Source: Chitinophagales bacterium (lineage in GTDB: Bacteria; Bacteroidota; Bacteroidia; Chitinophagales; LD1). From it: a DNA stretch of 64,000 nucleotides. A program made the position numbers and the translations under genes. The stretch spans positions 1,854,329-1,918,328 of the forward strand of contig JAXLUM010000001.1 in assembly GCA_046329515.1 (NCBI GenBank), given 5' to 3'. The notes under the pieces are model-generated. The model made no database searches, was not told the origin of the DNA, and worked only from the letters and a program-made list of their open reading frames with translations. The stretch's first letter is position 1, and each line of letters begins with the position of its first letter. Of this stretch, positions 1 through 64,000 are shown one piece after another.

Positions 1-277
1 TTGCTGATGCGCTGGAGGCAATACAGGCTGATTCTAACGCCACTGAATAAACCGATTCGTTTTGTAAGGAATGATCGCGTGCGCTGAGTTCAACATGCTG
101 TGAAGCATCAATCCAGCCTTCATAACCATCATAAGTGTTTCGTATGTTTATCCAGTTGCCTTGCTGGATAATTACTTCATATGTTTCGCCAAACAGAAGT
201 TGGCTAACCAATTCGCTTTGGTGGTTAGGTTCCTTACGTAAAGAAATGATACTGAGCTTTGCTATACCAAATGTCAT
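1..277 (-). CDS. NlpC/P60 (C40) family peptidase, N-terminal SH3b-like part; the gene continues past the left window edge
   Basis: My own minus-strand translation from the ATG at 277-275 stays open to base 1: MTFGIAKLSIISLRKEPNHQSELVSQLLFGETYEVIIQQGNWINIRNTYDGYEGWIDASQHVEL... The pattern LRxEPxxxSExVSQLLFGE...W..I....GYEGW is the usual N-terminus of Bacteroidota C40 peptidases. It is absent from the ORF track because it is truncated. Confidence 0.55.
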   Translation of the reverse strand, partial: MTFGIAKLSIISLRKEPNHQSELVSQLLFGETYEVIIQQGNWINIRNTYDGYEGWIDASQHVELSARDHSLQNESVYSVALESACIASSASA

Positions 278-490
278 AAACACAAATTTACCCGCCTCTT
301 TGCTAATAATAAGGTAAGTATCGCCTAATCTATCTACACCGGCCTGTTAGGATTCCCTAAAACGAAGCAAATAATTATGTTTGTAAGATGTGGAAAGCAG
401 GGGTTGTTAAATGCAACTATGGGCACTCCTTTTTCCTCTTTAGTTTAGATTTAATGTTGTAACCGAGATTTTTTCTATTTTCAGATTTTG

Positions 491-3400
491 ATGAAGAAAA
501 ATTACCCCCTGATGCGTTCACTATTAGTGACCTTGTGCTGTTGCCTTGCTTTATTTTCCGAAGCTCAAATTACATGCAGCGTTAGCCTGCAACAAAATTC
601 ACCTTGTGCCCCTAAGCCAATATTGGCCCAGGCTACAGCCAGTTCCGTTTCCCCTATTACCCAATATTGCTGGCGTTTAACCAACTGCGCTACCGGCACT
701 GTTATTTTCCAAAGTTGCGGACCCAACCCCAGCTTTGCATATGTAAACTCAGTAGTGGGCAATTTATGCCTGCGCATGACTGTGTTTAATTCTGCCGGCG
801 ACTCATGTGTGCAAACCATAAATAACATCCTTGTTTCGGGCTCGCCTACCATTGACATGGGAATAAGCAATACGGAAGGATGTTGCGGTTTGAATGTGCA
901 GATGCAATGTAATATTACACCCGGTTGCGGCGCAATAGATTCACTGGTTATACAACCGGGTTGCGGCCCAATTATTTTCCTGAATAGCTGCCCTTCAGGT
1001 ATAATTAATATTCCTTACAACTGCTCCTGCCCTCCGGGCGTCTATGATGTAACCGTAGTTGCAAAAAACTCCTGCGGTTGTTATGCACAGCCTAAAACAT
1101 ATGCTGATACCGTTCACATTATACCTAAACCGGTTGCTTTTTTTACGGCAGATACTACTACGGCCCACTGTGCCAGCGGCCCGTTAAACGTAAACTTTAT
1201 GGCCAACAATGCCGGCCCTAATATGACCTATAAGTGGTATATTGACGGTGCCTTACAGCAAAGTTCAACGGCACCCGCAGGTTTAAACTTTACCCATTCC
1301 TTTCCAATATCAGCAAACTGTTATGATGTTAAACTTGTAGTGGTACATGCTTCGGGTGGAGGCTGTATTGATTCAATGGTAATAAGTGACCTGATATGCA
1401 ATACCAGCACGCCCAGCATTAATATAAGCAGCAACGTAAATACTACCTGTGTTAACAGCAGCACCCCGGCCACTATAACCTTAACTGACAATACCGGTGG
1501 CGGACCACACACTGTAACCTGGGCCATGCCAGCACCGCTGGGCACCCAAACGGGGCCTACTGCCACTTATACCACTACGGCTACAGGCACCTACACCGTG
1601 ACCGTTAATGCTTCTTATGGAGGCAACTGCTCTGCTACCTTAACGCAGGTAGTTACTACTTTAAATGCCAAACCCGTATCTAACTTTACAGTAAGTGATG
1701 ATTCGATCTGTAAACTGCCAGCATCAGTAACAGCAACAGCAACTCCTTGTGTAGGCTGTTCCTACGGGTGGAATTTTTCCGGCATAACTCCTCAGCCACC
1801 CAATAGTTCTACTGCAACTGTTTCTTACACCAATAATGGCACTTTCAATATATCATTGGTTACAACAGCGGCCAACGGTTGCGCCACCACCATTATTAAA
1901 AATAATGCGGTTGTAATACGCAGACTTGGTGCGAGAATTGGGATGAACGGCTCCTACGGCTGTCCTCCTAAATGTGTAACGTTTACGAACCAAACACCGG
2001 CGTTTCCGGGTGAGACTGTTTTACCGACCAACGTTTGCTGGAGTTTTCCGGGATCGGGTATTGCAGGGCAATGCAACAATACCATAAACCAATGCTTTGT
2101 GCAGCCCAGCTGCTATGATGTGCAGTTAGCAGTAACCACCGTTAGCGGTTGTACGGATACCGTAAAGCTTATTGACACAGTGTGTGTGCATGGCCCTCCG
2201 GTTTGCTCGGTTATTGCCGACCCTGATACCATGTGCTATGAAGCGGATTCAGTAGCGTTTACAATAATGTGCGATTCAGCAAACCTTATACACGCTATTT
2301 ATGGTGATGCCGGTGAAGACTGGGCGCATCCTACTGCCGGCGTTCCTTTTACGTTAGTTCATATGTACCTTGATTTTGGCAGCTTTAATGCCATGATAAT
2401 TACATACAGGGACAGTTGCCTGGGCGACACTTTTGTTATTCCAATTACAGTTTTCCCTCCTGCTGCTAAGTTTAAAGATTCAACAAGTTGTTCATTAGGC
2501 GATAGTATAATATTAGTGAACGAATCGAAATATGCTAACCGATGGACATGGTCGCTTTGTAACGGAGATACTATAGGCAGCGCAACCGGCCCTAAGAGCC
2601 CTAAAGTAAAAGTTGCTTTATGCGATACTTGTACTATTTCTCTCACTGCCTATAATGATACCACGGGCTGCGTCCATCAATATACCGAAACCATTAATAC
2701 GCCTTGCGACTCTGTATCCATATCCCCTTCCGATACTACTTATTGCGGCGGATTTATAACCTTGTTCAATACTTCGCCCGACCAGGTATCAAATCTCACT
2801 CAATGGGACCTACAAGGCTCTAATGCCATCTCCTGGTCACCCATTAAAGGGCCAAGCTACTCCTATAACCTTTTAAATCCGGGGTATTATAATCTTGCCA
2901 TGTTGAATACTACATCCGGTGGATGTAAGGATACCGCCTTTGCCAATGTACACGTATGTAAAATAACGCCGAACTTTGGGCCAACGAATGTTTGTTTGCC
3001 TGATTCGTTCTACTTCGTTGACTTAAGTAAAGATTCAACCTGCGGAGTTACGCATTGGAACTGGACCTTTGGCGATGGCAGCCCTGCTGACACTACATCA
3101 GCTCCGGTGCATGGTTATGCTAACTCCGGTACATACCAGGTACAATTAACTGTTCGTAATGATTTTGGTTGCCAGGCTTCTGTAACAAAGTCGGTAGTAG
3201 TAGGTGGTTATGTAAACTTCGACTACCAGGTTGATACTACAGTTTGCCCGGGACCTAACAGTACTGTTTGTGTTACCAATAATACCAGTAGTCCGGGTGT
3301 TACTTTAACATGGCAATGGACGGCGCAGACTCCTGCCGGCACCATCGTATCTAACCAAGCCGCCCCGTGTTTCGGCCCATATAATACAGCGGGTGATTAC

Positions 3401-6352
3401 CCCGTATACATGTTGATGCAAAGCGCTACTTGTACCAGACGTGATACGTTTAATATACATGCTCATTACCCTATCGCTGCCGGCTATATTGATATTGACA
3501 CTGTAGATTGCCCTAATCCTCCGGTGATTATAACCTTTACTGACACCTCACTTTATAAAGATGGTCTTGCCAGTTGGAATTTTGGCGGACAAGGGGTAGC
3601 CAATTTTGATGTTGCCACCTTCTTCTTTTCGGACCCGGGTAATTATATAATTACAAATACAGTGACAACCAATGAAGGCTGCGTTAACACAGCTATTATT
3701 GATACGGTTGTAGTATTAGGTCCTTACGGTAATGCTTCGTATTCACCACCGGGTATTTGTTCGTGCAAAGAGAATGTAGATTACGTTATTAACTCGGTTT
3801 ATGCGGATACTGTAACGCTCATTTTCGGCTGTAACACGGGCTTTATTGCTACGCCTATAGCAGTACCGGGTAGCCCGGCGAACCCTGCAGTAACCAATCT
3901 TAGTGTTCCTTATTGCATTACAGATACCTGCCAGCCGCAACTTATTTATGCTGACGCCTCAGGTTGCCGCGTTTTTCAAGATTTGCCTTACATACCGGTT
4001 GATAGCCCTGTTATAAAATACTTCTTTGATAACTACGGCGTTTGTGTTCAGGGTACGGTTTGTTTCCGCGATTCAACCAAATACAAACTTGGCCCTAACT
4101 TCTCGTGGACCACACAACTTTTATGGGACTTTGGTGATGCCTTAGCTTCACCGGCTAATCCTAACACTGATACTGTAGCCAATCCATGTCACTATTTTAG
4201 TCAACCTGGTGGTTATACGGTTAAGCTATATATATGGAGTAATTTAGGCTGCATGGACTCATTGGTTAGCACCATTGTGGTAATACCTGAGTTTCCCATT
4301 GCCAACTATACGCAGGACGATACACTGGTTTGTGCCTACTCTCCTGCATGCTTCCACGATTCATCATGGATATATCCGCTTACAGGTGCTGACTACTGGG
4401 TATGGTGCTGGGGAGATGGAACACCATGCGATACAATTCATGGAATTCCTGATGCCTGTCACATTTATACAACAGGAGGCAGCTACAACGTAACAATGTG
4501 GGTAGTAGATAGCGTAGGCTGCGGCGATTCGATTGGTTATCGACACATTACCGTGGTAGACAACCCTATTGCCAGCGCCGGTGGCGACCAAACTATTTGT
4601 TATGGTGTTACCACTCAACTTAATGGCAGCGGCACATCCAATTGTCAATGGAGCCCTCCGGGATTAGTATCGGACCCTAATATTTGTAACCCTACCATTA
4701 CACTAACACAGAATGACTCGGTAACGTTGATAGTAACCGACCAATACGGATGTGCGGATACAACAACCACACACTTTACTGTGGCGCGGGTTACGGCAGA
4801 CTTTACTGTAGGGTCTACCTTCTGTTCAGATGATTCGGTTTGCGTAACGGACGCTTCTACCAATATTAATGGTGTAATAAATGTTTGGCGTTACGACTAC
4901 GGCGATAACTCTGCATTCCTTTACGGGCAAAATGTTTGTCACAATTATTTTGCGGCAGGCCCCGGCACTTACAATATTGAATTGTTTGTAAGTGATACTA
5001 CCGGTTGTGTGGATTCTATAAGCAAACCGGTTACTATATTGCCTAGCCCGATAGCTAACTTCTCGCTTAACGATACCGTAATTTGCAGCGACCAAACTAT
5101 TTGTATTACGGACCTTACCACCAGCCAGGCGCCAATTAACAGCTGGCAGTGGTACTATGGCGATTTCCCGAATACCCCGGTAAATGGAGCCAGCCCTCCT
5201 TGCCACCAGTATGCCGCTCCGTTACAAAACAATTACACTATAGCTTTAATAGTAACCGACCAAAACAATTGTGCTGATACCGCAAGTATTGTGGTCACAG
5301 TTAATGAGGTGCCGCAGGCAGATTTTAGCTGGGTTACCAGTTGCGAAACGCAACCTATGCCGTTAACCAGCCTTTCTACACCGGGCGACGGTGCTATTAA
5401 CTACTGCGAGTGGACCTTATGGCAAGGCGCTCCTAACCCCGTAATTGATAATAACTGCAATACCTCATTCCAATTCCCTCCGGGACAGTTCCCTGTGCAG
5501 TTTATTGTAAGAGATGTGAATGGATGTGCTGATACAATAGTCAAAACCGTATTTGTGGATTCGGTTTCTCAACTGGTAATTTACCCGGGCGACACCACTA
5601 TATGCGCAGGCACATCTGTTGACTATAATGTGAGCGGTGTATTTGACCAGGTGGTTTGGACGCCAAACGTTTGGTTAAGCGACCCGAACAGCTCAACTGT
5701 TACCGTTAACCCGTTAAGTAACATAAGCTACATTATTAATGCTGTAAACGGCGTTTGTGCTGCAGCTTCTGATACGTTTAGCATACGTGTAATACAACCT
5801 ATACCAATTGAAGTATTTGCAACACCTGAACAAATTGTGTTGGGCTTAACCTCGAATTTAACTTCGCAAATACCGGGTGATATTGACAGCATTATATGGA
5901 CACCGGAAGAAACACTGGACTGCCGCGATTGTCCTAACCCTATTGCGTTGCCAATTGCAACTACCACTTATACCGCCACCATTTACTACAGTGAAAACGG
6001 TGTAACCTGCACCAACAGCGCTTCAGTAACTATTACGGTGCTTAACAACTGCGATGATAAGATTGTATACGTGCCTAACACCTTTACCCCTAACGGTGAT
6101 GGCATTAACGATATATTCATGATACGCGGTTTAGCGGCCACCAAAATCAACTACTTCCGCATATTTGACCGTTGGGGCCACCTGGTATATGAAGCCCATG
6201 GCGGTGCGCCAAACGAGCCTAAATGGGGCTGGGATGGCACAGATGTGGATGGCAAGAAACTTAATAACGCCGTTTTCGTTTACACCTATGAGATAGAGTG
6301 TATTAACGGAGATGTGGTACATGGACAAGGTAATGTTACACTAGTAAGATAG
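491..6352 (+). CDS. Giant secreted adhesin-like protein with a signal peptide, a Cys-rich N-terminal region, many PKD/Ig-like repeats and a T9SS type-B (gliding-motility CHU_C-type) C-terminal sorting domain
   Basis: The ORF is 1954 aa. The track start at 488 is TTG; there is an ATG at 491. PKD signatures recur (WNWTFGDGSPADTTSAPVHGYANSGTYQVQLTVRNDFGC; WDFGDA; YDYGDNS; WYYGD). The C-terminus KIVYVPNTFTPNGDGINDIFMIRG...FRIFDRWGHLVYE...WDGT...AVFVY fits the type-B T9SS CTD family. Confidence 0.9.
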   Translation: MKKNYPLMRSLLVTLCCCLALFSEAQITCSVSLQQNSPCAPKPILAQATASSVSPITQYCWRLTNCATGTVIFQSCGPNPSFAYVNSVVGNLCLRMTVFNSAGDSCVQTINNILVSGSPTIDMGISNTEGCCGLNVQMQCNITPGCGAIDSLVIQPGCGPIIFLNSCPSGIINIPYNCSCPPGVYDVTVVAKNSCGCYAQPKTYADTVHIIPKPVAFFTADTTTAHCASGPLNVNFMANNAGPNMTYKWYIDGALQQSSTAPAGLNFTHSFPISANCYDVKLVVVHASGGGCIDSMVISDLICNTSTPSINISSNVNTTCVNSSTPATITLTDNTGGGPHTVTWAMPAPLGTQTGPTATYTTTATGTYTVTVNASYGGNCSATLTQVVTTLNAKPVSNFTVSDDSICKLPASVTATATPCVGCSYGWNFSGITPQPPNSSTATVSYTNNGTFNISLVTTAANGCATTIIKNNAVVIRRLGARIGMNGSYGCPPKCVTFTNQTPAFPGETVLPTNVCWSFPGSGIAGQCNNTINQCFVQPSCYDVQLAVTTVSGCTDTVKLIDTVCVHGPPVCSVIADPDTMCYEADSVAFTIMCDSANLIHAIYGDAGEDWAHPTAGVPFTLVHMYLDFGSFNAMIITYRDSCLGDTFVIPITVFPPAAKFKDSTSCSLGDSIILVNESKYANRWTWSLCNGDTIGSATGPKSPKVKVALCDTCTISLTAYNDTTGCVHQYTETINTPCDSVSISPSDTTYCGGFITLFNTSPDQVSNLTQWDLQGSNAISWSPIKGPSYSYNLLNPGYYNLAMLNTTSGGCKDTAFANVHVCKITPNFGPTNVCLPDSFYFVDLSKDSTCGVTHWNWTFGDGSPADTTSAPVHGYANSGTYQVQLTVRNDFGCQASVTKSVVVGGYVNFDYQVDTTVCPGPNSTVCVTNNTSSPGVTLTWQWTAQTPAGTIVSNQAAPCFGPYNTAGDYPVYMLMQSATCTRRDTFNIHAHYPIAAGYIDIDTVDCPNPPVIITFTDTSLYKDGLASWNFGGQGVANFDVATFFFSDPGNYIITNTVTTNEGCVNTAIIDTVVVLGPYGNASYSPPGICSCKENVDYVINSVYADTVTLIFGCNTGFIATPIAVPGSPANPAVTNLSVPYCITDTCQPQLIYADASGCRVFQDLPYIPVDSPVIKYFFDNYGVCVQGTVCFRDSTKYKLGPNFSWTTQLLWDFGDALASPANPNTDTVANPCHYFSQPGGYTVKLYIWSNLGCMDSLVSTIVVIPEFPIANYTQDDTLVCAYSPACFHDSSWIYPLTGADYWVWCWGDGTPCDTIHGIPDACHIYTTGGSYNVTMWVVDSVGCGDSIGYRHITVVDNPIASAGGDQTICYGVTTQLNGSGTSNCQWSPPGLVSDPNICNPTITLTQNDSVTLIVTDQYGCADTTTTHFTVARVTADFTVGSTFCSDDSVCVTDASTNINGVINVWRYDYGDNSAFLYGQNVCHNYFAAGPGTYNIELFVSDTTGCVDSISKPVTILPSPIANFSLNDTVICSDQTICITDLTTSQAPINSWQWYYGDFPNTPVNGASPPCHQYAAPLQNNYTIALIVTDQNNCADTASIVVTVNEVPQADFSWVTSCETQPMPLTSLSTPGDGAINYCEWTLWQGAPNPVIDNNCNTSFQFPPGQFPVQFIVRDVNGCADTIVKTVFVDSVSQLVIYPGDTTICAGTSVDYNVSGVFDQVVWTPNVWLSDPNSSTVTVNPLSNISYIINAVNGVCAAASDTFSIRVIQPIPIEVFATPEQIVLGLTSNLTSQIPGDIDSIIWTPEETLDCRDCPNPIALPIATTTYTATIYYSENGVTCTNSASVTITVLNNCDDKIVYVPNTFTPNGDGINDIFMIRGLAATKINYFRIFDRWGHLVYEAHGGAPNEPKWGWDGTDVDGKKLNNAVFVYTYEIECINGDVVHGQGNVTLVR

Positions 6353-6363
6353 AAGGAGGAACT

Positions 6364-7422
6364 ATGGCAAAAAATTTACTAAAATCCGTTTTTGTAACTG
6401 TAGTTATGGCCTTGCTGGCTTTGCAGGGTATTGCACAGGATATTCACTTCTCGCAGTATTACGCATCGCCTATGCAGCTAAACCCTGCATTAGCGGGTAT
6501 GAACAATTGCGACTATCGTATTTACGCCAACTTTCGCACCCAGTGGGTTACGGTTTCAACCGGTAATACCTATAGAACCGTTGCAGGCGGCGCTGATATG
6601 AGCATCGGCAAAGTAACCAAGTATAACAGCTTTGCAGGTTTGGGCATCTCTTTCTTTAGCGACCAGGCGGGCGATCTTAACTTCAACACTAACCGAATAG
6701 ACCTTTCATTTGCTTACCACTTTATGCTAAACCGTAAAGGAACTATGCAGATTTCTACCGGTATACAGGGCGCGTTTAACTACAACAGCATCAATCCTTC
6801 TAAGGCAACCTTTGATTCGCAATACGACCCTACAACAGGTATTGCTGACCCTAACGGGCAAAAAGAAAGCTTTGCCAAAACGCGTGTAATGTTCGGCGAT
6901 GCAGGCTTTGGCCTTTTGTATAGCGCCATAGTTAAGCAGCAAACCAATTTCTTTTTAGGTTTTGCCCTTAACCACCTTAACCAGCCTAAAATGTCGTTTC
7001 AACCTAATGGAACAACCAATGACGGCAGCGGTTTTGAGCGTTTGTACATGAAGATTACAATACATGGTGGAGCATCTTTACCTGTAGGTAAGCGCTTAGC
7101 TATACAGCCGCACTTTTTGGCGTTGGTACAGGGGCCTTCTTACCAGTTTAACTTAGGCTGTAACTTTAAAACCACTTTAGGAAACGTTACTACCAGCAGA
7201 ACAGCCTTGCACCTTGGTGTGCAATACCGCGGCTTGCTTGATGCAGTTGTGTTAAGCACCCGTATTGATGTAAAAGGTTTTGGCGCCGGTTTAAGCTATG
7301 ACATTAACGTATCTAAACTGACACCGGCCTCTCATTCAGTAGGTGCGCCTGAAGTTTCTATTATGTATCAGGGATGCGCCCGCAAGAAGCCTCATCCGGG
7401 GCACTGCCCTGCTTTGTTCTAA
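6364..7422 (+). CDS. PorP/SprF family type IX secretion system outer-membrane protein
   Basis: The 352-aa product has a signal peptide and the hallmark N-terminal motif QDIHFSQYYASPMQLNPALAG. The gene starts 11 nt after the type-B cargo gene and is preceded by AAGGAGGA. Confidence 0.9.
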   Translation: MAKNLLKSVFVTVVMALLALQGIAQDIHFSQYYASPMQLNPALAGMNNCDYRIYANFRTQWVTVSTGNTYRTVAGGADMSIGKVTKYNSFAGLGISFFSDQAGDLNFNTNRIDLSFAYHFMLNRKGTMQISTGIQGAFNYNSINPSKATFDSQYDPTTGIADPNGQKESFAKTRVMFGDAGFGLLYSAIVKQQTNFFLGFALNHLNQPKMSFQPNGTTNDGSGFERLYMKITIHGGASLPVGKRLAIQPHFLALVQGPSYQFNLGCNFKTTLGNVTTSRTALHLGVQYRGLLDAVVLSTRIDVKGFGAGLSYDINVSKLTPASHSVGAPEVSIMYQGCARKKPHPGHCPALF

Positions 7423-7510
7423 TTGAATGACTTGGTACTATAAAAAAAGCTGCCTTAAAAAAGTTGTGAGGTATCCTTTTATTTTCTTAAATAGTAACCT
7501 CTTTCAGAGC

Positions 7511-8218
7511 TTACAGCCACAAATGGTAGTAATATTGCTTATGGATAACATTAAATCCAAGCGCTTTGTAAAAAGCCATTGCACCACGGTTATCTTCCTG
7601 CGTGGATACCGTACATTTACTGTATCCATTTTGCGCTAAGTGATGTAGGCTATGGTGGATAAGAGCCCTACCTATTCCTTTAACCTGCTGTTTTTTGTTG
7701 GTTGCGATTAAGCTTATGGAAGGCGTCCCGTCCTTTATAGTAACGGAAATAAAACCCGCAAATTCAATTCCGATGTGGCAAACCCATACGAAGGTATTGG
7801 CCTCATCGGCGGTTTCCTTTTCTATCCAGCGTCGATACAACGCTTCAAAAGAGCCAACTGGAAAATTATTATCCAATTTGAACCGCGAAAACCCGCCGGC
7901 AATCAAGGCAAGTTCGTATAGTCTGGGGTCAACATTACCTGTATAACGACTTATATGCGAAGAAGGTTGAAATAAACTGGAGGAGGTATCAATGCTTAGT
8001 GTAACCTTCACATCGATAGGGGAAAGCCCTTGTAAGGTGTTAAGTGAGCCAATATCATCGTCTTCAACAACGATGTAAGCAAGTTCAATTTCATTCTGCC
8101 TTAACTCGGTTTGGAGCTGTACAAACTCAACATTAGTTAGCCCTTTGGGGTCTACCCTGGAAATGTTCAGTTGAAAAAAATCAGTATCCCACTGTTGTAT
8201 GGCAGCTGTGTAACTCAA
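7511..8218 (-). CDS. wecD: TDP-4-amino-4,6-dideoxyhexose N-acetyltransferase (WecD/RffC-like GNAT)
   Basis: The 235-aa product has an N-terminal QQWDTDFFQLNISRV. The central FSRFKLDNNFPVGSFEALYRRWIEKE and C-terminal STQEDNRGAMAFYKALGF resemble E. coli WecD (LTWENAFFG; SRFRAPWY...FYAQWIENA; ATQVGNTAALKRYIQSGA) as I recall it. The TTG start overlaps the stop of the upstream GT2 gene (TTGA at 8215-8218). Confidence 0.7.
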   Translation of the reverse strand: MSYTAAIQQWDTDFFQLNISRVDPKGLTNVEFVQLQTELRQNEIELAYIVVEDDDIGSLNTLQGLSPIDVKVTLSIDTSSSLFQPSSHISRYTGNVDPRLYELALIAGGFSRFKLDNNFPVGSFEALYRRWIEKETADEANTFVWVCHIGIEFAGFISVTIKDGTPSISLIATNKKQQVKGIGRALIHHSLHHLAQNGYSKCTVSTQEDNRGAMAFYKALGFNVIHKQYYYHLWL

Positions 8219-9165
8219 TTTGTATTCAGTGTTTTATGAACAATGAAATTGGGGCGATCCTTTACACCTTCAAAAATCTTAGCTATGTAAAGCCCTAGCA
8301 CGCCTAACATCGTTATAATCGTGCCTCCAATAAACCATATAGAAAAAATAAGGCTAGCATATCCTAAAACCTCAGTAGTACCCAAAATCCACCGCATAAT
8401 AATGTAGATTCCGAACATCAACGAAAAGAGAGAAATATACAAGCCTATTTTAACTGTTAAGCGCAGGGGTTTATCGGAGTTGGCAAGTATAATATTAAGC
8501 GCCAGTTGTAACAGCTTCGAAAAGTTGTAAGAAGTTTCACCTTCAAAACGTTCGCCATGCTCAATATCTACTGCAGTATGGGTAAAACCTACCCAGTTTA
8601 TCATAGCAGGAAAGTAGCGGATGTGTTCGGGTAATTTTATTATTTCATCAATTACTTGGCGGTGATAGACTCCAAAATTGGCTACCGTTCTATCAAATGT
8701 TGTTCCCGAAAGACTTGAAAGGAAAACGTGAAAAAGCTCCGAAGTTTTCCGCTTAAAAAAAGTATCCTTTCTGTTATGCCTTCGGCCGCGTACTATTTCA
8801 TAACCTTCCAAGGCTTTGGCATACATTAAGGGAATCTGGTCAGGCCTGTCCTGCAAATCGCAGTCCATTACTATTACCCATTCACCGGCAGTAAAGGTAA
8901 GCCCAGCTGAAATGGCATAATGCTGTCCGAAATTCCGGCTTAGTTTTACCCCCTTTACTTTCGGATTTTGCTTGCAAACTGCATCTATTTTCTGCCAAGT
9001 TTTATCAGGGCTACCATCTTCCACCAAAATAATTTCATATTTTTCGGTTAGTCGCGAAACCGACTCTTCAATCCGGAGCACAAGTTCCTCTACTATCAGT
9101 TCTGCCCGGTAAACGGGAGAAACAACACTTAACAAAGGCTTCTGTTTAAAACGACTTTCACCCAT
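8215..9165 (-). CDS. GT2 family polyprenyl-phosphate glycosyltransferase (GtrB/ArnC/DPM1-like)
   Basis: GT2 motifs are present: LLSVVSPVYRAE, ILVEDGSPD and the DxD-type VMDCDLQD. Two C-terminal TM helices (LRLTVKIGLYISLFSLMFGIYIIM; ASLIFSIWFIGGTIITMLGVLGLYIA) are typical of lipid-carrier-charging GT2 enzymes. The track start at 9183 is TTG, so I prefer the ATG at 9165. Confidence 0.8.
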   Translation of the reverse strand: MGESRFKQKPLLSVVSPVYRAELIVEELVLRIEESVSRLTEKYEIILVEDGSPDKTWQKIDAVCKQNPKVKGVKLSRNFGQHYAISAGLTFTAGEWVIVMDCDLQDRPDQIPLMYAKALEGYEIVRGRRHNRKDTFFKRKTSELFHVFLSSLSGTTFDRTVANFGVYHRQVIDEIIKLPEHIRYFPAMINWVGFTHTAVDIEHGERFEGETSYNFSKLLQLALNIILANSDKPLRLTVKIGLYISLFSLMFGIYIIMRWILGTTEVLGYASLIFSIWFIGGTIITMLGVLGLYIAKIFEGVKDRPNFIVHKTLNTN

Positions 9166-9418
9166 GAAATCTGGCAGTATCAATAATATGTCCCAATAGT
9201 TGTTTGAAATTAAGGCTGTGATTGATGTTTTTCAGACATTGAAATTTAAGCTGCAATATACCATTTAAAGGAAGAATAACAAGACTCTGCTTGTGGAGAA
9301 AGATGCTAAGGAATTGTAAATGACAACTTATGTTTTATTAATAGAGCCGTTTTGATAATTTTACACATTAAATTTTGAAGAACAGAGGGAGCCTTATTTG
9401 CCCCTAACCTCAGGCTGA

Positions 9419-10570
9419 ATGTATATACCATTTAACAAACCCTTTATTTCGGGCAGGGAACTTGAATTTATATTGGAGGCCGTTAATTCCGGTAAAATTT
9501 CCGGGGACGGAATGTTTACCCGCAAGTGCCACGAGTTTTTTCAGACCAACTATGGTCTCAACAAATGCCTGCTAACTACTTCGTGTACGGATGCATTAGA
9601 AATGGCCGCGATACTAACAAAAATTCAGGAAGGTGATGAAGTAATAATGCCGTCCTACACTTTCGTTTCTACTGCAAATGCATTTAGATTGCGGGGTGCC
9701 AAAATTATTTTTGCTGATAGCCGGAAAGACCACCCGGGGGTTGATGAAGACCAAATTGAAAGCCTTATTACAACCAGAACAAAGGCTATTGTGCCGGTAC
9801 ATTATGCTGGAGTAGCCTGTCAAATGGATAGGATAACAGCATTGGCTAAAAAATACAGTCTGTTTGTAGTGGAAGATGCAGCACAAGCAATTGATTCATA
9901 CTACACGGGTGCAGACGGTAAAAAAAAGGCATTGGGCTCTATTGGTGATTTAGGTGCTTTTTCCTTTCACGAAACGAAGAATGTGATTGCCGGAGAAGGT
10001 GGAATGCTTGCTGTAAATAATAAAGAGTTTGCAGAAAGAAGTGAAATAATCCGGGAAAAAGGAACGAACCGTTCAGCCTTTTTTAGAGGAGAAGTAGATA
10101 AATATGGATGGGTGGATATTGGTAGCTCTTACCTACCATCAGATATAATTGCAGCGTTTTTATACGCGCAATTAGAGAACCTACAACTCATTCAGGAAAG
10201 AAGAAAACAGATATGGGAACTGTATTGGAAGCGTTTGAATCCACTGCAGAATGCTGGGAAAGTGAAGTTGCCCGTTATTCCGGATTACGCCACCAACAAT
10301 GCGCATATGTTCTACTTGGTACTAAACAGCCTCAAGGACAGAACCGGATTGATAGAAGCACTGAAGAAGTATGATATACATGCAGTGTTCCATTATGTTT
10401 CGCTTCATAAAAGCAGCTACTATGTGCAAGGTAAAGAAGCGCAACCCTTGCCCATGGTGGAATTGTATAGCGACCGCTTGTTGCGTCTACCTCTTTTCTT
10501 TGATCTGACGGATGAGCAGGTGAATATGATATCGGATATGATAATAAACTACTTCGGCTTACCTGCTTAG
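9419..10570 (+). CDS. wecE: dTDP-4-amino-4,6-dideoxyhexose (Fuc4N/Qui4N-type) PLP aminotransferase, DegT/WecE family
   Basis: The N-terminus of the 383-aa product, IPFNKPFISGRELEFILEAVNSGKISGDGMFTRKCHEFF...LLTTSCTDALEMAAIL...GDEVIMPSYTFVSTANAF.LRGAKI.F.D, tracks E. coli WecE closely as I recall it. The PLP-lysine motif SFHETKN is present. Confidence 0.85.
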   Translation: MYIPFNKPFISGRELEFILEAVNSGKISGDGMFTRKCHEFFQTNYGLNKCLLTTSCTDALEMAAILTKIQEGDEVIMPSYTFVSTANAFRLRGAKIIFADSRKDHPGVDEDQIESLITTRTKAIVPVHYAGVACQMDRITALAKKYSLFVVEDAAQAIDSYYTGADGKKKALGSIGDLGAFSFHETKNVIAGEGGMLAVNNKEFAERSEIIREKGTNRSAFFRGEVDKYGWVDIGSSYLPSDIIAAFLYAQLENLQLIQERRKQIWELYWKRLNPLQNAGKVKLPVIPDYATNNAHMFYLVLNSLKDRTGLIEALKKYDIHAVFHYVSLHKSSYYVQGKEAQPLPMVELYSDRLLRLPLFFDLTDEQVNMISDMIINYFGLPA

Positions 10571-10591
10571 CCGCCGAACCATGCCAGCAAA

Positions 10592-12133
10592 ATGAAAGAG
10601 AATAAGTGGTTCATAACTATATCCTGGATTGGTGTTTGCACATTATGTACAGCCCTATATACTCTGTTTTTCATCCATACCTTTTACCACGACCGATACA
10701 TAAGCCTCAGTGGCGATGCGGAACAATATGTTGGTTCTGCTGAAAAGCTATATACTAATTTTGAATACTCCTTTTACCGTACGGATGACATGAACTTTCG
10801 TTCGAACAAGATGATAGGTAAGCCTATTGATAAAGGAATATACTACGCTTATCGTACGCCCGGCTATTTGTTCATTTATATGCCTTTGCGTTTTTTGCTC
10901 AACCAAACAAGCACCTTGTATGCCATACTTGTACTACAAGTTCTTGCTGTTTCCATAAGCAAGTACCTGCTCGCCAGAATTTCGCAGAAAATTGCAGGCG
11001 GGACTATTTTCGCATTTCTGACAGTTATGCTCTGTCTGAATGTAATGCCGCAGTTTCATTACTTGTTGATGAGTTTTTTGACAGAACCTTGGGCCATATC
11101 GTTCCTCGTATTTTCAATGGCCTGCTTATTTCTTGTAAAGGAAGAAAAACTAAGCAGCCCAACGATTCTTCTTATAAGTGGCTTTTTTATGATGATAGCC
11201 GTTATGCTTCGGCCTTTTCTCGTTTTCTTCCCTTTGTTTTTATTGGTATGGTTATTCTTTAAGGGAGTAAAAAAAATGTCAATACTCGTGCTGTTTGTAT
11301 TGCCGATCCTATTCGTTGATACTATTTGGTCTGCCCGTAACCTGATTACTGCAGGGGAGTTTATTCCTTTATCTAAAACATTGCAGATTTTTGATTACAG
11401 TCACGAAGGGTTTAATGCGCAACGTGATTTATGCAAAGACCTAGGCACTTCAACGGAATGGTGGAAGCCTGAATCGTTAATATATTGGTTTCATCACCCC
11501 GAGGATGGACGACCGGCCTCTGAAGTTCTGCCTGAAAAATTTCTTGCTGTAAAAGAGAACAGAAGATTGATGGTAGATGCTAAAGCAGCATATACTTTAT
11601 CCAACGATACAAGTGTAAACCTTGAAGAGCGCATACGATTTGAGAAAGAATCGGCCCGGTTAATTAAGATAGCGAATAACCAATTCAAAACAACATACCC
11701 TTTAGACGCCAGTGTTAAAAGCAGACTTACTGTTTTAAAAACCTTTATAGAGATGCCATTGGTAAAACCCTTGATTGGGTTTCGTTACCCCATAAATGTG
11801 CTTACAGTGTTTGCAGAGGCTTTCCTGTATTGGTTTGTAGTGTTAGGCGGATTTATGGCCATATTATTTTACGTTTTTGTAAAACGCAGTGCCGAGGGGA
11901 TGATACTAAGCTTCTTACCTATGTTTATGCTTATACTGTTTGCCTTTGTAATCCGCTTGTGCGAACATAGGGAGCTTTTCATTCCGCATTTTCTGCTTGC
12001 TGCATTAGCCTCTGCGTATGTTGGCAGTGTTTTTAGCATGAAAAAGCTAGAACAAAAATTGGTATGGATAATACCATTTATACCGATTTTATTACTGGCG
12101 GGGTATACAACCAAACGTTCCATCGTTTGGTAA
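10592..12133 (+). CDS. Polytopic membrane protein, probable GT-C fold glycosyltransferase (PMT_2/ArnT-like)
   Basis: The 513-aa product has about 11-13 hydrophobic helices by eye. The first loop motif SGDAEQYVGSAEKLY resembles the acidic D-x-x-x-Y loop of GT39/GT83-type enzymes. It starts 21 nt downstream of wecE. The CDS call is solid; the fold assignment is an inference. Confidence 0.6.
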   Translation: MKENKWFITISWIGVCTLCTALYTLFFIHTFYHDRYISLSGDAEQYVGSAEKLYTNFEYSFYRTDDMNFRSNKMIGKPIDKGIYYAYRTPGYLFIYMPLRFLLNQTSTLYAILVLQVLAVSISKYLLARISQKIAGGTIFAFLTVMLCLNVMPQFHYLLMSFLTEPWAISFLVFSMACLFLVKEEKLSSPTILLISGFFMMIAVMLRPFLVFFPLFLLVWLFFKGVKKMSILVLFVLPILFVDTIWSARNLITAGEFIPLSKTLQIFDYSHEGFNAQRDLCKDLGTSTEWWKPESLIYWFHHPEDGRPASEVLPEKFLAVKENRRLMVDAKAAYTLSNDTSVNLEERIRFEKESARLIKIANNQFKTTYPLDASVKSRLTVLKTFIEMPLVKPLIGFRYPINVLTVFAEAFLYWFVVLGGFMAILFYVFVKRSAEGMILSFLPMFMLILFAFVIRLCEHRELFIPHFLLAALASAYVGSVFSMKKLEQKLVWIIPFIPILLLAGYTTKRSIVW

Positions 12134-12136
12134 ATT

Positions 12137-13201
12137 TTACTTCTTCAGCAACCAGAAGGTAGGATCTTCTTGTTGAGCGTCTTCCAGGCGACGTTGAGCT
12201 TCGTAAAAATGATTGCCTACCGAGTAGCCAATCTTTGTAAGGCGTGCGCCTTTTTCACGGAAGATGATGGAATCAGGAAAGCGCTGTTGCAAACGTTCAA
12301 CAGCTGCATCTATATTTTGGTCCTCACGGAAGGCACCTATAATTACATAGTACGTATGTCCGTTGCCTGAAGTAATTACCGGTTGTTCAACCACCGGATT
12401 TTCTTTCACCTCAACTTCCTCCTTAACGGCCGGCACATTGTTGTCGGCAGTTAAAGTTGGATCTGGTGTTAATGGTAAGGTATCGGTTGAAGTATTGGAC
12501 GTTTCAGTAAACGTATCTTCTGATACTACCTCCTGCTTCTGCTCGACCGGCATAGGATGAAACTCCGGTTCCGGAGTTTTAAAAATGCTGCTTATGGTAT
12601 TGTAGATACCTGCTTCATCTAAGCGCAAGGCTTTTACTTCAACACCCGCCCACATTAGCTGGCCGATAGCCGCCATAGCTATAAGTATTACAATAACGGC
12701 AGCCACCCTCCATTGCTTGCGGCCCGAAACCTGTTTCTTGGTTTCCTGGGTAAACTTTTCGGTAAAGTCTATTTGTTTGCCGCGCAAAACAGGTTCGGCA
12801 ACAATAGTGCGTAAACCATAAGCGGCTTTCAGGTAGTTGGTGGCTTCATCCTGCTGAAACTGCAGATTGCCTTCTATATCAGCATGCAACTTGCCTACGC
12901 GGGCAATGTTTATCTCCTCATTATTGCGCAACAGGGTTTTAGCAGAGCTTACCCAATCGCTTACCAATGAAGAGGCAGTATCAAGGGTCATTTTGCCCTT
13001 TGCTGAGATGTAATTAACCAGCAAGCCATCGTTGGTTTGCAGGTTGCGGTTAAAGGTTATGGCCTTAGTAGGTGGCTGAATAGTATGCAGGATAGGGTGA
13101 ATATCGGCGCTCTTATAATTGCATACCAATCCTCCAAAACCGGGGATGATGATGCAATCGTGCTCAAAGAGCATTTCACTTATGTAAACCGATATATCCA
13201 T
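12137..13201 (-). CDS. HU-CCDC81-like / SPOR domain membrane protein
   Basis: The N-terminal HU-like region contains IIIPGFGGLVCNYKSA and ARVGKLHADIEGNLQFQ. One TM helix (WRVAAVIVILIAMAAIGQLMWAG) is followed by a Pro/Thr/Glu-rich linker and a C-terminal SPOR-like YYVIIGAFREDQNIDAAVERLQ...YSVGNHFYEAQRRLE. The track start at 13210 is TTG; there is an ATG at 13201. Confidence 0.75.
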   Translation of the reverse strand: MDISVYISEMLFEHDCIIIPGFGGLVCNYKSADIHPILHTIQPPTKAITFNRNLQTNDGLLVNYISAKGKMTLDTASSLVSDWVSSAKTLLRNNEEINIARVGKLHADIEGNLQFQQDEATNYLKAAYGLRTIVAEPVLRGKQIDFTEKFTQETKKQVSGRKQWRVAAVIVILIAMAAIGQLMWAGVEVKALRLDEAGIYNTISSIFKTPEPEFHPMPVEQKQEVVSEDTFTETSNTSTDTLPLTPDPTLTADNNVPAVKEEVEVKENPVVEQPVITSGNGHTYYVIIGAFREDQNIDAAVERLQQRFPDSIIFREKGARLTKIGYSVGNHFYEAQRRLEDAQQEDPTFWLLKK

Positions 13202-13405
13202 TTGGAACAACTTTACTCCCCTTGCATGCGAAAAACCGATATGTTCTTCGCTTCACTTATTTACGCAGTGGGGTGCTTTAAGTGTCGAGCGCAAAATAGA
13301 ATTTTTAGGACGCTTAGCTTAACATAGTTAGAAGATTGTGGATAAAAATTGGATAAGTGAAATTTCGGTGAAAGCCATAAATTTCCGCAGTTAAAAATTG
13401 AGCTA

Positions 13406-16400
13406 ATGGCCGGCAAACAGATAAAGAAGTTATTGGTAGCAAACCGTGGTGAAATTGCCATACGCATTTTGCGTGCTGCTTCAGAATTGAGAATAAAAAC
13501 CGTTGCGGTATATACCTATGAGGACCGCTACTCCCTGCACCGCTATAAAGCAGATGAATCCTATCAAATTGGGCCTAACAGCGAACCGCTGAAGCCCTAC
13601 CTAGATATTGAAGAGATAATTCGCGTAGCGAAACAGAATGGCGTTAATGCCATTCACCCCGGTTATGGTTTTTTATCAGAGAATGTAAACCTTGCTAAAC
13701 GTTGTGCGGAAGAAGGGATAATATTTGTTGGCCCGCGCCCTGATGTAATGGAGCAGTTGGGGGATAAGGTTGCAGCTAAGAAAGTAGCACGTGCAGTAGG
13801 CGTGCCTTTAATACCCGATAGCCACATCGCCCTTAAAACTATTGCTGATGCTTTGAATGAGGCGGTACGCATTGGTTACCCGGTAATGCTTAAAGCTGCG
13901 GCAGGTGGTGGTGGCAGAGGTATGCGCGTAGTGCGTAATGAAGAGGAAATGTCAAGGTCATTCCCTGAAGCGCGCAACGAAGCAAAGAAAGCCTTTGGAG
14001 ATGATACCGTTTTTATTGAAAAGTTTGTAGATGACCCTAAGCACATTGAGGTGCAGATATTGGGTGACAACTACGGTAACATTGTGCACCTGTATGAGCG
14101 CGATTGTAGTGTGCAGCGCCGTTTTCAAAAAGTAATTGAAGTAGCACCGAGTATTTTGCCCGAAGAAACGCGGCAGAAGTTATTTGGGTACGCATTAAGT
14201 ATTGCCAAGCATGTAAACTACAACAATGCCGGCACGGTAGAATTTCTGGTAGATAGAGAAGACAACATTTACTTTATTGAGGTTAACCCACGCATACAGG
14301 TAGAGCACACCATTACGGAAGAAATTACCGGTATTGATATTGTGCGTTCGCAGTTGATTATTGCGGCTGGGCACGAACTATCGCACAACCAGATATTCCT
14401 AAAAACGCAGGATGATGTAAAATGCAATGGCTGGGCCATACAATGCCGCGTTACAACCGAAGACCCTGAAAACGATTTTAAACCTGACTACGGAACCATT
14501 GTTGCTTACCGCAATGCCGGTGGCTTTGGTATTCGTTTAGATGAGGGTAGCTCCTACCCCGGTGTAAAAATCTCTCCTTTCTTCGATTCAATGCTGGTGA
14601 AGGTTAGTGCCTGGAGCCGCACTTTGAAAGGAGCAACCGCGAGGCTGAACAGAACATTGCAGGAGTTTAGGATACGTGGGGTAAAAACCAACATTCCCTT
14701 CCTGGTTAATGTGATGGAAAATGAAGAGTTTCAAAGCGGAAAAGCCACAGTAGGATTCATTGCCCGCAATCCGCAATTACTGGTACCGCAATGGGGTTAT
14801 GATAAAGACCGCGGCACAAAACTTATCCGTTACCTGGCTGAATTAAAAGTAAATGGTCACCCGGATGTAAAGTCCTTTGACCCAAATAAAAAATTCAGAA
14901 CACCGGTAGTGCCAACCTTTGACCCACTGGCTGAATACCCTAAGAGTTATAAAAACCTGTTAGATGAATTGGGCCGCGATAAATTTCTGGAATACATAAA
15001 GAGCGGCCAACGCCTATATACTTTGGACGGAAATAAGAATGGGGTTCTATATACGGACACTACTTTCCGCGATGCGCATCAATCTTTGTTCGCAACCCGA
15101 CTGCGCAATACCGATATGTTGGCTGTTGCCGAAGGCATGGCGAAAAATCATCCTGAAATTTTTAGTATGGAAGTTTGGGGAGGTGCCACCTTTGACGTAT
15201 GCATGCGCTTTTTGCATGAAGACCCCTGGGAGCGTTTGCGTTTACTGCGCCGCGCTATGCCTAATATGCTGTTGCAAATGTTGTTTAGAGGTAGCAACGC
15301 CGTAGGTTATGCTGCTTACCCTGATAACCTGATTGAAAAGTTCATTGAAAAGAGTGCAGAGAATGGCATCGACATCTTCCGCATTTTCGATTCGCTGAAT
15401 TGGTTGGATGGCATGAAAATGAGCATACGCACTGTGCGCGAGAAAACCAATTCACTAGCCGAAGCCTGCATTTGTTACACCGGGGATATAATGAACCCGC
15501 AACGGCAAAAGTTTAACCTGAATTACTATGTGGAGCTAGCGAAACAACTGGAAGGCGAAGGTGCGCATTTGTTAGGCATTAAAGATATGGCCGGCTTGCT
15601 GAAACCCTACGCTGCAGAAGCTTTGGTTGGTGAGTTAAAAAAACACATCAAAATTCCTATTCACCTGCATACGCATGATACGTCGTCTCTACAAGCAGCT
15701 ACCTATTTAAAAGCTGTTGAGGCCGGTGTAGATGCCATTGATGTGGCTTTAGCCTCCATGAGCGGGTTGACCTCTCAACCCAATTTTAACTCGGTAGTGG
15801 CTATGATGAAAGGCCACAAGCGCGAAACGCCGGTGAACTTAAAATCGCTGAATAGTTATAGCAACTACTTTGAAGTGGTGCGCGAATATTATTACCCTTT
15901 TGAAAGTGAATTAAAAGCCGGCACAGCGGAAGTGTATGAGCATGAAATACCGGGCGGCCAATACAGTAACCTGTTACCACAGGCGCGCTCATTGGGTTTA
16001 GAAGATAAGTTTGAAACCATTAAACATAACTATGAAGTAGTAAACCAGTTGTTTGGTGATATAGTTAAGGTTACGCCATCATCTAAAGTAGTGGGCGATA
16101 TGGCGCTGTTTATGACGTCAAATGGCTTAAGTGTTGAGGATGTGTTTGCAAAAGGCGATGTACTCTCCTTTCCTGATTCGGTAAAACAGATGTTCCGTGG
16201 CGATTTAGGGCAGCCTTATGGCGGCTGGCCCAAAGAGTTACAGAAGATAATATTAAAAGATATTATACCGTATACCGATAAGCCCAATGCCCACCTTGGC
16301 CCTATAGACTTTGAACGTGAACTGGCAGAATTCAAAAATAAATATGACGACAAGGTAACGATGGAAGATTTCCTTAGTTACAAGATGTACCCAAAAGTGT

Positions 16401-16879
16401 GGGATGAGTTCTACAACTTTAAAAAGCACTTTGGCGATGTGCAGTATTTGCCAACACCGGCCTTCTATTATCCTATGAAGTCCAACGAGGAGATAATTAT
16501 TTCCATTGAGCCGGGTAAGAACCTGTTGGTGCGCTTTATGTATTTAGGCGAGCCGAACGAAGATGGCATGCGAGATATCTTCTTTAAAATAAACGGCCAA
16601 ACCCGTAGCATAAGCATGCGCGATACAAGCATTAAGGTATCGAAGCAGGACCATTACAAGGCTAAGGCTGCAAATGAACTAGGCGCACCCTTACAAGGCA
16701 AACTGGTTAAGGTGCATGTAAAGGAAGGTGAAGAAGTAAGCAAAAACCAACCCCTGTTTGTTATTGAGGCCATGAAGATGGAAAGCACCATTACCGCGCC
16801 TGCTGCAGGTAAAGTGAAAAAGGTTTACCTGAATGAAGGCATAATGGTGGAACAGGACGATTGTGTGGTGGTGTTGTAA
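13406..16879 (+). CDS. pyc: Pyruvate carboxylase, single-chain
   Basis: The 1157-aa product has an N-terminal biotin carboxylase ATP-grasp domain (KAAAGGGGRGMRVV), a central HMGL-like carboxyltransferase and a C-terminal biotinyl-lysine motif (IEAMKME). Confidence 0.95.
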   Translation: MAGKQIKKLLVANRGEIAIRILRAASELRIKTVAVYTYEDRYSLHRYKADESYQIGPNSEPLKPYLDIEEIIRVAKQNGVNAIHPGYGFLSENVNLAKRCAEEGIIFVGPRPDVMEQLGDKVAAKKVARAVGVPLIPDSHIALKTIADALNEAVRIGYPVMLKAAAGGGGRGMRVVRNEEEMSRSFPEARNEAKKAFGDDTVFIEKFVDDPKHIEVQILGDNYGNIVHLYERDCSVQRRFQKVIEVAPSILPEETRQKLFGYALSIAKHVNYNNAGTVEFLVDREDNIYFIEVNPRIQVEHTITEEITGIDIVRSQLIIAAGHELSHNQIFLKTQDDVKCNGWAIQCRVTTEDPENDFKPDYGTIVAYRNAGGFGIRLDEGSSYPGVKISPFFDSMLVKVSAWSRTLKGATARLNRTLQEFRIRGVKTNIPFLVNVMENEEFQSGKATVGFIARNPQLLVPQWGYDKDRGTKLIRYLAELKVNGHPDVKSFDPNKKFRTPVVPTFDPLAEYPKSYKNLLDELGRDKFLEYIKSGQRLYTLDGNKNGVLYTDTTFRDAHQSLFATRLRNTDMLAVAEGMAKNHPEIFSMEVWGGATFDVCMRFLHEDPWERLRLLRRAMPNMLLQMLFRGSNAVGYAAYPDNLIEKFIEKSAENGIDIFRIFDSLNWLDGMKMSIRTVREKTNSLAEACICYTGDIMNPQRQKFNLNYYVELAKQLEGEGAHLLGIKDMAGLLKPYAAEALVGELKKHIKIPIHLHTHDTSSLQAATYLKAVEAGVDAIDVALASMSGLTSQPNFNSVVAMMKGHKRETPVNLKSLNSYSNYFEVVREYYYPFESELKAGTAEVYEHEIPGGQYSNLLPQARSLGLEDKFETIKHNYEVVNQLFGDIVKVTPSSKVVGDMALFMTSNGLSVEDVFAKGDVLSFPDSVKQMFRGDLGQPYGGWPKELQKIILKDIIPYTDKPNAHLGPIDFERELAEFKNKYDDKVTMEDFLSYKMYPKVWDEFYNFKKHFGDVQYLPTPAFYYPMKSNEEIIISIEPGKNLLVRFMYLGEPNEDGMRDIFFKINGQTRSISMRDTSIKVSKQDHYKAKAANELGAPLQGKLVKVHVKEGEEVSKNQPLFVIEAMKMESTITAPAAGKVKKVYLNEGIMVEQDDCVVVL

Positions 16880-16882
16880 GAG

Positions 16883-17596
16883 ATGAAAACTTTAGGACTA
16901 ATAGGCGGCACCGGATGGGTTAGCACCCTTGAATATTATCGCTTGATAAATCAGGGCGTTAATGCTGTATTAGGTGGTAACAACGCAGCTAAGTTGTTTC
17001 TCTATTCTGTAAATTATCATGAGTTCCGCGCTTATAACGATAATAAGCAGTGGCCTAATGCTGAAGGCATACTTTGCGATGCAGCACGCAAACTGGAAAG
17101 CGTAGGCGCTGAATGTATTGTGATTTGCGCCAACACCCTGCACCGTTCTGCTAAAGCTATTCAGGCTTCCGTTGGTATACCCGTTATACATATAGCCGAG
17201 GTAGTGGCTGCTGCCATTAAAAAGCAAAACCTGAACACCGTTGCCTTGCTCGGCACTAAGGGCACCATGGAGGAAGACTTCTTTAAAGATATACTGGCGG
17301 CTAACGGCATTAAGGCGTTAATACCTGATGATGCCGACCGCAACTTCATCCATTACACCATTTTTGAGGAATTGGGTAAAGAGATTTTTACAGTTGAAAC
17401 AAAGCAACGTTACCTCAACATCATAAATCAATTAGTGCAAAAGGGGGCGCAAGGTGTAATATTAGGTTGCACTGAAATTCCACTATTGATTAAACCGGAA
17501 GAGTGCCCAGTACCTGCCTTCGATACATTGGAACTGCATGTTAAGGCAGCAGTAGAATTTGCACTATCGGATATGGCAGCAAATAAATCCGCCTGA
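16883..17596 (+). CDS. Aspartate/glutamate racemase family protein
   Basis: The 237-aa product begins LGLIGGTGWVST and carries two catalytic-Cys motifs (VICANTLH and ILGCTEIPLL) typical of Asp/Glu racemases. Confidence 0.85.
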   Translation: MKTLGLIGGTGWVSTLEYYRLINQGVNAVLGGNNAAKLFLYSVNYHEFRAYNDNKQWPNAEGILCDAARKLESVGAECIVICANTLHRSAKAIQASVGIPVIHIAEVVAAAIKKQNLNTVALLGTKGTMEEDFFKDILAANGIKALIPDDADRNFIHYTIFEELGKEIFTVETKQRYLNIINQLVQKGAQGVILGCTEIPLLIKPEECPVPAFDTLELHVKAAVEFALSDMAANKSA

Positions 17597-18498
17597 TGCG
17601 CAGCTTACTGATAGCTGCACTGCTCTTCGGCGGTTTAGTAAAAGCACAAGTAGCCAATGTACCAGCAGCATTCGAACGGATTGCAGAAAAGCCCACGGCC
17701 ATAACCTATAATGCCGGTCAAAACCATTTACCGAAAGGTGGGCACATACAAGGCATACAAGAATATGTAGCAGATAGCTCAACTTACATTGTGCTTACCG
17801 GTAGCAGCAGTAGTTATTCCTACTACTTAAGCTCCGGAGAAGGATGGCAAACCCAATGGGGTTACCGCTACTCCCCTGCTGTTCGCAAACTGTTTGATAG
17901 TCCGTTACGGCATGCCGGTGGCTGCCAGATACATGGCAAATGGCTGGCCGTAGGTATTGAGGATAACATAGGTAAGAGCGAATCGATAATTGCTTTGATA
18001 GACTTAAGCAATGGCAAAGTGGATACCGTATTAGAACGCAAAGGAACTTATAAGCGTAGCACTGCGGGAGCGGTTGGGTATACCAAAACCGTTGATGAAA
18101 CGCAATGGATAGCTGTGGGCGATTGGGATTCCAGGCATATTGACTTTTACCAATACCATATAGCAACACACCACTTCTATTGGGTAGGGACTTATACTGC
18201 AACTACTGCCAACTGGCCGGCTTTTCAATCTATTAACTTAGTAAGCGACAGCGCCGGAAAGCTGTTCCTGCTGGGTTTTAGCCTATATCAAGGTAAAAAC
18301 AGGGCAGATTTGTTCCAGGTAAACTTCGAGAACGGTGTAGAACTGAAACTCATCAGCACACGCTATTTCAAATGTGAAAATGGCACAGGATTCCGCTTTG
18401 GAGCAGGCGTAGTTATAAAAGAAGATGCGTTAAGTATTATCGCCTCCGCACGCAACTTAAAGAAGCGCAACAAAGCCAATATCTTTTCAGAAAAATAA
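17596..18498 (+). CDS. Secreted hypothetical protein
   Basis: The 300-aa product has a signal peptide (MRSLLIAALLFGGLVKAQ). I recognised no family. The start overlaps the racemase stop (TGATG). Confidence 0.7.
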   Translation: MRSLLIAALLFGGLVKAQVANVPAAFERIAEKPTAITYNAGQNHLPKGGHIQGIQEYVADSSTYIVLTGSSSSYSYYLSSGEGWQTQWGYRYSPAVRKLFDSPLRHAGGCQIHGKWLAVGIEDNIGKSESIIALIDLSNGKVDTVLERKGTYKRSTAGAVGYTKTVDETQWIAVGDWDSRHIDFYQYHIATHHFYWVGTYTATTANWPAFQSINLVSDSAGKLFLLGFSLYQGKNRADLFQVNFENGVELKLISTRYFKCENGTGFRFGAGVVIKEDALSIIASARNLKKRNKANIFSEK

Positions 18499-18503
18499 TT
18501 GAA

Positions 18504-19160
18504 CTATCCATTGCCTTTCTTGTAATCAGCCAAAAATTTCTCCAAGCCGATATCTGTAAGCGGATGGTTGAACAAACCGGTAATAGATGAAAGTGGACAA
18601 GTGGCAATATCAGCACCGGCTTCAGCACATTTTACAATATGCAGCGATGAACGTATAGAGGCAGCCAGCACTTCGGTGCGGTAGCCATAGGTAGAATATA
18701 TATGAACAATTTGCTCAATAAGTTGAACACCATCCCAATTGCTGTCGTCAATACGGCCTATAAAAGGTGAAACCATTGAAGCGCCTGCTTTGGCCGCCAA
18801 TATTGCCTGCGCTGCCGAGAATACAAGCGTGCAGTTTGTTTTTATGCCGTTATCAGTAAACCACTTAATAGCCTTAACACCTTCGCGTATCATAGGCACT
18901 TTTACCACAATGTTGGGATGAAGGGCAGCCAGTTTCTTGCCTTCTTCCACCATACCTTTAAAATCGGTAGAAATAACCTCTGCGCTTACAGGGCCATTTA
19001 CCACACTGCAAATCTTCAGGTAGTGGTCAATGATATTTTGCTGGCCGGTAATGCCTTCTTTCGCCATTAAAGAGGGGTTAGTGGTAACGCCATCTAAAAT
19101 GCCCATTGCGGCGGCTTCTTCTATTTCTGAAAGTTTTGCGGTATCAATGAAAAATTTCAT
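18504..19160 (-). CDS. fsa: Fructose-6-phosphate aldolase / transaldolase subfamily 3B
   Basis: The 218-aa product contains MKFFIDTA...GVTTNPSL, the VVKVP Schiff-base lysine region and SPFIGR, matching the short TalC/Fsa type. Confidence 0.9.
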   Translation of the reverse strand: MKFFIDTAKLSEIEEAAAMGILDGVTTNPSLMAKEGITGQQNIIDHYLKICSVVNGPVSAEVISTDFKGMVEEGKKLAALHPNIVVKVPMIREGVKAIKWFTDNGIKTNCTLVFSAAQAILAAKAGASMVSPFIGRIDDSNWDGVQLIEQIVHIYSTYGYRTEVLAASIRSSLHIVKCAEAGADIATCPLSSITGLFNHPLTDIGLEKFLADYKKGNG

Positions 19161-19289
19161 GGTGCTTGCTGCTGTTTTTACTGAGTCTGTAATTGGATTT
19201 GCAAAGCTAAAATGAAATTAGCCTTCGTATTGCTAACGATTATTAATCCACAGTTGTTAAAAGCTAAAATGCTGAAGGAGAGAAAAAAA

Positions 19290-19392
19290 AGTGGGCAAGT
19301 TACCCATATCGCACCGCTCAACCGCTTACCTTTGCTCGGTTTCCCGCCTGGAGGAGTGAGCAGGAGCTGGTCGTACGGGGCTCGCCCGGCGC
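19290..19392 (-). ncRNA. ffs: Signal recognition particle RNA (small bacterial 4.5S type)
   Basis: The minus-strand RNA reads GCGCCGGGCGAGCCCCGUACGACCAGCUCCUGCUCACUCCUCCAGGCGGGAAACCGAGCAAAGGUAAGCGGUUGAGCGGUGCGAUAUGGGUAACUUGCCCAC and is followed by U8. The core CCAGG-CGG-GAAA-CCG-AGCA-AAGG parallels E. coli 4.5S CCAGGUCAGGUCCGGAAGGAAGCAGCCAAGG (GNRA loop plus AGCA). The 5' GGGCGAG pairs with the 3' CUUGCCC. The exact ends are uncertain by a few nt. Confidence 0.65.
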
Positions 19393-19516
19393 AAATATAG
19401 AAACTGTTGCCAATTTTCCGCTTCGCCTCAATAGAATTTGTGTTTAATTACTGTTTATGGCATAAGCTACCAAAACAGCCAAATAGGTATAAATTAGCCG
19501 CCCGTTAAATATCACT

Positions 19517-21160
19517 ATGGCTACAAGCAATATAAACTTAGAGCATAACAAGAACGAAGATGCAATGAAGCTGGCATTATCGGACCTGCGACGCACTACC
19601 GACCAGATTAAACTGGGCGGAGGTAAAAAGAGCATAGAAAAACATAAAGAGAAAGGTAAACTGACTGCGCGCGAACGCATTGAGTTATTGTTTGACAAGG
19701 GCAAGCCTACCCTGGAAATTGGGGAGTTAGCAGCCTATGGCATGTATGAAGAGCAAGGTGGTTGCCCTTCAGCCGGTGTGGTGGTGCAGTTGGGTTATAT
19801 AAAAGGCCGTTTGTGTATTGTAGTTGCAAATGATGCTACAGTAAAAGCGGGTGCCTGGTTTCCAATGACGGCAAAGAAGAATTTGCGCGCACAGGAAATT
19901 GCAATAGAAAACCGCTTACCTATAATTTACCTGGTAGATAGCGCCGGTGCATTTTTACCAATGCAGGATGAGGTTTTTCCTGATAAGGAAAACTTCGGCC
20001 GCATATTCTACAACAACTCTATAATGAGTTCAATGGGCATACCGCAAATTGCCGCTATTATGGGCAGTTGTGTTGCCGGTGGTGCTTACCTGCCGATACT
20101 AAGTGATGAAGCACTGATTGTTGAAGGAACAGGTTCGGTATTTCTTGCGGGTAGTTATTTAGTAAAGAGCGCTATTGGCGAGGATATTGACAACGAATCT
20201 TTAGGGGGCGCTACAACACATTGCGAAATTTCAGGCGTTACGGATTACAAAATGAAGAACGATGAGGAGTGCCTGAAAACTATCCGCAACATTGTAGACA
20301 AATACGGCAAGCCCGATTATGCAGGTTTTGACCGCATTGAATCTATTGCACCAAAATTAAATCCGCAGGAGTTATACGGCCTTATACCAACTGACCTTGG
20401 CAAGCAGTATGATATGCACGAGTTGATCTACCGTTTGGTAGACAATTCAGAAATTGAAGAGTATAAGGAGGGCTACGGCCAGTCAATTGTTTGTTGTTAT
20501 GCGCGCATTGACGGCTGGGCAGTAGGCATTGTAGCCAACCAGCGCAAAGTGGTTAAGAGCAAGAAAGGTGAAATGCAGTTTGGCGGTGTTATTTACAGTG
20601 ATAGCGCTGATAAAGCCGCGCGCTTTATTATGAACTGCAATCAGAAGAAAATTCCTTTGGTGTTTTTGCAGGATGTTACCGGCTTTATGGTAGGCAGCCG
20701 CAGCGAGCAAGGCGGAATAATTAAGGATGGTGCTAAAATGGTAAATGCCGTTTCTAATTCAGTAGTGCCTAAATTTACTATTGTGGTAGGCAACAGCTTT
20801 GGCGCGGGTAACTATGCTATGTGCGGTAAAGCTTACGGCCCGCGTTTAATTTACGCATGGCCAACCAGCCGCATTGCGGTAATGGGTGGCGACCAGGCTG
20901 CTAAAACCTTGTTGCAAATACAGGTTAGTGCCATGAAAGCCAAAGGCGAAGAATTGGGTGCAGAAAAGGAAAAGGAATTGCTGGATAAAATCTCTTCAAA
21001 ATATAAGGCCACTATGGACCCTAAGTATGGCGCAGCCCGCCTGTGGACCGATGGCATTATAGACCCAACAGAAACCCGTAAGGTAATTTCTATGGGTATT
21101 GAGGCAGCCAATCACGCCCCTATAACCAAACAGTTTAACGTAGGCATCATCCAAACCTAG
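19517..21160 (+). CDS. Acyl-CoA carboxylase carboxyltransferase subunit (methylcrotonyl-CoA/propionyl-CoA carboxylase beta-like)
   Basis: The 547-aa product begins GGGKKSIEKHKEKGKLTARERIELLFD and has tandem carboxyltransferase N and C halves (VANDATVKAGAW; GSCVAGGAY; FLQDVTGFMVG). Confidence 0.9.
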   Translation: MATSNINLEHNKNEDAMKLALSDLRRTTDQIKLGGGKKSIEKHKEKGKLTARERIELLFDKGKPTLEIGELAAYGMYEEQGGCPSAGVVVQLGYIKGRLCIVVANDATVKAGAWFPMTAKKNLRAQEIAIENRLPIIYLVDSAGAFLPMQDEVFPDKENFGRIFYNNSIMSSMGIPQIAAIMGSCVAGGAYLPILSDEALIVEGTGSVFLAGSYLVKSAIGEDIDNESLGGATTHCEISGVTDYKMKNDEECLKTIRNIVDKYGKPDYAGFDRIESIAPKLNPQELYGLIPTDLGKQYDMHELIYRLVDNSEIEEYKEGYGQSIVCCYARIDGWAVGIVANQRKVVKSKKGEMQFGGVIYSDSADKAARFIMNCNQKKIPLVFLQDVTGFMVGSRSEQGGIIKDGAKMVNAVSNSVVPKFTIVVGNSFGAGNYAMCGKAYGPRLIYAWPTSRIAVMGGDQAAKTLLQIQVSAMKAKGEELGAEKEKELLDKISSKYKATMDPKYGAARLWTDGIIDPTETRKVISMGIEAANHAPITKQFNVGIIQT

Positions 21161-21269
21161 TCGGGTTATCGTTAAAAACGTTTAAGCCCGATGGTTAGCC
21201 GCAATGAGAACGACTGTAAAACGTAATCATTAAGGCATTTTATTTATCTTTAGAATAATAATCCCCCCA

Positions 21270-21821
21270 ATGAAAAAAGGACTTATTGCTGCATTTGTTG
21301 TTACGCTGGCCATTTTAGGTTATGCCTTTAAAAGACCTGCCTCAGCCCCTGCTGCGGATACTATAAAGTGGATGAGCTGGGAAGAAGTGCAACAGGCACA
21401 GAAAAAGCAACCCCGCAAAATTTTTGTTGACGTGTACACTGAATGGTGTGGCTGGTGTAAGCGTATGGATGCTACCACTTTTACCAATAAGGATATTGTA
21501 AGCTACATTAACAATAACTACTACGCAGTAAAGTTTGATGCAGAAACACGTTCCACTATCAACTTCCATGGTAAGGATTATAAGTATGTGCCCTCAGGCT
21601 ACCGTGGTTACAATGAGTTGGCTGCTGAATTACTGCAAGGCCAGTTAAGCTATCCTACAGGAGTTTACTTAGACGAGAACCTGGAAATAATTACCATCAC
21701 CCCTGGCTACCAGGAACCAAAGCAGTTTGAGCAAATCATCAACTTTATTTCTACCGGCTCCTACAAAACGGTAAGCTTTGATGATTACATCCGCAGCTTT
21801 AACGGCAAGGTTCAGGATTAA
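21270..21821 (+). CDS. Thioredoxin-fold protein (DUF255/thioredoxin-like), secreted
   Basis: The 183-aa product has a signal/anchor sequence and a CxxC motif (WCGWCKRM). Confidence 0.8.
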   Translation: MKKGLIAAFVVTLAILGYAFKRPASAPAADTIKWMSWEEVQQAQKKQPRKIFVDVYTEWCGWCKRMDATTFTNKDIVSYINNNYYAVKFDAETRSTINFHGKDYKYVPSGYRGYNELAAELLQGQLSYPTGVYLDENLEIITITPGYQEPKQFEQIINFISTGSYKTVSFDDYIRSFNGKVQD

Positions 21822-21933
21822 GAGCTTCTCTCCCGCTTCAATTCATATCATATTAATTGCTTTATATCTCTACAATATTAAGCTTGTACAGGCATACAAT
21901 ACACTAAAAGATTTCCTGTAAAGAGTAGATTGA

Positions 21934-23340
21934 TTACAGCAAGTTGGCTACTGATGGGAACACGCCAAACACTAACGAAAGCACCACACATATACCAATA
22001 ACAACGGCATAAGATGGGTTAATGCTGAACTCAGGTTCGTTACCTTCTTTGGTATACATGGCCAGAATAACTTTGAAGTAATAGTAAACACCAATGATAG
22101 AGTTAACCACTGCAAACACCGTTAACCACAGGTGGCCGTTTTTAATAGCCTCGGTAAAAATGTAATACTTACCAAAGAAGCCCGCGAAAGGCGGTATACC
22201 TGCCATAGAAAGCATGGCCATGGTTAAAGCTGCGGCCAGCATAGGCTTGCGCTTGCCTAAGCCGTTAAAGGCTTCAAACTTATCGGAACGCAGATTGTTA
22301 GAAACTACTATAGCTACTGCAAAGGCAGCGATGGTAGATAAACCATACGCCAATGAATAATAGAATATAGCGCCGTCTGTATTGCCATAAGCGCTTATTA
22401 TGCCCAGCATTAAGTAGCCGGCATGCGATACACCTGAAAAGGCCAGCATGCGCTTAAATGAATCCTGGTTAAGTGCGCTTAAGTTGCCTACCAGTATAGT
22501 TAAAGCAGTAATGGATGAAAGAACCCATGCGTAGGTTGGCATAGCCAGCACAAGACTAACGTTCAATAAACGGTAGAAAGCGGCAAAGGCAGCAATTTTA
22601 GCTACTGAAGCCATTAAGGTGGTTACCAGTGTTGGAGAACCTTCATACACATCGGGCGCCCAAAAGTGGAAGGGTGCTGCTGATACTTTAAACAGCATAC
22701 CGATAAGCATCATGCCTGAACCGATATAGAACAAAGCAGATGGATGCTGATTTGCGGCAAAGAAACGAATGCGCTCTAAATCAAATGCACTACGGCCTAT
22801 TATACCGTCAACAGTTGGTATTTGAGAAGAAACATCACCGTAAATTAAAGCCAGACCGAACAACAAAACGCCCGATGCAAAGCTTCCCATAAGGAAATAC
22901 TTCATACCGGCTTCGTTACTGCGCAGTTCTTTCTTTTTGCTGCCTGCTAATACATATAGAGAGATAGACAGAATTTCGAGACCTAAGAAAAACATAGCCA
23001 GGTTACCATAGCTTACTAAAGCAATGGCGCCTGCCAGGGTGAAAACGATAATGGCAACAAAGTCGCTTATTTTGGCTTGCTCGCTTTTATAAAAGTCGCC
23101 GGCTAAAACAACCAGCAAAGCGCCCAGTAAAAGAATTAAACCTGAGAAAGCAATGCTGAAGTTGTCAATCATCAGCATGTTGTGGTAATAACTTTCGTTT
23201 GTACCCCAGCTATACACATTTGCGCCGAAAATGGCCAACAGGCCAACAACAGCCAAAGGCACGATGAACCTGCGCAGATTTGCCATCTCTGCAAGCATGC
23301 AAACCACGCCTAAAACCGATGTATATATTAAGGTCTTCAT
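21934..23340 (-). CDS. nuoN: NADH-quinone oxidoreductase subunit N
   Basis: The 468-aa polytopic antiporter-like subunit is last in the nuo gene order. Confidence 0.9.
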   Translation of the reverse strand: MKTLIYTSVLGVVCMLAEMANLRRFIVPLAVVGLLAIFGANVYSWGTNESYYHNMLMIDNFSIAFSGLILLLGALLVVLAGDFYKSEQAKISDFVAIIVFTLAGAIALVSYGNLAMFFLGLEILSISLYVLAGSKKKELRSNEAGMKYFLMGSFASGVLLFGLALIYGDVSSQIPTVDGIIGRSAFDLERIRFFAANQHPSALFYIGSGMMLIGMLFKVSAAPFHFWAPDVYEGSPTLVTTLMASVAKIAAFAAFYRLLNVSLVLAMPTYAWVLSSITALTILVGNLSALNQDSFKRMLAFSGVSHAGYLMLGIISAYGNTDGAIFYYSLAYGLSTIAAFAVAIVVSNNLRSDKFEAFNGLGKRKPMLAAALTMAMLSMAGIPPFAGFFGKYYIFTEAIKNGHLWLTVFAVVNSIIGVYYYFKVILAMYTKEGNEPEFSINPSYAVVIGICVVLSLVFGVFPSVANLL

Positions 23341-24791
23341 TATCTCAAACTATAATTCAGTATTACATCCAGGCTTGGCTGAATGTATTGTAAAAACATT
23401 TTAGGGAACAAACCTATTTCGAAAATGCCAATGATAATTAAAACAAATACCGCCATCTCTGTCCAATCCAAATCAGCAAAGCCTGCCGTGGTTTCTTTGG
23501 TTTCGCCCAGCATTACAAACTGATACATGCGCAGCATATAAACAGCGCCCAAAATGATTGTTAAGCCTGCAGCTACTGCTAACCATGTGTTGTATTCGTA
23601 TACTCCATACAGCAGCAGGAACTCACCAATAAAAGCATTAGTTGTTGGTAAAGCTACACTGGCTAATACCACAATCATAAATACGGTAGCAAACTTAGGA
23701 GCCACATTGCGTATACCACCTAAAGAAGAGATAGTGTAAGTGCCCGTGCGGCGGAAGATAATTTCAGCAGCAAAGAATAAGCCTACTACGTTAAAGCCGT
23801 GTGCGAACATTTGCACTACAGCGCCCTCAAAACCTTCGCGGGTTAAACTGAAAATACCGGCGCTTATTAAACCTACGTGCGCAAATGAAGAATAAGCCAA
23901 CAGGCGCTTTAAGTCGTCCTGCTTAATGGCAATAATTGAACCGTAAATAACACCTACAACGCTTAAAGCAATTACTAATGGGGTCCAGGTAAATACGCCA
24001 TGCGGTAATACCGGTAACAACCAGCGCAACAAGGCATATAAACCCATTTTAAGCATTATACCGGCAAGCAGCATAGTGCCCGCAGTAGGCGCTTCTTTAT
24101 ACGTTTCAGGCTGCCAGGTATGGAAAGGGAAGATTGGAATTTTGATAGCAAAGGCGACAAAGAAGGCCCAGAACAAAATGTTCTGCTGGGTATCGCTAAG
24201 ATTAAGTTTGTAAAGCTGTGAAGTGCTAAAGCCCCCTGCCTGCATATACAGGTAGATAAAGCCGATAAGCATGAACAGGGAACCTGCTAAAGTGTAGATA
24301 AAGAATTTAAAAATAGCACGGCTGCGGAACTCCTTATCTTTGTTTTCACCCCACAATAAAGCGATGAAGTAGATTGGAATAAGCGCTATCTCCCAGAACA
24401 GGTAGAACAGGAAACCATCGGCTGCCATGAACACACCCAGCAGGCCAAATTCCATTAATAGAATAAGCGAATAGAATGCTTTCGCATTATCAATTTCCTT
24501 TTTAAAGGTGGTGAAGATGATAAGCGGCACCAGGAAAGTAGTAAGCGCTACTAAAACCAACGCTAGGCCATCAACACTTAAAGAGAACTGCACCATAGGA
24601 TTGGTAATCCAATCGTGCACGTAAGTTACCGGCGCAAGATGATTGCCTACCAGCGATGTTTTAATTAAGGCACAACCCACAAACGCCAGGAAACCACCAA
24701 ACAGCGCAACGTATTTAGCATAGCGGTCGCCACTGAGGTAAGTTACCAAAGCGAAAATTAAAGGCAGAAAGAGGGTTATAACTAAAAGCAT
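23340..24791 (-). CDS. nuoM: NADH-quinone oxidoreductase subunit M
   Basis: The 483-aa antiporter-like subunit contains HTWQPETYKEAPTAG, and its position in the operon fits. Confidence 0.9.
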   Translation of the reverse strand: MLLVITLFLPLIFALVTYLSGDRYAKYVALFGGFLAFVGCALIKTSLVGNHLAPVTYVHDWITNPMVQFSLSVDGLALVLVALTTFLVPLIIFTTFKKEIDNAKAFYSLILLMEFGLLGVFMAADGFLFYLFWEIALIPIYFIALLWGENKDKEFRSRAIFKFFIYTLAGSLFMLIGFIYLYMQAGGFSTSQLYKLNLSDTQQNILFWAFFVAFAIKIPIFPFHTWQPETYKEAPTAGTMLLAGIMLKMGLYALLRWLLPVLPHGVFTWTPLVIALSVVGVIYGSIIAIKQDDLKRLLAYSSFAHVGLISAGIFSLTREGFEGAVVQMFAHGFNVVGLFFAAEIIFRRTGTYTISSLGGIRNVAPKFATVFMIVVLASVALPTTNAFIGEFLLLYGVYEYNTWLAVAAGLTIILGAVYMLRMYQFVMLGETKETTAGFADLDWTEMAVFVLIIIGIFEIGLFPKMFLQYIQPSLDVILNYSLR

Positions 24792-24794
24792 AAA

Positions 24795-26699
24795 CTATCT
24801 TACAATAAAGGCCCAGGCAAAAAATACAATTATACTTATTACCATAGCCAGCAGGTAAAAACCAATGTAGCCGCTTTGCAGCTTGCGTAGTTGGTTACCA
24901 AACATCAATGAAATTCTTCCGCTCCAGTTTACGATACCATCTACAAACAACACATCTAAAATGCTGTAGCCAATTTCACTTGCTTTAAGCAGCGGCTTAA
25001 CTACCAGCGTATCATAAAGTTCATCAATGTAATACTTGTGATAAACCAGTTTACCAATGCCGCTCTCTTCGCCATCGTTTGCAGGCATATTTTTCTTGCT
25101 TACATACATTACATAAGCGGTAACAATAGAAACTATAGCCACTGTAGTAGCAATGCCCATCAACATTAATTCAGTAGATGCGGAACCTTCATGGCCTTCA
25201 GCATGGGCAGGTATTGACGCTTCAAATACCGGTGCAAGGAAACCCTTTAACCAGTGTTGTGCGTGGAATACTTCCGGTATACCCATTATGCCACCAGCCA
25301 CTGCTAATAGTGCCAGAACAATAAGTGGGAAAGTGATTACAAAGGGAGATTCATGCAGATGATGTTTCTCTTCCTCTGTTCCGCGGAATTCACCGGTAAA
25401 GGTTAGGAATACTAAACGGAACATATAGAAGGCTGTAAGCAATGAAGCCAGTGAGCCTACTGCCCATAACACCTTGTTATGTTCGTAAGCAGCAGCTAAA
25501 ATTTCATCCTTACTAAAGAAACCGCTTAAAGGGAAAATTCCGGATATAGCCAAAGACGATAACAGGAATGTCCAGAAGGTTATAGGCATCCATTTGCGCA
25601 GGCCGCCCATTTTGCGAATATCCTGTTGGCCATGTAAAGCATGTATAACAGAACCTGAGCCGAGGAATAAGCAAGCCTTAAAGAAGGCGTGTGTAATAAC
25701 GTGGAAAACACCTGTGCTGAAAGCACCAACACCAAGTGCCATAAACATTAAGCCCAACTGCGATACTGTTGAGTAAGCCAACACTTTCTTAATATCATTT
25801 TGCAGCACGCCAATGGTTGCAGCAAACAGCGCTGTTACGGCACCTACTACAGCTACTACATGCATAGTTTCCGGAGCCAACACAAACAGGAAGTGCGCAC
25901 GGCTTAACATGTAAATACCTGCCGTAACCATGGTTGCAGCGTGGATAAGCGCAGATACAGGTGTAGGGCCGGCCATTGCATCAGGCAACCAGGTATATAA
26001 AGGTATTTGTGCACTCTTACCAATAGCGCCCACAAACAGTAACAAGGTTATAGTTACAATAAGCGTATGGTTGATTTCGCCGGCCATTAAGTTCTTTTGA
26101 ACAGTGGCAAAATGCAACGAGTGGAAGTTGTAAAGAATAAGGAACATGCCCATCAAAAAGCCAAGGTCCCCAATGCGGTTCATTACAAAAGCCTTTTTAG
26201 CTGCGTTGTTGTAATCCTGGTTTTTAAACCAGAAACCGATAAGCAGGTATGAGCAGAGGCCTACACCTTCCCAACCTATAAAGGTTACCAGGAAGTTATT
26301 GCCCAATACCAGAATAAGCATGAAGAAGATGAACAGGTTGAGATATGAGAAGAAGGTATGGAACTTCTCATCATCGTGCATATAACCTATAGAGTAAACG
26401 TGGATAAGGAAACCGATGCCGGTAACAATCATCAGCCACATAACACTTAGCTGGTCGGCCAATAAACCGAAGCTGATGTCCATGTCGCCAAACTGAATCC
26501 AATCGTAAACGTTTACATCAATAGCTTTTGCTGAACCGTTTAAGAAGCCCATAAAAAGCGTGGCAGATAAAACGAATGAACCGAAAATGGTAGCCGAGCC
26601 AATTACACCAGAAACCGTTTTAGGCAGTTTTTTGCCCACAAGGGCATTAACCAGAAAACCGGCAAGAGGTAAAAGGATTATTATTAAAAGACTAACCAT
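24795..26699 (-). CDS. nuoL: NADH-quinone oxidoreductase subunit L
   Basis: The 634-aa product contains WLPDAMAGPTPVSALIHAATMV and a long C-terminal extension typical of NuoL. Confidence 0.95.
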   Translation of the reverse strand: MVSLLIIILLPLAGFLVNALVGKKLPKTVSGVIGSATIFGSFVLSATLFMGFLNGSAKAIDVNVYDWIQFGDMDISFGLLADQLSVMWLMIVTGIGFLIHVYSIGYMHDDEKFHTFFSYLNLFIFFMLILVLGNNFLVTFIGWEGVGLCSYLLIGFWFKNQDYNNAAKKAFVMNRIGDLGFLMGMFLILYNFHSLHFATVQKNLMAGEINHTLIVTITLLLFVGAIGKSAQIPLYTWLPDAMAGPTPVSALIHAATMVTAGIYMLSRAHFLFVLAPETMHVVAVVGAVTALFAATIGVLQNDIKKVLAYSTVSQLGLMFMALGVGAFSTGVFHVITHAFFKACLFLGSGSVIHALHGQQDIRKMGGLRKWMPITFWTFLLSSLAISGIFPLSGFFSKDEILAAAYEHNKVLWAVGSLASLLTAFYMFRLVFLTFTGEFRGTEEEKHHLHESPFVITFPLIVLALLAVAGGIMGIPEVFHAQHWLKGFLAPVFEASIPAHAEGHEGSASTELMLMGIATTVAIVSIVTAYVMYVSKKNMPANDGEESGIGKLVYHKYYIDELYDTLVVKPLLKASEIGYSILDVLFVDGIVNWSGRISLMFGNQLRKLQSGYIGFYLLAMVISIIVFFAWAFIVR

Positions 26700-26705
26700 T
26701 TAATT

Positions 26706-27035
26706 CTACCACTTTAAATTTTTCAACTCGTCAATATCCACGGAGTGTACATTGCGGAAAATAGTAACCAGTATAGCCAAACCTACTGCCACTTCAGCAG
26801 CAGCCACGGCCATAATAAAGAATACGAACACCTGACCGCTTGCATCATTGTTGTATGATGAAAAAGCAACCAGCAAAAGGTTAACTGAGTTAAGCATAAG
26901 CTCAATGCTCATAAACATGATAATGGCATTGCGGCGGAATAATACTCCTGCCACACCTATACAAAACAACGCTGCGCTTAATACTACATAGTATTGCACC
27001 GGCACTGTCTGAAATATGTTTAACAGTGGGCTCAT
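26706..27035 (-). CDS. nuoK: NADH-quinone oxidoreductase subunit K
   Basis: The 109-aa product has three TM helices and [11 protein letters not shown]. Confidence 0.9.
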
Positions 27036-27541
27036 GAGGCGGCTTGCGTTTTATCTTTCTTTGCTAATAACACGGCACCAATCATGGCGCTTAAAAACAA
27101 TACAGAAGCAAATTCAAAAGGGAAGAAATATTCATCTAACAATACCTTACCCAGGTTTTGAATAGTGCCTATGGTAGGATCATTATAATAATAGTTCGTT
27201 GTTATGTCTACCCGGCGCAAAATGGCAACCAATACAAGTAACAGAATTCCACCGGCCAATACTGCAGCTATACGTGCAATTGCGGGCTTGTGCTTCTCCG
27301 TTTCTTCGTTAAGGTTCATAAGCATTAGTGTAAACAGGAAAAGCACCATAATGGCCCCTGCGTATACTATAATGTGAACCACTGCCAGAAACTGAGCATT
27401 CATAAGCAGGTAATGGCCTGCAATGGAAAAGAAGCAGCCAATTAAGAAAAGCACTGAATGGACAGGATTGCGGGAGAACACAGTCATAAGACCGCAGAAA
27501 ACCGCTACAATGCTTAGAAAAATGAATAAGTAAAACGTCAC
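27032..27541 (-). CDS. nuoJ: NADH-quinone oxidoreductase subunit J
   Basis: The 169-aa membrane subunit contains [10 protein letters not shown] and [17 protein letters not shown]. Confidence 0.9.
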
Positions 27542-27542
27542 T

Positions 27543-28076
27543 TTATTTCTTCGTATTTTCAGGCTTATCCTCTAAAGGCATCACCAATTTGTTCTTACCG
27601 TAAATAAAACCTTCGCGCTGGTAATCTGCCGGTGCTAATTCTTCCGTTAAGAAGATAGCTTCCTTTGGGCAGGCTTCCTCGCACAATCCGCAGAAAATGC
27701 AGCGCAGCATATTAATTTCATAAGTGCTGGCATACTTTTCTTCACGGTATAAATTCTCCTCTCCTTTTTTGCGTTCAGCTGAAGTCATTGTAATGGCCTC
27801 AGCAGGGCATGATAATGCACAAAGGCCACAAGCCGTGCAACGCTCAGCGCCGTTTTCATCACGCATTAAAATATGACGGCCACGCCAAACAGGTGAAAGT
27901 TCACGCTTTTGTTCGGGGTATTGAATTGTAACCTTCTTGCTAAAGAAATGGCGCAACGTTATACCCATACCTTTGGCAATTGCCGGTATGTATAACTTCT
28001 CCATAAAGGTCATATCCTTGTTCGATACGTCCTTCTTTCTTCCGGAGAGCGATATGTTTTTAAAATCGGTGGCCAT
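27543..28076 (-). CDS. nuoI: NADH-quinone oxidoreductase subunit I
   Basis: Two 4Fe-4S ferredoxin motifs are present: CTACGLCALSCP and CIFCGLCEEACP. Confidence 0.95.
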   Translation of the reverse strand: MATDFKNISLSGRKKDVSNKDMTFMEKLYIPAIAKGMGITLRHFFSKKVTIQYPEQKRELSPVWRGRHILMRDENGAERCTACGLCALSCPAEAITMTSAERKKGEENLYREEKYASTYEINMLRCIFCGLCEEACPKEAIFLTEELAPADYQREGFIYGKNKLVMPLEDKPENTKK

Positions 28077-28158
28077 TTTTAAAAAAGCGTTGCAAAAATA
28101 TTTTTATTCAGAAATTATCACTGTTATTATCTCTCTATTGCTAAATCAATTTTCAACA

Positions 28159-29223
28159 TTAGTTCTGTGTAACTATTATAACAGCGCCTGTTATAATAAT
28201 ATTCAACATACTCAGCGGTATTAATGCTTTCCAACCCAGGTCCATTAACTGATCGTAACGGAAACGAGGGACTGTCCAACGGACCCACATAAAAAAGAAG
28301 ATGAAGAACAGGGTTTTAGCAAACATTACGGCAAAGCCAATAAGTGTTTCGGCATTGCCGCCAATGTGCGTTCCAACCCAATCCATACCCGGGTAATTAA
28401 AGCCGCCAAAAAATACGGCAGACATAATAGCCCCTGAAATGAACATATTGATATACTCTGCAAACAGATAGAAGCCCAGCTTCATTGAAGAGTATTCAGT
28501 ATGGTAACCACCAATCAATTCCGATTCACACTCTGGTAAGTCAAAAGGTGTTCTGTTGGTTTCGGCAAAAGCGCAAATTAAAAAGATGATAAAGGCCAAC
28601 GGTTGTTTGAATACATTCCATGAAAGCCAAGGAAATTTACCGCCCCAATCAATAAAGCCGTGTTGTTGGTGTGTAATTTCGCGCAAGCTCAACGTTCCGC
28701 TCATCATTAAAATGGCAATTATAGATAAGCCCATTGCCACTTCATAAGAAATCATTTGCGAAGAGGCACGCACAGCGCCTAACAAAGAGTATTTGTTGTT
28801 AGAAGCCCAGCCACCAATCATAATACCATAAACACCTATTGAAACAACGCCAAACACAAACAGCACAGCGATGTTTATGTCAGCAGCCTGTAACTGCACT
28901 TCGCGGCCCATTATTGTCAGTGTATCACCCCAAGGGACAACAGCGCTTGTAATAAGCGCGGTGGTCATAAACAAAAACGGACCCAGGATAAACAGGAACT
29001 TGTTTGGTGTATCAGGAATGAAATCTTCCTTGGTAAACATTTTTACACCGTCGGCTAATGGTTGTAATAAACCCAGCGGGCCTGCACGGTTAGGGCCAAG
29101 GCGGTCCTGGAAATAAGCCGCAAACACGCGCTCGCCTAATGTGCTATATAAAGCCACTAACATAGTGATAGCGAATACCACTAAAATGACTCCAAATTTT
29201 TCAACAAAATATGCTAACTCCAT
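28159..29223 (-). CDS. nuoH: NADH-quinone oxidoreductase subunit H
   Basis: The 354-aa product contains FQDRLGPNRAGPLGLLQP and AETNRTPFDLPE. Confidence 0.95.
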   Translation of the reverse strand: MELAYFVEKFGVILVVFAITMLVALYSTLGERVFAAYFQDRLGPNRAGPLGLLQPLADGVKMFTKEDFIPDTPNKFLFILGPFLFMTTALITSAVVPWGDTLTIMGREVQLQAADINIAVLFVFGVVSIGVYGIMIGGWASNNKYSLLGAVRASSQMISYEVAMGLSIIAILMMSGTLSLREITHQQHGFIDWGGKFPWLSWNVFKQPLAFIIFLICAFAETNRTPFDLPECESELIGGYHTEYSSMKLGFYLFAEYINMFISGAIMSAVFFGGFNYPGMDWVGTHIGGNAETLIGFAVMFAKTLFFIFFFMWVRWTVPRFRYDQLMDLGWKALIPLSMLNIIITGAVIIVTQN

Positions 29224-29225
29224 GT

Positions 29226-30281
29226 TTAGTTCCCGTCGCTTAAAGTTTGTTCCGGAGTATTTGTTCCATTCATGCTAATGGCCTTTCTGTCTTCCGTACG
29301 ACCTTTTAAAAGGCGCGGGTCAGCATCAATTTCCACTTCCTCTTTAGCCAGCATGTATTTGTTAGAGTTAATAACGCTCCACTTCTCCATTTTGCGCATG
29401 CCTTCAACAGTCCAATCTGCTAAGTTTTTATGCTCAAAGCGGCATTCATTACAAATGTATTCCGGCTTACCTTCTGCATTACTTTCTACTTCATGGTAAA
29501 CATCTTTACGCGCAGTAACGCGGTAAACATCTTTACCAAAAGTCCATAAGGTAACTTTACCGCAGCATTTAGTGCAATTGCGGTGCGCATCTAAAGGCTT
29601 TAAAAACCACACGCGCGATTTAAAGCGGAATGTTTTATCAGTTAAAGCGCCTACCGGGCAAACATCAATCATGTTTCCGCTGAATTCATTCTCAACCGCA
29701 TTTTGAATGTAGGTTGAAATTTCAGCAGCATCACCACGGTTCATAATACCATGCACACGCTTAGGTGTAAGCTGGTCGGCCACATAAGTGCAACGGTAGC
29801 ATAAAATACAACGGTTCATGTGTAGTTGTATCTTATCGCCTATATCAATTCTATCAAAGGTTCTTCTTTCCTCCTGGTAACGGGTTTTGGCAACACCGTA
29901 ATCAAAGCCCAGGTTTTGTAAATCACACTCACCTGCCTGGTCGCAAATAGGGCAATCCAAAGGGTGGTTGATTAATAGAAACTCTACAACCCCTTTGCGC
30001 ATATCCTGCACCTTAGGGCTGGTCATGTTCTTCACTTCCATACCGTCAGCTACCGGTGTGCAGCAACTTGCCTGCAATTTAGGCATTGGGTTAGGGTTAG
30101 CATCGCTGCCTTTGCTGATTTCAACCAGGCACACACGGCATTTGCCTCCACTACCCTTTAATTTGGAATAGTAGCACATAGCAGGCGGCACTAAATCGCC
30201 ACCAATTTTGCGGGCTGCGTTTAATATGGTTGTCCCAGGTTCTACTTCAACTGTAACACCATCTATTGTTACCTTGGGCAT
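29226..30281 (-). CDS. nuoG: NADH-quinone oxidoreductase subunit G, short form (Fe-S N-terminal domains only)
   Basis: The 351-aa product has a 2Fe-2S region (CYYSKLKGSGGKCRVC), HPLDCPICDQAGEC and CILCYRCTYV. The long molybdopterin-like C-terminal domain is absent. Confidence 0.85.
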   Translation of the reverse strand: MPKVTIDGVTVEVEPGTTILNAARKIGGDLVPPAMCYYSKLKGSGGKCRVCLVEISKGSDANPNPMPKLQASCCTPVADGMEVKNMTSPKVQDMRKGVVEFLLINHPLDCPICDQAGECDLQNLGFDYGVAKTRYQEERRTFDRIDIGDKIQLHMNRCILCYRCTYVADQLTPKRVHGIMNRGDAAEISTYIQNAVENEFSGNMIDVCPVGALTDKTFRFKSRVWFLKPLDAHRNCTKCCGKVTLWTFGKDVYRVTARKDVYHEVESNAEGKPEYICNECRFEHKNLADWTVEGMRKMEKWSVINSNKYMLAKEEVEIDADPRLLKGRTEDRKAISMNGTNTPEQTLSDGN

Positions 30282-30500
30282 TAATCAGAATTTAGGCATC
30301 AAAAACTTCGGGTGCGAATGTAGTTTTATAGAGGCAGATGTCCAAAATTAATATTAACAATCCCACCTGTAAAAAAGCAAACGTCCATACTCGCTCTAAA
30401 AGGCTGAAAACAGGGGTGTTAAATCCGCATTGAGGAATCAAAAAAGAAATAACTCAAGATACTGTAAAATGTAAAAAATACGGAGGCAGAAACTTTAAAC

Positions 30501-31874
30501 CTAAACAGCAACTGCCTGGGTAGTCATAAGGTGTTTCACCTTCTCCCAAGGTTCGTTTTCAAAGTGTTTGCGGTTCTTTACCTTTTCCGGAAAACGGACG
30601 TGGTATTCAAACTCGTGACGGAAATGGCGTATAGCTGCTGCCACCGGCCATGCTGCTGCATCACCAAGTGGGCAAATGGTATTGCCTTCTATTTTGCGCT
30701 GAATATCCCAAAGCAGGTCAATATCTTCCATGCTGCCAAAGCCGTGCTCTAAACGCCAGGTTACTTTTTCCAGCCAGCCGGTACCTTCGCGGCAAGGTGA
30801 ACACTGTCCGCAACTTTCATGATGGTAAAAACGGGAGAAATTCCAGGTATTACGAACTACACAGGCGCGGTCGTCATAAACAATAAAGCCGCCTGAGCCA
30901 ATCATACTGCCCGTAGCAAAGCCACCATCAGCCATACTTTCGTAGGTCATTAAACGGCTTTCGCCTTTAGCGGTTTTAAAAAGTAACTCAGCAGGCAGAA
31001 TAGGCACTGATGAACCACCGGGCACGCAAGCCTTTAAAGGGCGGTCTGTTTCCATACCTCCGCAGTATTCATCGCTCATTACAAACTCTTCAACAGGTAT
31101 ACTCAGTTCAATTTCGTAAACCCCCGGCTTTTTAATATTGCCGGAAGCTGAAATAAGCTTGGTACCGGTTGATTTGCCTATACCAATTTTAGCATACTCT
31201 TCTCCCCCGTTCATAATAATCCAAGGCACTGCCATAATGGTTTCCACGTTGTTAACCACTGTTGGGTTGCTGTATAAACCAACCACCGCAGGGAAGGGTG
31301 GTTTAATACGCGGGTTACCGCGCTTGCCTTCAAGGCTTTCAATTAAAGCAGTTTCCTCACCGCATATATAAGCGCCTGCACCACAAGTAACATGAAGGTC
31401 CAGGTTATAACCCGTGCCCTGAATGTTTTTACCCAACCAGCCGGCAGCATACGCTTCTTTAATGGCTTTTTCCAATATGCGGAACACCCACATATACTCA
31501 CCACGTATGTATATGTAAGACAGGTTTGCTTCTAAGGCAATGCTGCTCACTATCATGCCCTCTACCAAAAGGTGAGGTAACTTTTCCATTAAGTAACGGT
31601 CCTTAAAAGTGCCCGGCTCGCTTTCATCGGCATTGCACACCAGGTGGCGTGGCTTGCCGCTCTTCTTATCAATAAAGCTCCACTTCATGCCTGTAGGGAA
31701 ACCCGCACCACCGCGACCGCGCAGGCCGCTCTTCTTCACTTCCTCTACTATATCGTTAGGCGTTTTTTCCTTCAGGGCTTTTTCCACTGAGCGGTAGCCG
31801 CCCATTTTGCGGTAAACCTCGTAGGTATTAATGCCTTCAACATTCACATGTTCCAATAATATCTTTCTTCCCAT
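30501..31874 (-). CDS. nuoF: NADH-quinone oxidoreductase subunit F
   Basis: GLRGRGGAGFPTGMKW marks the FMN/NADH site, and ESCGQCSPCREG marks the 4Fe-4S cluster. Confidence 0.95.
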   Translation of the reverse strand: MGRKILLEHVNVEGINTYEVYRKMGGYRSVEKALKEKTPNDIVEEVKKSGLRGRGGAGFPTGMKWSFIDKKSGKPRHLVCNADESEPGTFKDRYLMEKLPHLLVEGMIVSSIALEANLSYIYIRGEYMWVFRILEKAIKEAYAAGWLGKNIQGTGYNLDLHVTCGAGAYICGEETALIESLEGKRGNPRIKPPFPAVVGLYSNPTVVNNVETIMAVPWIIMNGGEEYAKIGIGKSTGTKLISASGNIKKPGVYEIELSIPVEEFVMSDEYCGGMETDRPLKACVPGGSSVPILPAELLFKTAKGESRLMTYESMADGGFATGSMIGSGGFIVYDDRACVVRNTWNFSRFYHHESCGQCSPCREGTGWLEKVTWRLEHGFGSMEDIDLLWDIQRKIEGNTICPLGDAAAWPVAAAIRHFRHEFEYHVRFPEKVKNRKHFENEPWEKVKHLMTTQAVAV

Positions 31875-31876
31875 TA

Positions 31877-32428
31877 CTAACTTTTTAAAATACCTGCAGA
31901 ATACAATTCCACCTTGCCTGCTTTACAATCGTCTATCAACTTATCCATTTTAGCAGGGGTCAGAAATTCATGGTAGTAATCGCCTAATTGTAACATCGGG
32001 GCATAGCCGCAGGCGCCTAAGCACTCTACGCCTTTAACACTAAACATGCCATCAGCAGTTACCTCGCCTTCGCCGTGCACACCTAGTTTTTCCATGGTGT
32101 ATTCCATTAAATCTTCGGCGCCACGCAGGCAACAGCAACTTGTGCGGCAAAATTCCAGCATGTATTTGCCTACCGGCTTTTGGTTATACATGGTGTAAAA
32201 GGTTACCACCTCGTACACTTCTATAGGTAAAATATTTAATACTTCGGCAACCTTATCCATAACCGGCACGCTTAGCCAGTTATCATGTTCATCCTGCACT
32301 TCGTGCAATACGGTAAGCAATGCGCTTTTGTGCTTTCCTTCCGGGAAATGTGATTTCAATTCAGCAATACGCGCCATCAGCCTTTCGCTGAATTTTACTT
32401 CTTCTTTTGTTACTTCGGCTAATCCCAT
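31877..32428 (-). CDS. nuoE: NADH-quinone oxidoreductase subunit E
   Basis: The 183-aa product has thioredoxin-like 2Fe-2S cysteines (CRTSCC...CLGACGYAPM). Confidence 0.9.
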   Translation of the reverse strand: MGLAEVTKEEVKFSERLMARIAELKSHFPEGKHKSALLTVLHEVQDEHDNWLSVPVMDKVAEVLNILPIEVYEVVTFYTMYNQKPVGKYMLEFCRTSCCCLRGAEDLMEYTMEKLGVHGEGEVTADGMFSVKGVECLGACGYAPMLQLGDYYHEFLTPAKMDKLIDDCKAGKVELYSAGILKS

Positions 32429-32465
32429 TTCAACAATCTTATAACTTAAAACCTACAACTAATTA

Positions 32466-33707
32466 TTAAGCATCCAATTCACCGGCTATTACATTCAATG
32501 AGCTAAGGATAACAATCGCATCGCTCAGGTAATGATCTTTGGTTAACTCAGTAAACGCCTGGTAGTAAATAAAACATGGCCTGCGGAAATGCAAACGCGC
32601 CGGAACACGGCTGCCATCCGTAACCAAATAAAATCCTAACTCTCCATTACCTCCTTCAACCGGGTGATAAACTTCGCCTTTAGGCACCGGAATTTCACCC
32701 ATCACAATTTTGAAGTGATAGATAAGGGCTTCCATGTTATTATATACATCCTCTTTAGGAGGCAGGTAATAATCAGGCACATCAGCATGGTAAGGGCCTT
32801 CAGGCAACTTTTCGTAAGCCTGCTTTATTATGCGAAGGCTTTGCCACATTTCGGCCTGGCGAACGCAGTAACGGTCATAGGTATCGCCGGTTTTACCAAC
32901 AGGCACATCAAATTCAAAATCTTCGTAGCTACTGTAAGGAGAAGCTACACGAACATCATAATCTACACCGGCAGCGCGCAGGTTAGGGCCTGTAAAGCCG
33001 TAGCTTATTGCTTTTTCAGCGCTGATACCACCTACGTTAATGCAGCGGTCCATAAAAATACGGTTGCGCGAAACAAGGTCTTCAAACTCCTTTAAGGCAA
33101 CCGGAAACTCTTTAAGGAATGCATCTAACTTGCGGAAGGCAGTTGGGCTCCAGTCGCGCTCAAAGCCACCAATGCGGCCCATGTTCGTAGTTAATCGCGC
33201 ACCACAAATTTCCTCGTATATTTCATATACCTTTTCGCGATACTGATAAATGTATAAGAAGCCGGTAAAGGCACCGCTATCCACCGCAAGAATGGAATTA
33301 CATATCAGGTGGTCGGTTATACGGGCCAATTCCATTACAATTACACGCAGGTATTGTGCACGCTTAGGCACTTCAACCCCTAACAATTTTTCAAGTGTCA
33401 TCCACCAACCCATGTTATTAATTGGGGCCGAACAGTAGTTCATACGGTCGGTAAGCGGAGTGATTTGATAGAACGGACGGTTCTCGGCAATTTTTTCAAA
33501 AGCCCTGTGGATGTAGCCTACTGTTTGCTCGGCATCAATAATCTTTTCGCCATCCATTAACAACACGTTTTGGAAAATACCGTGTGTTGCCGGGTGGGTT
33601 GGGCCAAGGTTTAAGATAGAGAGTTCGCTGCCATCCTCATTCTCACGCTGCTTAATCATGTCAGCGTATTTCTCCTCTATGGTAAGTGATTTTACTAAAG
33701 TGCTCAT
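32466..33707 (-). CDS. nuoD: NADH-quinone oxidoreductase subunit D
   Basis: The 413-aa product contains NLGPTHPATHG and RAAGVDYDVR. Confidence 0.95.
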   Translation of the reverse strand: MSTLVKSLTIEEKYADMIKQRENEDGSELSILNLGPTHPATHGIFQNVLLMDGEKIIDAEQTVGYIHRAFEKIAENRPFYQITPLTDRMNYCSAPINNMGWWMTLEKLLGVEVPKRAQYLRVIVMELARITDHLICNSILAVDSGAFTGFLYIYQYREKVYEIYEEICGARLTTNMGRIGGFERDWSPTAFRKLDAFLKEFPVALKEFEDLVSRNRIFMDRCINVGGISAEKAISYGFTGPNLRAAGVDYDVRVASPYSSYEDFEFDVPVGKTGDTYDRYCVRQAEMWQSLRIIKQAYEKLPEGPYHADVPDYYLPPKEDVYNNMEALIYHFKIVMGEIPVPKGEVYHPVEGGNGELGFYLVTDGSRVPARLHFRRPCFIYYQAFTELTKDHYLSDAIVILSSLNVIAGELDA

Positions 33708-34234
33708 TGTTGATTCACATTTCCGCTTTGCGGTATTCTACCAAAATAACGATCGTCCTTATCGGTGCGGTTAGGGTCCTCTAACGGAAATTCCTTACGC
33801 ATAGGGAAACTCACCATTTCATCCATATTCAGTATGCGTTTCAAGTCAGGATGGCCGGTAAACACAATACCAAAAAAGTCATAGGTTTCTCTCTCCTGCC
33901 AATTAGCAGAGTTGTAAAGGCGGGTGGCGCTTTCCACTTCCGGGTTTTCGCCGTTTAAATAGGTTTTAATGCGTATGCGCACATTATCTACCCAATTATG
34001 CAGGTGGTAAACCACACCAAATTGGCGGTCTAATTCGCTCTCGGGATAATGCATACCACAGAGGGTAGTAAGAAAGTTAAACCCTTCCTCATCGCGCAGG
34101 TATTGCATAATATCAATCACCTTATCGCGGCCGGCCTCAAAGGTCAGCATCTCATATGGCGAAGTAAAATTCTTAACGCCCTCACCAAAGCGGGCGGTCA
34201 GCTTTTCTATCAATTGTTCGTTCGTAATTGCCAT
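33704..34234 (-). CDS. nuoC: NADH-quinone oxidoreductase subunit C
   Basis: The 176-aa product contains ERETYDFFGIVFTGHPDLKRIL. Confidence 0.9.
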   Translation of the reverse strand: MAITNEQLIEKLTARFGEGVKNFTSPYEMLTFEAGRDKVIDIMQYLRDEEGFNFLTTLCGMHYPESELDRQFGVVYHLHNWVDNVRIRIKTYLNGENPEVESATRLYNSANWQERETYDFFGIVFTGHPDLKRILNMDEMVSFPMRKEFPLEDPNRTDKDDRYFGRIPQSGNVNQQ

Positions 34235-34248
34235 TTCAGTAAACAGAA

Positions 34249-34818
34249 TTAATTCACAGTAATGCCGTAGGTGGCTAAAAGCGCCTTGTATTCAGGCGAG
34301 TTTCTGCGGCGCATAGGCTCGTTCTTCACCAATTCCTGCAGTTTCATAATACCATCAAGTATTTGCTCAGGGCGCGGCGGACAGCCGGGCACATAAACAT
34401 CTACAGGTATAATTTTATCAATACCCTGTAACACAGAGTAGGTATCAAACACACCACCTGAACAGGCGCAGGCACCCACTGAAATTACCCAACGCGGTTC
34501 AGCCATTTGCTCATACACCTGGCGAAGAATAGGGCCCATTTTCTTAGCAATGGTTCCCATCACTAACAGCATATCGGCCTGGCGTGGTGAAAAGGAAGGC
34601 CTTTCAGACCCGAAACGGGCAAGGTCATAATGCGAAGCCATGGTACTCATAAACTCAATACCGCAGCAACTGGTAGCAAATGGTAAAGGCCACATACTTT
34701 TAGAACGAGCCAAACCCACTACCGAATCCAATGAGGTGGCAAAGAAACCCTGACCCTCAATACCGGGAGGGGGTGCCACCATCTTTATATCACTTTTGCT
34801 ATTTACTATTTCAGCCAT
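34249..34818 (-). CDS. nuoB: NADH-quinone oxidoreductase subunit B
   Basis: The motifs [27 protein letters not shown] and GCPPRPE are present. Confidence 0.95.
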
Positions 34819-34881
34819 TTTTAACTCCTGTTTTTACGCTTCCAAATTTACCTCTTTTAGGTCGGTTTAAGGTTTAAAGCC

Positions 34882-35247
34882 TTATTCCCATTCCAGCGCA
34901 CCTTTCTTTATAATGTAATAGAAACCAATTAATAACAACACCATAAACAAGGCCATTTTCCAAAGTCCTTCCAAGCCTAAATCACGAAAATTAACAGCCC
35001 ATGGATACATAAAAATCACCTCCACATCAAACAATACAAAAAGAATAGCAACCAGGAAGTATTTAACCGAGAACGGAATACGCGCATTACCGTGCTGAGG
35101 AATACCGCATTCGAAGTTTACATCCTTATTTTTAGAATGGCGCTTGGGGCCAATGTAATGCGATACGGCAAGGGTAAAGGCTACAAAGCCTGCCGCAAAA
35201 ACCGCCTGAATCACAATCGGCAGATAATCAAAATTCGTATTCGTCAT
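34882..35247 (-). CDS. nuoA: NADH-quinone oxidoreductase subunit A
   Basis: The 121-aa product contains FECGIP and FLVAILFVLFDVEVIFMYPWA, and it is the first gene of the operon. Confidence 0.9.
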   Translation of the reverse strand: MTNTNFDYLPIVIQAVFAAGFVAFTLAVSHYIGPKRHSKNKDVNFECGIPQHGNARIPFSVKYFLVAILFVLFDVEVIFMYPWAVNFRDLGLEGLWKMALFMVLLLIGFYYIIKKGALEWE

Positions 35248-35266
35248 AACACACTTTTAGGCGTGG

Positions 35267-35274
35267 CAAAAATA
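35267..35274 (-). promoter_or_regulatory. Candidate Bacteroidota -7 promoter box for the nuo operon
   Basis: The minus strand reads TATTTTTG, which matches TAnnTTTG, 20-27 nt upstream of the nuoA ATG. I found no convincing -33 TTG. This is a motif match only. Confidence 0.3.
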
Positions 35275-35488
35275 ACCCTCCCCCCCAATAAAAAAACCAT
35301 TTTACCCACAATTTGTTAAGCGGCTGTAATAAGGGTGTACAACCCAATAGCATGGATATTGCTTAAGGCTATAATTGTCGCAAACAGACCCTGTAATTGT
35401 CGGTATTGCCTATAACAGGGCCAACTTAAGCAACGTATGTTTGCATTGTAATTAATAAACAGCATTATTAAACCTTAAATAACAAAAC

Positions 35489-35917
35489 ATGGACTCAGCA
35501 AACAAAGAAGTTATTACCGTGCAGACTACTGTAAATGCCCCGGTTGAAAAGGTATGGGAATTATGGACCAAACCAGAACACATTACCCAGTGGAACAATG
35601 CTTCTGATGACTGGCACTCACCTAAAGCAGAAAACGATTTAAGAGAAGGAGGAAAGTTTCTGGTAAGAATGGAAGCTAAAGACGGCAGCTTTGGTTTTGA
35701 TTTCGGGGGAGATTACACTGCAGTAAAACAGAATGAGCTAATTGCTTACACCATGGGCGACGGGCGTAAAGTGGATGTGAACTTTAAAGCAAATGGCAAC
35801 AGCACGGAAGTGGTAGAAAACTTTGAAGCGGAAACCACACACAGCATTGACATGCAACGCGGTGGCTGGCAGGCTATACTGAACAACTTTAAGCGCTACG
35901 CAGAAAGTAAAGTTTAA
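35489..35917 (+). CDS. SRPBCC/AHSA1 (activator of Hsp90 ATPase homolog 1-like) domain protein
   Basis: The 142-aa product contains APVEKVWELWTKPEHITQW and FGFDFGGDYTAV, a typical AHSA1 family pattern. Confidence 0.8.
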   Translation: MDSANKEVITVQTTVNAPVEKVWELWTKPEHITQWNNASDDWHSPKAENDLREGGKFLVRMEAKDGSFGFDFGGDYTAVKQNELIAYTMGDGRKVDVNFKANGNSTEVVENFEAETTHSIDMQRGGWQAILNNFKRYAESKV

Positions 35918-36864
35918 TTAGAGTAAGAAGCTACTTCAACAGCCAGGCGGTCATCACTTGCACCAAGCTCGGTGGCGGCCTGGTTACTTAACTTAACCAT
36001 TACCTGTGTTTGTGCATCAAGTGGCGGCACCTTGCCTACCACTTTAGCATAAATGGTTTTTTGGTTAAGCATATTGGTAACGCGGATTACAGAACCCACT
36101 TCGGCATCATTATAGAATGCCAGGTACTGATTACCCGAGGTTTCATCCATAATGTAATTGGCCTCGCCGCGGCTCTTCTTAATTTTAAAACCACCTGCGG
36201 AGTAGTTATTAAAGAAAGAAGGATATTCCACAGGGTTATTGCTGCTTACTTTAAGCGTGCCGGCCGGTGGCACAGCGTTAGTAACTACAGGTTTGGCCGG
36301 TTCAATAGTTATAGTTGGTTCCGGTGTTTTCTTCTCTTCTACCGGCGGCATCTCATCGGCCTGGTAGGTAAAGCGCGGACGCACATCTTCCTGCTGGTAA
36401 GGTGTATCGGGGGTAGAAGGCACCGCCAACGGTTTATAAACTGCTGTGTTGTTCAGCTTACTTACAATCAGCTTCTGCCCTATTTTAAGGTTAAGGTCTG
36501 CAAGATTATTCCATTGCTTTATTTCAGTAGTTGTTACGCCATACTTTTTACTAATGGCATAAATGGTTTCGCCTTTGGTAACGGTGTGCACACGCGCCGG
36601 TGTGGTTTTAACCTGCACCTGGCTGGCAGGTGGCGGCACCACCTTTACGGCAACGCCCTTAGTTGGTATAGTCAGTTTATCTCCCGGCTTAAGAGCTGTG
36701 CTTTTCATTGAGTTCATCCGGGTAATCTGCTCAACAGTTACACCGTACTGTTTTGAAATGGCATACAAGGATTCTCCGCTTTTAACGGTATGCACGCGGG
36801 CGGTTTGCGCTGAGGCTGCTACAACAGTCAAACCAAAATAGATGCAAAAGAAAATCCTTCTCAT
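35914..36864 (-). CDS. Secreted LysM-repeat protein with a C-terminal RlpA/DPBB-like domain
   Basis: A signal peptide is followed by two LysM repeats (HTVKSGESLYAISKQYGVTVEQITRMN; HTVTKGETIYAISKKYGVTTTEIKQWN) and a Pro-rich linker. The C-terminal VIRVTNMLNQKTIYAKVVGKVP...LSNQAATELG resembles RlpA double-psi beta-barrel domains. Confidence 0.8.
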   Translation of the reverse strand: MRRIFFCIYFGLTVVAASAQTARVHTVKSGESLYAISKQYGVTVEQITRMNSMKSTALKPGDKLTIPTKGVAVKVVPPPASQVQVKTTPARVHTVTKGETIYAISKKYGVTTTEIKQWNNLADLNLKIGQKLIVSKLNNTAVYKPLAVPSTPDTPYQQEDVRPRFTYQADEMPPVEEKKTPEPTITIEPAKPVVTNAVPPAGTLKVSSNNPVEYPSFFNNYSAGGFKIKKSRGEANYIMDETSGNQYLAFYNDAEVGSVIRVTNMLNQKTIYAKVVGKVPPLDAQTQVMVKLSNQAATELGASDDRLAVEVASYSN

Positions 36865-36925
36865 ATCAATTCGTTTATTTTTATGCCATTATATGGAACC
36901 ACAAAATAACGCTCCAACTTTCGTT

Positions 36926-38269
36926 ATGAGGCTGTTAACTCGCCACATACTAACAACCTTTATCATTTTGTTGTGCAGTATATTAAACACATACGCGCAG
37001 CAAAAAATTGTGTTTAAATACAACATTCACGATGAAATAGGCCCTGCTATGAGCCGCCTGACGGAGAAAGCAGTTAAAGAGGCAGAGGAAAAGAAGGCCA
37101 GCTACCTATTGATTGATATGGACACCTATGGCGGTATGGTGGATGATGCGGATAAAATACGCACGGCCTTACTGCACACTAAAATTCCAACCATTGTTTT
37201 TATACGCAACAATGCAGCCTCAGCCGGCGCTTTAATTTCTATTGCGTGCGATTCTATTTATATGACCCCGGGCTCAACCATTGGCGCTGCCAGTGTGGTA
37301 AACCAGGAAGGCGAAATAATGCCGGAGAAATACCAAAGCTACATGCGCAAAAAGATGCGCGCTACGGCTGAAGAAACAGGGCGCAATCCACAGATAGCCG
37401 AGGGAATGACGGATATTGACCTGGTAGTAGACAGTGTGAAGGAGAAAGGAAAAATCATCACCTTTTCAGTAGCTGAGGCTATTAAGCATGGCTATTGCAA
37501 TGGCGAGGTAGAGAAGCCTGAAGATATTCTTCCTTTATTAAAAGGCGGGCCTTATGTAATAGAAGAACATGATGCCACCTTTGCGGAAAGCATAGTGTTA
37601 TGGCTGGTTAACCCTGCTGTATCGGGCTTGTTGTTGCTGATAATATTTGGCGGCATTTACTTTGAGTTTAAGGCGCCGGGCACCTTCTTCCCTATTGCGG
37701 TTTCTATTGGGGCTGCGCTTATTTACTTTGCCCCTTTATACCTTGAGGGCCTTGCTGAACGTTGGGAGATTCTGATTTTTGGCGTAGGGGTCATACTTAT
37801 TATATTGGAAATATTTGTGATACCCGGTTTTGGCATTACCGGTATTGCCGGCATAATACTGGTAATAGCAGGCCTTACGCTTGCCCTGGTGCGCAATGTT
37901 GATTTCGATTTCACTTTTGTGCCTAAGGGCAGCTTGTCCCTTTCCTTACTTATGGTGGTGGTTGCTATGGCGGTGCCATTGCTTCTGTTACTGGCGTTCG
38001 GACAGAAAATATTCAGTTCCCAATTCTTTACACGGGTTTCCGCACAAGCCGAAATGCGTACTGCAGATGGGTTTTCTATCCGCGATAATGTAATGCACAG
38101 CTTAATAGGTGAAACGGGGGTGGCCGCCACTGATTTACGCCCTGCAGGTAAAGTAGATGTAAACGGTGAGCGCTATGATGCTACAAGCGATGGCAGCTTC
38201 ATACATAAAAACGATAGTGTGCGAATTATAGCCGTGCGTAGTAAATATTTAGTGGTAGAGAAAGCATAA
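36926..38269 (+). CDS. NfeD-like membrane-bound ClpP-class serine protease
   Basis: A ClpP-like N-domain (LIDMDTYGGMVDDADKI...NNAASAGALISIACD) is followed by 4-5 TM helices and a C-terminal NfeD OB-like domain (GVAATDLRPAGKVDVNGERYDA). The track start at 36842 overlaps the divergent LysM start. The ATG at 36926 gives a signal-like MRLLTRHILTTFIILLCSILNTYAQQ. Confidence 0.8.
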   Translation: MRLLTRHILTTFIILLCSILNTYAQQKIVFKYNIHDEIGPAMSRLTEKAVKEAEEKKASYLLIDMDTYGGMVDDADKIRTALLHTKIPTIVFIRNNAASAGALISIACDSIYMTPGSTIGAASVVNQEGEIMPEKYQSYMRKKMRATAEETGRNPQIAEGMTDIDLVVDSVKEKGKIITFSVAEAIKHGYCNGEVEKPEDILPLLKGGPYVIEEHDATFAESIVLWLVNPAVSGLLLLIIFGGIYFEFKAPGTFFPIAVSIGAALIYFAPLYLEGLAERWEILIFGVGVILIILEIFVIPGFGITGIAGIILVIAGLTLALVRNVDFDFTFVPKGSLSLSLLMVVVAMAVPLLLLLAFGQKIFSSQFFTRVSAQAEMRTADGFSIRDNVMHSLIGETGVAATDLRPAGKVDVNGERYDATSDGSFIHKNDSVRIIAVRSKYLVVEKA

Positions 38270-38274
38270 TAGCA

Positions 38275-40179
38275 ATGGGCTTTTTAAAAATGCTGGTTAA
38301 GCGCATACTGTTGCTGATGGGTTTCTTTCAGTTAAGCAGGCTATTGTTTCTTGCCTTTAACTTCAGTTTGTTTCCGCACTTAACGCCCGCCGGCTACCTG
38401 CATATACTTTGGGGCAGTTTCCGCTTTGATATTTCCACCATTGTGTATGTAAATGTCTTATACATTTTCCTCTTCCTATTGCCTTTCAATTTCCGCTTTA
38501 ATAAAGCCTATCAAACCTTCGCTAAGCTTATTTTTATAACAGGCGCTGCGGTTTGCCTGTTTGCTGATATAGCAGACATGGCCTACTACCCTTTTTTGCT
38601 ACACCGCACTAATGCTGCTTTCTTTTTAGAGTTTAAGCATGATACCAACCTACTAACCGATGCAGGAAAGTTTGTATGGAGTTATTGGTATTTGGCTTTT
38701 CTGTTTGCCGGATTGCTATGGCTGCTTATACGCAGCTACAACTGGATAAAGATGCCCGTTGCCGAAGAATACAACCGGAAGAAACTGTGGCTGGATGCCG
38801 CCGCTATACCCTTTGTAGCCTTACTATGGTTAGGATTTGCCCGTGGTAGTTTTGTGCCCAGCAACCGGCCCCTTAACCTTAGTTATGCCGGGTTCTACGT
38901 GCGCAGTCCGGAGGAGGCCAACCTTGTAGTAAATACCCCTTTTAGCATAATGACCACCTTTGGTAACATTAAAGTGCACGAGGCTACTTACTATACATCC
39001 TTTGAGGAAGCAGCAAAATACTACCAGCCCATACAAAGCTATGCGCATGAGCCGGGAACAGAGAAGCGCAAAAATGTTGTAATAATTATAGTAGAAAGTT
39101 TAAGCCGCGAATTTGTTGGTGGGTTAAATGAAAAGAAGGATGGCTATGAAGGCTACACTCCTTTTCTTGATTCATTGCTGAAGCAAAGTATGACCTTTAA
39201 ATACAGCTACGCCAATGGACGCAGAAGTATTGAAGCTCTGCCAACCGTTGTAGCAAGTATACCTTCGTTTACTGAAGCGTATACTCTAACCCCCTATACC
39301 ACCAATACAGTCAATTCATTGCCGCTTGTTTTAAAACGGTATGGCTATAATACCAGCTTTTTTCATGGTGCACACGAGGGAAGCATGGGCTTTGCGGCCT
39401 TTATGACCATAGCAGGGGTTGATAAAAACTACAGTAAAAACGAATACGGCAACGAAAAAGATTTTGACGGCACCTGGGGCATTTACGATGAGGAGTTTTT
39501 GCAATACTGGGCGCAACAGATGAATACATTTAAAGAACCTTTTTACAGTTCGGTATTCACGGTTTCATCCCATCACCCTTTTGCTTTGCCTGAGCGGTAT
39601 AAAAACAGTTTTAAAGCCGGCACTTTGGCTATACACCCAAGTGTGCAGTATACTGACATGGCCATTCGCCGCTTTTTTGAAACAGCAAGCAAAATGCCCT
39701 GGTATAAAAACACCGTATTTGTAATTACAGCGGACCATGCTGCTGCACTTAGCTATTACCAGAATTACCAAAACCCTGTGCAGTCATTTGCCGTGCCCAT
39801 CCTCTTCTTTACGCCCGATTCAAGCCTTAGCGGTTTTAAAAACTACACCATTCAGCAGGCTGATATTTTTCCAACCCTGGTAGACTACCTTGGCCTTAAT
39901 GATACCATACTTGCTTTTGGTAAAAGTGCATTACGCGATACAACAGAGGGCTTTGTGGTAAACTGCTACGCCGGTATTTACCAGGCATATTATAAAGATT
40001 TTGCGCTGCAGTTTGATGGCAATAAGGCTTTAGCGCTATATAAGTTTAAAGAAGATACCCGCCTGCAAAACAACCTGCTGGGCCAATACCCTGATGAAGA
40101 GAAACTGATACTGGCAAAGCTGAAAGCTTACATACAACAGTATAACAACCGTGTACGCAACAATAAAATGTTACCTTAA
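38275..40179 (+). CDS. LTA synthase family sulfatase-domain membrane protein (phosphoglycerol/phosphoethanolamine transferase-like)
   Basis: The 634-aa product has N-terminal TM helices and a sulfatase domain (VVIIIVESLSREF; VFVITADHA). Confidence 0.85.
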   Translation: MGFLKMLVKRILLLMGFFQLSRLLFLAFNFSLFPHLTPAGYLHILWGSFRFDISTIVYVNVLYIFLFLLPFNFRFNKAYQTFAKLIFITGAAVCLFADIADMAYYPFLLHRTNAAFFLEFKHDTNLLTDAGKFVWSYWYLAFLFAGLLWLLIRSYNWIKMPVAEEYNRKKLWLDAAAIPFVALLWLGFARGSFVPSNRPLNLSYAGFYVRSPEEANLVVNTPFSIMTTFGNIKVHEATYYTSFEEAAKYYQPIQSYAHEPGTEKRKNVVIIIVESLSREFVGGLNEKKDGYEGYTPFLDSLLKQSMTFKYSYANGRRSIEALPTVVASIPSFTEAYTLTPYTTNTVNSLPLVLKRYGYNTSFFHGAHEGSMGFAAFMTIAGVDKNYSKNEYGNEKDFDGTWGIYDEEFLQYWAQQMNTFKEPFYSSVFTVSSHHPFALPERYKNSFKAGTLAIHPSVQYTDMAIRRFFETASKMPWYKNTVFVITADHAAALSYYQNYQNPVQSFAVPILFFTPDSSLSGFKNYTIQQADIFPTLVDYLGLNDTILAFGKSALRDTTEGFVVNCYAGIYQAYYKDFALQFDGNKALALYKFKEDTRLQNNLLGQYPDEEKLILAKLKAYIQQYNNRVRNNKMLP

Positions 40180-40184
40180 CCCCA

Positions 40185-40952
40185 ATGATAATTACAGGCA
40201 TTATACCCGCACGCTATGCAAGCAGCCGTTTCCCCGGTAAGCCGTTGGTAGATATTAAGGGTAAGAGTATGATACGCCGCGTTTACGAGCAGGCAAAAAA
40301 GGCAACGCTTTTAAGCGATGTTATCATAGCTACAGATGACCAGCGCATTTACGATGAGGTAAACAGCTTTGGCGGCAAGGTGGTAATGACAAGCCCTATA
40401 CATGTAAACGGCACTGAACGCTGCGCAGAAGTTGCCGCCGCCTGCAATGCAGACGTAATTATAAATATACAGGGTGATGAGCCCTTTATTGAGCCCGAAC
40501 AAATTGATGCACTGGGCAGGTGTTTCGAAAATGCAGAAACACAAATTGCTACTTTAATAAAGGAACACCCGCTGAATGAAGAGTTGCAAAACCCTGCACG
40601 TATAAAAGTGGTAGTAGATAAAAGCTTACGGGCGTTGTATTTCAGCCGCAACGTAATACCGCACCAAAGGGCGCAACCGCAGGTGCATGTAGGTGGCTTT
40701 GGCCATACCCATAACCCACAAACTAGCCCAAGCACCTCAGCCGTTTACTACAAGCATATTGGGCTGTATGCCTACCGTAAAGAGGTTTTGTTAGAATTGG
40801 TAAAACTGGCCCCTACCCCATTAGAAATGGCAGAAAGCCTTGAGCAACTGCGCTGGCTGGAGAACGGTTACCGCATACAATGCGCGCTTACCACGCACGA
40901 AAGTATTTCTATTGATACGCCGGAGGATTTGGCCCTATTTATTAAGCACTAA
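40185..40952 (+). CDS. kdsB: 3-deoxy-manno-octulosonate cytidylyltransferase (CMP-Kdo synthetase)
   Basis: The motifs IIPARYASSRFPGKPL, INIQGDEPF and LEQLRWLENGY are present. Confidence 0.9.
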   Translation: MIITGIIPARYASSRFPGKPLVDIKGKSMIRRVYEQAKKATLLSDVIIATDDQRIYDEVNSFGGKVVMTSPIHVNGTERCAEVAAACNADVIINIQGDEPFIEPEQIDALGRCFENAETQIATLIKEHPLNEELQNPARIKVVVDKSLRALYFSRNVIPHQRAQPQVHVGGFGHTHNPQTSPSTSAVYYKHIGLYAYRKEVLLELVKLAPTPLEMAESLEQLRWLENGYRIQCALTTHESISIDTPEDLALFIKH

Positions 40953-43900
40953 GCGGCGGTACATTTGATGGCCTTCGTTATCCCAAAGCTTAAGAAGGTA
41001 CGCCCCCGCAGCAAAAGTTGAAATATCTACCGCCAGGTGCTTAGCCGGTTTTTCAAGGAATAAGTCTTTAACCAACACGCCGCTTAAACTATATAAGCTA
41101 CCTGATATTTTAGTGCCACTACTGTTGTTAACGTTTACTTCACCCTTTGTAGGATTTGGGTAAACGTCAACCCCATCTGCAAATTCATCAATTAAACCCG
41201 AGCACAAACTTACGATAACCGAAAGGGTATCGCTTTGTGTGCAGCCGTTATTATCAGAATAAGTGTAGATAATTTGATGAACCCCTTCACCTGCAATAAG
41301 GGGGTCGAAGATATTATTCATCATTCCTGCGCCGCTGTAAGCGCCACCCGGTGGCCCTCCTAACAGTGAGTATTGAGGGCCATATATGCATACTTCATCC
41401 GGCAAAAATCCCGCACTTACCGGCGATACGAAATTTACGGTTAGGTTAAGTGTTACTACACTATCGCAGCCATCTGCAGTGTGAAATACTGCACTGTGCA
41501 TACCGGCCTGGCTAAATGCTGAATCATTAAAGAAATAAACATCTCCGGGGCATAATTGCACTTGTAAATTATTGGCAAACTGGTATTCGCTTAGCACCAA
41601 ATTTACAACCGAATCGCAACCCTGAACGGTAGTTATGGTATCGCTGTATACCCCCGGTTGAGTCAGCGTGTCGCCCTGAAAGAGATAATAACCACCCTTA
41701 CAAAAACTACCCGTAAGGTTTGATCCCTTTTGCATAAATGTCAAATGCAGGTATTGCACGAGGGAATCACAGCCATTTTGCGCTTTTAAAGTGTCCGTGT
41801 AGATTCCACTTGTAGTTAATTGTTGACCGTTGTAAGTATACATGCTTCCGTTACAAGCAGTGGCGAACACGTGATCAGACGCCAATGAGGCATATGCAAT
41901 TTGAACCTGAACAATAGAATCACAACCGGCTGAGGAAATCAGTGTATCGCGATAAAGACCGGGTGCTGTAAGTATTTGCCCGAAGAAATTATATGAACCC
42001 GGCCCTCCGCTACAGATGTAGTGCAGTGTAGTTACTATAGAATAGGTGATGTAATGCAAGTTAAGGACAACCACTGAATCGCAGCCGTTAGCCAACGGTA
42101 TGTAGTAGTTATAGGTGCCGGGCGTAAAAAGTGTATCACTCATAAACACATAGGAACTGCCCGGGCACATACCCGCATTTACTGAAGTGGTAACGTAGTT
42201 TTCTACATATAGGTGCAGTTCGGAAACTGAATCGCAGCCGCTTACGCCGGTTAAGGTGTCTCTGTAAATACCCGTAGTAGTACGAAGCTGCCCGTTAAAC
42301 AGGTAGCTGGAGCCGTGGCAGATGGTATCATAAAAGGCAACTACCGGGGCCGCAGTAACCGTTAGGTTAAGGCGATGCAATGAATCACAACCATCCGGCT
42401 TTATAATGGTATCCCAATAGGAACCTGTTTGAGTCAGGTATGCTCCGTTGAACAAGAAACTTTTGCCCTGGCAAATAGTCTGTTGTTCCGCCGATACCGG
42501 AGAAGGTTTTACGTACAAAGCAAGCACTACAATTGAATCGCACCCCGCAGGGTTTGTCAGATGGTGGTTATAAATACCGGCGGTATTATACACCTGGCCA
42601 AAGAAATTGACTGAGCCCCCGTGGCAGATAGTATCATATACGCCATGCATGAGCGGGCTTGTAACGTAAAGGTTGAGGTAGCGGAATGAATCGCAGCCAT
42701 TTGCCGCAGTAAAAGTATCGGCATAAAAACCTCCCGCACTTATTATTTGCCCGTTGAAGTTATAAGTTTGCCCGGCACAGATGGTTGCCGTTATATAACT
42801 ATAGATTTTAATGGAGGCCAGATGTAAAACAGTGACAACTGAATCACAACCATCCACCGCTTTAAAAAGCCTGCTGTAGGTAATATTCTGTGTGTAGGGC
42901 AGGTTAAAAACAGTATCGGCAAATGTATAAGTGCGTGCGCAAGTGGTATCGAAAATATGAGTTTCCGGCGCCTGAAGCGGTGATACTGTTAAATTGAGCG
43001 TTATAAAGGAATCGCAACCTTGTGCAGAAGGTAAAACAACGGTACGGCTTGCACTATGCGTATACGTAGAATCGTACCATTGAAAGCTTTTGCCCAGGCA
43101 TACCTGCACATTTAAGGTATCATAAACCTTGCAAGAGGGGTTACGGTATTCGTAAATTCTTTCGCCGGACAAAAAACCGTGATTCGGATTTAAAAAACGA
43201 AAGCGGTTCGGATTAACGGCTATACTATCTAAACCCCAGCTGGCACCACCGTTTACAGTATGATAAATGTATTGCGGAGGGTTGCTCGCATGGGCGCGCC
43301 CTCCTACCCAACCTTCGGTTGAATTTCTAAAGCCTATAGCTTGTGCACCAATACCACAAACGCAAAACTGCTGCTCCTGCCAGGTTAACCCGCCATCCAC
43401 CGTTTTTAAAACGTACTGAGTATCGTTTGCCATGTTGCGGAAGGATTCTAAGGAAACGTATCCCGTATCGCGGGTTGGGAAAGATATCTTCCAGCACATT
43501 TCCTGTGAGTGGCTGCTTGTTTTTTTCAATTGCCAGTTGTTGCCCCCATCAGTGGTATAGAGCACAACACCATTACCGGTAGCAAAAAAGGCGTTTGTGC
43601 CTACGGCAATGCCTGTGTCTTTATTAAAAAAGAGCACATCCACCAGGCCGCCAGCATAAGCGCTCATATCCTTATAAGACCAACTGCTACCGCTGTTAGT
43701 AGTTTTAAGAAAGACGGCGGGGCCATAGTATCGGCCCACTGCGGTCAAAGTAGAATCATTAATTACGTTTTGCCCGCAAATGCCCATTGGCCGCGGGCCT
43801 GGAATATTGTGTCCAGGCTGCCAGGAGTTGCCGCTATCCACCGATTGGTACATAACCGCTGTATCATTACCATTGGCCTCCAAAATGCCGATGAAACCAT

Positions 43901-44168
43901 TCTTCGCATTCAAAAAACCAATATCGCGATAAACGGCTGTTACTGGGGCCGCCATTTGCTGCCAGCTTATGCCATGGTTTTGGGTTTTTAGCACCGCAGC
44001 ATTTCCATTAGCAGTATTTTTGACGGCCCAGCCGGTATCATTATTTAAAAAGTAGATATCATCGTAACGGTCTAATAAGGGGGGTGCTGAAGTAGCCATC
44101 CAATACCCCTGTGCAGCGCAGTTTGTACAAATAACTAGTACAAGCAATAAATAGCAAAGCTTTCTCAT
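40935..44168 (-). CDS. T9SS type-A cargo: signal peptide, BNR/Asp-box (Ycf48-like) beta-propeller, 11 tandem Cys repeats and a type-A C-terminal sorting domain
   Basis: The 1077-aa product carries Asp-box motifs (SVDSGNSW, TNSGSSW, TTDGGNNW, TVDGGLTW, TVNGGASW) and 11 GCDS-containing repeats. The C-terminus VDVYPNPTKGEVNV...AGAYLLKLWD fits the T9SS type-A CTD. Its 3' end overlaps kdsB by 18 nt in convergent orientation. Confidence 0.9.
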   Translation of the reverse strand: MRKLCYLLLVLVICTNCAAQGYWMATSAPPLLDRYDDIYFLNNDTGWAVKNTANGNAAVLKTQNHGISWQQMAAPVTAVYRDIGFLNAKNGFIGILEANGNDTAVMYQSVDSGNSWQPGHNIPGPRPMGICGQNVINDSTLTAVGRYYGPAVFLKTTNSGSSWSYKDMSAYAGGLVDVLFFNKDTGIAVGTNAFFATGNGVVLYTTDGGNNWQLKKTSSHSQEMCWKISFPTRDTGYVSLESFRNMANDTQYVLKTVDGGLTWQEQQFCVCGIGAQAIGFRNSTEGWVGGRAHASNPPQYIYHTVNGGASWGLDSIAVNPNRFRFLNPNHGFLSGERIYEYRNPSCKVYDTLNVQVCLGKSFQWYDSTYTHSASRTVVLPSAQGCDSFITLNLTVSPLQAPETHIFDTTCARTYTFADTVFNLPYTQNITYSRLFKAVDGCDSVVTVLHLASIKIYSYITATICAGQTYNFNGQIISAGGFYADTFTAANGCDSFRYLNLYVTSPLMHGVYDTICHGGSVNFFGQVYNTAGIYNHHLTNPAGCDSIVVLALYVKPSPVSAEQQTICQGKSFLFNGAYLTQTGSYWDTIIKPDGCDSLHRLNLTVTAAPVVAFYDTICHGSSYLFNGQLRTTTGIYRDTLTGVSGCDSVSELHLYVENYVTTSVNAGMCPGSSYVFMSDTLFTPGTYNYYIPLANGCDSVVVLNLHYITYSIVTTLHYICSGGPGSYNFFGQILTAPGLYRDTLISSAGCDSIVQVQIAYASLASDHVFATACNGSMYTYNGQQLTTSGIYTDTLKAQNGCDSLVQYLHLTFMQKGSNLTGSFCKGGYYLFQGDTLTQPGVYSDTITTVQGCDSVVNLVLSEYQFANNLQVQLCPGDVYFFNDSAFSQAGMHSAVFHTADGCDSVVTLNLTVNFVSPVSAGFLPDEVCIYGPQYSLLGGPPGGAYSGAGMMNNIFDPLIAGEGVHQIIYTYSDNNGCTQSDTLSVIVSLCSGLIDEFADGVDVYPNPTKGEVNVNNSSGTKISGSLYSLSGVLVKDLFLEKPAKHLAVDISTFAAGAYLLKLWDNEGHQMYRRLVLNK
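41436..43133 (-). repeat. Intragenic array of 11 tandem repeats of about 51 aa (about 153 nt), consensus C.G.SY.F.G......G.Y.DT.....GCDS...L.L.V
   Basis: The array spans aa 346-911 of the cargo protein. The GCDS motif recurs 11 times with a 51-aa period, which I counted directly between two adjacent motifs. Confidence 0.85.
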
Positions 44169-44231
44169 AGGTTAGAAATGGCAATTTAGGCATTTAGTTT
44201 TGCCTGCTATGTATTTCTAAAAAATTGCCTG

Positions 44232-46901
44232 TTAAAAGTTATACCCCACCTGGAACGTATAGTTACGCGGCGGCTCTATTAGTGCCGGACGCAACATGTA
44301 CTCAGTGTTCAGAATGTTTTTGACGATGAAGTTGAACAGGAACTTATCCTTATAGTTATAGCCGGCGCGAACATCCATTACAAAGTAACCCTTGCTGTGC
44401 GTTTTGCGGAAATCGCTAACCACTTTAAGGGCGCCAATACCCACGTTGTCAATCTCCTTCATAAAACTGTTATAGAAGGCGCTGACACCAATAATAAAAC
44501 CCTTGTACGTAGTTTGCGCATCAATTTTAAAGCTGTGCTGCACGCGGTATTTTAAAGTAGTAACCTGTGCATGAGCCCGCACTGAATCAAGGTTACGTGG
44601 ATCTAAATAGCTGTAACCGATAAGGAAGTTTAAAGGCACACCGAATATCTGGCCGTTGGCTACAGCGCTAACCTCCACACCCCAAATACGGGCATCAGTA
44701 ACGTTCATAGCCTGGAAAGGAATACCCAGCACATAAGGCTTAATAGAATCGGCAAGGTCATCGTAATTAATAGCCTGAAACTCTATCATATCGTGGTAGC
44801 GCATAATGTAGGCGCTGGCATCAAAGTAGGCCATCCACTTGCTTATTTTTACACCCTGCTTAATACCCAATTCAGCGCTCCATCCGTTTTCAGGACGTAA
44901 GTTTTCATTAGGGAATACCTGCGCACCGCTACGCAAGGTGTAAACGTATTTCTCGGCAAGGGCAGGATAACGGAAACCCTGTCCAAAGCTTGCACGGATG
45001 TAAGTGCCTTTAGTAGCCTGGTAATTCATACCAATACGGAACAGCGGCGTAACAGGCGATTGAATGTCGTTGGTCTTCTTTGCTGCCTTATTGAGTATAT
45101 TAATAAATGGCAAACGGTTGTGCACAGTTTCACCGCTAAGGCGGGCAAACTCAAAACGCAAACCAGCGCTTATAGTCAACTTCTGGAAGAACTTCTTCTC
45201 TGCCTGTATGTAAGCGGCAAAGTTCATAATCTCGCGGGTGCTGAAGTACTTTATGTTGTTGATGTTAGCCACTAGCTGGCCAAAGGTTTTACCCTTAATG
45301 TTGCTGTAAAAGCCGTTGGTACCGGCAGTAACTACCAGCGCTGCCTTGGTAAAGTTGTGCAGTATGCTGTAATCGTAATAAAGCTGTGTGCTGTTGGTGC
45401 TATCGCCGGTAGTGCTGAAACTTTGGTTATTAAACACACGGAATTTCAGGCTATGGCGGTTCTCCCCTTTATCGTAGTAGTTAAGGTAAGGGTCTATGGT
45501 AAACATACGGGCCTGTGTGCGCACATCAGCCTGGGTAGGTATATACATTAAGGTAGCAATACCTTTTGCCGCAAAAAAGTCCTTAAGCGTTTGGTGGAAG
45601 AAGGTCATGTTTAACCCCGCTGTTAAACGCGAAAGCTTCTTCGGCGTGTAACGCAGCTTGGCTGCCAAACGGGTACGCTTGTAATCGTTGCTTTGCCTAA
45701 AGCCCATATCCTGCTGGTAGCTGGCGCTCAGCACCACCCCAAAATCGCCATACTGTTTGGCATGGGTAAACTGGCCGCCGCCATACATGCGGTAGTGCAC
45801 ACGGTCAACCGTATCCCCTCTTTGATTTATGGTTTTGCTGCGCCACCAATCGTTCCAGGTACGTTGGCGGGGCTGGTCGTAAAAGCCGTAATTAATAAGC
45901 AGCTTGTTCACCATTTCCGGCTTGGGTTGTATGGTGCGCATATTAATAACGCCGTTTAATGCTGATGAACCATAAAGTGCTGATGATGAACCTTTAATAA
46001 CTTCTATTTGCTCTAAAGCTTCAATAGGCATCATTTCCCAAACAATGCTTCCGTTCTCAGGGCTTATAATGGGCATTTCATCTAAAAGGGCCAGCACACG
46101 GTTACCCGTAGCATCGCTAAAACCGCTACCGCCGCGTATGGCAATAGTTTTACCCAACATATTAACGCCGGGCACCTTGTTCATGGCCTCGTCCATTTTG
46201 GCGCTTTGCTGTGTAAGCACGCTTGCCTTCACCACTTCCATACTTACCACCTCTTCGCTCAGCTTCTTTTCGTACTTAGTGCCGGTTACCACTATAATGT
46301 CCATCTCCTTGCTCTCTATACCCATTACCACATCCAATGGCTTGTCCTTTTCCAACACGGTTACCAGCATACTGCGGGTGGTGTAGCCTACAAAGCTAAA
46401 GTCCAGCGTATGCGTGCCGGGGGCCAGGTATATCTCATACTTGCCATCCAAATCCGTTTGAGCGCCGTTTGAAGTTCCCTTTTGAATAATGTTTACGGCC
46501 ATCATAGGGCTCCCGTCCTTTTCATCCGTAACCGTTCCGTACACCTTTAACTTACCGGTTCCGGCTTCCTGCTTTACCTGCACGGGCTGGCTAACCGCTT
46601 CAACTTTAGGCGCTATACTTAAATTAATAACAGTATCAGTAAGCAGATTTACCTGAACAGCAGTTTCAGTATAACCGACCTTAGTAGCTGCAATGGTGCT
46701 TTGGCCTATATTGGCCATAAACTCGTAATGGCCGTTTGAATCGGTAGCTGCCGAGTTATTAGTGCCGGACTGTGAAATAGTTGTATTTGAAAGGGGCGAA
46801 TTGCTTTTACTATCGGTAACTATACCGCTAAGCTTTACCTGCTGGGCCTCAACACCTACAACCATCAACGCGGCAGATAAAATTGCCAGTAATTTCCTCA
46901 T
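44232..46901 (-). CDS. TonB-dependent receptor with two N-terminal carboxypeptidase-regulatory-like domains
   Basis: The 889-aa product has a signal peptide and two CarboxypepD_reg-like units (VKLSGIVTDSKSNSPL...DSNGHYEF; LKVYGTVTDEKDGSPM...DLDGKYEI). It has a plug (IEVIKGSSSALYGSSALNGVINM) and a C-terminal barrel ending in ...YTFQVGYNF. No SusD-like partner is adjacent. Confidence 0.9.
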   Translation of the reverse strand: MRKLLAILSAALMVVGVEAQQVKLSGIVTDSKSNSPLSNTTISQSGTNNSAATDSNGHYEFMANIGQSTIAATKVGYTETAVQVNLLTDTVINLSIAPKVEAVSQPVQVKQEAGTGKLKVYGTVTDEKDGSPMMAVNIIQKGTSNGAQTDLDGKYEIYLAPGTHTLDFSFVGYTTRSMLVTVLEKDKPLDVVMGIESKEMDIIVVTGTKYEKKLSEEVVSMEVVKASVLTQQSAKMDEAMNKVPGVNMLGKTIAIRGGSGFSDATGNRVLALLDEMPIISPENGSIVWEMMPIEALEQIEVIKGSSSALYGSSALNGVINMRTIQPKPEMVNKLLINYGFYDQPRQRTWNDWWRSKTINQRGDTVDRVHYRMYGGGQFTHAKQYGDFGVVLSASYQQDMGFRQSNDYKRTRLAAKLRYTPKKLSRLTAGLNMTFFHQTLKDFFAAKGIATLMYIPTQADVRTQARMFTIDPYLNYYDKGENRHSLKFRVFNNQSFSTTGDSTNSTQLYYDYSILHNFTKAALVVTAGTNGFYSNIKGKTFGQLVANINNIKYFSTREIMNFAAYIQAEKKFFQKLTISAGLRFEFARLSGETVHNRLPFINILNKAAKKTNDIQSPVTPLFRIGMNYQATKGTYIRASFGQGFRYPALAEKYVYTLRSGAQVFPNENLRPENGWSAELGIKQGVKISKWMAYFDASAYIMRYHDMIEFQAINYDDLADSIKPYVLGIPFQAMNVTDARIWGVEVSAVANGQIFGVPLNFLIGYSYLDPRNLDSVRAHAQVTTLKYRVQHSFKIDAQTTYKGFIIGVSAFYNSFMKEIDNVGIGALKVVSDFRKTHSKGYFVMDVRAGYNYKDKFLFNFIVKNILNTEYMLRPALIEPPRNYTFQVGYNF

Positions 46902-47237
46902 AAGCGAAATTTTCGTGCGGAGTCAAAAATAGAATTTTCCCCTATGAAGAACCCTGACTTAAGGAATTGTTATCCACAGATGAAGGCAGGCTAATGGACA
47001 GCGGAAAAGGCGGTTATTAGGCGGCTATATATAAAGACTCAACATTGAGCCTTTGTTCGCAACGAAGCCTTAACATGGGTATTTCGTTTCCCAAACTATA
47101 TTTTCAGAATATTTTTTTCGGGCAACCTGCTGCAACCTTTGGTAGTCTGTTAATTGAAAACTGCTTAAAAAGCTTTAAGCCCACCCTTAATTACACGGGC
47201 ATGACAGAGCAAAGCAGGTTTTTGGGGCTAAAAACCT

Positions 47238-47245
47238 TATTTTTG
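47238..47245 (+). promoter_or_regulatory. Candidate -7 promoter box for rocD
   Basis: TATTTTTG matches TAnnTTTG 18 nt upstream of the ATG. This is a motif match only. Confidence 0.3.
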
Positions 47246-47262
47246 AAACGAAACTTATAAGA

Positions 47263-48504
47263 ATGACCACAGCAACATCAGCAGGTATAAGCAGAGCAGA
47301 GCATTTAATGGAACTGGAAGAACAGCACGGTGCGCATAACTACCATCCGCTGCCGGTTGTATTAGAACGCGGCCGGGGCGTGTATGTATGGGATGTAGAC
47401 GGCAAACGCTATTTAGATTGCCTTAGCGCCTACAGCGCCGTTAACCAGGGGCATTGCCACCAACTGATTATTGATGTTTTAAAACGCCAGGCCGAAAAGC
47501 TGACCCTAACCAGCCGCGCCTTTCATAACAATGTATTGGGCGAATACGAAAAGTATATAACCGAATACTTTGGCTACGATAAGGTGTTACCTATGAACAC
47601 CGGCGTTGAAGCGGTTGAAACGGCTATTAAACTGGCGCGCCGTTGGGCTTACGAGGTTAAAGGCGTTAAGGAGAATGCAGCTAAGATAATTGTGCCTGAA
47701 GGTAACTTCCATGGGCGCACACTGTTGGCTATTTCTGCCAGCACCGACCCTGATAGCTATGCAGGCTTTGGACCCTATGTGCCCAACTTTGTAAAAATAC
47801 CTTATAACGACCTTACCGCTTTAGCCGAAGCTTTAACAGATAAAGACGTAGCAGGCTTTATGGTTGAGCCTATACAAGGCGAAGCCGGCGTTAATGTGCC
47901 TGATGATAACTACCTGGCAAAAGCAAAATTCCTTTGCGAAAAGGCCGGCGTGTTGTTTATAGCCGATGAAGTGCAAACAGGCCTTGGCCGCACCGGCAAA
48001 ATGCTGGCTTGCGATTGGGAGGAAGTGCGCCCCGATATTTTGATTTTAGGCAAAGCCCTTAGCGGTGGCACCCTACCGGTTAGCGCTGTATTGGCTGATG
48101 ACCCCATTATGCTAACCATTAAGCCCGGCGAACACGGCAGTACGTATGGCGGTAATCCGCTGGCGGCTAAAGTAGCTATGGCTGCGCTGCAGGTTATTAA
48201 GGATGAGAACCTGGTGTATAACGCCTTTTACCTTGGCAAGTACTTCCGCCAGGAATTGGGCAAGATTAAACACAAGAGCATAAAACAAATACGCGGTAAA
48301 GGTTTACTAAACGCTATTGTATTAGACACCACCGACGAAAAAGCCGGCTGGAACCTTTGCGTTAAAATGATGAAGAAAGGCCTGTTGGCTAAACCAACGC
48401 ACAGCTACATCATTCGCCTTGCACCGCCTTTATGTATAACTAAGGAACAGGTAGATGAAGCCATTGCTATCATTACCGACGCCTTTAAGGACTTTAAAGG
48501 ATAG
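47263..48504 (+). CDS. rocD: Ornithine--oxo-acid aminotransferase
   Basis: The 413-aa product begins [45 protein letters not shown]. It has a class-III PLP lysine region ([12 protein letters not shown]) and [14 protein letters not shown]. Confidence 0.9.
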
Positions 48505-48535
48505 CTATAATCACATAGTAAATAGAAAACATAAG

Positions 48536-48562
48536 AAGGACTTCGTTTGAGGTCCTTTTTTT
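48536..48562 (+). terminator. Rho-independent terminator of rocD
   Basis: The stem AAGGACTTC / GAGGTCCTT (9 bp, one G-U pair) has a GTTT loop and is followed by a T-run. Confidence 0.65.
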
Positions 48563-48563
48563 A

Positions 48564-48715
48564 CTACCCCCTCCGCCAAACTTCGTATGGCTCGTCCCCC
48601 TTTCCGGGGGACAATAACCTAACTTCTTAGTTAAGCGCATTACTGTATTTAAACTGTCCTCCTGGCAGGAGGACGAGGAGATTCCGATAACAATCGGGAT
48701 TGACGGAGGAGGTAT
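48564..48715 (+). repeat. Multi-hairpin interspersed repeat, copy A (full length, 152 nt)
   Basis: Copy A contains four hairpins: GCCAAAC-TTC-GTATGGC, GTCCCCC-TTTCC-GGGGGAC, GTCCTCCT-GGC-AGGAGGAC and ATTCCGAT-AACA-ATCGGGAT. The 5' ACCCCCTCCGCC can pair with the 3' GACGGAGGAGGT. Homologous copies lie at 53123 and 54198. Confidence 0.85.
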
Positions 48716-48885
48716 TGAGCACAGAATGATATTAAAGACACATTCCCATTCCGATTACTTAATACGGGGCCTGATATTCTGCATTAAGCCCCTTCTATCC
48801 TACCTTCACAAAAAATATTTAGCAATAGAAATAGCTCTCTACCAGCTAATTAACAGCAGCTATCCACAGCCCTGAATCTCGCCTC

Positions 48886-48916
48886 TTGCCTTAACTACTC
48901 TTTTTGATTATATTTG
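48886..48916 (+). promoter_or_regulatory. Candidate Bacteroidota sigma-A promoter for the first island ORF
   Basis: A TTG at 48886-48888 is followed by a 20-nt spacer and then TATATTTG at 48909-48916 (TAnnTTTG consensus), 25 nt before the ATG at 48941. Confidence 0.35.
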
Positions 48917-48940
48917 TACCATTAAGGTAATTTAAAGTAT

Positions 48941-49378
48941 ATGACTAAACAGGACATTTTAAAGGAAAAACCGCTGGACCCGGAGCTGCTGCGTCCGCAG
49001 TTTTGGCAAATGCTGGAGGATAGCGAAATAGATGAGGCCTTTCAAAAACTGGATGAGCTGACTATGGAACTGGCCCTCCGCCTGCAACGCATGGAGCAAA
49101 CCGACCTGTTTAAACTAACCAACCAACAGGCGCTTGACACCATACGCCAAATGGAGCGCCAGCGCTTTGTGGTAGAAACCCTGTTTAACGCGCGTGAATT
49201 CGCCATGCAGCTTATTGATGCCCGCAAACAGAACCGTCTGCTGCAACTGCAATTAACAGAACGCAACTTTCAACTGCAATGCACCAATGATGCCCTAATA
49301 CAAACCCACGAAAGCCTTGAGTTTACTACGGAGCTGTGTGAGAAATATATGGACCAGTTGGCTAGTGGTAAAGGGTAA
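48941..49378 (+). CDS. Hypothetical coiled-coil protein
   Basis: The 145-aa product is rich in Leu/Gln/Glu/Arg heptad-like stretches (LQRMEQTDLFKL...RKQNRLLQLQLTERNFQLQ). I recognised no catalytic motif. Confidence 0.6.
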   Translation: MTKQDILKEKPLDPELLRPQFWQMLEDSEIDEAFQKLDELTMELALRLQRMEQTDLFKLTNQQALDTIRQMERQRFVVETLFNAREFAMQLIDARKQNRLLQLQLTERNFQLQCTNDALIQTHESLEFTTELCEKYMDQLASGKG

Positions 49379-49510
49379 ATGGCAAGCGGTGAACGGTAAA
49401 TAGCAAGTGGTGAATACAAACTCTTACTTCATACTTCTCAATTCTAACTTCTCAATTCTAAACTCTCACTTCAAACTTCTTATTTCTCACTTCATACTTC
49501 AAACTTTTCA
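49360..49510 (+). repeat. Iteron-like direct-repeat cluster immediately upstream of the ATPase gene
   Basis: A 21-bp unit is repeated in tandem: GGTAAATGGCAAGCGGTGAAC at 49374-49394 and GGTAAATAGCAAGTGGTGAAT at 49395-49415, with a partial copy just upstream. A perfect 14-nt tandem CTTCTCAATTCTAA occurs twice (49434-49461). At least four ACTTCAWACTTC-type words lie between 49426 and 49506. Confidence 0.8.
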
Positions 49511-49513
49511 CTA

Positions 49514-50530
49514 ATGGAAGACAAACTCCGCCAAATGATTGACCGCTTAAATACTGACCGCGGCGAGAAACTATTACTAATGAAACCCGCTGCACAATGG
49601 ATGCTGGAGGCCAGCCGCACGCCGGACCCTAAACTGCTGTTCAGCACCTTTTGGCGCGAGGGCGAACTGGCTATATTGTTTGCTGATACCAACGTGGGCA
49701 AAAGCATACTGGCCGTGCAAATTGCCGATGCCATAAGCCGTGGCCAGGGCGATGAACTGTGCCGCGTGGCCGTGCCTGCCCAAAAGGTATTGTATATGGA
49801 CTTTGAACTTAGCGCCAAGCAATTTCAAAAGCGCTATTGTAATGAGGCGGGGCGCATGTATAACTTCAGCGATAACTTTATACGCGTTGAGCTTAACCGC
49901 CACATGAAGCTGCTTACTGATTTTGACGGCGCCCTGTGGGCCGGAATTGAACGCGCCATTACCGAAAGCGGCGCACGTGTGCTTATAGTTGATAACCTTA
50001 CCGCCCTAAAACTGCAAAGCACCGAAGCCGCCAAGGAGGCCATACCGCTAATGAATAACCTGCTGCAACTTAAACACAAACTGGGCCTTAGCATATTGGT
50101 GGTGGCGCACACGCCCAAGCGCAACCGCAGCAACCCCATTACCGAAAACGACCTTGCCGGCAGCAAACTTATAAGCAACCTGGCCGATACCCTTTTTGCC
50201 ATTGGCCACAGCGCCATGGGCAGCGACATGCGCTACCTTATACACGTAAAGGACCGCAGCGGCAACAAACAGTTTGGGTACGACAATGTAATTAGCTGCC
50301 GCGTAGTAAAAACCGATGCACAACTCTGCTTTATGCCGCAGGGTTACGGCCCCGAAAAGGACCACCTTAGCCCACCCGAAACCGGCGATAGCCGCGCACA
50401 ACTGGATAGCGATATTGTGGATTTGTATAACAGCAACCCCAACCTAAGCAACCGCGAAATTGCCCGGCAGTTGAATACAAACCCTATGAAGGTAACAAGG
50501 GTATTGCAACGCGAAAAGCTGCTTGATTAA
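49514..50530 (+). CDS. RecA-fold (AAA_25/RepA-like) ATPase with a C-terminal helix-turn-helix
   Basis: The 338-aa product has Walker A FADTNVGKS (nt 49685-49705) and Walker B ARVLIVDNLTAL, followed by SILVVAHTPK. The C-terminal NLSNREIARQLNTNPMKVTRVLQRE looks like an HTH. The gene is GC-rich relative to its neighbours. Confidence 0.8.
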   Translation: MEDKLRQMIDRLNTDRGEKLLLMKPAAQWMLEASRTPDPKLLFSTFWREGELAILFADTNVGKSILAVQIADAISRGQGDELCRVAVPAQKVLYMDFELSAKQFQKRYCNEAGRMYNFSDNFIRVELNRHMKLLTDFDGALWAGIERAITESGARVLIVDNLTALKLQSTEAAKEAIPLMNNLLQLKHKLGLSILVVAHTPKRNRSNPITENDLAGSKLISNLADTLFAIGHSAMGSDMRYLIHVKDRSGNKQFGYDNVISCRVVKTDAQLCFMPQGYGPEKDHLSPPETGDSRAQLDSDIVDLYNSNPNLSNREIARQLNTNPMKVTRVLQREKLLD

Positions 50531-50582
50531 GTGTAACACTGTAACAGTTGTAACACGCATAACAGCCGTTACACTGTTACAT
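50531..50582. repeat. Palindromic element, copy 1 (abuts the ATPase stop codon)
   Basis: The sequence is GTGTAACAC-TGTAACAGTTGTAAC-ACGCATAACAGCC-GTTACACTGTTACA-T, homologous to 52958-52999. Confidence 0.85.
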
Positions 50583-50691
50583 CCCTTCCGTCATTCAGTT
50601 TCTACTTTCCAAAAAAAATCTTTCGTGAACTGATGAAAAGCTTGGTTCGTGCAATTACCTATTGTACCTTAGGCATACAAAACCCCTAACT

Positions 50692-50907
50692 ATGAAAAGC
50701 AATTGTCAAAACCATGAATTTAATTTTTGGGCCAACTTATGTTTAGGCATTTACTACTTTGCTGAATACAATGATATAAGTGCTAAACGCAAAATAGACC
50801 CAATCAAAAAAATAGCTGCTAAAAATGAAGCTGCTGAAAAGTCCATAGACTTTACTCTAAAATCGCTTGGTGCTCTTATAGATTACCACAACTGTAGACG
50901 CGGATAA
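50692..50907 (+). CDS. Hypothetical small protein (71 aa from the ATG)
   Basis: The sequence is MKSNCQNHEFNFWANLCLGIYYFAEYNDISAKRKIDPIKKIAAKNEAAEKSIDFTLKSLGALIDYHNCRRG. The track start at 50662 is TTG. The ORF is AT-rich and I recognised no family; coding status is uncertain. Confidence 0.35.
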   Translation: MKSNCQNHEFNFWANLCLGIYYFAEYNDISAKRKIDPIKKIAAKNEAAEKSIDFTLKSLGALIDYHNCRRG

Positions 50908-51087
50908 TTACCCCTCGCTGCTTTGCATTTTGTCCTGAAGGTGGGCTACCATCTTTAGATATTCCTCTTTTTCCTTAGGTGGCATGGCATCCAGTTTCCT
51001 TTTGGCTTCTGCCAAAGCCTCAGGCGAAAAAAAACGCTTGAGCGCTTTTTGATGTAACGCTTCTAATTCTTCTTTGCTGCGTTCCAT
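50908..51087 (-). CDS. Hypothetical small helical protein (59 aa; below the ORF-track threshold)
   Basis: My own translation is MERSKEELEALHQKALKRFFSPEALAEAKRKLDAMPPKEKEEYLKMVAHLQDKMQSSEG. It is divergent from the methyltransferase gene. Its stop abuts the stop of the 50692 ORF (TAATTA at 50905-50910). Confidence 0.4.
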   Translation of the reverse strand: MERSKEELEALHQKALKRFFSPEALAEAKRKLDAMPPKEKEEYLKMVAHLQDKMQSSEG

Positions 51088-51223
51088 ATACTAAAGTGGA
51101 TATTAACATAAAGCAATTAGTATAAAAGTAAACAGAAATGTTTACTTCTATAATCAAATTGACTTCTTTTAAGTCGGATTGACTTATTGTAATTATGTAC
51201 CAATAGTGCCTAATACAGAGTTT

Positions 51224-51294
51224 GTCAGTCTGAGCTTGTCGAAGACGACAATCGTATTGCGCAGTTAAGCACCCTTCGACAGGCTCAGGGTGAC
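51224..51294. repeat. Inverted-repeat (MITE/REP-like) element of the GTCACCCTGAGCCTGTCGAAGGG family
   Basis: The 21-nt arms GTCAGTCTGAGCTTGTCGAAG and CTTCGACAGGCTCAGGGTGAC have 1 mismatch and 2 G-T pairs, with a 29-nt loop. The element ends 31 nt upstream of the methyltransferase ATG. The spurious ORF 51020-51334 reads HPEPVEGC through it. Confidence 0.8.
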
Positions 51295-51325
51295 AGAGCG
51301 CTATATTATAAAATGGTAATAACCC

Positions 51326-52957
51326 ATGAACCACCTGTACTTTGGCGATAGCCTTGATATACTAAAGGAACTGCATGCCCAGCACCCCGAAGGCTTTATT
51401 GACCTAATATATATTGACCCGCCTTTTAACAGCAAGCGCAATTACAATGTGTTGTTTGAAACCGTAGATATACATGATGCCAAGGCACAGAAAGAAGCCT
51501 TTGCCGATACCTGGAGCAACGTAAGTTATTTTGATACCATAAGTGAGTTAAAGGCTTCAGAATTACATCTCACTAATTTGTTAGAAGGATTACAAGCTGC
51601 TGGTATTAGTAAAAGCGCGATTAGCTATTTATCGACTATGGCTATACGTATTTTTTATATACACAAAGTATTAAAGTCTACAGGCAGTTTCTACTTGCAT
51701 TGCGACACCACCATGAGCCACTATCTTAAAATAATCTGTGATATCATTTTTGGTGTTAAGAATTTCAGAAACGATATTATCTGGAAAAGAAGTGATGCAA
51801 AAGGTGATATCAGTCAAGGCGCTAAGCACCTGGGTAGAAATACAGATAACATTCTTTTTTACACAAAATCCGATGACGCCTATATCACCCAGTTGTACAC
51901 TCCTATGACCGAAGATTACATTGATAGATTTTATAGGCACATTGAAGAAGGAACTGGCAGAAGGTATAAGCTCGATAATATGCTCGGCCCAGGTGGCGCA
52001 GCAAAAGGCAATCCATATTACGAAGTGATGGGAATAAAGAGATATTGGCGTTACAGTAAGGAAAAAATGGCTGAGCTTATTAAAGCGGGTCGCGTAATTC
52101 AGACTAACCCAGGTACAGTACCCATGTATAAAAGATATTTGGACGAATCAAAAGGTGTGCCTTTAGGTAATTTATGGATTGACATAGACCTTGTACGCGG
52201 TCATTCTAAAGAAAAGCTAGGATATCCAACACAAAAGCCTGTAGCCTTGTTAGAAAGGATTATTCAAATAAGCAGTAAACCCGGTGATTTGGTTGCTGAC
52301 TTCTTTTGCGGTTGCGGTACTACCATAGCTGCTGCCCAAAAGCTAAACCGTAAATGGATAGGCGTTGATATTAGCCACTTAGCCGTAGGCTTAATACGCA
52401 AGCGCTTAATTGATAACTATGGCGAAGAGATAAACAAGACCTTTGATATAAAAGGCTTACCTAAGGATGTTGCCAGTGCACACATGCTGGCCGAGCAGCC
52501 GCAGGGCCGTATGCGTTTTCAGGATTGGGTTATTGAAACCCTTATTGGCGGCGTAACCAACGAAAAGAAAGTGGGCGATGGCGGTTATGATGGCTACACT
52601 ACGTTAGAAGTAGAGAAGGGTAAAAAAGAGATAGTATATATTGAAGTTAAAAGCGGTAACATAAACGTTAGCACCCTGCGCAGCTTTGCTAAAACCGTGC
52701 AACAGCAAAAAGGCAGTGCCGGTATATTAGTTTGTTTTAAAGAACAAATTACCAAGGGCATGTTAAACGAAGCCAAGGGCGAGGGTTACTTCCGCGAAGA
52801 TTTATTCGGCAACCGCTTCGATAAAATACAGATAATAAGTGTAGAAGATTTACTGGATGGTAAAATGCCTGAACTGCCCCGCAGTACCGAAACAGGCCCA
52901 TTCAAAAAAGCCGAGAAAGCCGAAAAGAAAGGCAAAAGCAAGGGATTGTTTGATTAG
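51326..52957 (+). CDS. Beta-class (N6-adenine/N4-cytosine type, DPPF) DNA methyltransferase fused to a C-terminal PD-(D/E)XK Mrr-like restriction-endonuclease domain
   Basis: In the 543-aa product, motif IV IYIDPPF (nt 51416-51427) lies N-terminal to the AdoMet motif I DFFCGCGTT (nt 52298-52321), which is the beta permutation. QKP lies before motif I. The C-terminal VGDGGYDGY...IVYIEVKSG (D418/D422, E440-V-K442) fits the Mrr_cat-type D...(D/E)xK signature. Confidence 0.85.
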   Translation: MNHLYFGDSLDILKELHAQHPEGFIDLIYIDPPFNSKRNYNVLFETVDIHDAKAQKEAFADTWSNVSYFDTISELKASELHLTNLLEGLQAAGISKSAISYLSTMAIRIFYIHKVLKSTGSFYLHCDTTMSHYLKIICDIIFGVKNFRNDIIWKRSDAKGDISQGAKHLGRNTDNILFYTKSDDAYITQLYTPMTEDYIDRFYRHIEEGTGRRYKLDNMLGPGGAAKGNPYYEVMGIKRYWRYSKEKMAELIKAGRVIQTNPGTVPMYKRYLDESKGVPLGNLWIDIDLVRGHSKEKLGYPTQKPVALLERIIQISSKPGDLVADFFCGCGTTIAAAQKLNRKWIGVDISHLAVGLIRKRLIDNYGEEINKTFDIKGLPKDVASAHMLAEQPQGRMRFQDWVIETLIGGVTNEKKVGDGGYDGYTTLEVEKGKKEIVYIEVKSGNINVSTLRSFAKTVQQQKGSAGILVCFKEQITKGMLNEAKGEGYFREDLFGNRFDKIQIISVEDLLDGKMPELPRSTETGPFKKAEKAEKKGKSKGLFD

Positions 52958-52999
52958 TGTAACAGTGTAACACCCATAACAGCCGTTACACTGTTACAT
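52958..52999. repeat. Palindromic element, copy 2 (abuts the methyltransferase stop codon)
   Basis: The 14-bp arms TGTAACAGTGTAAC and GTTACACTGTTACA are perfect, with a 13-nt loop ACCCATAACAGCC. Confidence 0.9.
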
Positions 53000-53122
53000 T
53001 AAAGTCAACTACCGTATATTTATCGTCCTTGCAATTCTAAGGACCGGTGAAGAACCCATGCCTTAGTTCAATGTAGGGTGCGCCTTTCTGCAAAGAGAGG
53101 CGTTTTATCTTTCGCCCTATTC

Positions 53123-53225
53123 AATAACCCAGCTTCTTAATTAAGCGCTACACTGTATTTAAACTGTCCTCCTACACAGGAGGACGAGGAAATCCCGATA
53201 ACAATCGGGATTGACGGAGGAGGTA
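53123..53225 (+). repeat. Multi-hairpin interspersed repeat, copy B (3' 103 nt only)
   Basis: Copy B aligns with 48613-48715 of copy A with about 12-13 differences by eye. It retains the hairpins GTCCTCCT-ACAC-AGGAGGAC and ATCCCGAT-AACA-ATCGGGAT. Confidence 0.85.
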
Positions 53226-53259
53226 GTGCATTTTACCTGCCTACTTATATATTCGCCGC

Positions 53260-53907
53260 ATGAAAACAGCTAAATATCCTGCGTTAATAGTACTCGCTCT
53301 TTCGGTAAGCGCCATGCTACTGCTAAATGCCTGCAAAAAGGAAAGCCTGCCGAATTGGGATGTTCCTAAAATTAAAACCTGGACCTACAGTTTATTGCAA
53401 ACCGGTGTGCATGTTACCATGCACTACACCTACGATACTGATGGCCGCGTAACGGAGGAACTCTCTACCAATGACGCTTCCTCAACAACCTATACTAATA
53501 CGTTTACTTATAGCAATAACTATGTTTTGGTTAGCTACCATGGCACCTCGCCTGATACTATTTGGTTGAATGCCGATGGATTGAATACAGCCTTTACGTT
53601 TAATGCAGATGGCTATAGAACGGCAGGTAATAGCGGCGAAACGTATGAGTGGGTGGATGGCAATACGGCAACGGCTTACGGCAATACCGGTGATACTACC
53701 CATTTTACCTACGCTACGGATAAGCAGAATACCATAGGCTATTACAATAAGGGTATCTATACCATGGGCAAAGACTCAAAAAATCCTGTTCTTACGGCTA
53801 CCAGCTCAAGCGGGGCTATTTACAACTATACCTACACCTACGACCAACAAGGCCGTATTGCAAGCGTAACAAGCGCTACCGATACCAGTTATTATACGTA
53901 TTACTAA
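53260..53907 (+). CDS. Hypothetical lipoprotein
   Basis: The 215-aa product has a signal peptide with a lipobox-like LLNAC. It is Thr/Tyr/Asn-rich with repeated TYTY motifs. I recognised no family. Confidence 0.7.
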   Translation: MKTAKYPALIVLALSVSAMLLLNACKKESLPNWDVPKIKTWTYSLLQTGVHVTMHYTYDTDGRVTEELSTNDASSTTYTNTFTYSNNYVLVSYHGTSPDTIWLNADGLNTAFTFNADGYRTAGNSGETYEWVDGNTATAYGNTGDTTHFTYATDKQNTIGYYNKGIYTMGKDSKNPVLTATSSSGAIYNYTYTYDQQGRIASVTSATDTSYYTYY

Positions 53908-53974
53908 GCTGCAATTTACCTGCGCCAGTTGAGTTCGAATTGACGGGATTGATTCAGCATCTCGTTTAACTGAG

Positions 53975-54182
53975 ATTCCGTGTCGCAGCACGGAATGACG
54001 GGACTGGTTGTATTTTTTCCCCTCCTTGGCTAAGGAGGGGCAGAAACAGACTCCGCTTGCGGAGGATGGTTCGGGGTGGTTTGATATTACTACCACCTCT
54101 ACTTTGAAAACGCTCCGCATTTTTAAATTCTTCTCCTACTTAAAAAGGAGGAGAATCTAAACACAAGCACGGAATGACGGGA
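53975..54182. repeat. Cluster of short GC-rich hairpin repeats
   Basis: ATTCCGTG-TCGCAG-CACGGAAT lies at 53975-53996 and CCCCTCCTT-GGCT-AAGGAGGGG at 54019-54040. TTCTCCT...AGGAGGAGAA follows, and the word CACGGAATGACGGGA occurs twice (53989-54003 and 54168-54182). Confidence 0.75.
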
Positions 54183-54197
54183 ATGTGTTTTTGCATA

Positions 54198-54363
54198 CTA
54201 CCCCCTCCGCCATACTTCGTATGGCTCGTCCCCCTGTCCCGAAGTATCGGGAGGGGGACAATAACCTAACTTCTTAGTTAAGCGCAGTACTGTATTTAAA
54301 CTGTCCTACTACACAGGAGGACGAGGAAATCACGATTGCAATCGGGATTGACGGAGGAGGTAT
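54198..54363 (+). repeat. Multi-hairpin interspersed repeat, copy C (full length, 166 nt, with an extra nested hairpin)
   Basis: Copy C has the same architecture as copy A, plus an inserted TCCCGAAGTATCGGGA hairpin inside the GTCCCCC/GGGGGAC stem-loop. Confidence 0.85.
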
Positions 54364-54467
54364 TTAATTCCTCCCTCTGCCTCACTGCGTTCGGCTTCTC
54401 CCTCCAAAGGGAGACAGGTTTGCCCTCCGCGATGGAGATGGTTTTACTAACCCCGCCTCCCAACTAC

Positions 54468-55676
54468 TTACATTTTCCCGAAGCGTTTTAATGCGGTATG
54501 GTTGGTGGCAGTGGTAAGCTTTATAAGGTAACTACCGGCAGCTAAGGGGCTTACATCAATGGTAGCTGTAGCCTGGGGCGTTAACACCAATTGACCATTC
54601 AGGTTAAACACTTCTACTTTGATAATAGCTTCGTTACAGGTAATGTTTAGGTAATTGCCTGCGGGGTTGGGGTAAAGTTGCAGGCTTGCTTCGTTCAAAT
54701 AAGTAACTGCTGAAGGCTGGATAACTATGTTAGGTGTGCCATGGCGAACTACCAAACCATTAGCGCCTACGGCCCAACCAAGGGTATCATTCAAAAAGAA
54801 CAGGGCATTAGGCGTAGCCGTATGTAGGGTATCCATAGTCCATGTTGTGCCGCCATTAGTCGTTTTGCGCAGGGGTTGGTCGTTACCGAAAGAAGAAGAA
54901 ACTACCGCCCAACCGTTTTGGCTATCAGTAAAGTGAACATCGTGCTTACCGGCATTAGTGCCCGAGGCTTTGTCCGTCCATGTGCTGCCGTTAGCTGTAA
55001 TTTTAAACGCGGAAGGATTGCCACCTGCCCAGCCTTCCGTTTCTGAAAGCATTTGCAGGCATATAAGATTTAAGGTGGAAACTGAACCTGCAGCTACCTG
55101 TTCGGTCCAGCTTGCGCCGGCATCATCAGTATATACTACCAGCCCGCGGCTGCCTACTGCCCAGCCTCTGGTGCCGCTTAAAAAGTGCATGGCATAAATG
55201 CCTTTGCTTGGTGCAGCTACGGTTTGCCAGCTTGCGCCACCGTTGGTAGTGCGCTTTACAATACCCGGCACTCCGTTACTGCCTGCTATGTAGCCGGTAT
55301 CAGGCGTTACAAAAAATACATCTTCATAGTTAATCTGGTTGCCGCTATCAATGGCCAGCCAGGTATTGCCGCCATCATCAGTAGTAAGTATGCTTTGCTT
55401 GCCTCCCACTACCCAACCCTTAGTGGGGCTTGTAAAAAACACTGAGGTAAAACCCGTGCTTGTAACCGGCGAGGTTTGCGCTGCCCAGTTTGTTCCGCCA
55501 TCGTTTGTAGTTAGTATTGTGCCCTGTTGGCCAACAGCCCAACCTTTGCTTTCGTTAATAAAAAACACATCGGTTAGTTCTTTGGTAGTGCCGCTGTTTA
55601 GGGGCGTCCATTCCTGTGCGTTAGCTATAAAACATAAAAAGAGGGAAAGGGTAAATAGTGTAAGTTTTGCTTGCAT
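54468..55676 (-). CDS. T9SS type-A cargo: BNR/Asp-box (Ycf48-like) beta-propeller plus C-terminal sorting domain
   Basis: The 402-aa product has a signal peptide and Asp-boxes (TNDGGTNW, TDDGGNTW, TTNGGASW, TDDAGASW, TTNGGTTW). The C-terminus LQLYPNPAGNYLNI...AGSYLIKL fits the type-A CTD. Confidence 0.85.
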   Translation of the reverse strand: MQAKLTLFTLSLFLCFIANAQEWTPLNSGTTKELTDVFFINESKGWAVGQQGTILTTNDGGTNWAAQTSPVTSTGFTSVFFTSPTKGWVVGGKQSILTTDDGGNTWLAIDSGNQINYEDVFFVTPDTGYIAGSNGVPGIVKRTTNGGASWQTVAAPSKGIYAMHFLSGTRGWAVGSRGLVVYTDDAGASWTEQVAAGSVSTLNLICLQMLSETEGWAGGNPSAFKITANGSTWTDKASGTNAGKHDVHFTDSQNGWAVVSSSFGNDQPLRKTTNGGTTWTMDTLHTATPNALFFLNDTLGWAVGANGLVVRHGTPNIVIQPSAVTYLNEASLQLYPNPAGNYLNITCNEAIIKVEVFNLNGQLVLTPQATATIDVSPLAAGSYLIKLTTATNHTALKRFGKM

Positions 55677-55785
55677 ACAACGGGTTTTAGGTACGTGTTT
55701 ATTGTATTACAAGGATATACCATGCGAAAAGGCGCATCAATCACCCGAACGGGGGATTTGGTTATTACTACTGTATAAATAAAGC

Positions 55786-56310
55786 TTATTGAGCCTGTTG
55801 GTCTTTGGGCGGCTCCTTTACAAAGGCAGAGACTATTAAGCGGAATAAAGAAGCAAGTGTTTTCCAACCGCCATACAGTAACATGCCTATACCCAAAAAG
55901 AAAACTACATTGTCAACCCAGGGGCTTACTACAAATCGGTTACCGTTTTGGGCCATCCACACACAGGGGTCTTCAAATTCATTTTGCTCGGGGTTATTTT
56001 TATTAAACCAAACAGCAAGTTCAAGGTCGGGCTTATCGCTTAAGGAGCTTTTCTCCACCACATACTCGCGGCCTTTTACGGCATAGGTATAACTGTACTT
56101 ATACAGGTTGGCTTTTAGTGTGCGCCTTTGCACGGTATAAACTTCGGCAGTTTCATTTAAAAAGGCAGTAGTGGAATCAACATTAGCGCAAAGGGTTTTG
56201 TAGCGCTGCACCGTGCCCTGCTTTACTAAAACAGTAGTTAACTTAAGAAGCAAAAAACCGATGATGGCTACAGCGGCAAAGATTAGCAGTTTACGTAAGT
56301 GTTGGTTCAT
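55786..56310 (-). CDS. DUF3592-like membrane protein
   Basis: The 174-aa product has an N-terminal TM helix, a central soluble beta-rich region and a C-terminal TM helix (VVFFLGIGMLLYGGW). The family assignment is tentative. Confidence 0.6.
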   Translation of the reverse strand: MNQHLRKLLIFAAVAIIGFLLLKLTTVLVKQGTVQRYKTLCANVDSTTAFLNETAEVYTVQRRTLKANLYKYSYTYAVKGREYVVEKSSLSDKPDLELAVWFNKNNPEQNEFEDPCVWMAQNGNRFVVSPWVDNVVFFLGIGMLLYGGWKTLASLFRLIVSAFVKEPPKDQQAQ

Positions 56311-56381
56311 AGGTAACTTAAGATGGTAAAGGATATAAAACTATGCGCAAGGTGTCAACTTTCCAACCTCTCAGTGTTTTC

Positions 56382-56420
56382 TCACCCTTCGACATCCCGA
56401 AGCCTCGGGATCAGGGTGAC
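56382..56420. repeat. Nested GC hairpin element related to the 51224 inverted-repeat family
   Basis: TCACCCTTCGAC-ATCCCGA-AGCC-TCGGGAT-CAGGGTGAC shares the words CACCCTTCGAC and CAGGGTGAC with 51270-51294. Confidence 0.7.
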
Positions 56421-56429
56421 ACGTTTTAT

Positions 56430-57368
56430 TTACTCCATTAAGCCGCGGCCGTATTTCTTTATCTCGCCTTTTTCCTGAAGTTGCATGCGCACTTTGTCTA
56501 ACACTCCGTTTACAAAGTCCTTGCTTTTAGGTGTGCTGTAGAGTTTGCTAATGTCAATATACTCGTTAATAGAAACCTTAACCGGTATGGTAGGGAAATA
56601 CTTCAACTCACAAACAGCCATCTTCATCAATATCAAATCTAAAATGGCAACGCGGTCCATTTCCCAATTCTTTAAATTGGGTTGTATAAAGTTGGTTAAC
56701 TCCTCGGTGTTGTGAATGGTTTTAATCAGCAGGTCAATGGCAAACTTCTTCTCCTCTTCCCACATATCAAGGCCGTTAAAAAAGCCGCCTTGCTTTTCAT
56801 CAAAGGCATCAATGTGTTTGCTGGTAATAAGCAGCAGCAGTGAGTTATCATCATCGTAGTTAATAAACAACTCCTCAAGGTGAGCGTACAACTGCTTATC
56901 TCCCTGAAAAACCTTCTTTACAATAAAGTTCAGTATCTCTTTATCCTGCTCAAGGGTAGGCTCAGTTAAAGCAGAATATTCTTTGTATTTATCTTTAGCT
57001 GAAAGGTCAGTAAACAGGGCCTTAACCACATCATCACTAACGTAATGGCGTATGTTGTTCTTTTTAGCTAAACCATTAAACTGGTCATCCTGCTGCAGGT
57101 AAGCCACTATGCGGTTGGCAGCAATGGTAGTGCTGGCTTTAAGGTCCTCTTCTGTTTTAATAAACTTGGCCATGCGCTTGGCCTTATCAACCATACTGTA
57201 GTTACATACCTCAATCAGGTACATAAGGTTGGTTAAGTAAAGGTCCATTGAGCGCTGCACCTGCTGCATCAATTGGTTTTCAAGTTTCACAAGTGCAATG
57301 TCGTGGTCCATTTCCCAGGCGTATAATGCCTGCATAACCTTCACGCGCAAATTTCTTCTCCCCAGCAT
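56430..57368 (-). CDS. nusB: Transcription antitermination factor NusB (long Bacteroidota form)
   Basis: The 312-aa product begins LRVKVMQALYAWE. The C-terminal NusB core is WEMDRVAILDLILMKMAVCEL...PVKVSINEYIDISKLYSTPKSKDFVNGVLDKV. Confidence 0.8.
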   Translation of the reverse strand: MLGRRNLRVKVMQALYAWEMDHDIALVKLENQLMQQVQRSMDLYLTNLMYLIEVCNYSMVDKAKRMAKFIKTEEDLKASTTIAANRIVAYLQQDDQFNGLAKKNNIRHYVSDDVVKALFTDLSAKDKYKEYSALTEPTLEQDKEILNFIVKKVFQGDKQLYAHLEELFINYDDDNSLLLLITSKHIDAFDEKQGGFFNGLDMWEEEKKFAIDLLIKTIHNTEELTNFIQPNLKNWEMDRVAILDLILMKMAVCELKYFPTIPVKVSINEYIDISKLYSTPKSKDFVNGVLDKVRMQLQEKGEIKKYGRGLME

Positions 57369-57394
57369 TTAAAGAACGTTTTTAGGTGGTTGGT

Positions 57395-58501
57395 TTAGTT
57401 AGTCTTTTGTTTGGCCTTCTCGTTTTCAATACGCTCTACCGCCATGCGTATGGCTGCTTCCTGCGTATGTATTTTTTCCGCTTCTGCTTTCTTAAATATA
57501 TCCAGCGTGCGGCTGTAAATACCTTCAATAATGGTTTTGGTTTGCTCCTCAGTAAGGGCGTGCACTTCGCGGTAGCAGTTAATAACGCCGCCGGCATTAA
57601 TTAAAAAGTCGGGCGCGTAAAGCACCTTTCTGTCTAACAGCATGTGGCCGTGCAGGTTCTCATCAGCCAACTGGTTGTTAGCTGCGCCTGCAATTACGCT
57701 GCACTTTAAACGGTAAATAGTATCGGTATTAACGGTGGCACCTAATGCACAAGGCGAGTAGATGTCCATATCCAAATCGTAAATATCCTCAGGGGCAACA
57801 ACAGTTACTTTGCACTCCTTAGTAACGGCTTCAAGGTTAGCCTGGTTAATATCGGCTACGTAAACATCGGCGCCATCTTTAACCAAATGCTTTACCAGGT
57901 AAAAGCCTACGTGGCCTACACCCTGCACGGCAATTTTCTTGCCTGCAAGGCTATCGCTACCAAACTGTTGCTTGGCGCTGGCTTTAATACCAAGGTAAAC
58001 GCCATAAGCTGTAAATGGCGAAGGGTCGCCAGTGCCACCTGCTGAAATGGGCTTGCCGGTAACGTGCTTGGTTTCCTGCATTACAATGCTCATTACATCG
58101 GTGCTGGTGCCCACGTCTTCTGCAGTAATGTAGTTGCCATTAAGGCTCTCAACAAACCTACCGAAGCGACGCCAGAAGGCTTCATCGCGCTTAACTTTAG
58201 GGTTACCTATAATAACCGCTTTACCACCGCCCAGGTTAATGCCCGATATGCTGGATTTGAAGGTCATACCGCGCGAAAGGCGTAGCACATCCCAAAGGGC
58301 ATCGCTTTCGTTTTCGTAGTTCCATATACGGCAACCGCCTAATGAGGGGCCTAATACCGTATTGTGTATTCCTATAATTCCTTTTAAGCCGGTTTCTTTA
58401 TCGTTAAAGAACATCACCTGCTCGTGCCCCATGGGCTCCATCATTTCAAAAAGCCTGGCTTCCTTCTTATCTACACTTTTAATCACGCTGTGCTCACTCA
58501 T
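57395..58501 (-). CDS. Glu/Leu/Phe/Val dehydrogenase family enzyme (leucine dehydrogenase-like)
   Basis: The 368-aa product has a catalytic lysine region (INLGGGKAVIIG) and an NAD-binding VQGVGHVGFYL. Confidence 0.85.
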   Translation of the reverse strand: MSEHSVIKSVDKKEARLFEMMEPMGHEQVMFFNDKETGLKGIIGIHNTVLGPSLGGCRIWNYENESDALWDVLRLSRGMTFKSSISGINLGGGKAVIIGNPKVKRDEAFWRRFGRFVESLNGNYITAEDVGTSTDVMSIVMQETKHVTGKPISAGGTGDPSPFTAYGVYLGIKASAKQQFGSDSLAGKKIAVQGVGHVGFYLVKHLVKDGADVYVADINQANLEAVTKECKVTVVAPEDIYDLDMDIYSPCALGATVNTDTIYRLKCSVIAGAANNQLADENLHGHMLLDRKVLYAPDFLINAGGVINCYREVHALTEEQTKTIIEGIYSRTLDIFKKAEAEKIHTQEAAIRMAVERIENEKAKQKTN

Positions 58502-58673
58502 AACCCTTAATTAAATTAAGACGCCTGCTTATTCAGGCGCGCCAAAATTAGCCGAATTTCAGCAATGCCCAACCGTTGGTAGGTTTTAAAACAGATATTA
58601 TGATTTGGGTTTCATTCAGTAGCCTTAACATAAGCTTATCTTCATTTTACGACAAAATGTCAGCCCTATACCC

Positions 58674-58681
58674 TATATTTG
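58674..58681 (+). promoter_or_regulatory. Candidate -7 promoter box for miaB
   Basis: TATATTTG matches TAnnTTTG 10 nt before the ATG at 58691. The box covers the TTG at 58679 that the ORF track used as start, which argues for the ATG. Confidence 0.35.
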
Positions 58682-58690
58682 CCGCCCCGC

Positions 58691-60169
58691 ATGGAGAACA
58701 AATTGTACAATAACGAGATAGCCTTTGAACTGGAGCCTAAGAAGATTGACGAGGCCCGCCAAGGGGAAACTTTAACCGTTGAACGCCCGCAAACCGTGCA
58801 AAGCAACGGCAAGAAGTATTACATAGAAAGTTACGGCTGCCAAATGAACTTTAGCGATAGCGAAGTGGTGGCTTCCATATTAGCCAACGCAGGCTTTGAC
58901 AGTACCGCCGAATATACCGATGCGGACCTTATACTGATTAACACCTGCGCCATACGCGATAATGCCGAGCAACGTGTGCGCCACCGCTTACAACACTTGC
59001 AAGGTGTAAAGAAGAAAAAGAAGGGTGCGCTAATTGGCGTGTTGGGCTGCATGGCCGAACGCCTGAAGGAGAAGTTTCTGGAAGAAGAAAAGATAGTGGA
59101 CATTGTTGCAGGGCCTGATTCGTACCGCGCTCTGCCTTCCTTAATTGAAGAAGCCGAAACGGGCCAAAAGGCAGTAAACGTTTTACTAAGCCGTGAGGAA
59201 ACCTATGCCGAGATTAACCCGGTGCGTTTAAACAGCAACGGTATTACCGCTTTTATAAGCATAACCCGTGGCTGCGATAATATGTGCAGCTTTTGCGTGG
59301 TGCCGTTTACGCGTGGACGTGAACGCAGCCGCGATTGGCAAACGATAGTAAATGAGGCGAAGGCTTTGTATGCACAAGGTTATAAGGAAGTAACCCTACT
59401 AGGCCAAAATGTAGATAGCTACCGCTACAGTACCGACCCTAAACTGGTTGGTAAAAAACTGGTAGATGCCAAGTATGATGAGAACGTAGTAAACTTTGCC
59501 AGGCTGCTTGAGTTAGTAGCGCAAATAGCTCCTGATTTACGTGTGCGTTTCAGCACCTCTCACCCTAAGGATATGACTGATGATGTGTTGCACGCCATGG
59601 CTAAGTACCCTAATATCTGCAAATACATTCACCTGCCGGTGCAAAGCGGTAATACGCGCGTGCTCGATATAATGAACCGCACTTACGACCGCGAATGGTA
59701 TATGGGCCGCATTGATGCCATTAAGCGCATTGTGCCCGATGCTGCCATTTCAACTGATATTATTGCAGGTTTTTGTACGGAGACCGAAGAGGAACATAAG
59801 GATACCTTAAGCATGATGGAGTATGTGCGTTACAGCATGAGCTACATGTTTATTTACAGTGAACGACCCGGCACTGTTGCAGCCAAGAAGTTTACTGACG
59901 ATATACCGGAGGATGTTAAGAAGCGCCGCCTGCAGGAAATTGTTGACCTGCAACTAAAGCATAGCTTGGAGCACAACAAGGCAGACATAGGCAAAACCTT
60001 TGAGGTATTGGTAGAAGGCACCAGCCACCGCAGCGATGAGCATTTGTTCGGACGTAACTCGCAAAACAAAGTAGTTGTTTTCCCTAAAGGCGATTTAAAG
60101 CCGGGTATGTATGTTAATGTAAAAGTAACGGATTGCACTTCCGCCACTTTAAAAGGCAACCCCCTCTAA
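58691..60169 (+). CDS. miaB: tRNA-i6A37 methylthiotransferase MiaB
   Basis: The product has an UPF0004 N-domain ([15 protein letters not shown]), a radical-SAM CxxxCxxC motif ([16 protein letters not shown]) and a C-terminal TRAM domain. Confidence 0.9.
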
Positions 60170-60186
60170 CTCCCCCGAAGGGGGAG
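60170..60186 (+). terminator. GC hairpin directly after the miaB stop (terminator-like, no T-run)
   Basis: The hairpin is CTCCCCC-GAA-GGGGGAG. A related hairpin, CCTCCCC-TTG-GGGGAGG, lies at 60272-60291, 20 nt before the next gene. Confidence 0.4.
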
Positions 60187-60309
60187 AATAAGGTTGAGGC
60201 GCCTTACAGTATAAAAGTTTTTAATTTATAGTCCCGATATAGGGCACATTTAAAAGTAAACTCGAACAAGTCCCCTCCCCTTGGGGGAGGGTTAGGGAGG
60301 GGTTGTAAT

Positions 60310-61530
60310 ATGGAAATACAAAGCATTAAAAACCGTTTCGGAATAATTGGCAATGCCGCCACTTTAAACAATGCCATTAGCATTGCTGAACGGGTAGCAG
60401 GCACTAACCTTACCGTGCTTATTACGGGCGAAAGCGGTGTAGGTAAAGAAGTATTCTCGCACATTATACACCAGTTAGGTACCCGCAGGCATAATCCGTT
60501 TATAGCGGTTAACTGCGGCGCTATACCCGAAGGCACTATTGATTCAGAATTATTCGGCCACGAAAAAGGTTCGTTTACCGGTGCGCACGACCAGCGCAAA
60601 GGTTATTTTGAAACCGTAAATGGCGGCACCATTTTCCTTGATGAAGTTGGTGAGTTGCCGCATGGCACACAGGCACGTTTACTGCGTGTGTTAGAAACCG
60701 GTGAATACATACGCGTAGGCAGCAGCAAGGTAATGAAAACCGATGTGCGCGTAATTGCCGCTACTAACGTTAATCTGCAGGAAGCGGTGCGTGCAGGTAA
60801 ATTCCGCGAGGACTTATACTACCGTTTGAGCACGGTGCCTATTTACATACCGCCTTTACGCGAGCGTGGGGAGGATATTTACTTACTGTTCCGCAAGTTT
60901 TGTATTGACTTTGCTGAACGCAACAAAATACAACCCGTTAAGCTTACTGAGGATGCCAGAGAACTGATTCTAAAGTATACCTGGCCCGGTAACGTTCGCC
61001 AATTGAAGAACGTAGCCGAACAGGTTAGCATATTGGCTCGCGAAAAAGATGTAACGGCTGCCGAACTAGCGCAGATTGTACCTGACATAACCGACAACCG
61101 CTTACCTGCACTTGCTGAACATCGCTACGAAAGCGGAGGTGGCAGCAGCTTTACCGAAAGAGAGATTCTTTACAAACTGATATTTGATTTAAAGAAGGAC
61201 CTTAACGACCTTAAGCAGTTTGTGTTTGATGTTACCAAGCAACAGGTTAATGGCGCTCCTATACATTACGAAACACCAATGCAAGCGGTAGAGAAGCCTG
61301 TAATACTGCCTCAGCAAATGACCAACCAACCTATAGTGTTGGGTGAAAAGAAAAACTTTGATGAGCACGAAACGGTGGATGAAACCCTGAACATTGCCGA
61401 TAAGGAAAAAGAGCTCATTATTAAGGCACTTAAGAAATACCGCAATAAACGTAAGGACGCCGCTGCCGACCTTGGCATAAGCGAGCGCACCTTATACCGT
61501 AAGATTAAGGAATACGGTATTGATGCGTAG
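60310..61530 (+). CDS. Sigma-54-dependent transcriptional activator (AAA+ plus Fis-type HTH, no N-terminal sensory domain)
   Basis: The AAA+ core starts at about residue 10: Walker A GESGVGKE, GAFTGA-like GSFTGA, Walker B FLDEVGEL, plus YRLSTVPIYIPPLRER. The C-terminal HTH is ADLGISERTLYRKIKEYGI. Confidence 0.9.
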   Translation: MEIQSIKNRFGIIGNAATLNNAISIAERVAGTNLTVLITGESGVGKEVFSHIIHQLGTRRHNPFIAVNCGAIPEGTIDSELFGHEKGSFTGAHDQRKGYFETVNGGTIFLDEVGELPHGTQARLLRVLETGEYIRVGSSKVMKTDVRVIAATNVNLQEAVRAGKFREDLYYRLSTVPIYIPPLRERGEDIYLLFRKFCIDFAERNKIQPVKLTEDARELILKYTWPGNVRQLKNVAEQVSILAREKDVTAAELAQIVPDITDNRLPALAEHRYESGGGSSFTEREILYKLIFDLKKDLNDLKQFVFDVTKQQVNGAPIHYETPMQAVEKPVILPQQMTNQPIVLGEKKNFDEHETVDETLNIADKEKELIIKALKKYRNKRKDAAADLGISERTLYRKIKEYGIDA

Positions 61531-61545
61531 GCATCTTATAACACA

Positions 61546-61567
61546 AAAGGCACCTTGCGGTGCCTTT
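61546..61567. terminator. Bidirectional hairpin terminator between the sigma-54 activator gene and valS
   Basis: The hairpin AAAGGCACC-TTGC-GGTGCCTTT is flanked by an A-run and a T-rich tract. Confidence 0.65.
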
Positions 61568-61572
61568 GTTGT

Positions 61573-64000
61573 TTAGTTTAAGCTTGCTATGCTCTTCTCC
61601 AAAATTTCAATCTTCTGAAGAGCGTCATCGCGTTTCTTCTTTTCGTTTTCCAATACCTGTGCAGGCGCTGATGATACAAAGCGTTCATTGGCCAGCTTTT
61701 TCTCTACGGATGCTAAAAAGCCTTTGGCATACTCTAACTCTTTGCTCAGCTTTTCCTTTTCATCTGCAGCATTCGCCTGTTCGCCGGTAACAATAAAGAA
61801 CTTATAGCCTTTAGCTACCAGGTTTTTAGCACCTGCAACATCTGCAGTAACAGCTTCCAGTTTACTCAAGCGAGCCAGTTTGCTTATTTTAGAAGCAAAC
61901 GCATCAAAGGAAACAGCATCACTACCGCTGTAGAAAGCATCTACCGTTTCGGTATTCTTCTTGTTGGCTTTAGCGCGTATTTCGCGTATGCCGGTAATCA
62001 ATTCAAAACTGAAAGCAGCTTCAGCAATCAATTTCTCATTAACAGCGGCTGCTTTAGGATATTCAGCTATGCAAATGCTTTCGCCATCCTTACGGTCCTT
62101 CAGGTTATGCCATATCTCTTCTGTAATAAACGGCATTACAGGATGCAACAAGCGCAGCAGCTTATCAAATAGCTCTACTGTTTTGTTGTATGTGTAGCTA
62201 TCTATCGGCTTCTGATAATCGGGTTTTACCAATTCAAGGTACCAGCTACAGAAGTCATCCCATACTAGTTTGTAAAGTGTCATCAATGCTTCACTCAGGC
62301 GGTATTCTTTGTATGAAGCTTCCAACTCAACAATGGTTTGGTTCAGCTTGCTTTCCATCCATTCAATAGCCACTTTGTTCTCGGCGTTTTCACCATCCTG
62401 TACCTCCCACCCTTTTACCAGGCGTAAGGCATTCCAAAGTTTATTGCTGAAGTTACGGCCCTGTTCACACAGCTTCTCATCAAACAGAATATCGTTACCT
62501 GCAGGGCTGCACAGCAGCATACCTAAACGAACACCATCTGCTCCGTATTTCTCAATCAGTTCTAATGGGTCAGGACTGTTGCCCAAACTCTTGCTCATTT
62601 TGCGGCGCAGCTTATCGCGCACAATTCCGGTGTAGTAAACGTTTTTAAATGGCTTATCTCCTTTCCATTCGTAACCTGCCATTATCATACGCATAACCCA
62701 GAAGAACATAATCTCCGGTGCGGTAACCAGGTCATTTGTTGGATAGTAATACTGTATGTCCTTATTGTTCGGGTCTTTAAACCCATCAAATACTGATATA
62801 GGCCACAACCAACTGCTGAACCAGGTATCTACCACATCTTCATCCTGCTTTAACTGGCTAGTGGTAAGTGGCAAGTGGTTAGCAGTGGCTTGCGCTATGG
62901 CTTCTTCTCTAGTTTTCGCCACAGCAACTAGATTGCCTTTCTCATCGTACCAAGCAGGTATGCGCTGGCCCCACCACAACTGGCGACTTATGCACCAATC
63001 GCGTATGTTATCAATCCAGTGCTTGTATGTATTCTTTAGGTTGGCAGGGTAAAAGCGTACTTCATCGCTCATTACATCTTCCAACACCTGCGGGTTCTTT
63101 TGCATGAAAGCCTTCATGTTTACAAACCACTGCATACTTAAACGCGGTTCAACTACAGCATTTGTACGTTCGCTTCGGCCAACCTTGTTTACTATCTCTT
63201 CCGTTTTAATCAGCAGGCCCTCTTCAGTCAATTTCTCAATGGCCTTTTTGCGCGCAGCAAAGCGGTCTAAGCCTACGAATATCTGTGCGGCCTCTGATAC
63301 AGTTCCATCCTCATTAAAGCAGTCAATAATCGGCAGATTGAATTTCTTACCAATCTCGTAGTCATTAGCATCATGCGCAGGGGTAATCTTCAATGCCCCT
63401 GTACCAAATTCAATGTCTACATAGTTATCGGCAATAACAGGTACCTCGCGGTTAACCATAGGCACAATAACCGTTTTGCCAATCAGGTGCTTGTAACGCT
63501 CATCATTAGGGTTAACACAAACGGCCACATCGCCCATAATAGTTTCCGGGCGAACAGTAGCTACCGCTAAAAATTCGTTAGTGCCCTTTAGCATATACTT
63601 TACAAAGTATAGTTGGCTCTTTACCTCTTCGTGGTTTACCTCTTCATTGCTAAGGGTAGTTTTCGCCTGGGGGTCCCAGTTAATCATGCGCAAGCCGCGG
63701 TAGATAAGCCCCTTATTGTAAAGGTCAATAAACACATCTAACACCGCCTCGCTTAAATCGGGCTCCATAGTAAAACGGGTGCGCTGCCAATCGCAACTGG
63801 CGCCCAGTTTCTTTAGTTGCTCCAGTATTATGCCGCCGTACTTTTCTTTCCATTCCCAGGCATACTTCATAAACTCATCGCGGCTCAGGTCGCTTTTCTT
63901 AATACCACGCTCGCGCAGCATGCCTACCACTTTGGCTTCGGTAGCTATACTGGCATGGTCAGTACCAGGTACCCAGCAGGCATTTTTGCCTTCCATACGC
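61573..64000 (-). CDS. valS: Valine--tRNA ligase, C-terminal roughly 800 aa (5' end beyond the right window edge)
   Basis: The reading frame is open to the window end. The KMSKS motif (RKMSKSLGN), the editing/CP1 region and the C-terminal coiled coil typical of ValRS are present. Confidence 0.95.
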   Translation of the reverse strand, partial: RMEGKNACWVPGTDHASIATEAKVVGMLRERGIKKSDLSRDEFMKYAWEWKEKYGGIILEQLKKLGASCDWQRTRFTMEPDLSEAVLDVFIDLYNKGLIYRGLRMINWDPQAKTTLSNEEVNHEEVKSQLYFVKYMLKGTNEFLAVATVRPETIMGDVAVCVNPNDERYKHLIGKTVIVPMVNREVPVIADNYVDIEFGTGALKITPAHDANDYEIGKKFNLPIIDCFNEDGTVSEAAQIFVGLDRFAARKKAIEKLTEEGLLIKTEEIVNKVGRSERTNAVVEPRLSMQWFVNMKAFMQKNPQVLEDVMSDEVRFYPANLKNTYKHWIDNIRDWCISRQLWWGQRIPAWYDEKGNLVAVAKTREEAIAQATANHLPLTTSQLKQDEDVVDTWFSSWLWPISVFDGFKDPNNKDIQYYYPTNDLVTAPEIMFFWVMRMIMAGYEWKGDKPFKNVYYTGIVRDKLRRKMSKSLGNSPDPLELIEKYGADGVRLGMLLCSPAGNDILFDEKLCEQGRNFSNKLWNALRLVKGWEVQDGENAENKVAIEWMESKLNQTIVELEASYKEYRLSEALMTLYKLVWDDFCSWYLELVKPDYQKPIDSYTYNKTVELFDKLLRLLHPVMPFITEEIWHNLKDRKDGESICIAEYPKAAAVNEKLIAEAAFSFELITGIREIRAKANKKNTETVDAFYSGSDAVSFDAFASKISKLARLSKLEAVTADVAGAKNLVAKGYKFFIVTGEQANAADEKEKLSKELEYAKGFLASVEKKLANERFVSSAPAQVLENEKKKRDDALQKIEILEKSIASLN

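Follow-up and report, generated by a model that had tools for sequence, protein, structure and literature searches.

Palindromic repeat arrays that co-vary with the HTH of an upstream SF4-type ATPase enclose a variable cargo slot in Bacteroidota islands

The window, the whole 64-kb stretch of DNA analysed here, carries a 4.5-kb island surrounded by genes for an aminotransferase, a lipoprotein and a BNR protein (Pfam). The island is flanked by an R element, a direct repeat of ~110-170 nt that alignment places on the + strand at 48562-48717 on the left (copy 1) and 53116-53232 on the right (copy 2); a third + strand copy (54196-54369), beyond the lipoprotein gene (53260-53907), has copy 1 as its closest relative in sequence. 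Within the island, the first gene, ORF145 (48941-49378, +), encodes a helical protein that is a conserved upstream partner of the ATPase and that returned no significant family from Pfam or PHROGs. In two of the compared loci, L006 and L086 (L-numbers denote compared loci and WIN the island of the present window), the ORFs that precede the ATPase share 55-58% identity with it, and other islands have ORFs of 107-155 aa in the same position. R-type elements also lie on both sides of the L086 island. A 7-nt periodic tract (49359-49512, +), in which GGTRAAN occurs ~7 times and then TCTNACT ~13 times, runs up to the start of the ATPase gene; at the matching position, L086, L006 and L079 also show tracts with a 7-nt period, whose sequence differs. 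The AAA_25 ATPase gene itself (49514-50530, +, 338 aa) is separated from the cargo gene (51326-52957, +) by an AT-rich spacer (50583-51325, no strand assigned, GC 0.34-0.40), which contains two small ORFs (50662-50907, +, and 50908-51087, -) with no family match in Pfam or PHROGs, a terminator-like hairpin (51019-51042) and a REP-like inverted repeat (~51223-51295). The 543-aa cargo protein is an N6_N4 DNA methyltransferase fused to an Mrr-like (NA-iREase1) nuclease domain (Pfam); its methyltransferase is classed by PADLOC as MTase_II/III and belongs to a widespread family. A canonical terminator-like hairpin with a T tail (53080-53103, +) is the probable true 3' end of the cargo transcript. 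When the 64-kb window was searched by tblastn with three tyrosine integrases from related elements (E<=1e-4), no integrase was found, and the island holds no primase. Because it is without both, the window island (ORF145, ATPase and cargo) is a reduced member of its family, and for the same reason it may not replicate at all.

Both large genes end directly at a repeat array. Array 1 (50531-50582, no strand assigned) begins at the base after the ATPase stop codon (TAA, 50528-50530) and is composed of three TGTAACA units starting at 50532, 50540 and 50549, one degenerate CATAACA at 50558 and two inverted units. Array 2 (52958-52999, likewise without strand) begins at the base after the methyltransferase stop codon (TAG, 52955-52957), with two TGTAACA units at 52958 and 52966, one degenerate unit at 52975 and two inverted units. 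In both, the 7-bp units are spaced 8-9 bp apart, direct first and then inverted, around a central spacer of 13 nt (ACGCATAACAGCC or ACCCATAACAGCC) that is not AT-rich. The arrays have the same orientation and are 97% identical over 34 nt, with an identical 3' part of 25 nt, CATAACAGCCGTTACACTGTTACAT, which occurs twice in 64 kb at up to three mismatches, against 0.00 occurrences expected from 100 shuffles; the arms of array 2 are 18 nt long and 94% complementary, and the two arrays account for 7 of all 15 TGTAACA heptamers in the window. This bears out the sequence-only reading of the DNA, which had described near-identical imperfect palindromes at both stop codons, and shows them to be the sole copies in 64 kb. 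The composition break that it placed at the first copy is also there, with GC falling from 0.51-0.53 in the ATPase gene to 0.34-0.40 beyond.

The ATPase matches AAA_25 in Pfam (8e-24) and, weakly, HTH_24, while a profile search of the PDB leads to the T7 gp4 helicase and one of PHROGs to primase/helicase. Its AlphaFold model (pLDDT 86) has T7 gp4, DnaB, KaiC, RadA and RepA (1nlf) as best Foldseek matches, an SF4 (T7 gp4/DnaB/RepA-like) helicase fold, and ends in an HTH of three helices (residues ~291-333 of the model) with the recognition helix TNPMKVTRVLQR. The protein thus has the build of a helicase with a C-terminal, putatively sequence-specific DNA-binding domain, as is characteristic of iteron origins served by a self-loading initiator-helicase. 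With about 4000 homologues at E<=1e-3, this "AAA family ATPase" is very common, but unannotated, in the mobile elements and phages of Bacteroidota.

For comparison, we assembled 134 loci with a homologous ATPase gene, taken from Bacteroidota genomes, metagenomes and viral contigs, and called an array wherever a 6-mer occurred at least four times in the 105 nt past the ATPase stop codon, with 2605 windows as background. An array was present at the ATPase stop in 62% of the 134 loci, as against 1.1% of the background windows. Among 82 non-redundant arrays, the first unit lies at -8 to +12 of the stop codon in 96% and overlaps it in 50; the direct-then-inverted order is seen in 73 of the 82, and 208 of 285 intervals between units measure 9 bp. 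In most of these arrays, as in the window, the iterons are found immediately downstream of the helicase-like ORF and opposed about a centre, an arrangement of the origin type; an AT-rich array centre occurs only in some relatives, such as L111. Most relatives of the ATPase are placed between an integrase gene and a primase-like gene. The latter (Zn_ribbon_16 + DUF6371) begins ~20 nt past the array in 46 loci, and upstream in these element contexts lie a tyrosine integrase gene and an HTH_17 gene; 47 ATPase homologues are encoded on IMG/VR viral contigs. The commonest layout is a single array inside this helicase-primase operon; in the ~2 Mb of DNA that flanks 83 loci, only 15 loci have further cognate arrays, and almost every one of these is no more than about 3.5 kb from the ATPase. 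Arrays are also multi-copy in L142 and L077. In L142, seven arrays that adjoin the stop codons of genes unrelated to the ATPase are distributed over 6.6 kb between single genes, some of them paired back to back, and homology between the copies is limited to the ~50-bp array, with sharp ends; some precede T-runs, and these copies may also terminate transcription. In L140, a methyltransferase homologue is bracketed by inverted ten-unit arrays with no ATPase within 5 kb, and in L147/L148 an array abuts the stop codon of a terminase-like gene with no ATPase in the available DNA. For L140, L142, L147/L148 and the arrays at cargo genes, a role as recombination site or mobile palindrome fits at least as well as one as origin.

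Repeat unit and ATPase recognition helix co-vary across more than 80 loci and in four sister pairs. Helices of the type ..(P/H/Q/A)MKVxR.. accompany GTAAC units (61 loci), HK(K/R)V or SKS(K/T)V helices accompany GGGAC units, S(V/L)G(T/A)VN accompanies TGAAC units, and HTRV, HMRV or PLTSVN accompany GGAAC units. The ATPases of WIN and L086 are 91% identical, and alongside four substitutions that all fall in the recognition helix (NPMKVTR to NHVKVMR) the unit goes from TGTAACA to GGTACA/GGAACA. Similarly, the ATPases of L021 and L079 are 98% identical in the core and 41% in the HTH region, with units TACTAACA and GGTAACA, respectively; the homology between the syntenic loci L135 and L137 stops 57 nt ahead of the stop codon, and their units are TGGGAC and GGCACA; and L111 and L121 differ at both arrays, with GGGACA in one and CGATAC in the other. 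Homologues without the C-terminal HTH (L104-116, L125-134) have no array. Taken together, these data suggest that the arrays are read by the C-terminal HTH of the adjoining upstream ATPase, so that the question, raised in the sequence-only reading, of whether this HTH binds the palindrome receives, as far as sequence goes, an affirmative answer. A concrete, testable pair of cis-element and protein can now be put forward for a common Bacteroidota AAA ATPase, and the natural helix-unit pairs, which run through GTAAC, GGGAC, GGAAC, GGTAC, GGCAC, TGAAC, CTAAC, CGTAC and GATAC, could give a specificity code for this HTH and be used as orthogonal replicon parts in the genetics of Bacteroidota.

Only a minority of the loci have another cognate array further downstream. 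In all seven of the reduced islands, WIN, L086, L002, L135, L137, L021 and L079, the array pair encloses cargo, and the cargo varies: the methyltransferase-nuclease (WIN), a KAP NTPase (L086, L002 and L135), a three-gene operon (L137), a 306-aa protein (L021) or a DUF4062 protein (L079). Homologues of the methyltransferase are bracketed by arrays in L140 and L142 and unbracketed in L139, L141, L150, L151 and L152. When near-isogenic islands are aligned, the left boundary of the swapped segment lies within the ATPase gene, 57-153 nt before its stop codon, instead of at array 1; the HTH is replaced along with the two arrays and the cargo. The small accessory slot between two cognate arrays collects defence-type genes that are exchanged with the specificity determinant. 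Because the paired arrays of L021, L079, L086, L002 and L135 differ in unit number and spacer yet keep the cognate unit, array 2 looks maintained rather than recently copied. The proposal that the segment between the palindromes is a discrete cassette therefore stands in part. Its cassette-like anatomy is supported by the different cargo that homologous islands hold between cognate palindromes. Neither of the outcomes that the sequence-only reading had named as fatal to the cassette is seen: the ATPase and methyltransferase genes are not always contiguous, and the palindromes do not sit at many unrelated gene ends, given two copies per 64 kb and the few loci with extra arrays. The attC and terminator identities suggested for the palindromes failed, as set out below.

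The reading that we consider probable, from these sequence comparisons, is that the palindromes are iteron-type binding or loading sites of a putative helicase-initiator, with array 1 as origin and array 2 bounding the cargo slot. Array 1, starting at or overlapping the ATPase stop codon, would be the family-wide site and most likely the place of ATPase assembly or loading, that is, the origin from which an integrative phage- or satellite-like element of Bacteroidota replicates. Array 2 would then be another cognate cluster, like P4 crr or the additional iteron clusters of plasmids, and the two arrays would enclose an accessory-gene slot, which in the window contains a methyltransferase-nuclease fusion whose base composition is foreign. 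Since the HTH has to fit both arrays, the part of the ATPase gene that encodes it (the 3' end), array 1, cargo and array 2 would be inherited and exchanged as a single block, probably via recombination in the helicase core, which is conserved, and in the island-flanking repeats. The centre of the window array, which is not AT-rich, counts against an origin, although AT-rich DNA does follow array 1.

Second clusters of this kind have precedents. P4 carries the same octamer iterons at ori and again at crr, a cis site several kb away, with genes in the interval, and in the iteron plasmids P1 (incA) and F (incC), extra iteron clusters outside the origin pair with the origin. The P1 and F clusters flank the rep gene itself, however, whereas the present arrays flank accessory cargo, and the defence hotspot of P4 lies elsewhere in its genome rather than between ori and crr; P4 also has hosts of another phylum. 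In P4 alpha, a winged helix lies C-terminal to the helicase domain (PMC2777425), much as the ATPase here ends in an HTH, but P4 alpha is a primase fused to an SF3 helicase and so differs from the present SF4 ATPase. In the SaPI/PICI system, Rep is a helicase with a C-terminal DNA-binding domain, and six to twelve iterons lie immediately downstream of its ORF, opposed in direction on two sides of the centre (PMC9371898). The present system is alike in all of these respects, and in its element-specific specificity, adjacent primase gene and integrative, phage-related element (PMC9371898). It differs in that SaPI Rep is an AAA+ (SF3 or MCM-like) helicase and the present ATPase is of RecA-fold SF4 type, in that the SaPI primase gene lies upstream of rep while the primase-like gene here lies downstream of the array, and in that the SaPI origin centre is AT-rich, unlike the short spacer of the window arrays. 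In addition, the first unit here usually overlaps the stop codon, and a second array enclosing cargo is undescribed for SaPIs. Because its best sequence and fold matches are RecA-fold SF4 proteins and not AAA+ (SF3/MCM-type), the ATPase system is an analogue, not a homologue, of SaPI Rep and P4 alpha; helicase-loading iterons here would parallel SaPI Rep-ori and P4 alpha ori/crr with a different helicase superfamily.

The arrays also resemble integron attC sites, in that imperfect palindromes with inner ends ..AAC / GTT.. stand right after the stop codon of each enclosed gene and directly repeated sites bracket variable, often defence-type cargo. The attC core consensus is RYYYAAC for R'' and GTTRRRY for R', and GTGTAAC and GTTACAC of the window are each one position off. 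Nevertheless, we rejected an attC identity: an integron has an IntI tyrosine recombinase with attI and Pc beside its cassettes, whereas the tblastn search of the window with three tyrosine integrases gave no match, and the palindromes are made of repeated 7-bp units that are usually single-copy in a helicase-primase operon. Moreover, the palindrome belongs to the ATPase across the 134 loci, because it is found at the ATPase stop in most of them and its unit co-varies with the HTH. A less literal version, in which the arrays are recombination sites bounding mobile gene cassettes, integron-like without IntI, appears unlikely to us. A gene and its array would be cut out and joined to a resident array by a recombinase, by homologous recombination between arrays or by array-started replication, with the ATPase-HTH as site-recognition factor, and defence genes would then have a new path of exchange, outside integrons. 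Such cassettes would fit the different cargo between array pairs in the seven islands, the position of arrays 0-22 nt past the stop codon of the enclosed + strand gene, the seven gene-separating arrays of L142, some of them back to back (as expected at cassette junctions), whose homology is confined to the array, the array-methyltransferase-array arrangement of L140 without an ATPase nearby, the occurrence of one methyltransferase family in bracketed slots of three unit specificities (WIN, L140 and L142), and the 25-34 nt of identity shared by the window arrays. They are difficult to reconcile with the lack of a recombinase in the window and the reduced islands, with the single array within the helicase-primase operon at most loci, and with a near-isogenic swap boundary that falls inside the ATPase gene instead of at array 1. 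An inter-island cassette should also bring a mismatched array, but cargo-flanking arrays always match the resident HTH, and no circular or empty-site forms were observed. It is likewise doubtful, if conceivable, that the arrays go beyond origin-type binding sites and are the boundaries of an integrase-free gene-capture platform, in which the SF4 helicase-HTH would read iterated palindromes after stop codons and units of gene and array would be excised, copied by replication starting at the array they carry and re-inserted at resident arrays; if this were true, there would be integron-like banks of defence genes in Bacteroidota, with WIN, L142 and L140 as candidates.

Other roles for the palindromes appear less probable. 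Both adjoin stop codons and fold at -20.1 and -24.8 kcal/mol (z = -4.6 and -6.1), and T-runs follow some of the L142 copies, as might be expected if they acted mainly as RNA, in the form of factor-independent terminators or 3' stabilising hairpins. The intrinsic terminator that had been offered as an alternative was rejected, however, as a T-run is lacking, the loop measures 13 nt, the stems are AT-rich and a terminator scan calls neither palindrome, while a canonical terminator-like hairpin is present at 53080-53103. Furthermore, the array lies ~20 nt ahead of a co-oriented primase-like start codon in most relatives, where termination would be counter-productive; a hairpin needs neither internal direct repeats, nor a fixed 9-bp spacing, nor co-variation with a recognition helix; and array 1 of L086 folds no better than shuffles (z = -1.66), all of which makes a mainly RNA role improbable. 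In REP/RAYT systems, a gene is flanked by cognate palindromic sites, and protein and site co-evolve. The protein-repeat co-evolution seen here, the multi-copy arrays of L142 and L077, the array past a terminase-like gene without an ATPase, and the inverted ten-unit arrays of L140, which resemble terminal inverted repeats, could on this model reflect REP- or MITE-like selfish repeats spread to gene ends, with the ATPase island as source or mobiliser. We consider this quite improbable, since a transposase or HUH nuclease is absent, the sites are not dispersed genome-wide within the available DNA (two copies in the window, and extra cognate arrays almost all close to the ATPase), and the exact window-type palindrome has no match in 2.9 million viral contigs. 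Operator function is the least probable of these roles, and in our view very unlikely. As a regulator or sensor, the ATPase-HTH would bind on both sides of a potentially toxic defence gene and repress or insulate it by DNA looping, which suits the cognate site pairs around the cargo of the seven islands, the enclosed defence genes of nuclease or NTPase type and a fold that is also like that of KaiC-type signalling ATPases. Yet what is seen most often, in elements that carry an integrase and on viral contigs, is one array between helicase-like and primase-like genes. Array 2 is placed past the cargo gene rather than at its promoter, and the window has 743 nt between array 1 and the cargo start codon.

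Finally, the sequence-only reading had noted that the similarity between the two copies begins inside the last codons of both genes, whose products end in L-(L/F)-D. The TTGATTA(A)G similarity upstream of both copies is genuine; it gives no evidence of a common coding ancestry. Because proteins of this methyltransferase family natively end in ...GLFD-stop in unrelated contexts too, the common ending is a coincidence or a microhomology joint.

The ATPase ORF (49514-50530) closes with ...CTGCTTGATTAA, after which comes GTGTAACACTGTAACAGTTGTAACACGCATAACAGCCGTTACACTGTTACAT; the methyltransferase ORF (51326-52957) closes with ...TTGTTTGATTAG, after which comes TGTAACAGTGTAACACCCATAACAGCCGTTACACTGTTACAT. 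The two near-identical palindromes that a sequence-only reading had placed against both stop codons (array 1, 50531-50582; array 2, 52958-52999) are therefore exact to the base, and a 25-mer common to them occurs exactly twice in the window at up to three mismatches, against a chance expectation of none. A repeat finder aligned the two copies over 34 nt at 97% identity and assigned the second copy 18-nt arms with 94% complementarity. Both palindromes are arrays of a TGTAACA heptamer with a spacing of 8-9 bp, consisting of three direct, one degenerate and two inverted units in copy 1 and of two direct, one degenerate and two inverted units in copy 2; together they hold 7 of the 15 such heptamers in the window. 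The break in composition reported at copy 1 was likewise confirmed, with GC falling from 0.51-0.53 in the ATPase gene to 0.34-0.40 past the array and remaining at 0.34-0.45 through the methyltransferase gene. The observation itself stood, and its interpretation was borne out in part. Searches against Rfam returned no match at the palindromes or at R, a direct-repeat element flanking the island, either at the gathering threshold across the whole window or at an E-value threshold across 48400-54500, where only sub-threshold noise was seen; the window's only match at the gathering threshold was a Bacteroidales-type small SRP RNA (19289-19394, minus strand, 81.8 bits).

Homologues of the ATPase were collected through protein look-ups (comparison loci L001-L005 and L135-L138), from one genome per species (L006-L085), from metagenomes (L086; a scan of the metagenome collection for close relatives of the protein gave only two loci) and from IMG/VR viral contigs (L088-L134). 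When the DNA past the ATPase stop codon was read, the same kind of array was found at most of the homologous loci. At 62% of 134 loci, some 6-mer recurs four or more times within the 105 nt that follow the stop codon, as compared with 1.1% of 2605 background windows drawn from those same loci. Among 82 non-redundant arrays, 96% have their first unit between -8 and +12 nt from the stop; in 50 of them this unit overlaps the stop codon itself, typically as ...ctgTAACA, and in 73 the units run direct-then-inverted. These arrays have a median span of 52 bp and contain 4 to 11 units, most often five or six, with a spacing of 9 bp in 208 of 285 intervals. In IMG/VR, the exact palindrome of the window, allowing a variable loop, had no match, and a looser pattern of two direct and two inverted TGTAACA units matched ten times: five matches adjoin ATPase homologues, a terminase-like gene precedes two more, another two are repeats within coding sequence, and the last (L146) is preceded by a 10-codon ORF only, with no ATPase homologue. 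We found no account of this ATPase-array pair in Bacteroidota in the literature.

Aligning the C-terminal helices of the ATPases against the type of array unit revealed a clean association. Helices of the form ..(P/H/Q/A)MKVxR.. (TNPMKVTR in the window) go with GTAAC units at 61 loci; HK(K/R)VGR, SKSKVGR and GKSTV go with GGGAC, S(V/L)G(T/A)VN(K/R) with TGAAC, HTRV, HMRV and PLTSVN with GGAAC, SEGAVRK with CGTAC, and SLGKIQR with GATAC. Four near-isogenic pairs provide natural experiments in which helix and unit can be compared. The ATPases of L086 and the window are 91% identical, and their last 30 residues, comprising the C-terminal helix-turn-helix (HTH), differ at four positions that all fall in the recognition helix (NPMKVTRVLQ to NHVKVMRVLK); the L086 arrays are built of GGTACA/GGAACA units. 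L021 and L079 occupy one chromosomal site and have ATPase cores that are 98% identical with HTH regions that are only 41% identical; their nucleotide homology ends 153 nt before the stop codon and restarts just past array 2, and their units are TACTAACA and GGTAACA, respectively. In the syntenic pair L135 and L137, homology stops 57 nt before the ATPase stop, the helices read HRRVSR and HFKVSR, and the units TGGGAC and GGCACA. Finally, L111 and L121 have different HTH regions, and the units of the two arrays that each carries differ as well. As a negative control, homologues that lack the C-terminal HTH (L104-116, L125-134) have no array. This co-variation of recognition helix and unit makes the strongest case open to sequence comparison for binding of the palindrome by the HTH, a possibility raised by the sequence-only reading, and the arrays are probably the binding sites of the ATPase HTH.

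The ATPase carries an AAA_25 domain and a weak C-terminal match to HTH_24. Compared with solved structures, the family profile matched T7 gp4 helicase only, and PHROGs matches were to primase/helicase and DnaB-like helicase families. An AlphaFold model (pLDDT 86) has a RecA-type core followed by three C-terminal helices, and its top structural matches are T7 gp4, DnaB, KaiC, RadA and the RSF1010 RepA helicase. Typical relatives carry, in this order, a tyrosine integrase gene, an unknown gene, HTH_17, the ATPase gene and the array, and about 20 nt past the array a Zn-ribbon/DUF6371 primase-like gene begins; 47 homologues lie on predicted viral contigs. Taken together, these helicase matches, gene order and viral homologues place the ATPase in the replication module of integrative elements that resemble phages or satellites.

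In the SaPI/PICI replicon, the C-terminal winged helix of the helicase-initiator binds 6 to 12 iterons, which lie directly downstream of the initiator ORF and run in opposite directions about a centre, with a specificity that depends on the island (PMC9371898). In P4 alpha, a winged helix likewise lies behind the helicase domain (PMC2777425). The SaPI/PICI replicon is the closest documented arrangement to the ATPase-array pair, although its helicase is of the AAA+ type whereas the window's ATPase belongs to SF4, and the centre of the window's array is a short spacer, not an AT-rich one. In P4, the iterons bound by alpha at ori are found again at crr, a distant second site to which alpha also binds. 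We read the feature as an iteron-type array paired with a probable helicase-initiator, in a helicase superfamily and a phylum that differ from those of the described cases. By analogy, array 1 would be an origin or loading site for the SF4 helicase-initiator, and we have moderate confidence in an origin or loading function of the arrays in which array 2 is a functional partner.

The island extends from about 48.7 to 53.1 kb and begins with ORF145, a conserved ORF upstream of the ATPase without a family assignment. Directly before the ATPase start is a tract with 7-nt periodicity (49359-49512), in which GGTRAAN is repeated about 7 times and then TCTNACT about 13 times. After the ATPase and array 1 comes an AT-rich spacer of about 740 nt, which contains a REP-like inverted repeat and two small ORFs. 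The cargo gene (51326-52957), whose product joins an N6_N4 methyltransferase to an Mrr-like nuclease domain, is next, and then array 2 and a canonical terminator-like hairpin (53080-53103). A class-III aminotransferase gene (47263-48504) neighbours the island, with no integrase adjoining; the window contains no tRNA or tmRNA gene as an integration target, and tblastn with family members detected no integrase or primase in it. With both primase and integrase missing, the island is a reduced derivative and may rely on functions of the host or of a helper, which further limits the analogy with the SaPI/PICI replicon.

A second cognate array is present at a minority of the array-bearing loci (15 of 83), and in every reduced island of the window's type with enough flanking DNA. 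In line with the suggestion that homologous islands might hold different cargo between the array copies, the intervening genes do vary. The cargo is the methyltransferase-nuclease in the window, with array 2 directly after its stop; a KAP NTPase in L086 (array 2 about 8 nt after the stop) and in L002 and L135 (at the stop); a three-gene operon in L137 (22 nt after the last stop); a 306-aa protein in L021, whose stop is the TAA of the first unit of array 2; and a DUF4062 protein on the opposite strand in L079, with array 2 lying 60 nt upstream of its start. The two arrays of one island have their unit in common and differ in unit number and spacer, implying that array 2 is maintained and is not just a recent copy. 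Moreover, L086 and L135 come from one MAG assembly (WBZM01, GCA_009612935.1) and have different HTHs and units (GGTACA/GGAACA and TGGGAC), so that islands of different specificity co-reside, both with a KAP NTPase between two arrays. The array is fused to the ATPase stop codon and, in reduced islands, duplicated to bracket a variable defence-gene slot. The proposal of a cassette delimited by the palindromes holds for the variable cargo between cognate arrays, but not for its left boundary: because the block exchanged between near-isogenic islands starts within the HTH-coding region and ends where array 2 ends, the "cassette" is best described as a specificity-plus-cargo module of HTH, array 1, cargo and array 2.

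The readings of the palindromes as attC-like sites or as a family of terminators did not survive. Several points argue against attC sites of an integron: tblastn with family members found no integrase in the window, the site consists of iterated units and is coupled to the ATPase HTH, and it mostly occurs as a single copy within an operon. A terminator scan called neither palindrome; both lack a T-run and have a long loop, the array precedes a co-oriented gene in most relatives, and a terminator-like hairpin lies downstream at 53080-53103. A genome-wide REP element is disfavoured, in that there are only two copies in 64 kb and, among the loci examined, extra arrays lie within a few kb of the ATPase.

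That the arrays directly mediate cassette exchange is unlikely in our view, although several observations speak for a true cassette mechanism. The similarity had been thought to begin inside the last codons of both genes. TTGATTA is indeed common to the two ends; nevertheless, the C-terminus ...GLFD-stop is native to the methyltransferase family, which rules out derivation of these codons from the ATPase 3' end, and the shared heptamer is at most a microhomology joint. It follows that array 2 begins precisely at the methyltransferase's native stop codon. Three of eight contexts of the methyltransferase family are array-bracketed, each with a different unit: TGTAACA in the window, GGAAC in L142, where an AAA_25 ATPase lies downstream, and GGTACA in L140, whose two ten-unit arrays are inverted and where no ATPase lies within 5 kb. 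Arrays are absent from the remaining five contexts, and the three unit types match their local context, ruling out that arrays travel with the methyltransferase gene. At L140, the mutually inverted arrays (4818-4904 and 6650-6749, about 90-100 bp with about ten GGTACA units each) bracket a 68%-identical methyltransferase homologue and carry a palindromic core, TGTACCATGTGGTACA, at each outer end, an arrangement that resembles one giant palindrome split in two, or else paired terminal inverted repeats. L142 has seven copies of one GTTCC/GGAAC palindromic array in 6.6 kb (2199-8831), in three spacer subtypes, each copy 2-20 nt after a plus-strand stop codon or back to back with another; their mutual homology is confined to the roughly 50-bp array, and they separate a methyltransferase homologue, an AAA_25 ATPase, a 118-aa ORF and a GH3/anthrone-oxygenase pair. 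In addition, an array of three direct and three inverted TGTAACA units abuts the TAG of a terminase-large-subunit-like ORF in two IMG/VR contigs (L147, 1184-1227; L148, 3918-3961), with no ATPase homologue in the roughly 13 kb examined. A simple origin model does not explain these observations, which allow for recombination at the arrays or for replication that starts from them.

The R element consists of direct repeats of about 110-170 nt at 48562-48717, 53116-53232 and 54196-54369, the first two of which flank the island as direct repeats of about 110 nt (48606-48717 and 53116-53228); these three are its only copies in the window, all clustered around the island. Its core is CTGTATTTAAACTGTCC, with two hairpins. 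R lies on both sides of the non-syntenic L086 island (6050-6165 and 10010-10125) and on the right of the L135 island (about 8790-8850, minus strand), and the core has no other occurrence in about 2 Mb of loci. R could be the att or target sequence of the island, or a lineage-specific REP. As a structured RNA it was not convincing, with compensatory change in only 3 of 18 pairs across six sequences and two predicted hairpins.

Within the AT-rich spacer, the small ORFs would encode 81 aa (50662-50907, plus strand) and 59 aa (50908-51087, minus strand) and have no family matches; the predicted 59-aa product is helical and highly charged. The inverted repeat at 51223-51295, of GTCA..CTGAGC..GTCGAAG type, is a REP-like element that is also present in many copies around the L021, L079 and L086 islands. 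Strict 7-nt-periodic tracts of 70-150 nt lie directly before the ATPase start in L086 (6915-6985), L006 (1490-1575) and L079 (about 8870-8955), and similar tracts occur upstream of some methyltransferase homologues (L150, L151). Across relatives the periodicity is conserved and the sequence is not; a promoter, an unwinding element and a slippage tract are all possibilities. In L004 (8243-8295), and also in L005, a distinct array of about five GGTTAAC units starts from the stop of a small HTH-like ORF (8070-8243) located past the ATPase array, which suggests that these elements may repeatedly place a DNA-binding gene just ahead of its own site.

Follow-up and report, generated by a model that had tools for sequence, protein, structure and literature searches.

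A DNA methyltransferase fused to a predicted Mrr-type nuclease domain in a Chitinophagales bacterium: a candidate one-chain restriction-modification enzyme

The window analysed here is a stretch of 64,000 nucleotides from a Chitinophagales bacterium. A forward-strand gene at positions 51326..52957 (ATG start) encodes a 543-aa methyltransferase-nuclease fusion, as defined by its open reading frame and domain matches, and the protein is identical to one from a Chitinophagales MAG (P0001). An earlier note on this DNA had described the product as a one-chain beta-class methylase with an Mrr-like PD-(D/E)XK domain and no partner genes. This description was upheld: judging by open reading frames and Pfam matches, the 10 kb flanking the methylase gene on each side contain no gene for an R or S subunit or a helicase. 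A res gene, which would encode an SF2 helicase with a PD-ExK nuclease, was likewise absent within 10 kb in the window and was not seen beside the methylase in 85 loci, and no neighbour recurred in 80 genome loci. A repeat search located a GTAACA-type inverted repeat right after the stop codon (52954..53002, no strand assigned). The same repeat is present 3' of the upstream AAA_25 gene (50530–50582), and a search with this pattern gave 4 matches against 0.04 expected. A terminator-like hairpin with a T-run lies 3' of the methylase gene (53080..53103, +).

The upstream gene (49514..50530, +) encodes an AAA_25 protein with a wHTH, which is RepA/DnaB-like by Pfam, PHROG and its homologues and was regarded as context rather than as a partner. 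The ATPase matched Pfam AAA_25 (8e-24) and HTH_24 as well as PHROG primase/helicase, and both Bacteroidales plasmids and a cfxA mobilisable element carry homologues with 45% identity. Iteron-like tandem repeats (21 nt × 2.7 and 14 nt × 6.9; 49359..49512, no strand assigned) abut its start codon. A structured repeat of about 107 nt brackets a 4.5-kb segment, its left copy (48612..48717, +) and right copy (53122..53228, +) being about 91% identical; a third copy is located at about 54259–54365, and the repeat also accompanies the AAA_25 elements at two other loci, L091 and L092. The ATPase serves the replication or mobilisation of a small mobile element, and the methylase gene is cargo on this plasmid-like or mobilisable element of 4.5 kb. 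Campbell-type integration via the 107-nt repeats was considered; it is complicated by the third copy and, in L091 and L092, by an inverted orientation. Metagenomes scanned for exact matches to the 107-nt repeat yielded none, and a degenerate pattern returned one locus. No Rfam match exceeded the threshold at 47–55 kb, and no tRNA gene was found in the window.

The earlier note had also suggested that the methylase could be the effector of a multi-gene system with the neighbouring ATPase. The two genes share a strand and are separated by 0.8 kb, both in the window and in L092, a sister element 82–85% identical to this one, and the ATPase gave a weak PADLOC match to mad8 (1.2e-4). However, L092 is the only other locus at which the two genes occur together, L091 and L092 were the only other loci among those checked with an ATPase homologue, and in a search of 84 further loci neither the ATPase nor two small ORFs had a homologue beside the methylase. 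In a related AAA_25 element, a KAP NTPase fills the slot held here by the methylase. Because of this replaceability, the replication-type matches behind iteron-like repeats, the plasmid relatives and the absence from other loci, the partnership was rejected, and we consider a joint system hardly probable at all.

The methylase region (aa 25–353; 51398..52384, +) was assigned by Pfam, a PDB sequence search and Foldseek. N6_N4_Mtase (PF01555) matched aa 25–353 with E = 7e-44 (150.8 bits; cutoff 26.7), the top match among PDB sequences was the Mod protein 6k0w (1.6e-15), and the top Foldseek match was EcoP15I Mod (4zcf, 4.8e-21). In structure, the region is closest to a Type III Mod. The catalytic motif IV, DPPF (aa 31–34; 51416..51427, +), was read from the translation within IYIDPPF (aa 28–34), and D31, P32, P33 and F34 were invariant in the alignment of close homologues. 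Motif I, DFFCGCGTT (aa 325–333; 52298..52324, +), which forms the SAM-binding loop, was also read from the translation; D325–T332 were invariant in the same alignment, and FFCGCG corresponds to aa 326–331. DPPF therefore stands N-terminal to the FxGxG motif with the target-recognition domain (TRD) in between and a Pfam score above the cutoff, and the beta-class order that the earlier note had read from the two motifs was confirmed. The Asp form of motif IV is typical of N6-adenine enzymes. The named families closest to the methylase are adenine-specific, yet every match was below its curated cutoff. The Asp in DPPF predicts N6-adenine as the target base.

Between the two motifs, homologue comparison delimited a hypervariable central segment (aa ~151–300; 51776..52225, +), the presumed TRD, in which the mean majority frequency was 0.46–0.61 against 0.8–0.9 in the flanks. 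Homologues showed cassette exchange at aa ~155–290, with frames that were 95–98% identical around a central segment of about 30% identity, and the segment was replaced in the sister element L092. A swapped specificity region had been proposed earlier on account of high AT content in the middle of the gene. Cassette exchange supported the swap but not the marker: the AT-rich dip is real but covers aa 61–150 (GC 0.33–0.34), which is mostly conserved sequence, whereas the hypervariable aa 151–300 have a GC content of 0.37–0.46, and GC and conservation were uncorrelated along the gene (rho 0.02). AT-richness was therefore rejected as a marker of the swapped segment, and our reading is based on cassette exchange among homologues, not on AT content. 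The central segment is exchangeable and presumably determines which sequence is recognised.

The C-terminal domain (aa ~394–515; 52505..52870, +) was assigned to the Mrr-type PD-(D/E)XK nuclease fold by Pfam, AF2, Foldseek, profile comparison and conservation. In the translation, GDGGYDGY occupies aa 417–424 and IVYIEVKSG aa 436–444. Pfam NA-iREase1 (PF22722) matched aa 399–487 (E = 6.7e-10; 39.4 bits against a cutoff of 27) and Mrr_cat (PF04471) matched aa 410–482 (E = 1.8e-4; 22.1 bits against a cutoff of 21). The best Pfam model for the domain is a family named as an "inactive" REase (NA-iREase1), not Mrr_cat. The AF2 model of the protein had a mean pLDDT of 79.8, with values of 79–94 in the blocks of the C-terminal domain, and displayed the alpha-beta-beta-beta-alpha-beta arrangement of the PD-(D/E)XK core fold, in which E404 lies on helix 1, D422 begins beta2 and E440-V-K442 ends beta3. 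When the isolated domain was submitted to Foldseek, the first matches were MspJI, EcoO109I, Rpb5, BamHI, EcoT38I and PaqCI; all top matches were restriction nucleases or Rpb5, with weak E-values (about 3e-3) and probabilities of 0.97–1.0. A profile of the domain matched the Rpb5 N-domain in the PDB at 1e-4. PADLOC returned no match on the domain, and none of its nuclease or Type IIG models covers it. The domain has an Mrr-type PD-(D/E)XK fold with a complete catalytic set of E404, D422, E440 and K442.

A word-indexed search with the C-terminal domain alone yielded gene fragments only, and an exhaustive profile search was used instead. The sensitivity of tblastn with the domain was too low to pick up the Q and S classes, and an HMM made from the representatives took its place. 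More than 120 full-length homologues with at least 52% identity were collected, and the C-terminal domain was represented by 2800 50%-cluster representatives. Fusion is the rule, the domain being present in 79 of 89 methylase ORFs. The fold and catalytic residues proposed in the earlier note were borne out by AF2, Foldseek, Pfam and residue conservation, except that the Asp it had named, D418, is not the canonical "PD" Asp, which is D422; its E440 and K442 are invariant in the close clade. D422 was found in all 30 close homologues and in 140 of 147 representatives, whereas D418 varied in some close homologues and was kept in 131 of the 147 representatives of the wider family. All four residues E404, D422, E440 and K442 were invariant in the 30 homologues (54–73% identity). 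Among the 50%-cluster representatives, K442 was present in 144 of 147, position 440 was E, Q or S, with Ser replacing the metal-binding Glu in 66, and E404 was conserved only within the close clade and not family-wide. The Ser-440 subgroup includes gp48 of actinophage Dwayne and gp42 of Dori. Across 77 genome loci, which span more than 10 phyla, positions 418, 422, 440 and 442 read DDQK in 56, DDEK in 13 and DDSK in 6. The D..D..[E/Q/S]xK motif was thus kept in 75 of the 77 loci, mostly in the Mrr-type D-QxK form. Reviews give PD-QxK as the usual active form of Mrr-like nucleases, MspJI and the Type ISP enzymes among them. The nuclease motif is under strong purifying selection across phyla.

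These residues bear directly on the possibility that the protein is an orphan adenine methyltransferase, whose nuclease fold has become a non-cutting module for DNA binding or dimerisation. Such an enzyme would do no more than modify DNA, to shield a mobile element from host restriction or to set an epigenetic mark, possibly coupled to replication via a clamp-like tail. The "inactive" name of the top Pfam match, Ser-440 in 66 of 147 representatives, the lack of family-wide conservation of E404 and the blank PADLOC nuclease models all favour this explanation and count against a restriction-modification (R-M) enzyme, as do, against the latter, Foldseek E-values near 3e-3. A precedent is CcrM, a beta-class methylase that needs its C-terminal domain for non-specific DNA binding, but the fold of that domain differs (SAND-like). 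Retention of the two Asp and the Lys in 75 of 77 loci, mostly as D-QxK as in active Mrr-type nucleases, counts against a relic domain, because a relic would be expected to drift at exactly those positions.

The distribution of the family also bears on the orphan explanation. Members were found in many phyla, in temperate actinophages and on plasmids. Cultured carriers include Chromatium okenii DSM 169, Anabaenopsis elenkinii CCIBt3563 and Crocosphaera sp. XPORK-15E, and there are copies on plasmids of Mesorhizobium japonicum MAFF 303099 and Microbacterium amylolyticum DSM 24221. Full-length copies are present in 28 phage genomes, every one annotated simply as a methylase, and phage-borne methylases are usually protective orphans, which counts against an R-M enzyme. 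In most genomes, the copies are surrounded by housekeeping genes and not by defence islands, which again fits the orphan explanation better than R-M. However, the hypervariable TRD and non-syntenic sites are unlike those of conserved regulatory orphans: neighbourhoods were unrelated between genomes, no recurring neighbour cluster was found across 85 loci, and no Pfam family was present in more than 2 of 148 flanking proteins. In temperate actinophages, copies adjoin the integrase, and a Microbacterium plasmid carries one flanked by toxin-antitoxin genes. The homologue with 73% identity has an HNH nuclease and the PADLOC candidate PDC-S32 as neighbours, and its contig also carries terminase genes. 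Tandem paralogue arrays were present at loci L009, L030, L033 and L053. The gene behaves as a mobile unit that stands alone and shuffles its specificity segment. The mobile and defence-type contexts of the nearest relatives count for R-M, as does the KAP NTPase in the equivalent slot of a related AAA_25 element, and the cassette exchange, the replaced TRD in L092 and the paralogue arrays are specificity diversification typical of R-M. Taken together, we regard the orphan explanation as a possibility worth keeping, although on the unlikely side.

A second use of an Mrr-like domain would be modification-dependent (Type IV) cleavage, in which the nuclease attacks foreign-modified DNA and the methylase is unrelated to this role or marks self. 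The catalytic domain is indeed of the Mrr/MspJI type used by modification-dependent enzymes. However, Pfam and AF2 identified no modification reader (Mrr N-terminal winged helix, SRA or PUA); by the same methods the N-terminal 390 aa are wholly methylase, and the sole sequence-reading part is the methylase TRD. A nuclease that needs the mark of its own chain would be suicidal, and Mrr-type domains also occur in cutters of unmodified DNA, such as Type ISP. We consider a Type IV enzyme improbable.

The protein ends in a disordered Lys-rich tail (aa 520–543; 52883..52954, +; AF2 pLDDT below 50) that terminates in SKGLFD, aa 527–543 being KKAEKAEKKGKSKGLFD. A C-terminal [Q/S]xx[LMI]F or QxxLx[LF] was present in 109 of 119 close homologues, and the tail motif was enriched in the family (24–42%) compared with neighbouring ORFs (2%). 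The tails of the family usually end in QxxLF or QxxLxL, which resembles the beta-clamp-binding motif, a feature newly noted here. The tail of the present protein, SKGLFD, is without the Gln of the clamp motif, and a Planctomycetota/Verrucomicrobiota subgroup is without the tail. A doubtful but far-reaching proposal is that these proteins dock on the beta sliding clamp via a C-terminal QxxLF/QxxLxL, as the first to do so among bacterial DNA methyltransferases and among R-M enzymes; docking would give fork-coupled re-methylation. Such docking may also couple the fused Mrr-type nuclease to surveillance of replicating foreign DNA. Literature on clamp-binding bacterial methylases contained no description of this methylase-nuclease family. 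Should the tail prove to bind the clamp, it would show that bacteria too tie DNA methylation to the replication machinery.

The clamp-like tail would also suit replication-coupled nicking or repair with a MutH/Vsr-like logic, in which the unmethylated daughter strand is nicked at hemimethylated sites on the clamp. The PD-(D/E)XK fold is common to MutH- and Vsr-type nickases. However, hypervariable specificity and carriage by phages and plasmids are ill-suited to housekeeping repair, and neither mutS nor mutL was found in any neighbourhood checked. This role seems very unlikely to us.

The reading that we favour, with about an even chance of being right, is that the gene encodes a self-contained, horizontally mobile one-chain R-M enzyme on a Type III-Mod-like chassis. 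It is favoured because the nuclease motif is under strong purifying selection and the gene is solitary with a shuffling specificity. It corresponds to the Type IIG-like enzyme suggested in the earlier note: a single chain, a kept active site and a solitary gene agree with it, whereas the domain order of characterised IIG enzymes does not. In such an enzyme, the methylase would mark the host's own sites, and two chains would pair like Mod subunits so that the two nuclease domains meet and cut DNA with unmarked sites. A translocase or separate specificity subunit would be unnecessary, as for Type IIG/IIC. More speculatively, the disordered basic tail may dock the enzyme on sliding clamps, leading to prompt re-methylation of newly replicated DNA.

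Annotation pipelines give such proteins the plain label "DNA methyltransferase", and to defence finders they are no more than orphan methylases. In the searchable literature on this architecture and on NA-iREase1, we found no description or functional test of a family member. An active nuclease would mean that one-gene restriction systems of an unrecognised class are present in thousands of genomes, phages and plasmids, and the "orphan" methylases of methylome surveys would be read differently. It would also provide compact methylase-nuclease enzymes that can be re-targeted by swapping recognition cassettes.

Among known systems, Type IIG/IIC enzymes (MmeI, BpuSI and Eco57I type) are similar in carrying nuclease, methylase and target recognition in one polypeptide encoded by a solitary gene, and in shifting specificity by altering the recognition part with no translocase involved. 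Their characterised members have an N-terminal nuclease, a gamma-class methylase and a C-terminal TRD, whereas in the present family the methylase is of the beta class, has its TRD inside and is followed by a predicted Mrr-type nuclease at the C-terminal end and a clamp-motif-like tail. Type III Mod proteins (EcoP15I Mod and H. pylori Mod, 6k0w) share the beta-class methylase and a central exchangeable TRD and are the best solved-structure matches, and the shuffling of TRD alleles in mod genes resembles that in this family. In Type III systems, however, Res (SF2 helicase plus nuclease) stands beside Mod, whereas here a motorless nuclease module is fused straight to a Mod-like chain.

With the Mrr family (E. 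coli Mrr, MspJI and the nuclease of the Type ISP enzyme LlaGI), the C-terminal domain shares the PD-(D/E)XK fold and the GxDxGxDG ... [E/Q]xKSG signature, and D-QxK is typical of that family and of most members here. In contrast, the domain here is unattached to a modification reader or helicase, the clade of the present protein has ExK and a large subgroup has SxK. CcrM-type enzymes are likewise beta-class adenine methylases with an extra C-terminal domain and without a partner endonuclease, and the CcrM domain has been described to grip the non-target strand within a dimer. That domain was rejected as a homologue and kept as a functional analogy only; CcrM has a SAND-like domain, fixed specificity and conserved synteny, whereas this family is hypervariable, mobile and of nuclease fold. 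Unlike regulatory orphans of the Dam/CcrM kind, its TRD is swapped and its genomic position is unconserved between genomes. If the tail binds the clamp, the likeness extends to DNMT1-PCNA, in which a short Q-x-x-L-type peptide brings a methylase to newly replicated DNA, and clamp docking would be its prokaryotic counterpart; DNMT1 is of the m5C class and its clamp is PCNA, whereas the interaction proposed here is read from a sequence pattern alone.

The ORF at positions 51326–52957 (plus strand) of the window encodes a 543-aa protein, the query, in which Pfam recognized an N6_N4_Mtase domain (aa 25–353, E=7e-44), NA-iREase1 (aa 399–487, E=6.7e-10) and, barely over the cutoff, Mrr_cat (aa 410–482, E=1.8e-4). 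This architecture and these coordinates agreed with the earlier note, which had described a methylase fused to a nuclease-like domain. An identical protein is on record in a Chitinophagales MAG under the label 'site-specific DNA-methyltransferase'. In the translation, DPPF (aa 31–34) precedes DFFCGCGTT (aa 325–333), and because of this order the methylase belongs to the beta class, as had been proposed. The nearest solved structures were Type III Mod subunits, both by sequence (6k0w) and by fold (EcoP15I Mod, 4.8e-21). N6-adenine is the probable target, to judge from the Asp in motif IV and from partial, sub-threshold matches to adenine-specific families.

The C-terminal domain was examined with AF2 models of the whole query (pLDDT 79.8) and of aa 380–543 alone (pLDDT 80.8). 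Both models placed a helix at 398–407, strands at 423–430 and 433–441, a helix at 448–460 and a strand at 465–470, a predicted secondary structure that is that of a PD-(D/E)XK core, with D422 at the opening of strand 2 and E440-V-K442 at the close of strand 3. Foldseek searches with the isolated domain retrieved MspJI, EcoO109I, Rpb5, BamHI, EcoT38I, PaqCI, OkrAI and Ecl18kI with weak E-values (~3e-3) and high probabilities, and the sequence profile matched the N-domain of Rpb5, a known nuclease-fold relic, at 1e-4. Because the modeled core, the Foldseek matches and the profile match agree, we regard the predicted fold as a sound assignment; the earlier note would have given up its claim had fold or catalytic residues been missing, and both were found.

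E404, D422, E440, K442, S443 and G444 were invariant in 30 homologues with 54–73% identity, whereas D418, previously taken for the catalytic Asp, varied among them. When 1.84 billion cluster representatives were searched with a profile, the domain was detected in 2800 proteins (1139 at E≤1e-10), almost invariably at the C-terminal end of a methylase. The 147 best representatives retained D422 in 140 cases, K442 in 144 and D418 in 131; at position 440, 66 had Ser, 50 Gln and 29 Glu, and position 404 was acidic in the Glu class only. By its second catalytic position, the domain divides across the family into ExK, QxK and SxK classes, the first with a GIFVCF core and an acidic residue on helix 1, the other two with a common GADxGIDG ... 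GxFITLE.PT core; SxK was found in the actinophage copies examined (Dwayne gp48 and Dori gp42) and in a Microbacterium plasmid copy. Across 77 non-redundant genome loci, the quartet was DDQK in 56, DDEK in 13 and DDSK in 6, and according to reviews D-QxK is the form in which Mrr-type nucleases, MspJI and Type ISP enzymes among them, usually work. Such retention in more than ten phyla speaks for a working catalytic site, although the Ser class and the Pfam 'inactive' label (NA-iREase1) keep its activity in question. We give the query an even chance of being a single-chain restriction-modification enzyme; that it is an orphan methylase with a non-cutting C-terminal domain is possible but distinctly less probable.

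The query gene is solitary. No nuclease, specificity or helicase gene was found within 10 kb of it in the window, where its flanks encode an aminotransferase, a TonB receptor, secreted BNR proteins, NusB, an amino-acid dehydrogenase and a MiaB-like enzyme. When ORFs from 80 fetched genome loci were clustered all against all, no family of neighbours reached beyond 15 loci, and those that recurred did so at scattered positions; no Pfam family occurred more than twice among 148 immediate neighbours, mostly housekeeping enzymes. The absence of a partner R or S gene noticed earlier was confirmed. Fusion is the norm: 79 of the 89 methylase ORFs have the C-terminal domain. On a Candidatus Poribacteria chromosome (L029, ~10001–11600), the two parts are encoded by separate adjoining ORFs, 384 aa for the methylase and 149 aa for the nuclease-fold domain (HMM E=2e-40); either a frameshift or a genuine two-gene arrangement would account for the split.

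Relatives are also carried on mobile DNA. Full-length ones occurred in 28 phage genomes; in Streptomyces phage Dwayne, for example, gp48 adjoins the serine integrase, and in Mycobacterium phage Dori gp42 lies between LysB and integrase. Plasmids carry relatives too, for example one of Microbacterium, where the gene is between zeta-toxin and Fic/VbhA genes. A 9-kb contig holds the nearest relative (73% identity); also encoded there are the large and small terminases, an HNH nuclease and the PADLOC candidate PDC-S32. In the window, direct repeats of ~107 nt (48612–48717 and 53122–53228, ~91% identical) bracket a 4.5-kb block, and a third direct copy lies at ~54259–54365. The repeat, which matched no Rfam family, could be an element end, an att site or a MITE-like repeat; it contains three internal hairpins (GTCCTCCT/AGGAGGAC, ATCCCGAT/ATCGGGAT), and copies 1 and 3 have an extra ~60 nt of upstream homology in common. 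Sub-threshold Rfam whalefall-1 sRNA matches at 54016–54081 (+) and 54368–54417 (−), with 18.3 and 27.4 bits against a gathering score of 37, flank the third copy, and similar sequence recurs in a second genome (L091:2826–3088).

The order within the block is a 145-aa coiled-coil ORF, tandem-repeat arrays, an AAA_25 and wHTH gene (49514–50530, plus strand), two small ORFs and the methylase gene. The two adjacent arrays (49359–49512; 21 nt × 2.7, consensus TGGCAAGTGGTGAACGGTAAA, and 14 nt × 6.9, consensus CAAACTTCTCACTT) fill the 150 nt ahead of the AAA_25 start codon, abutting it, and look like iterons of a putative replication origin. A GTAACA-rich palindromic element (TGTAACAC..CATAACAGCCGTTACACTGTTACAT) directly follows the AAA_25 and methylase stop codons (50530–50582 and 52954–53002, 97% identical) and may serve both genes as a terminator or the element as a protein-binding site. 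A helical 59-aa ORF (50908–51087, minus strand) was predicted as a gene in a separate assembly (L093) as well, and an imperfect 21-nt inverted repeat (GTCAGTCTGAGCTTGTCGAAG / CTTCGACAGGCTCAGGGTGAC; 51224–51294) ends ~30 nt before the methylase ATG; by analogy with C-proteins, they may form a small regulator with its operator. The AAA_25 protein resembles primase/helicase and DnaB-like proteins. Bacteroidales plasmids and a circular, mobilisable cfxA element carry homologues of it with 45% identity.

Two further genomes have the ~107-nt repeat, in inverted orientation, close to AAA_25 genes (L091:2711–2806; L092:5127–5249). In L091, a 552-aa KAP-family P-loop NTPase (976–2634; Pfam 8.8e-11) occupies the methylase slot, which suggests that the place for defence-type cargo is variable. 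The repeat and AAA_25 gene occur with the KAP NTPase in L091 and with the methylase in L092. Given this setting as a whole, the ATPase belongs to the vehicle and the methylase is its cargo. The earlier suggestion that the methylase is an effector working with this neighbouring ATPase is very unlikely, given the resemblance to replication proteins and the substitution in L091.

Conservation along the query fell to 0.46–0.61 at aa 151–300, compared with 0.8–0.9 around the catalytic motifs. Three homologues (P0062, P0071 and P0093) were 95–98% identical in both flanks of this segment and only 28–37% within it. The sister element L092 (2924–4548, GCA_044221835.1), whose DNA is 81–85% identical to window 51278–52958 (82–85% in the element comparison), carries unrelated, shorter DNA exactly at the recognition segment; its methylase, again paired with AAA_25, is called as two fragments (139 and 157 aa), perhaps through decay of this copy or an error in assembly. 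Tandem paralogues occurred at four loci: two each in L030, L033 and L053, and in Candidatus Tariuqbacter arcticus (L009:10001–14687) three adjoining full-length copies, with which a fourth ORF, L009_7, clusters. These suggest multi-specificity arrays. Because of the conserved frames around divergent segments, the L092 replacement and the paralogues, the specificity region is exchanged as a cassette. A swapped region had been suspected from an AT-rich dip; exchange was borne out by the homologues, but the dip is not its mark, lying at aa 61–150, with GC and conservation uncorrelated (rho 0.02).

The C-terminal tail (aa 520–543) was predicted by AF2 to be disordered. Either [Q/S]xx[L/M/I]F(D/E) or QxxLx[L/F] closes the sequence in 109 of 119 close homologues of full length, after a freely variable linker, and the pattern recurs in distant members from Cyanobacteria (...QLELDI, ...QMKLEL), Alphaproteobacteria (...QESLF, ...QSALDL), Spirochaeta (...QGKLF) and Mycobacteriophage Dori (...QSTLFDTA). 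Each of the three aligned L009 copies ends in ...LF(D/E). Q..[LIM]([FLM]|.[LIFM]) was present in the last ten residues of 24–42% of four family samples versus 2% of 869 neighbouring ORFs (p 5e-8 to 2e-36, kinship ignored). In its form and its position this pattern corresponds to QL(S/D)LF, the motif by which bacterial proteins bind the clamp; our literature search found no bacterial methylase or R-M enzyme reported as clamp-binding. The query itself ends in SKGLFD, without Gln, and the tail is missing from a Planctomycetota/Verrucomicrobiota subgroup; a degron or an intramolecular latch would be another possible role for the motif. A repair nickase is a highly improbable reading of the query.

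As a single-chain restriction-modification enzyme, the query would mark adenines at a site defined by its target-recognition segment (TRD); chains would pair like Mod subunits, two Mrr-type domains would then cut both strands of unmarked DNA, and the tail would dock on the clamp, speeding re-methylation after replication. The combination of methylase and C-terminal domain is already visible in Pfam annotations, and the family is common in databases; the cassette exchange and clamp-like tail are additions of the present analysis. The query's C-terminal domain is of the same type as that of Mrr-type nucleases, but there is no reader or motor, and we give little credence to a modification-dependent nuclease. 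Structurally the query is like Type III Mod, but without Res. Functionally it is like Type IIG/IIC enzymes of the MmeI type, but it falls outside their definition of an N-terminal nuclease, a gamma-class methylase and a C-terminal TRD; the family is best filed as a variant form of single-chain R-M.
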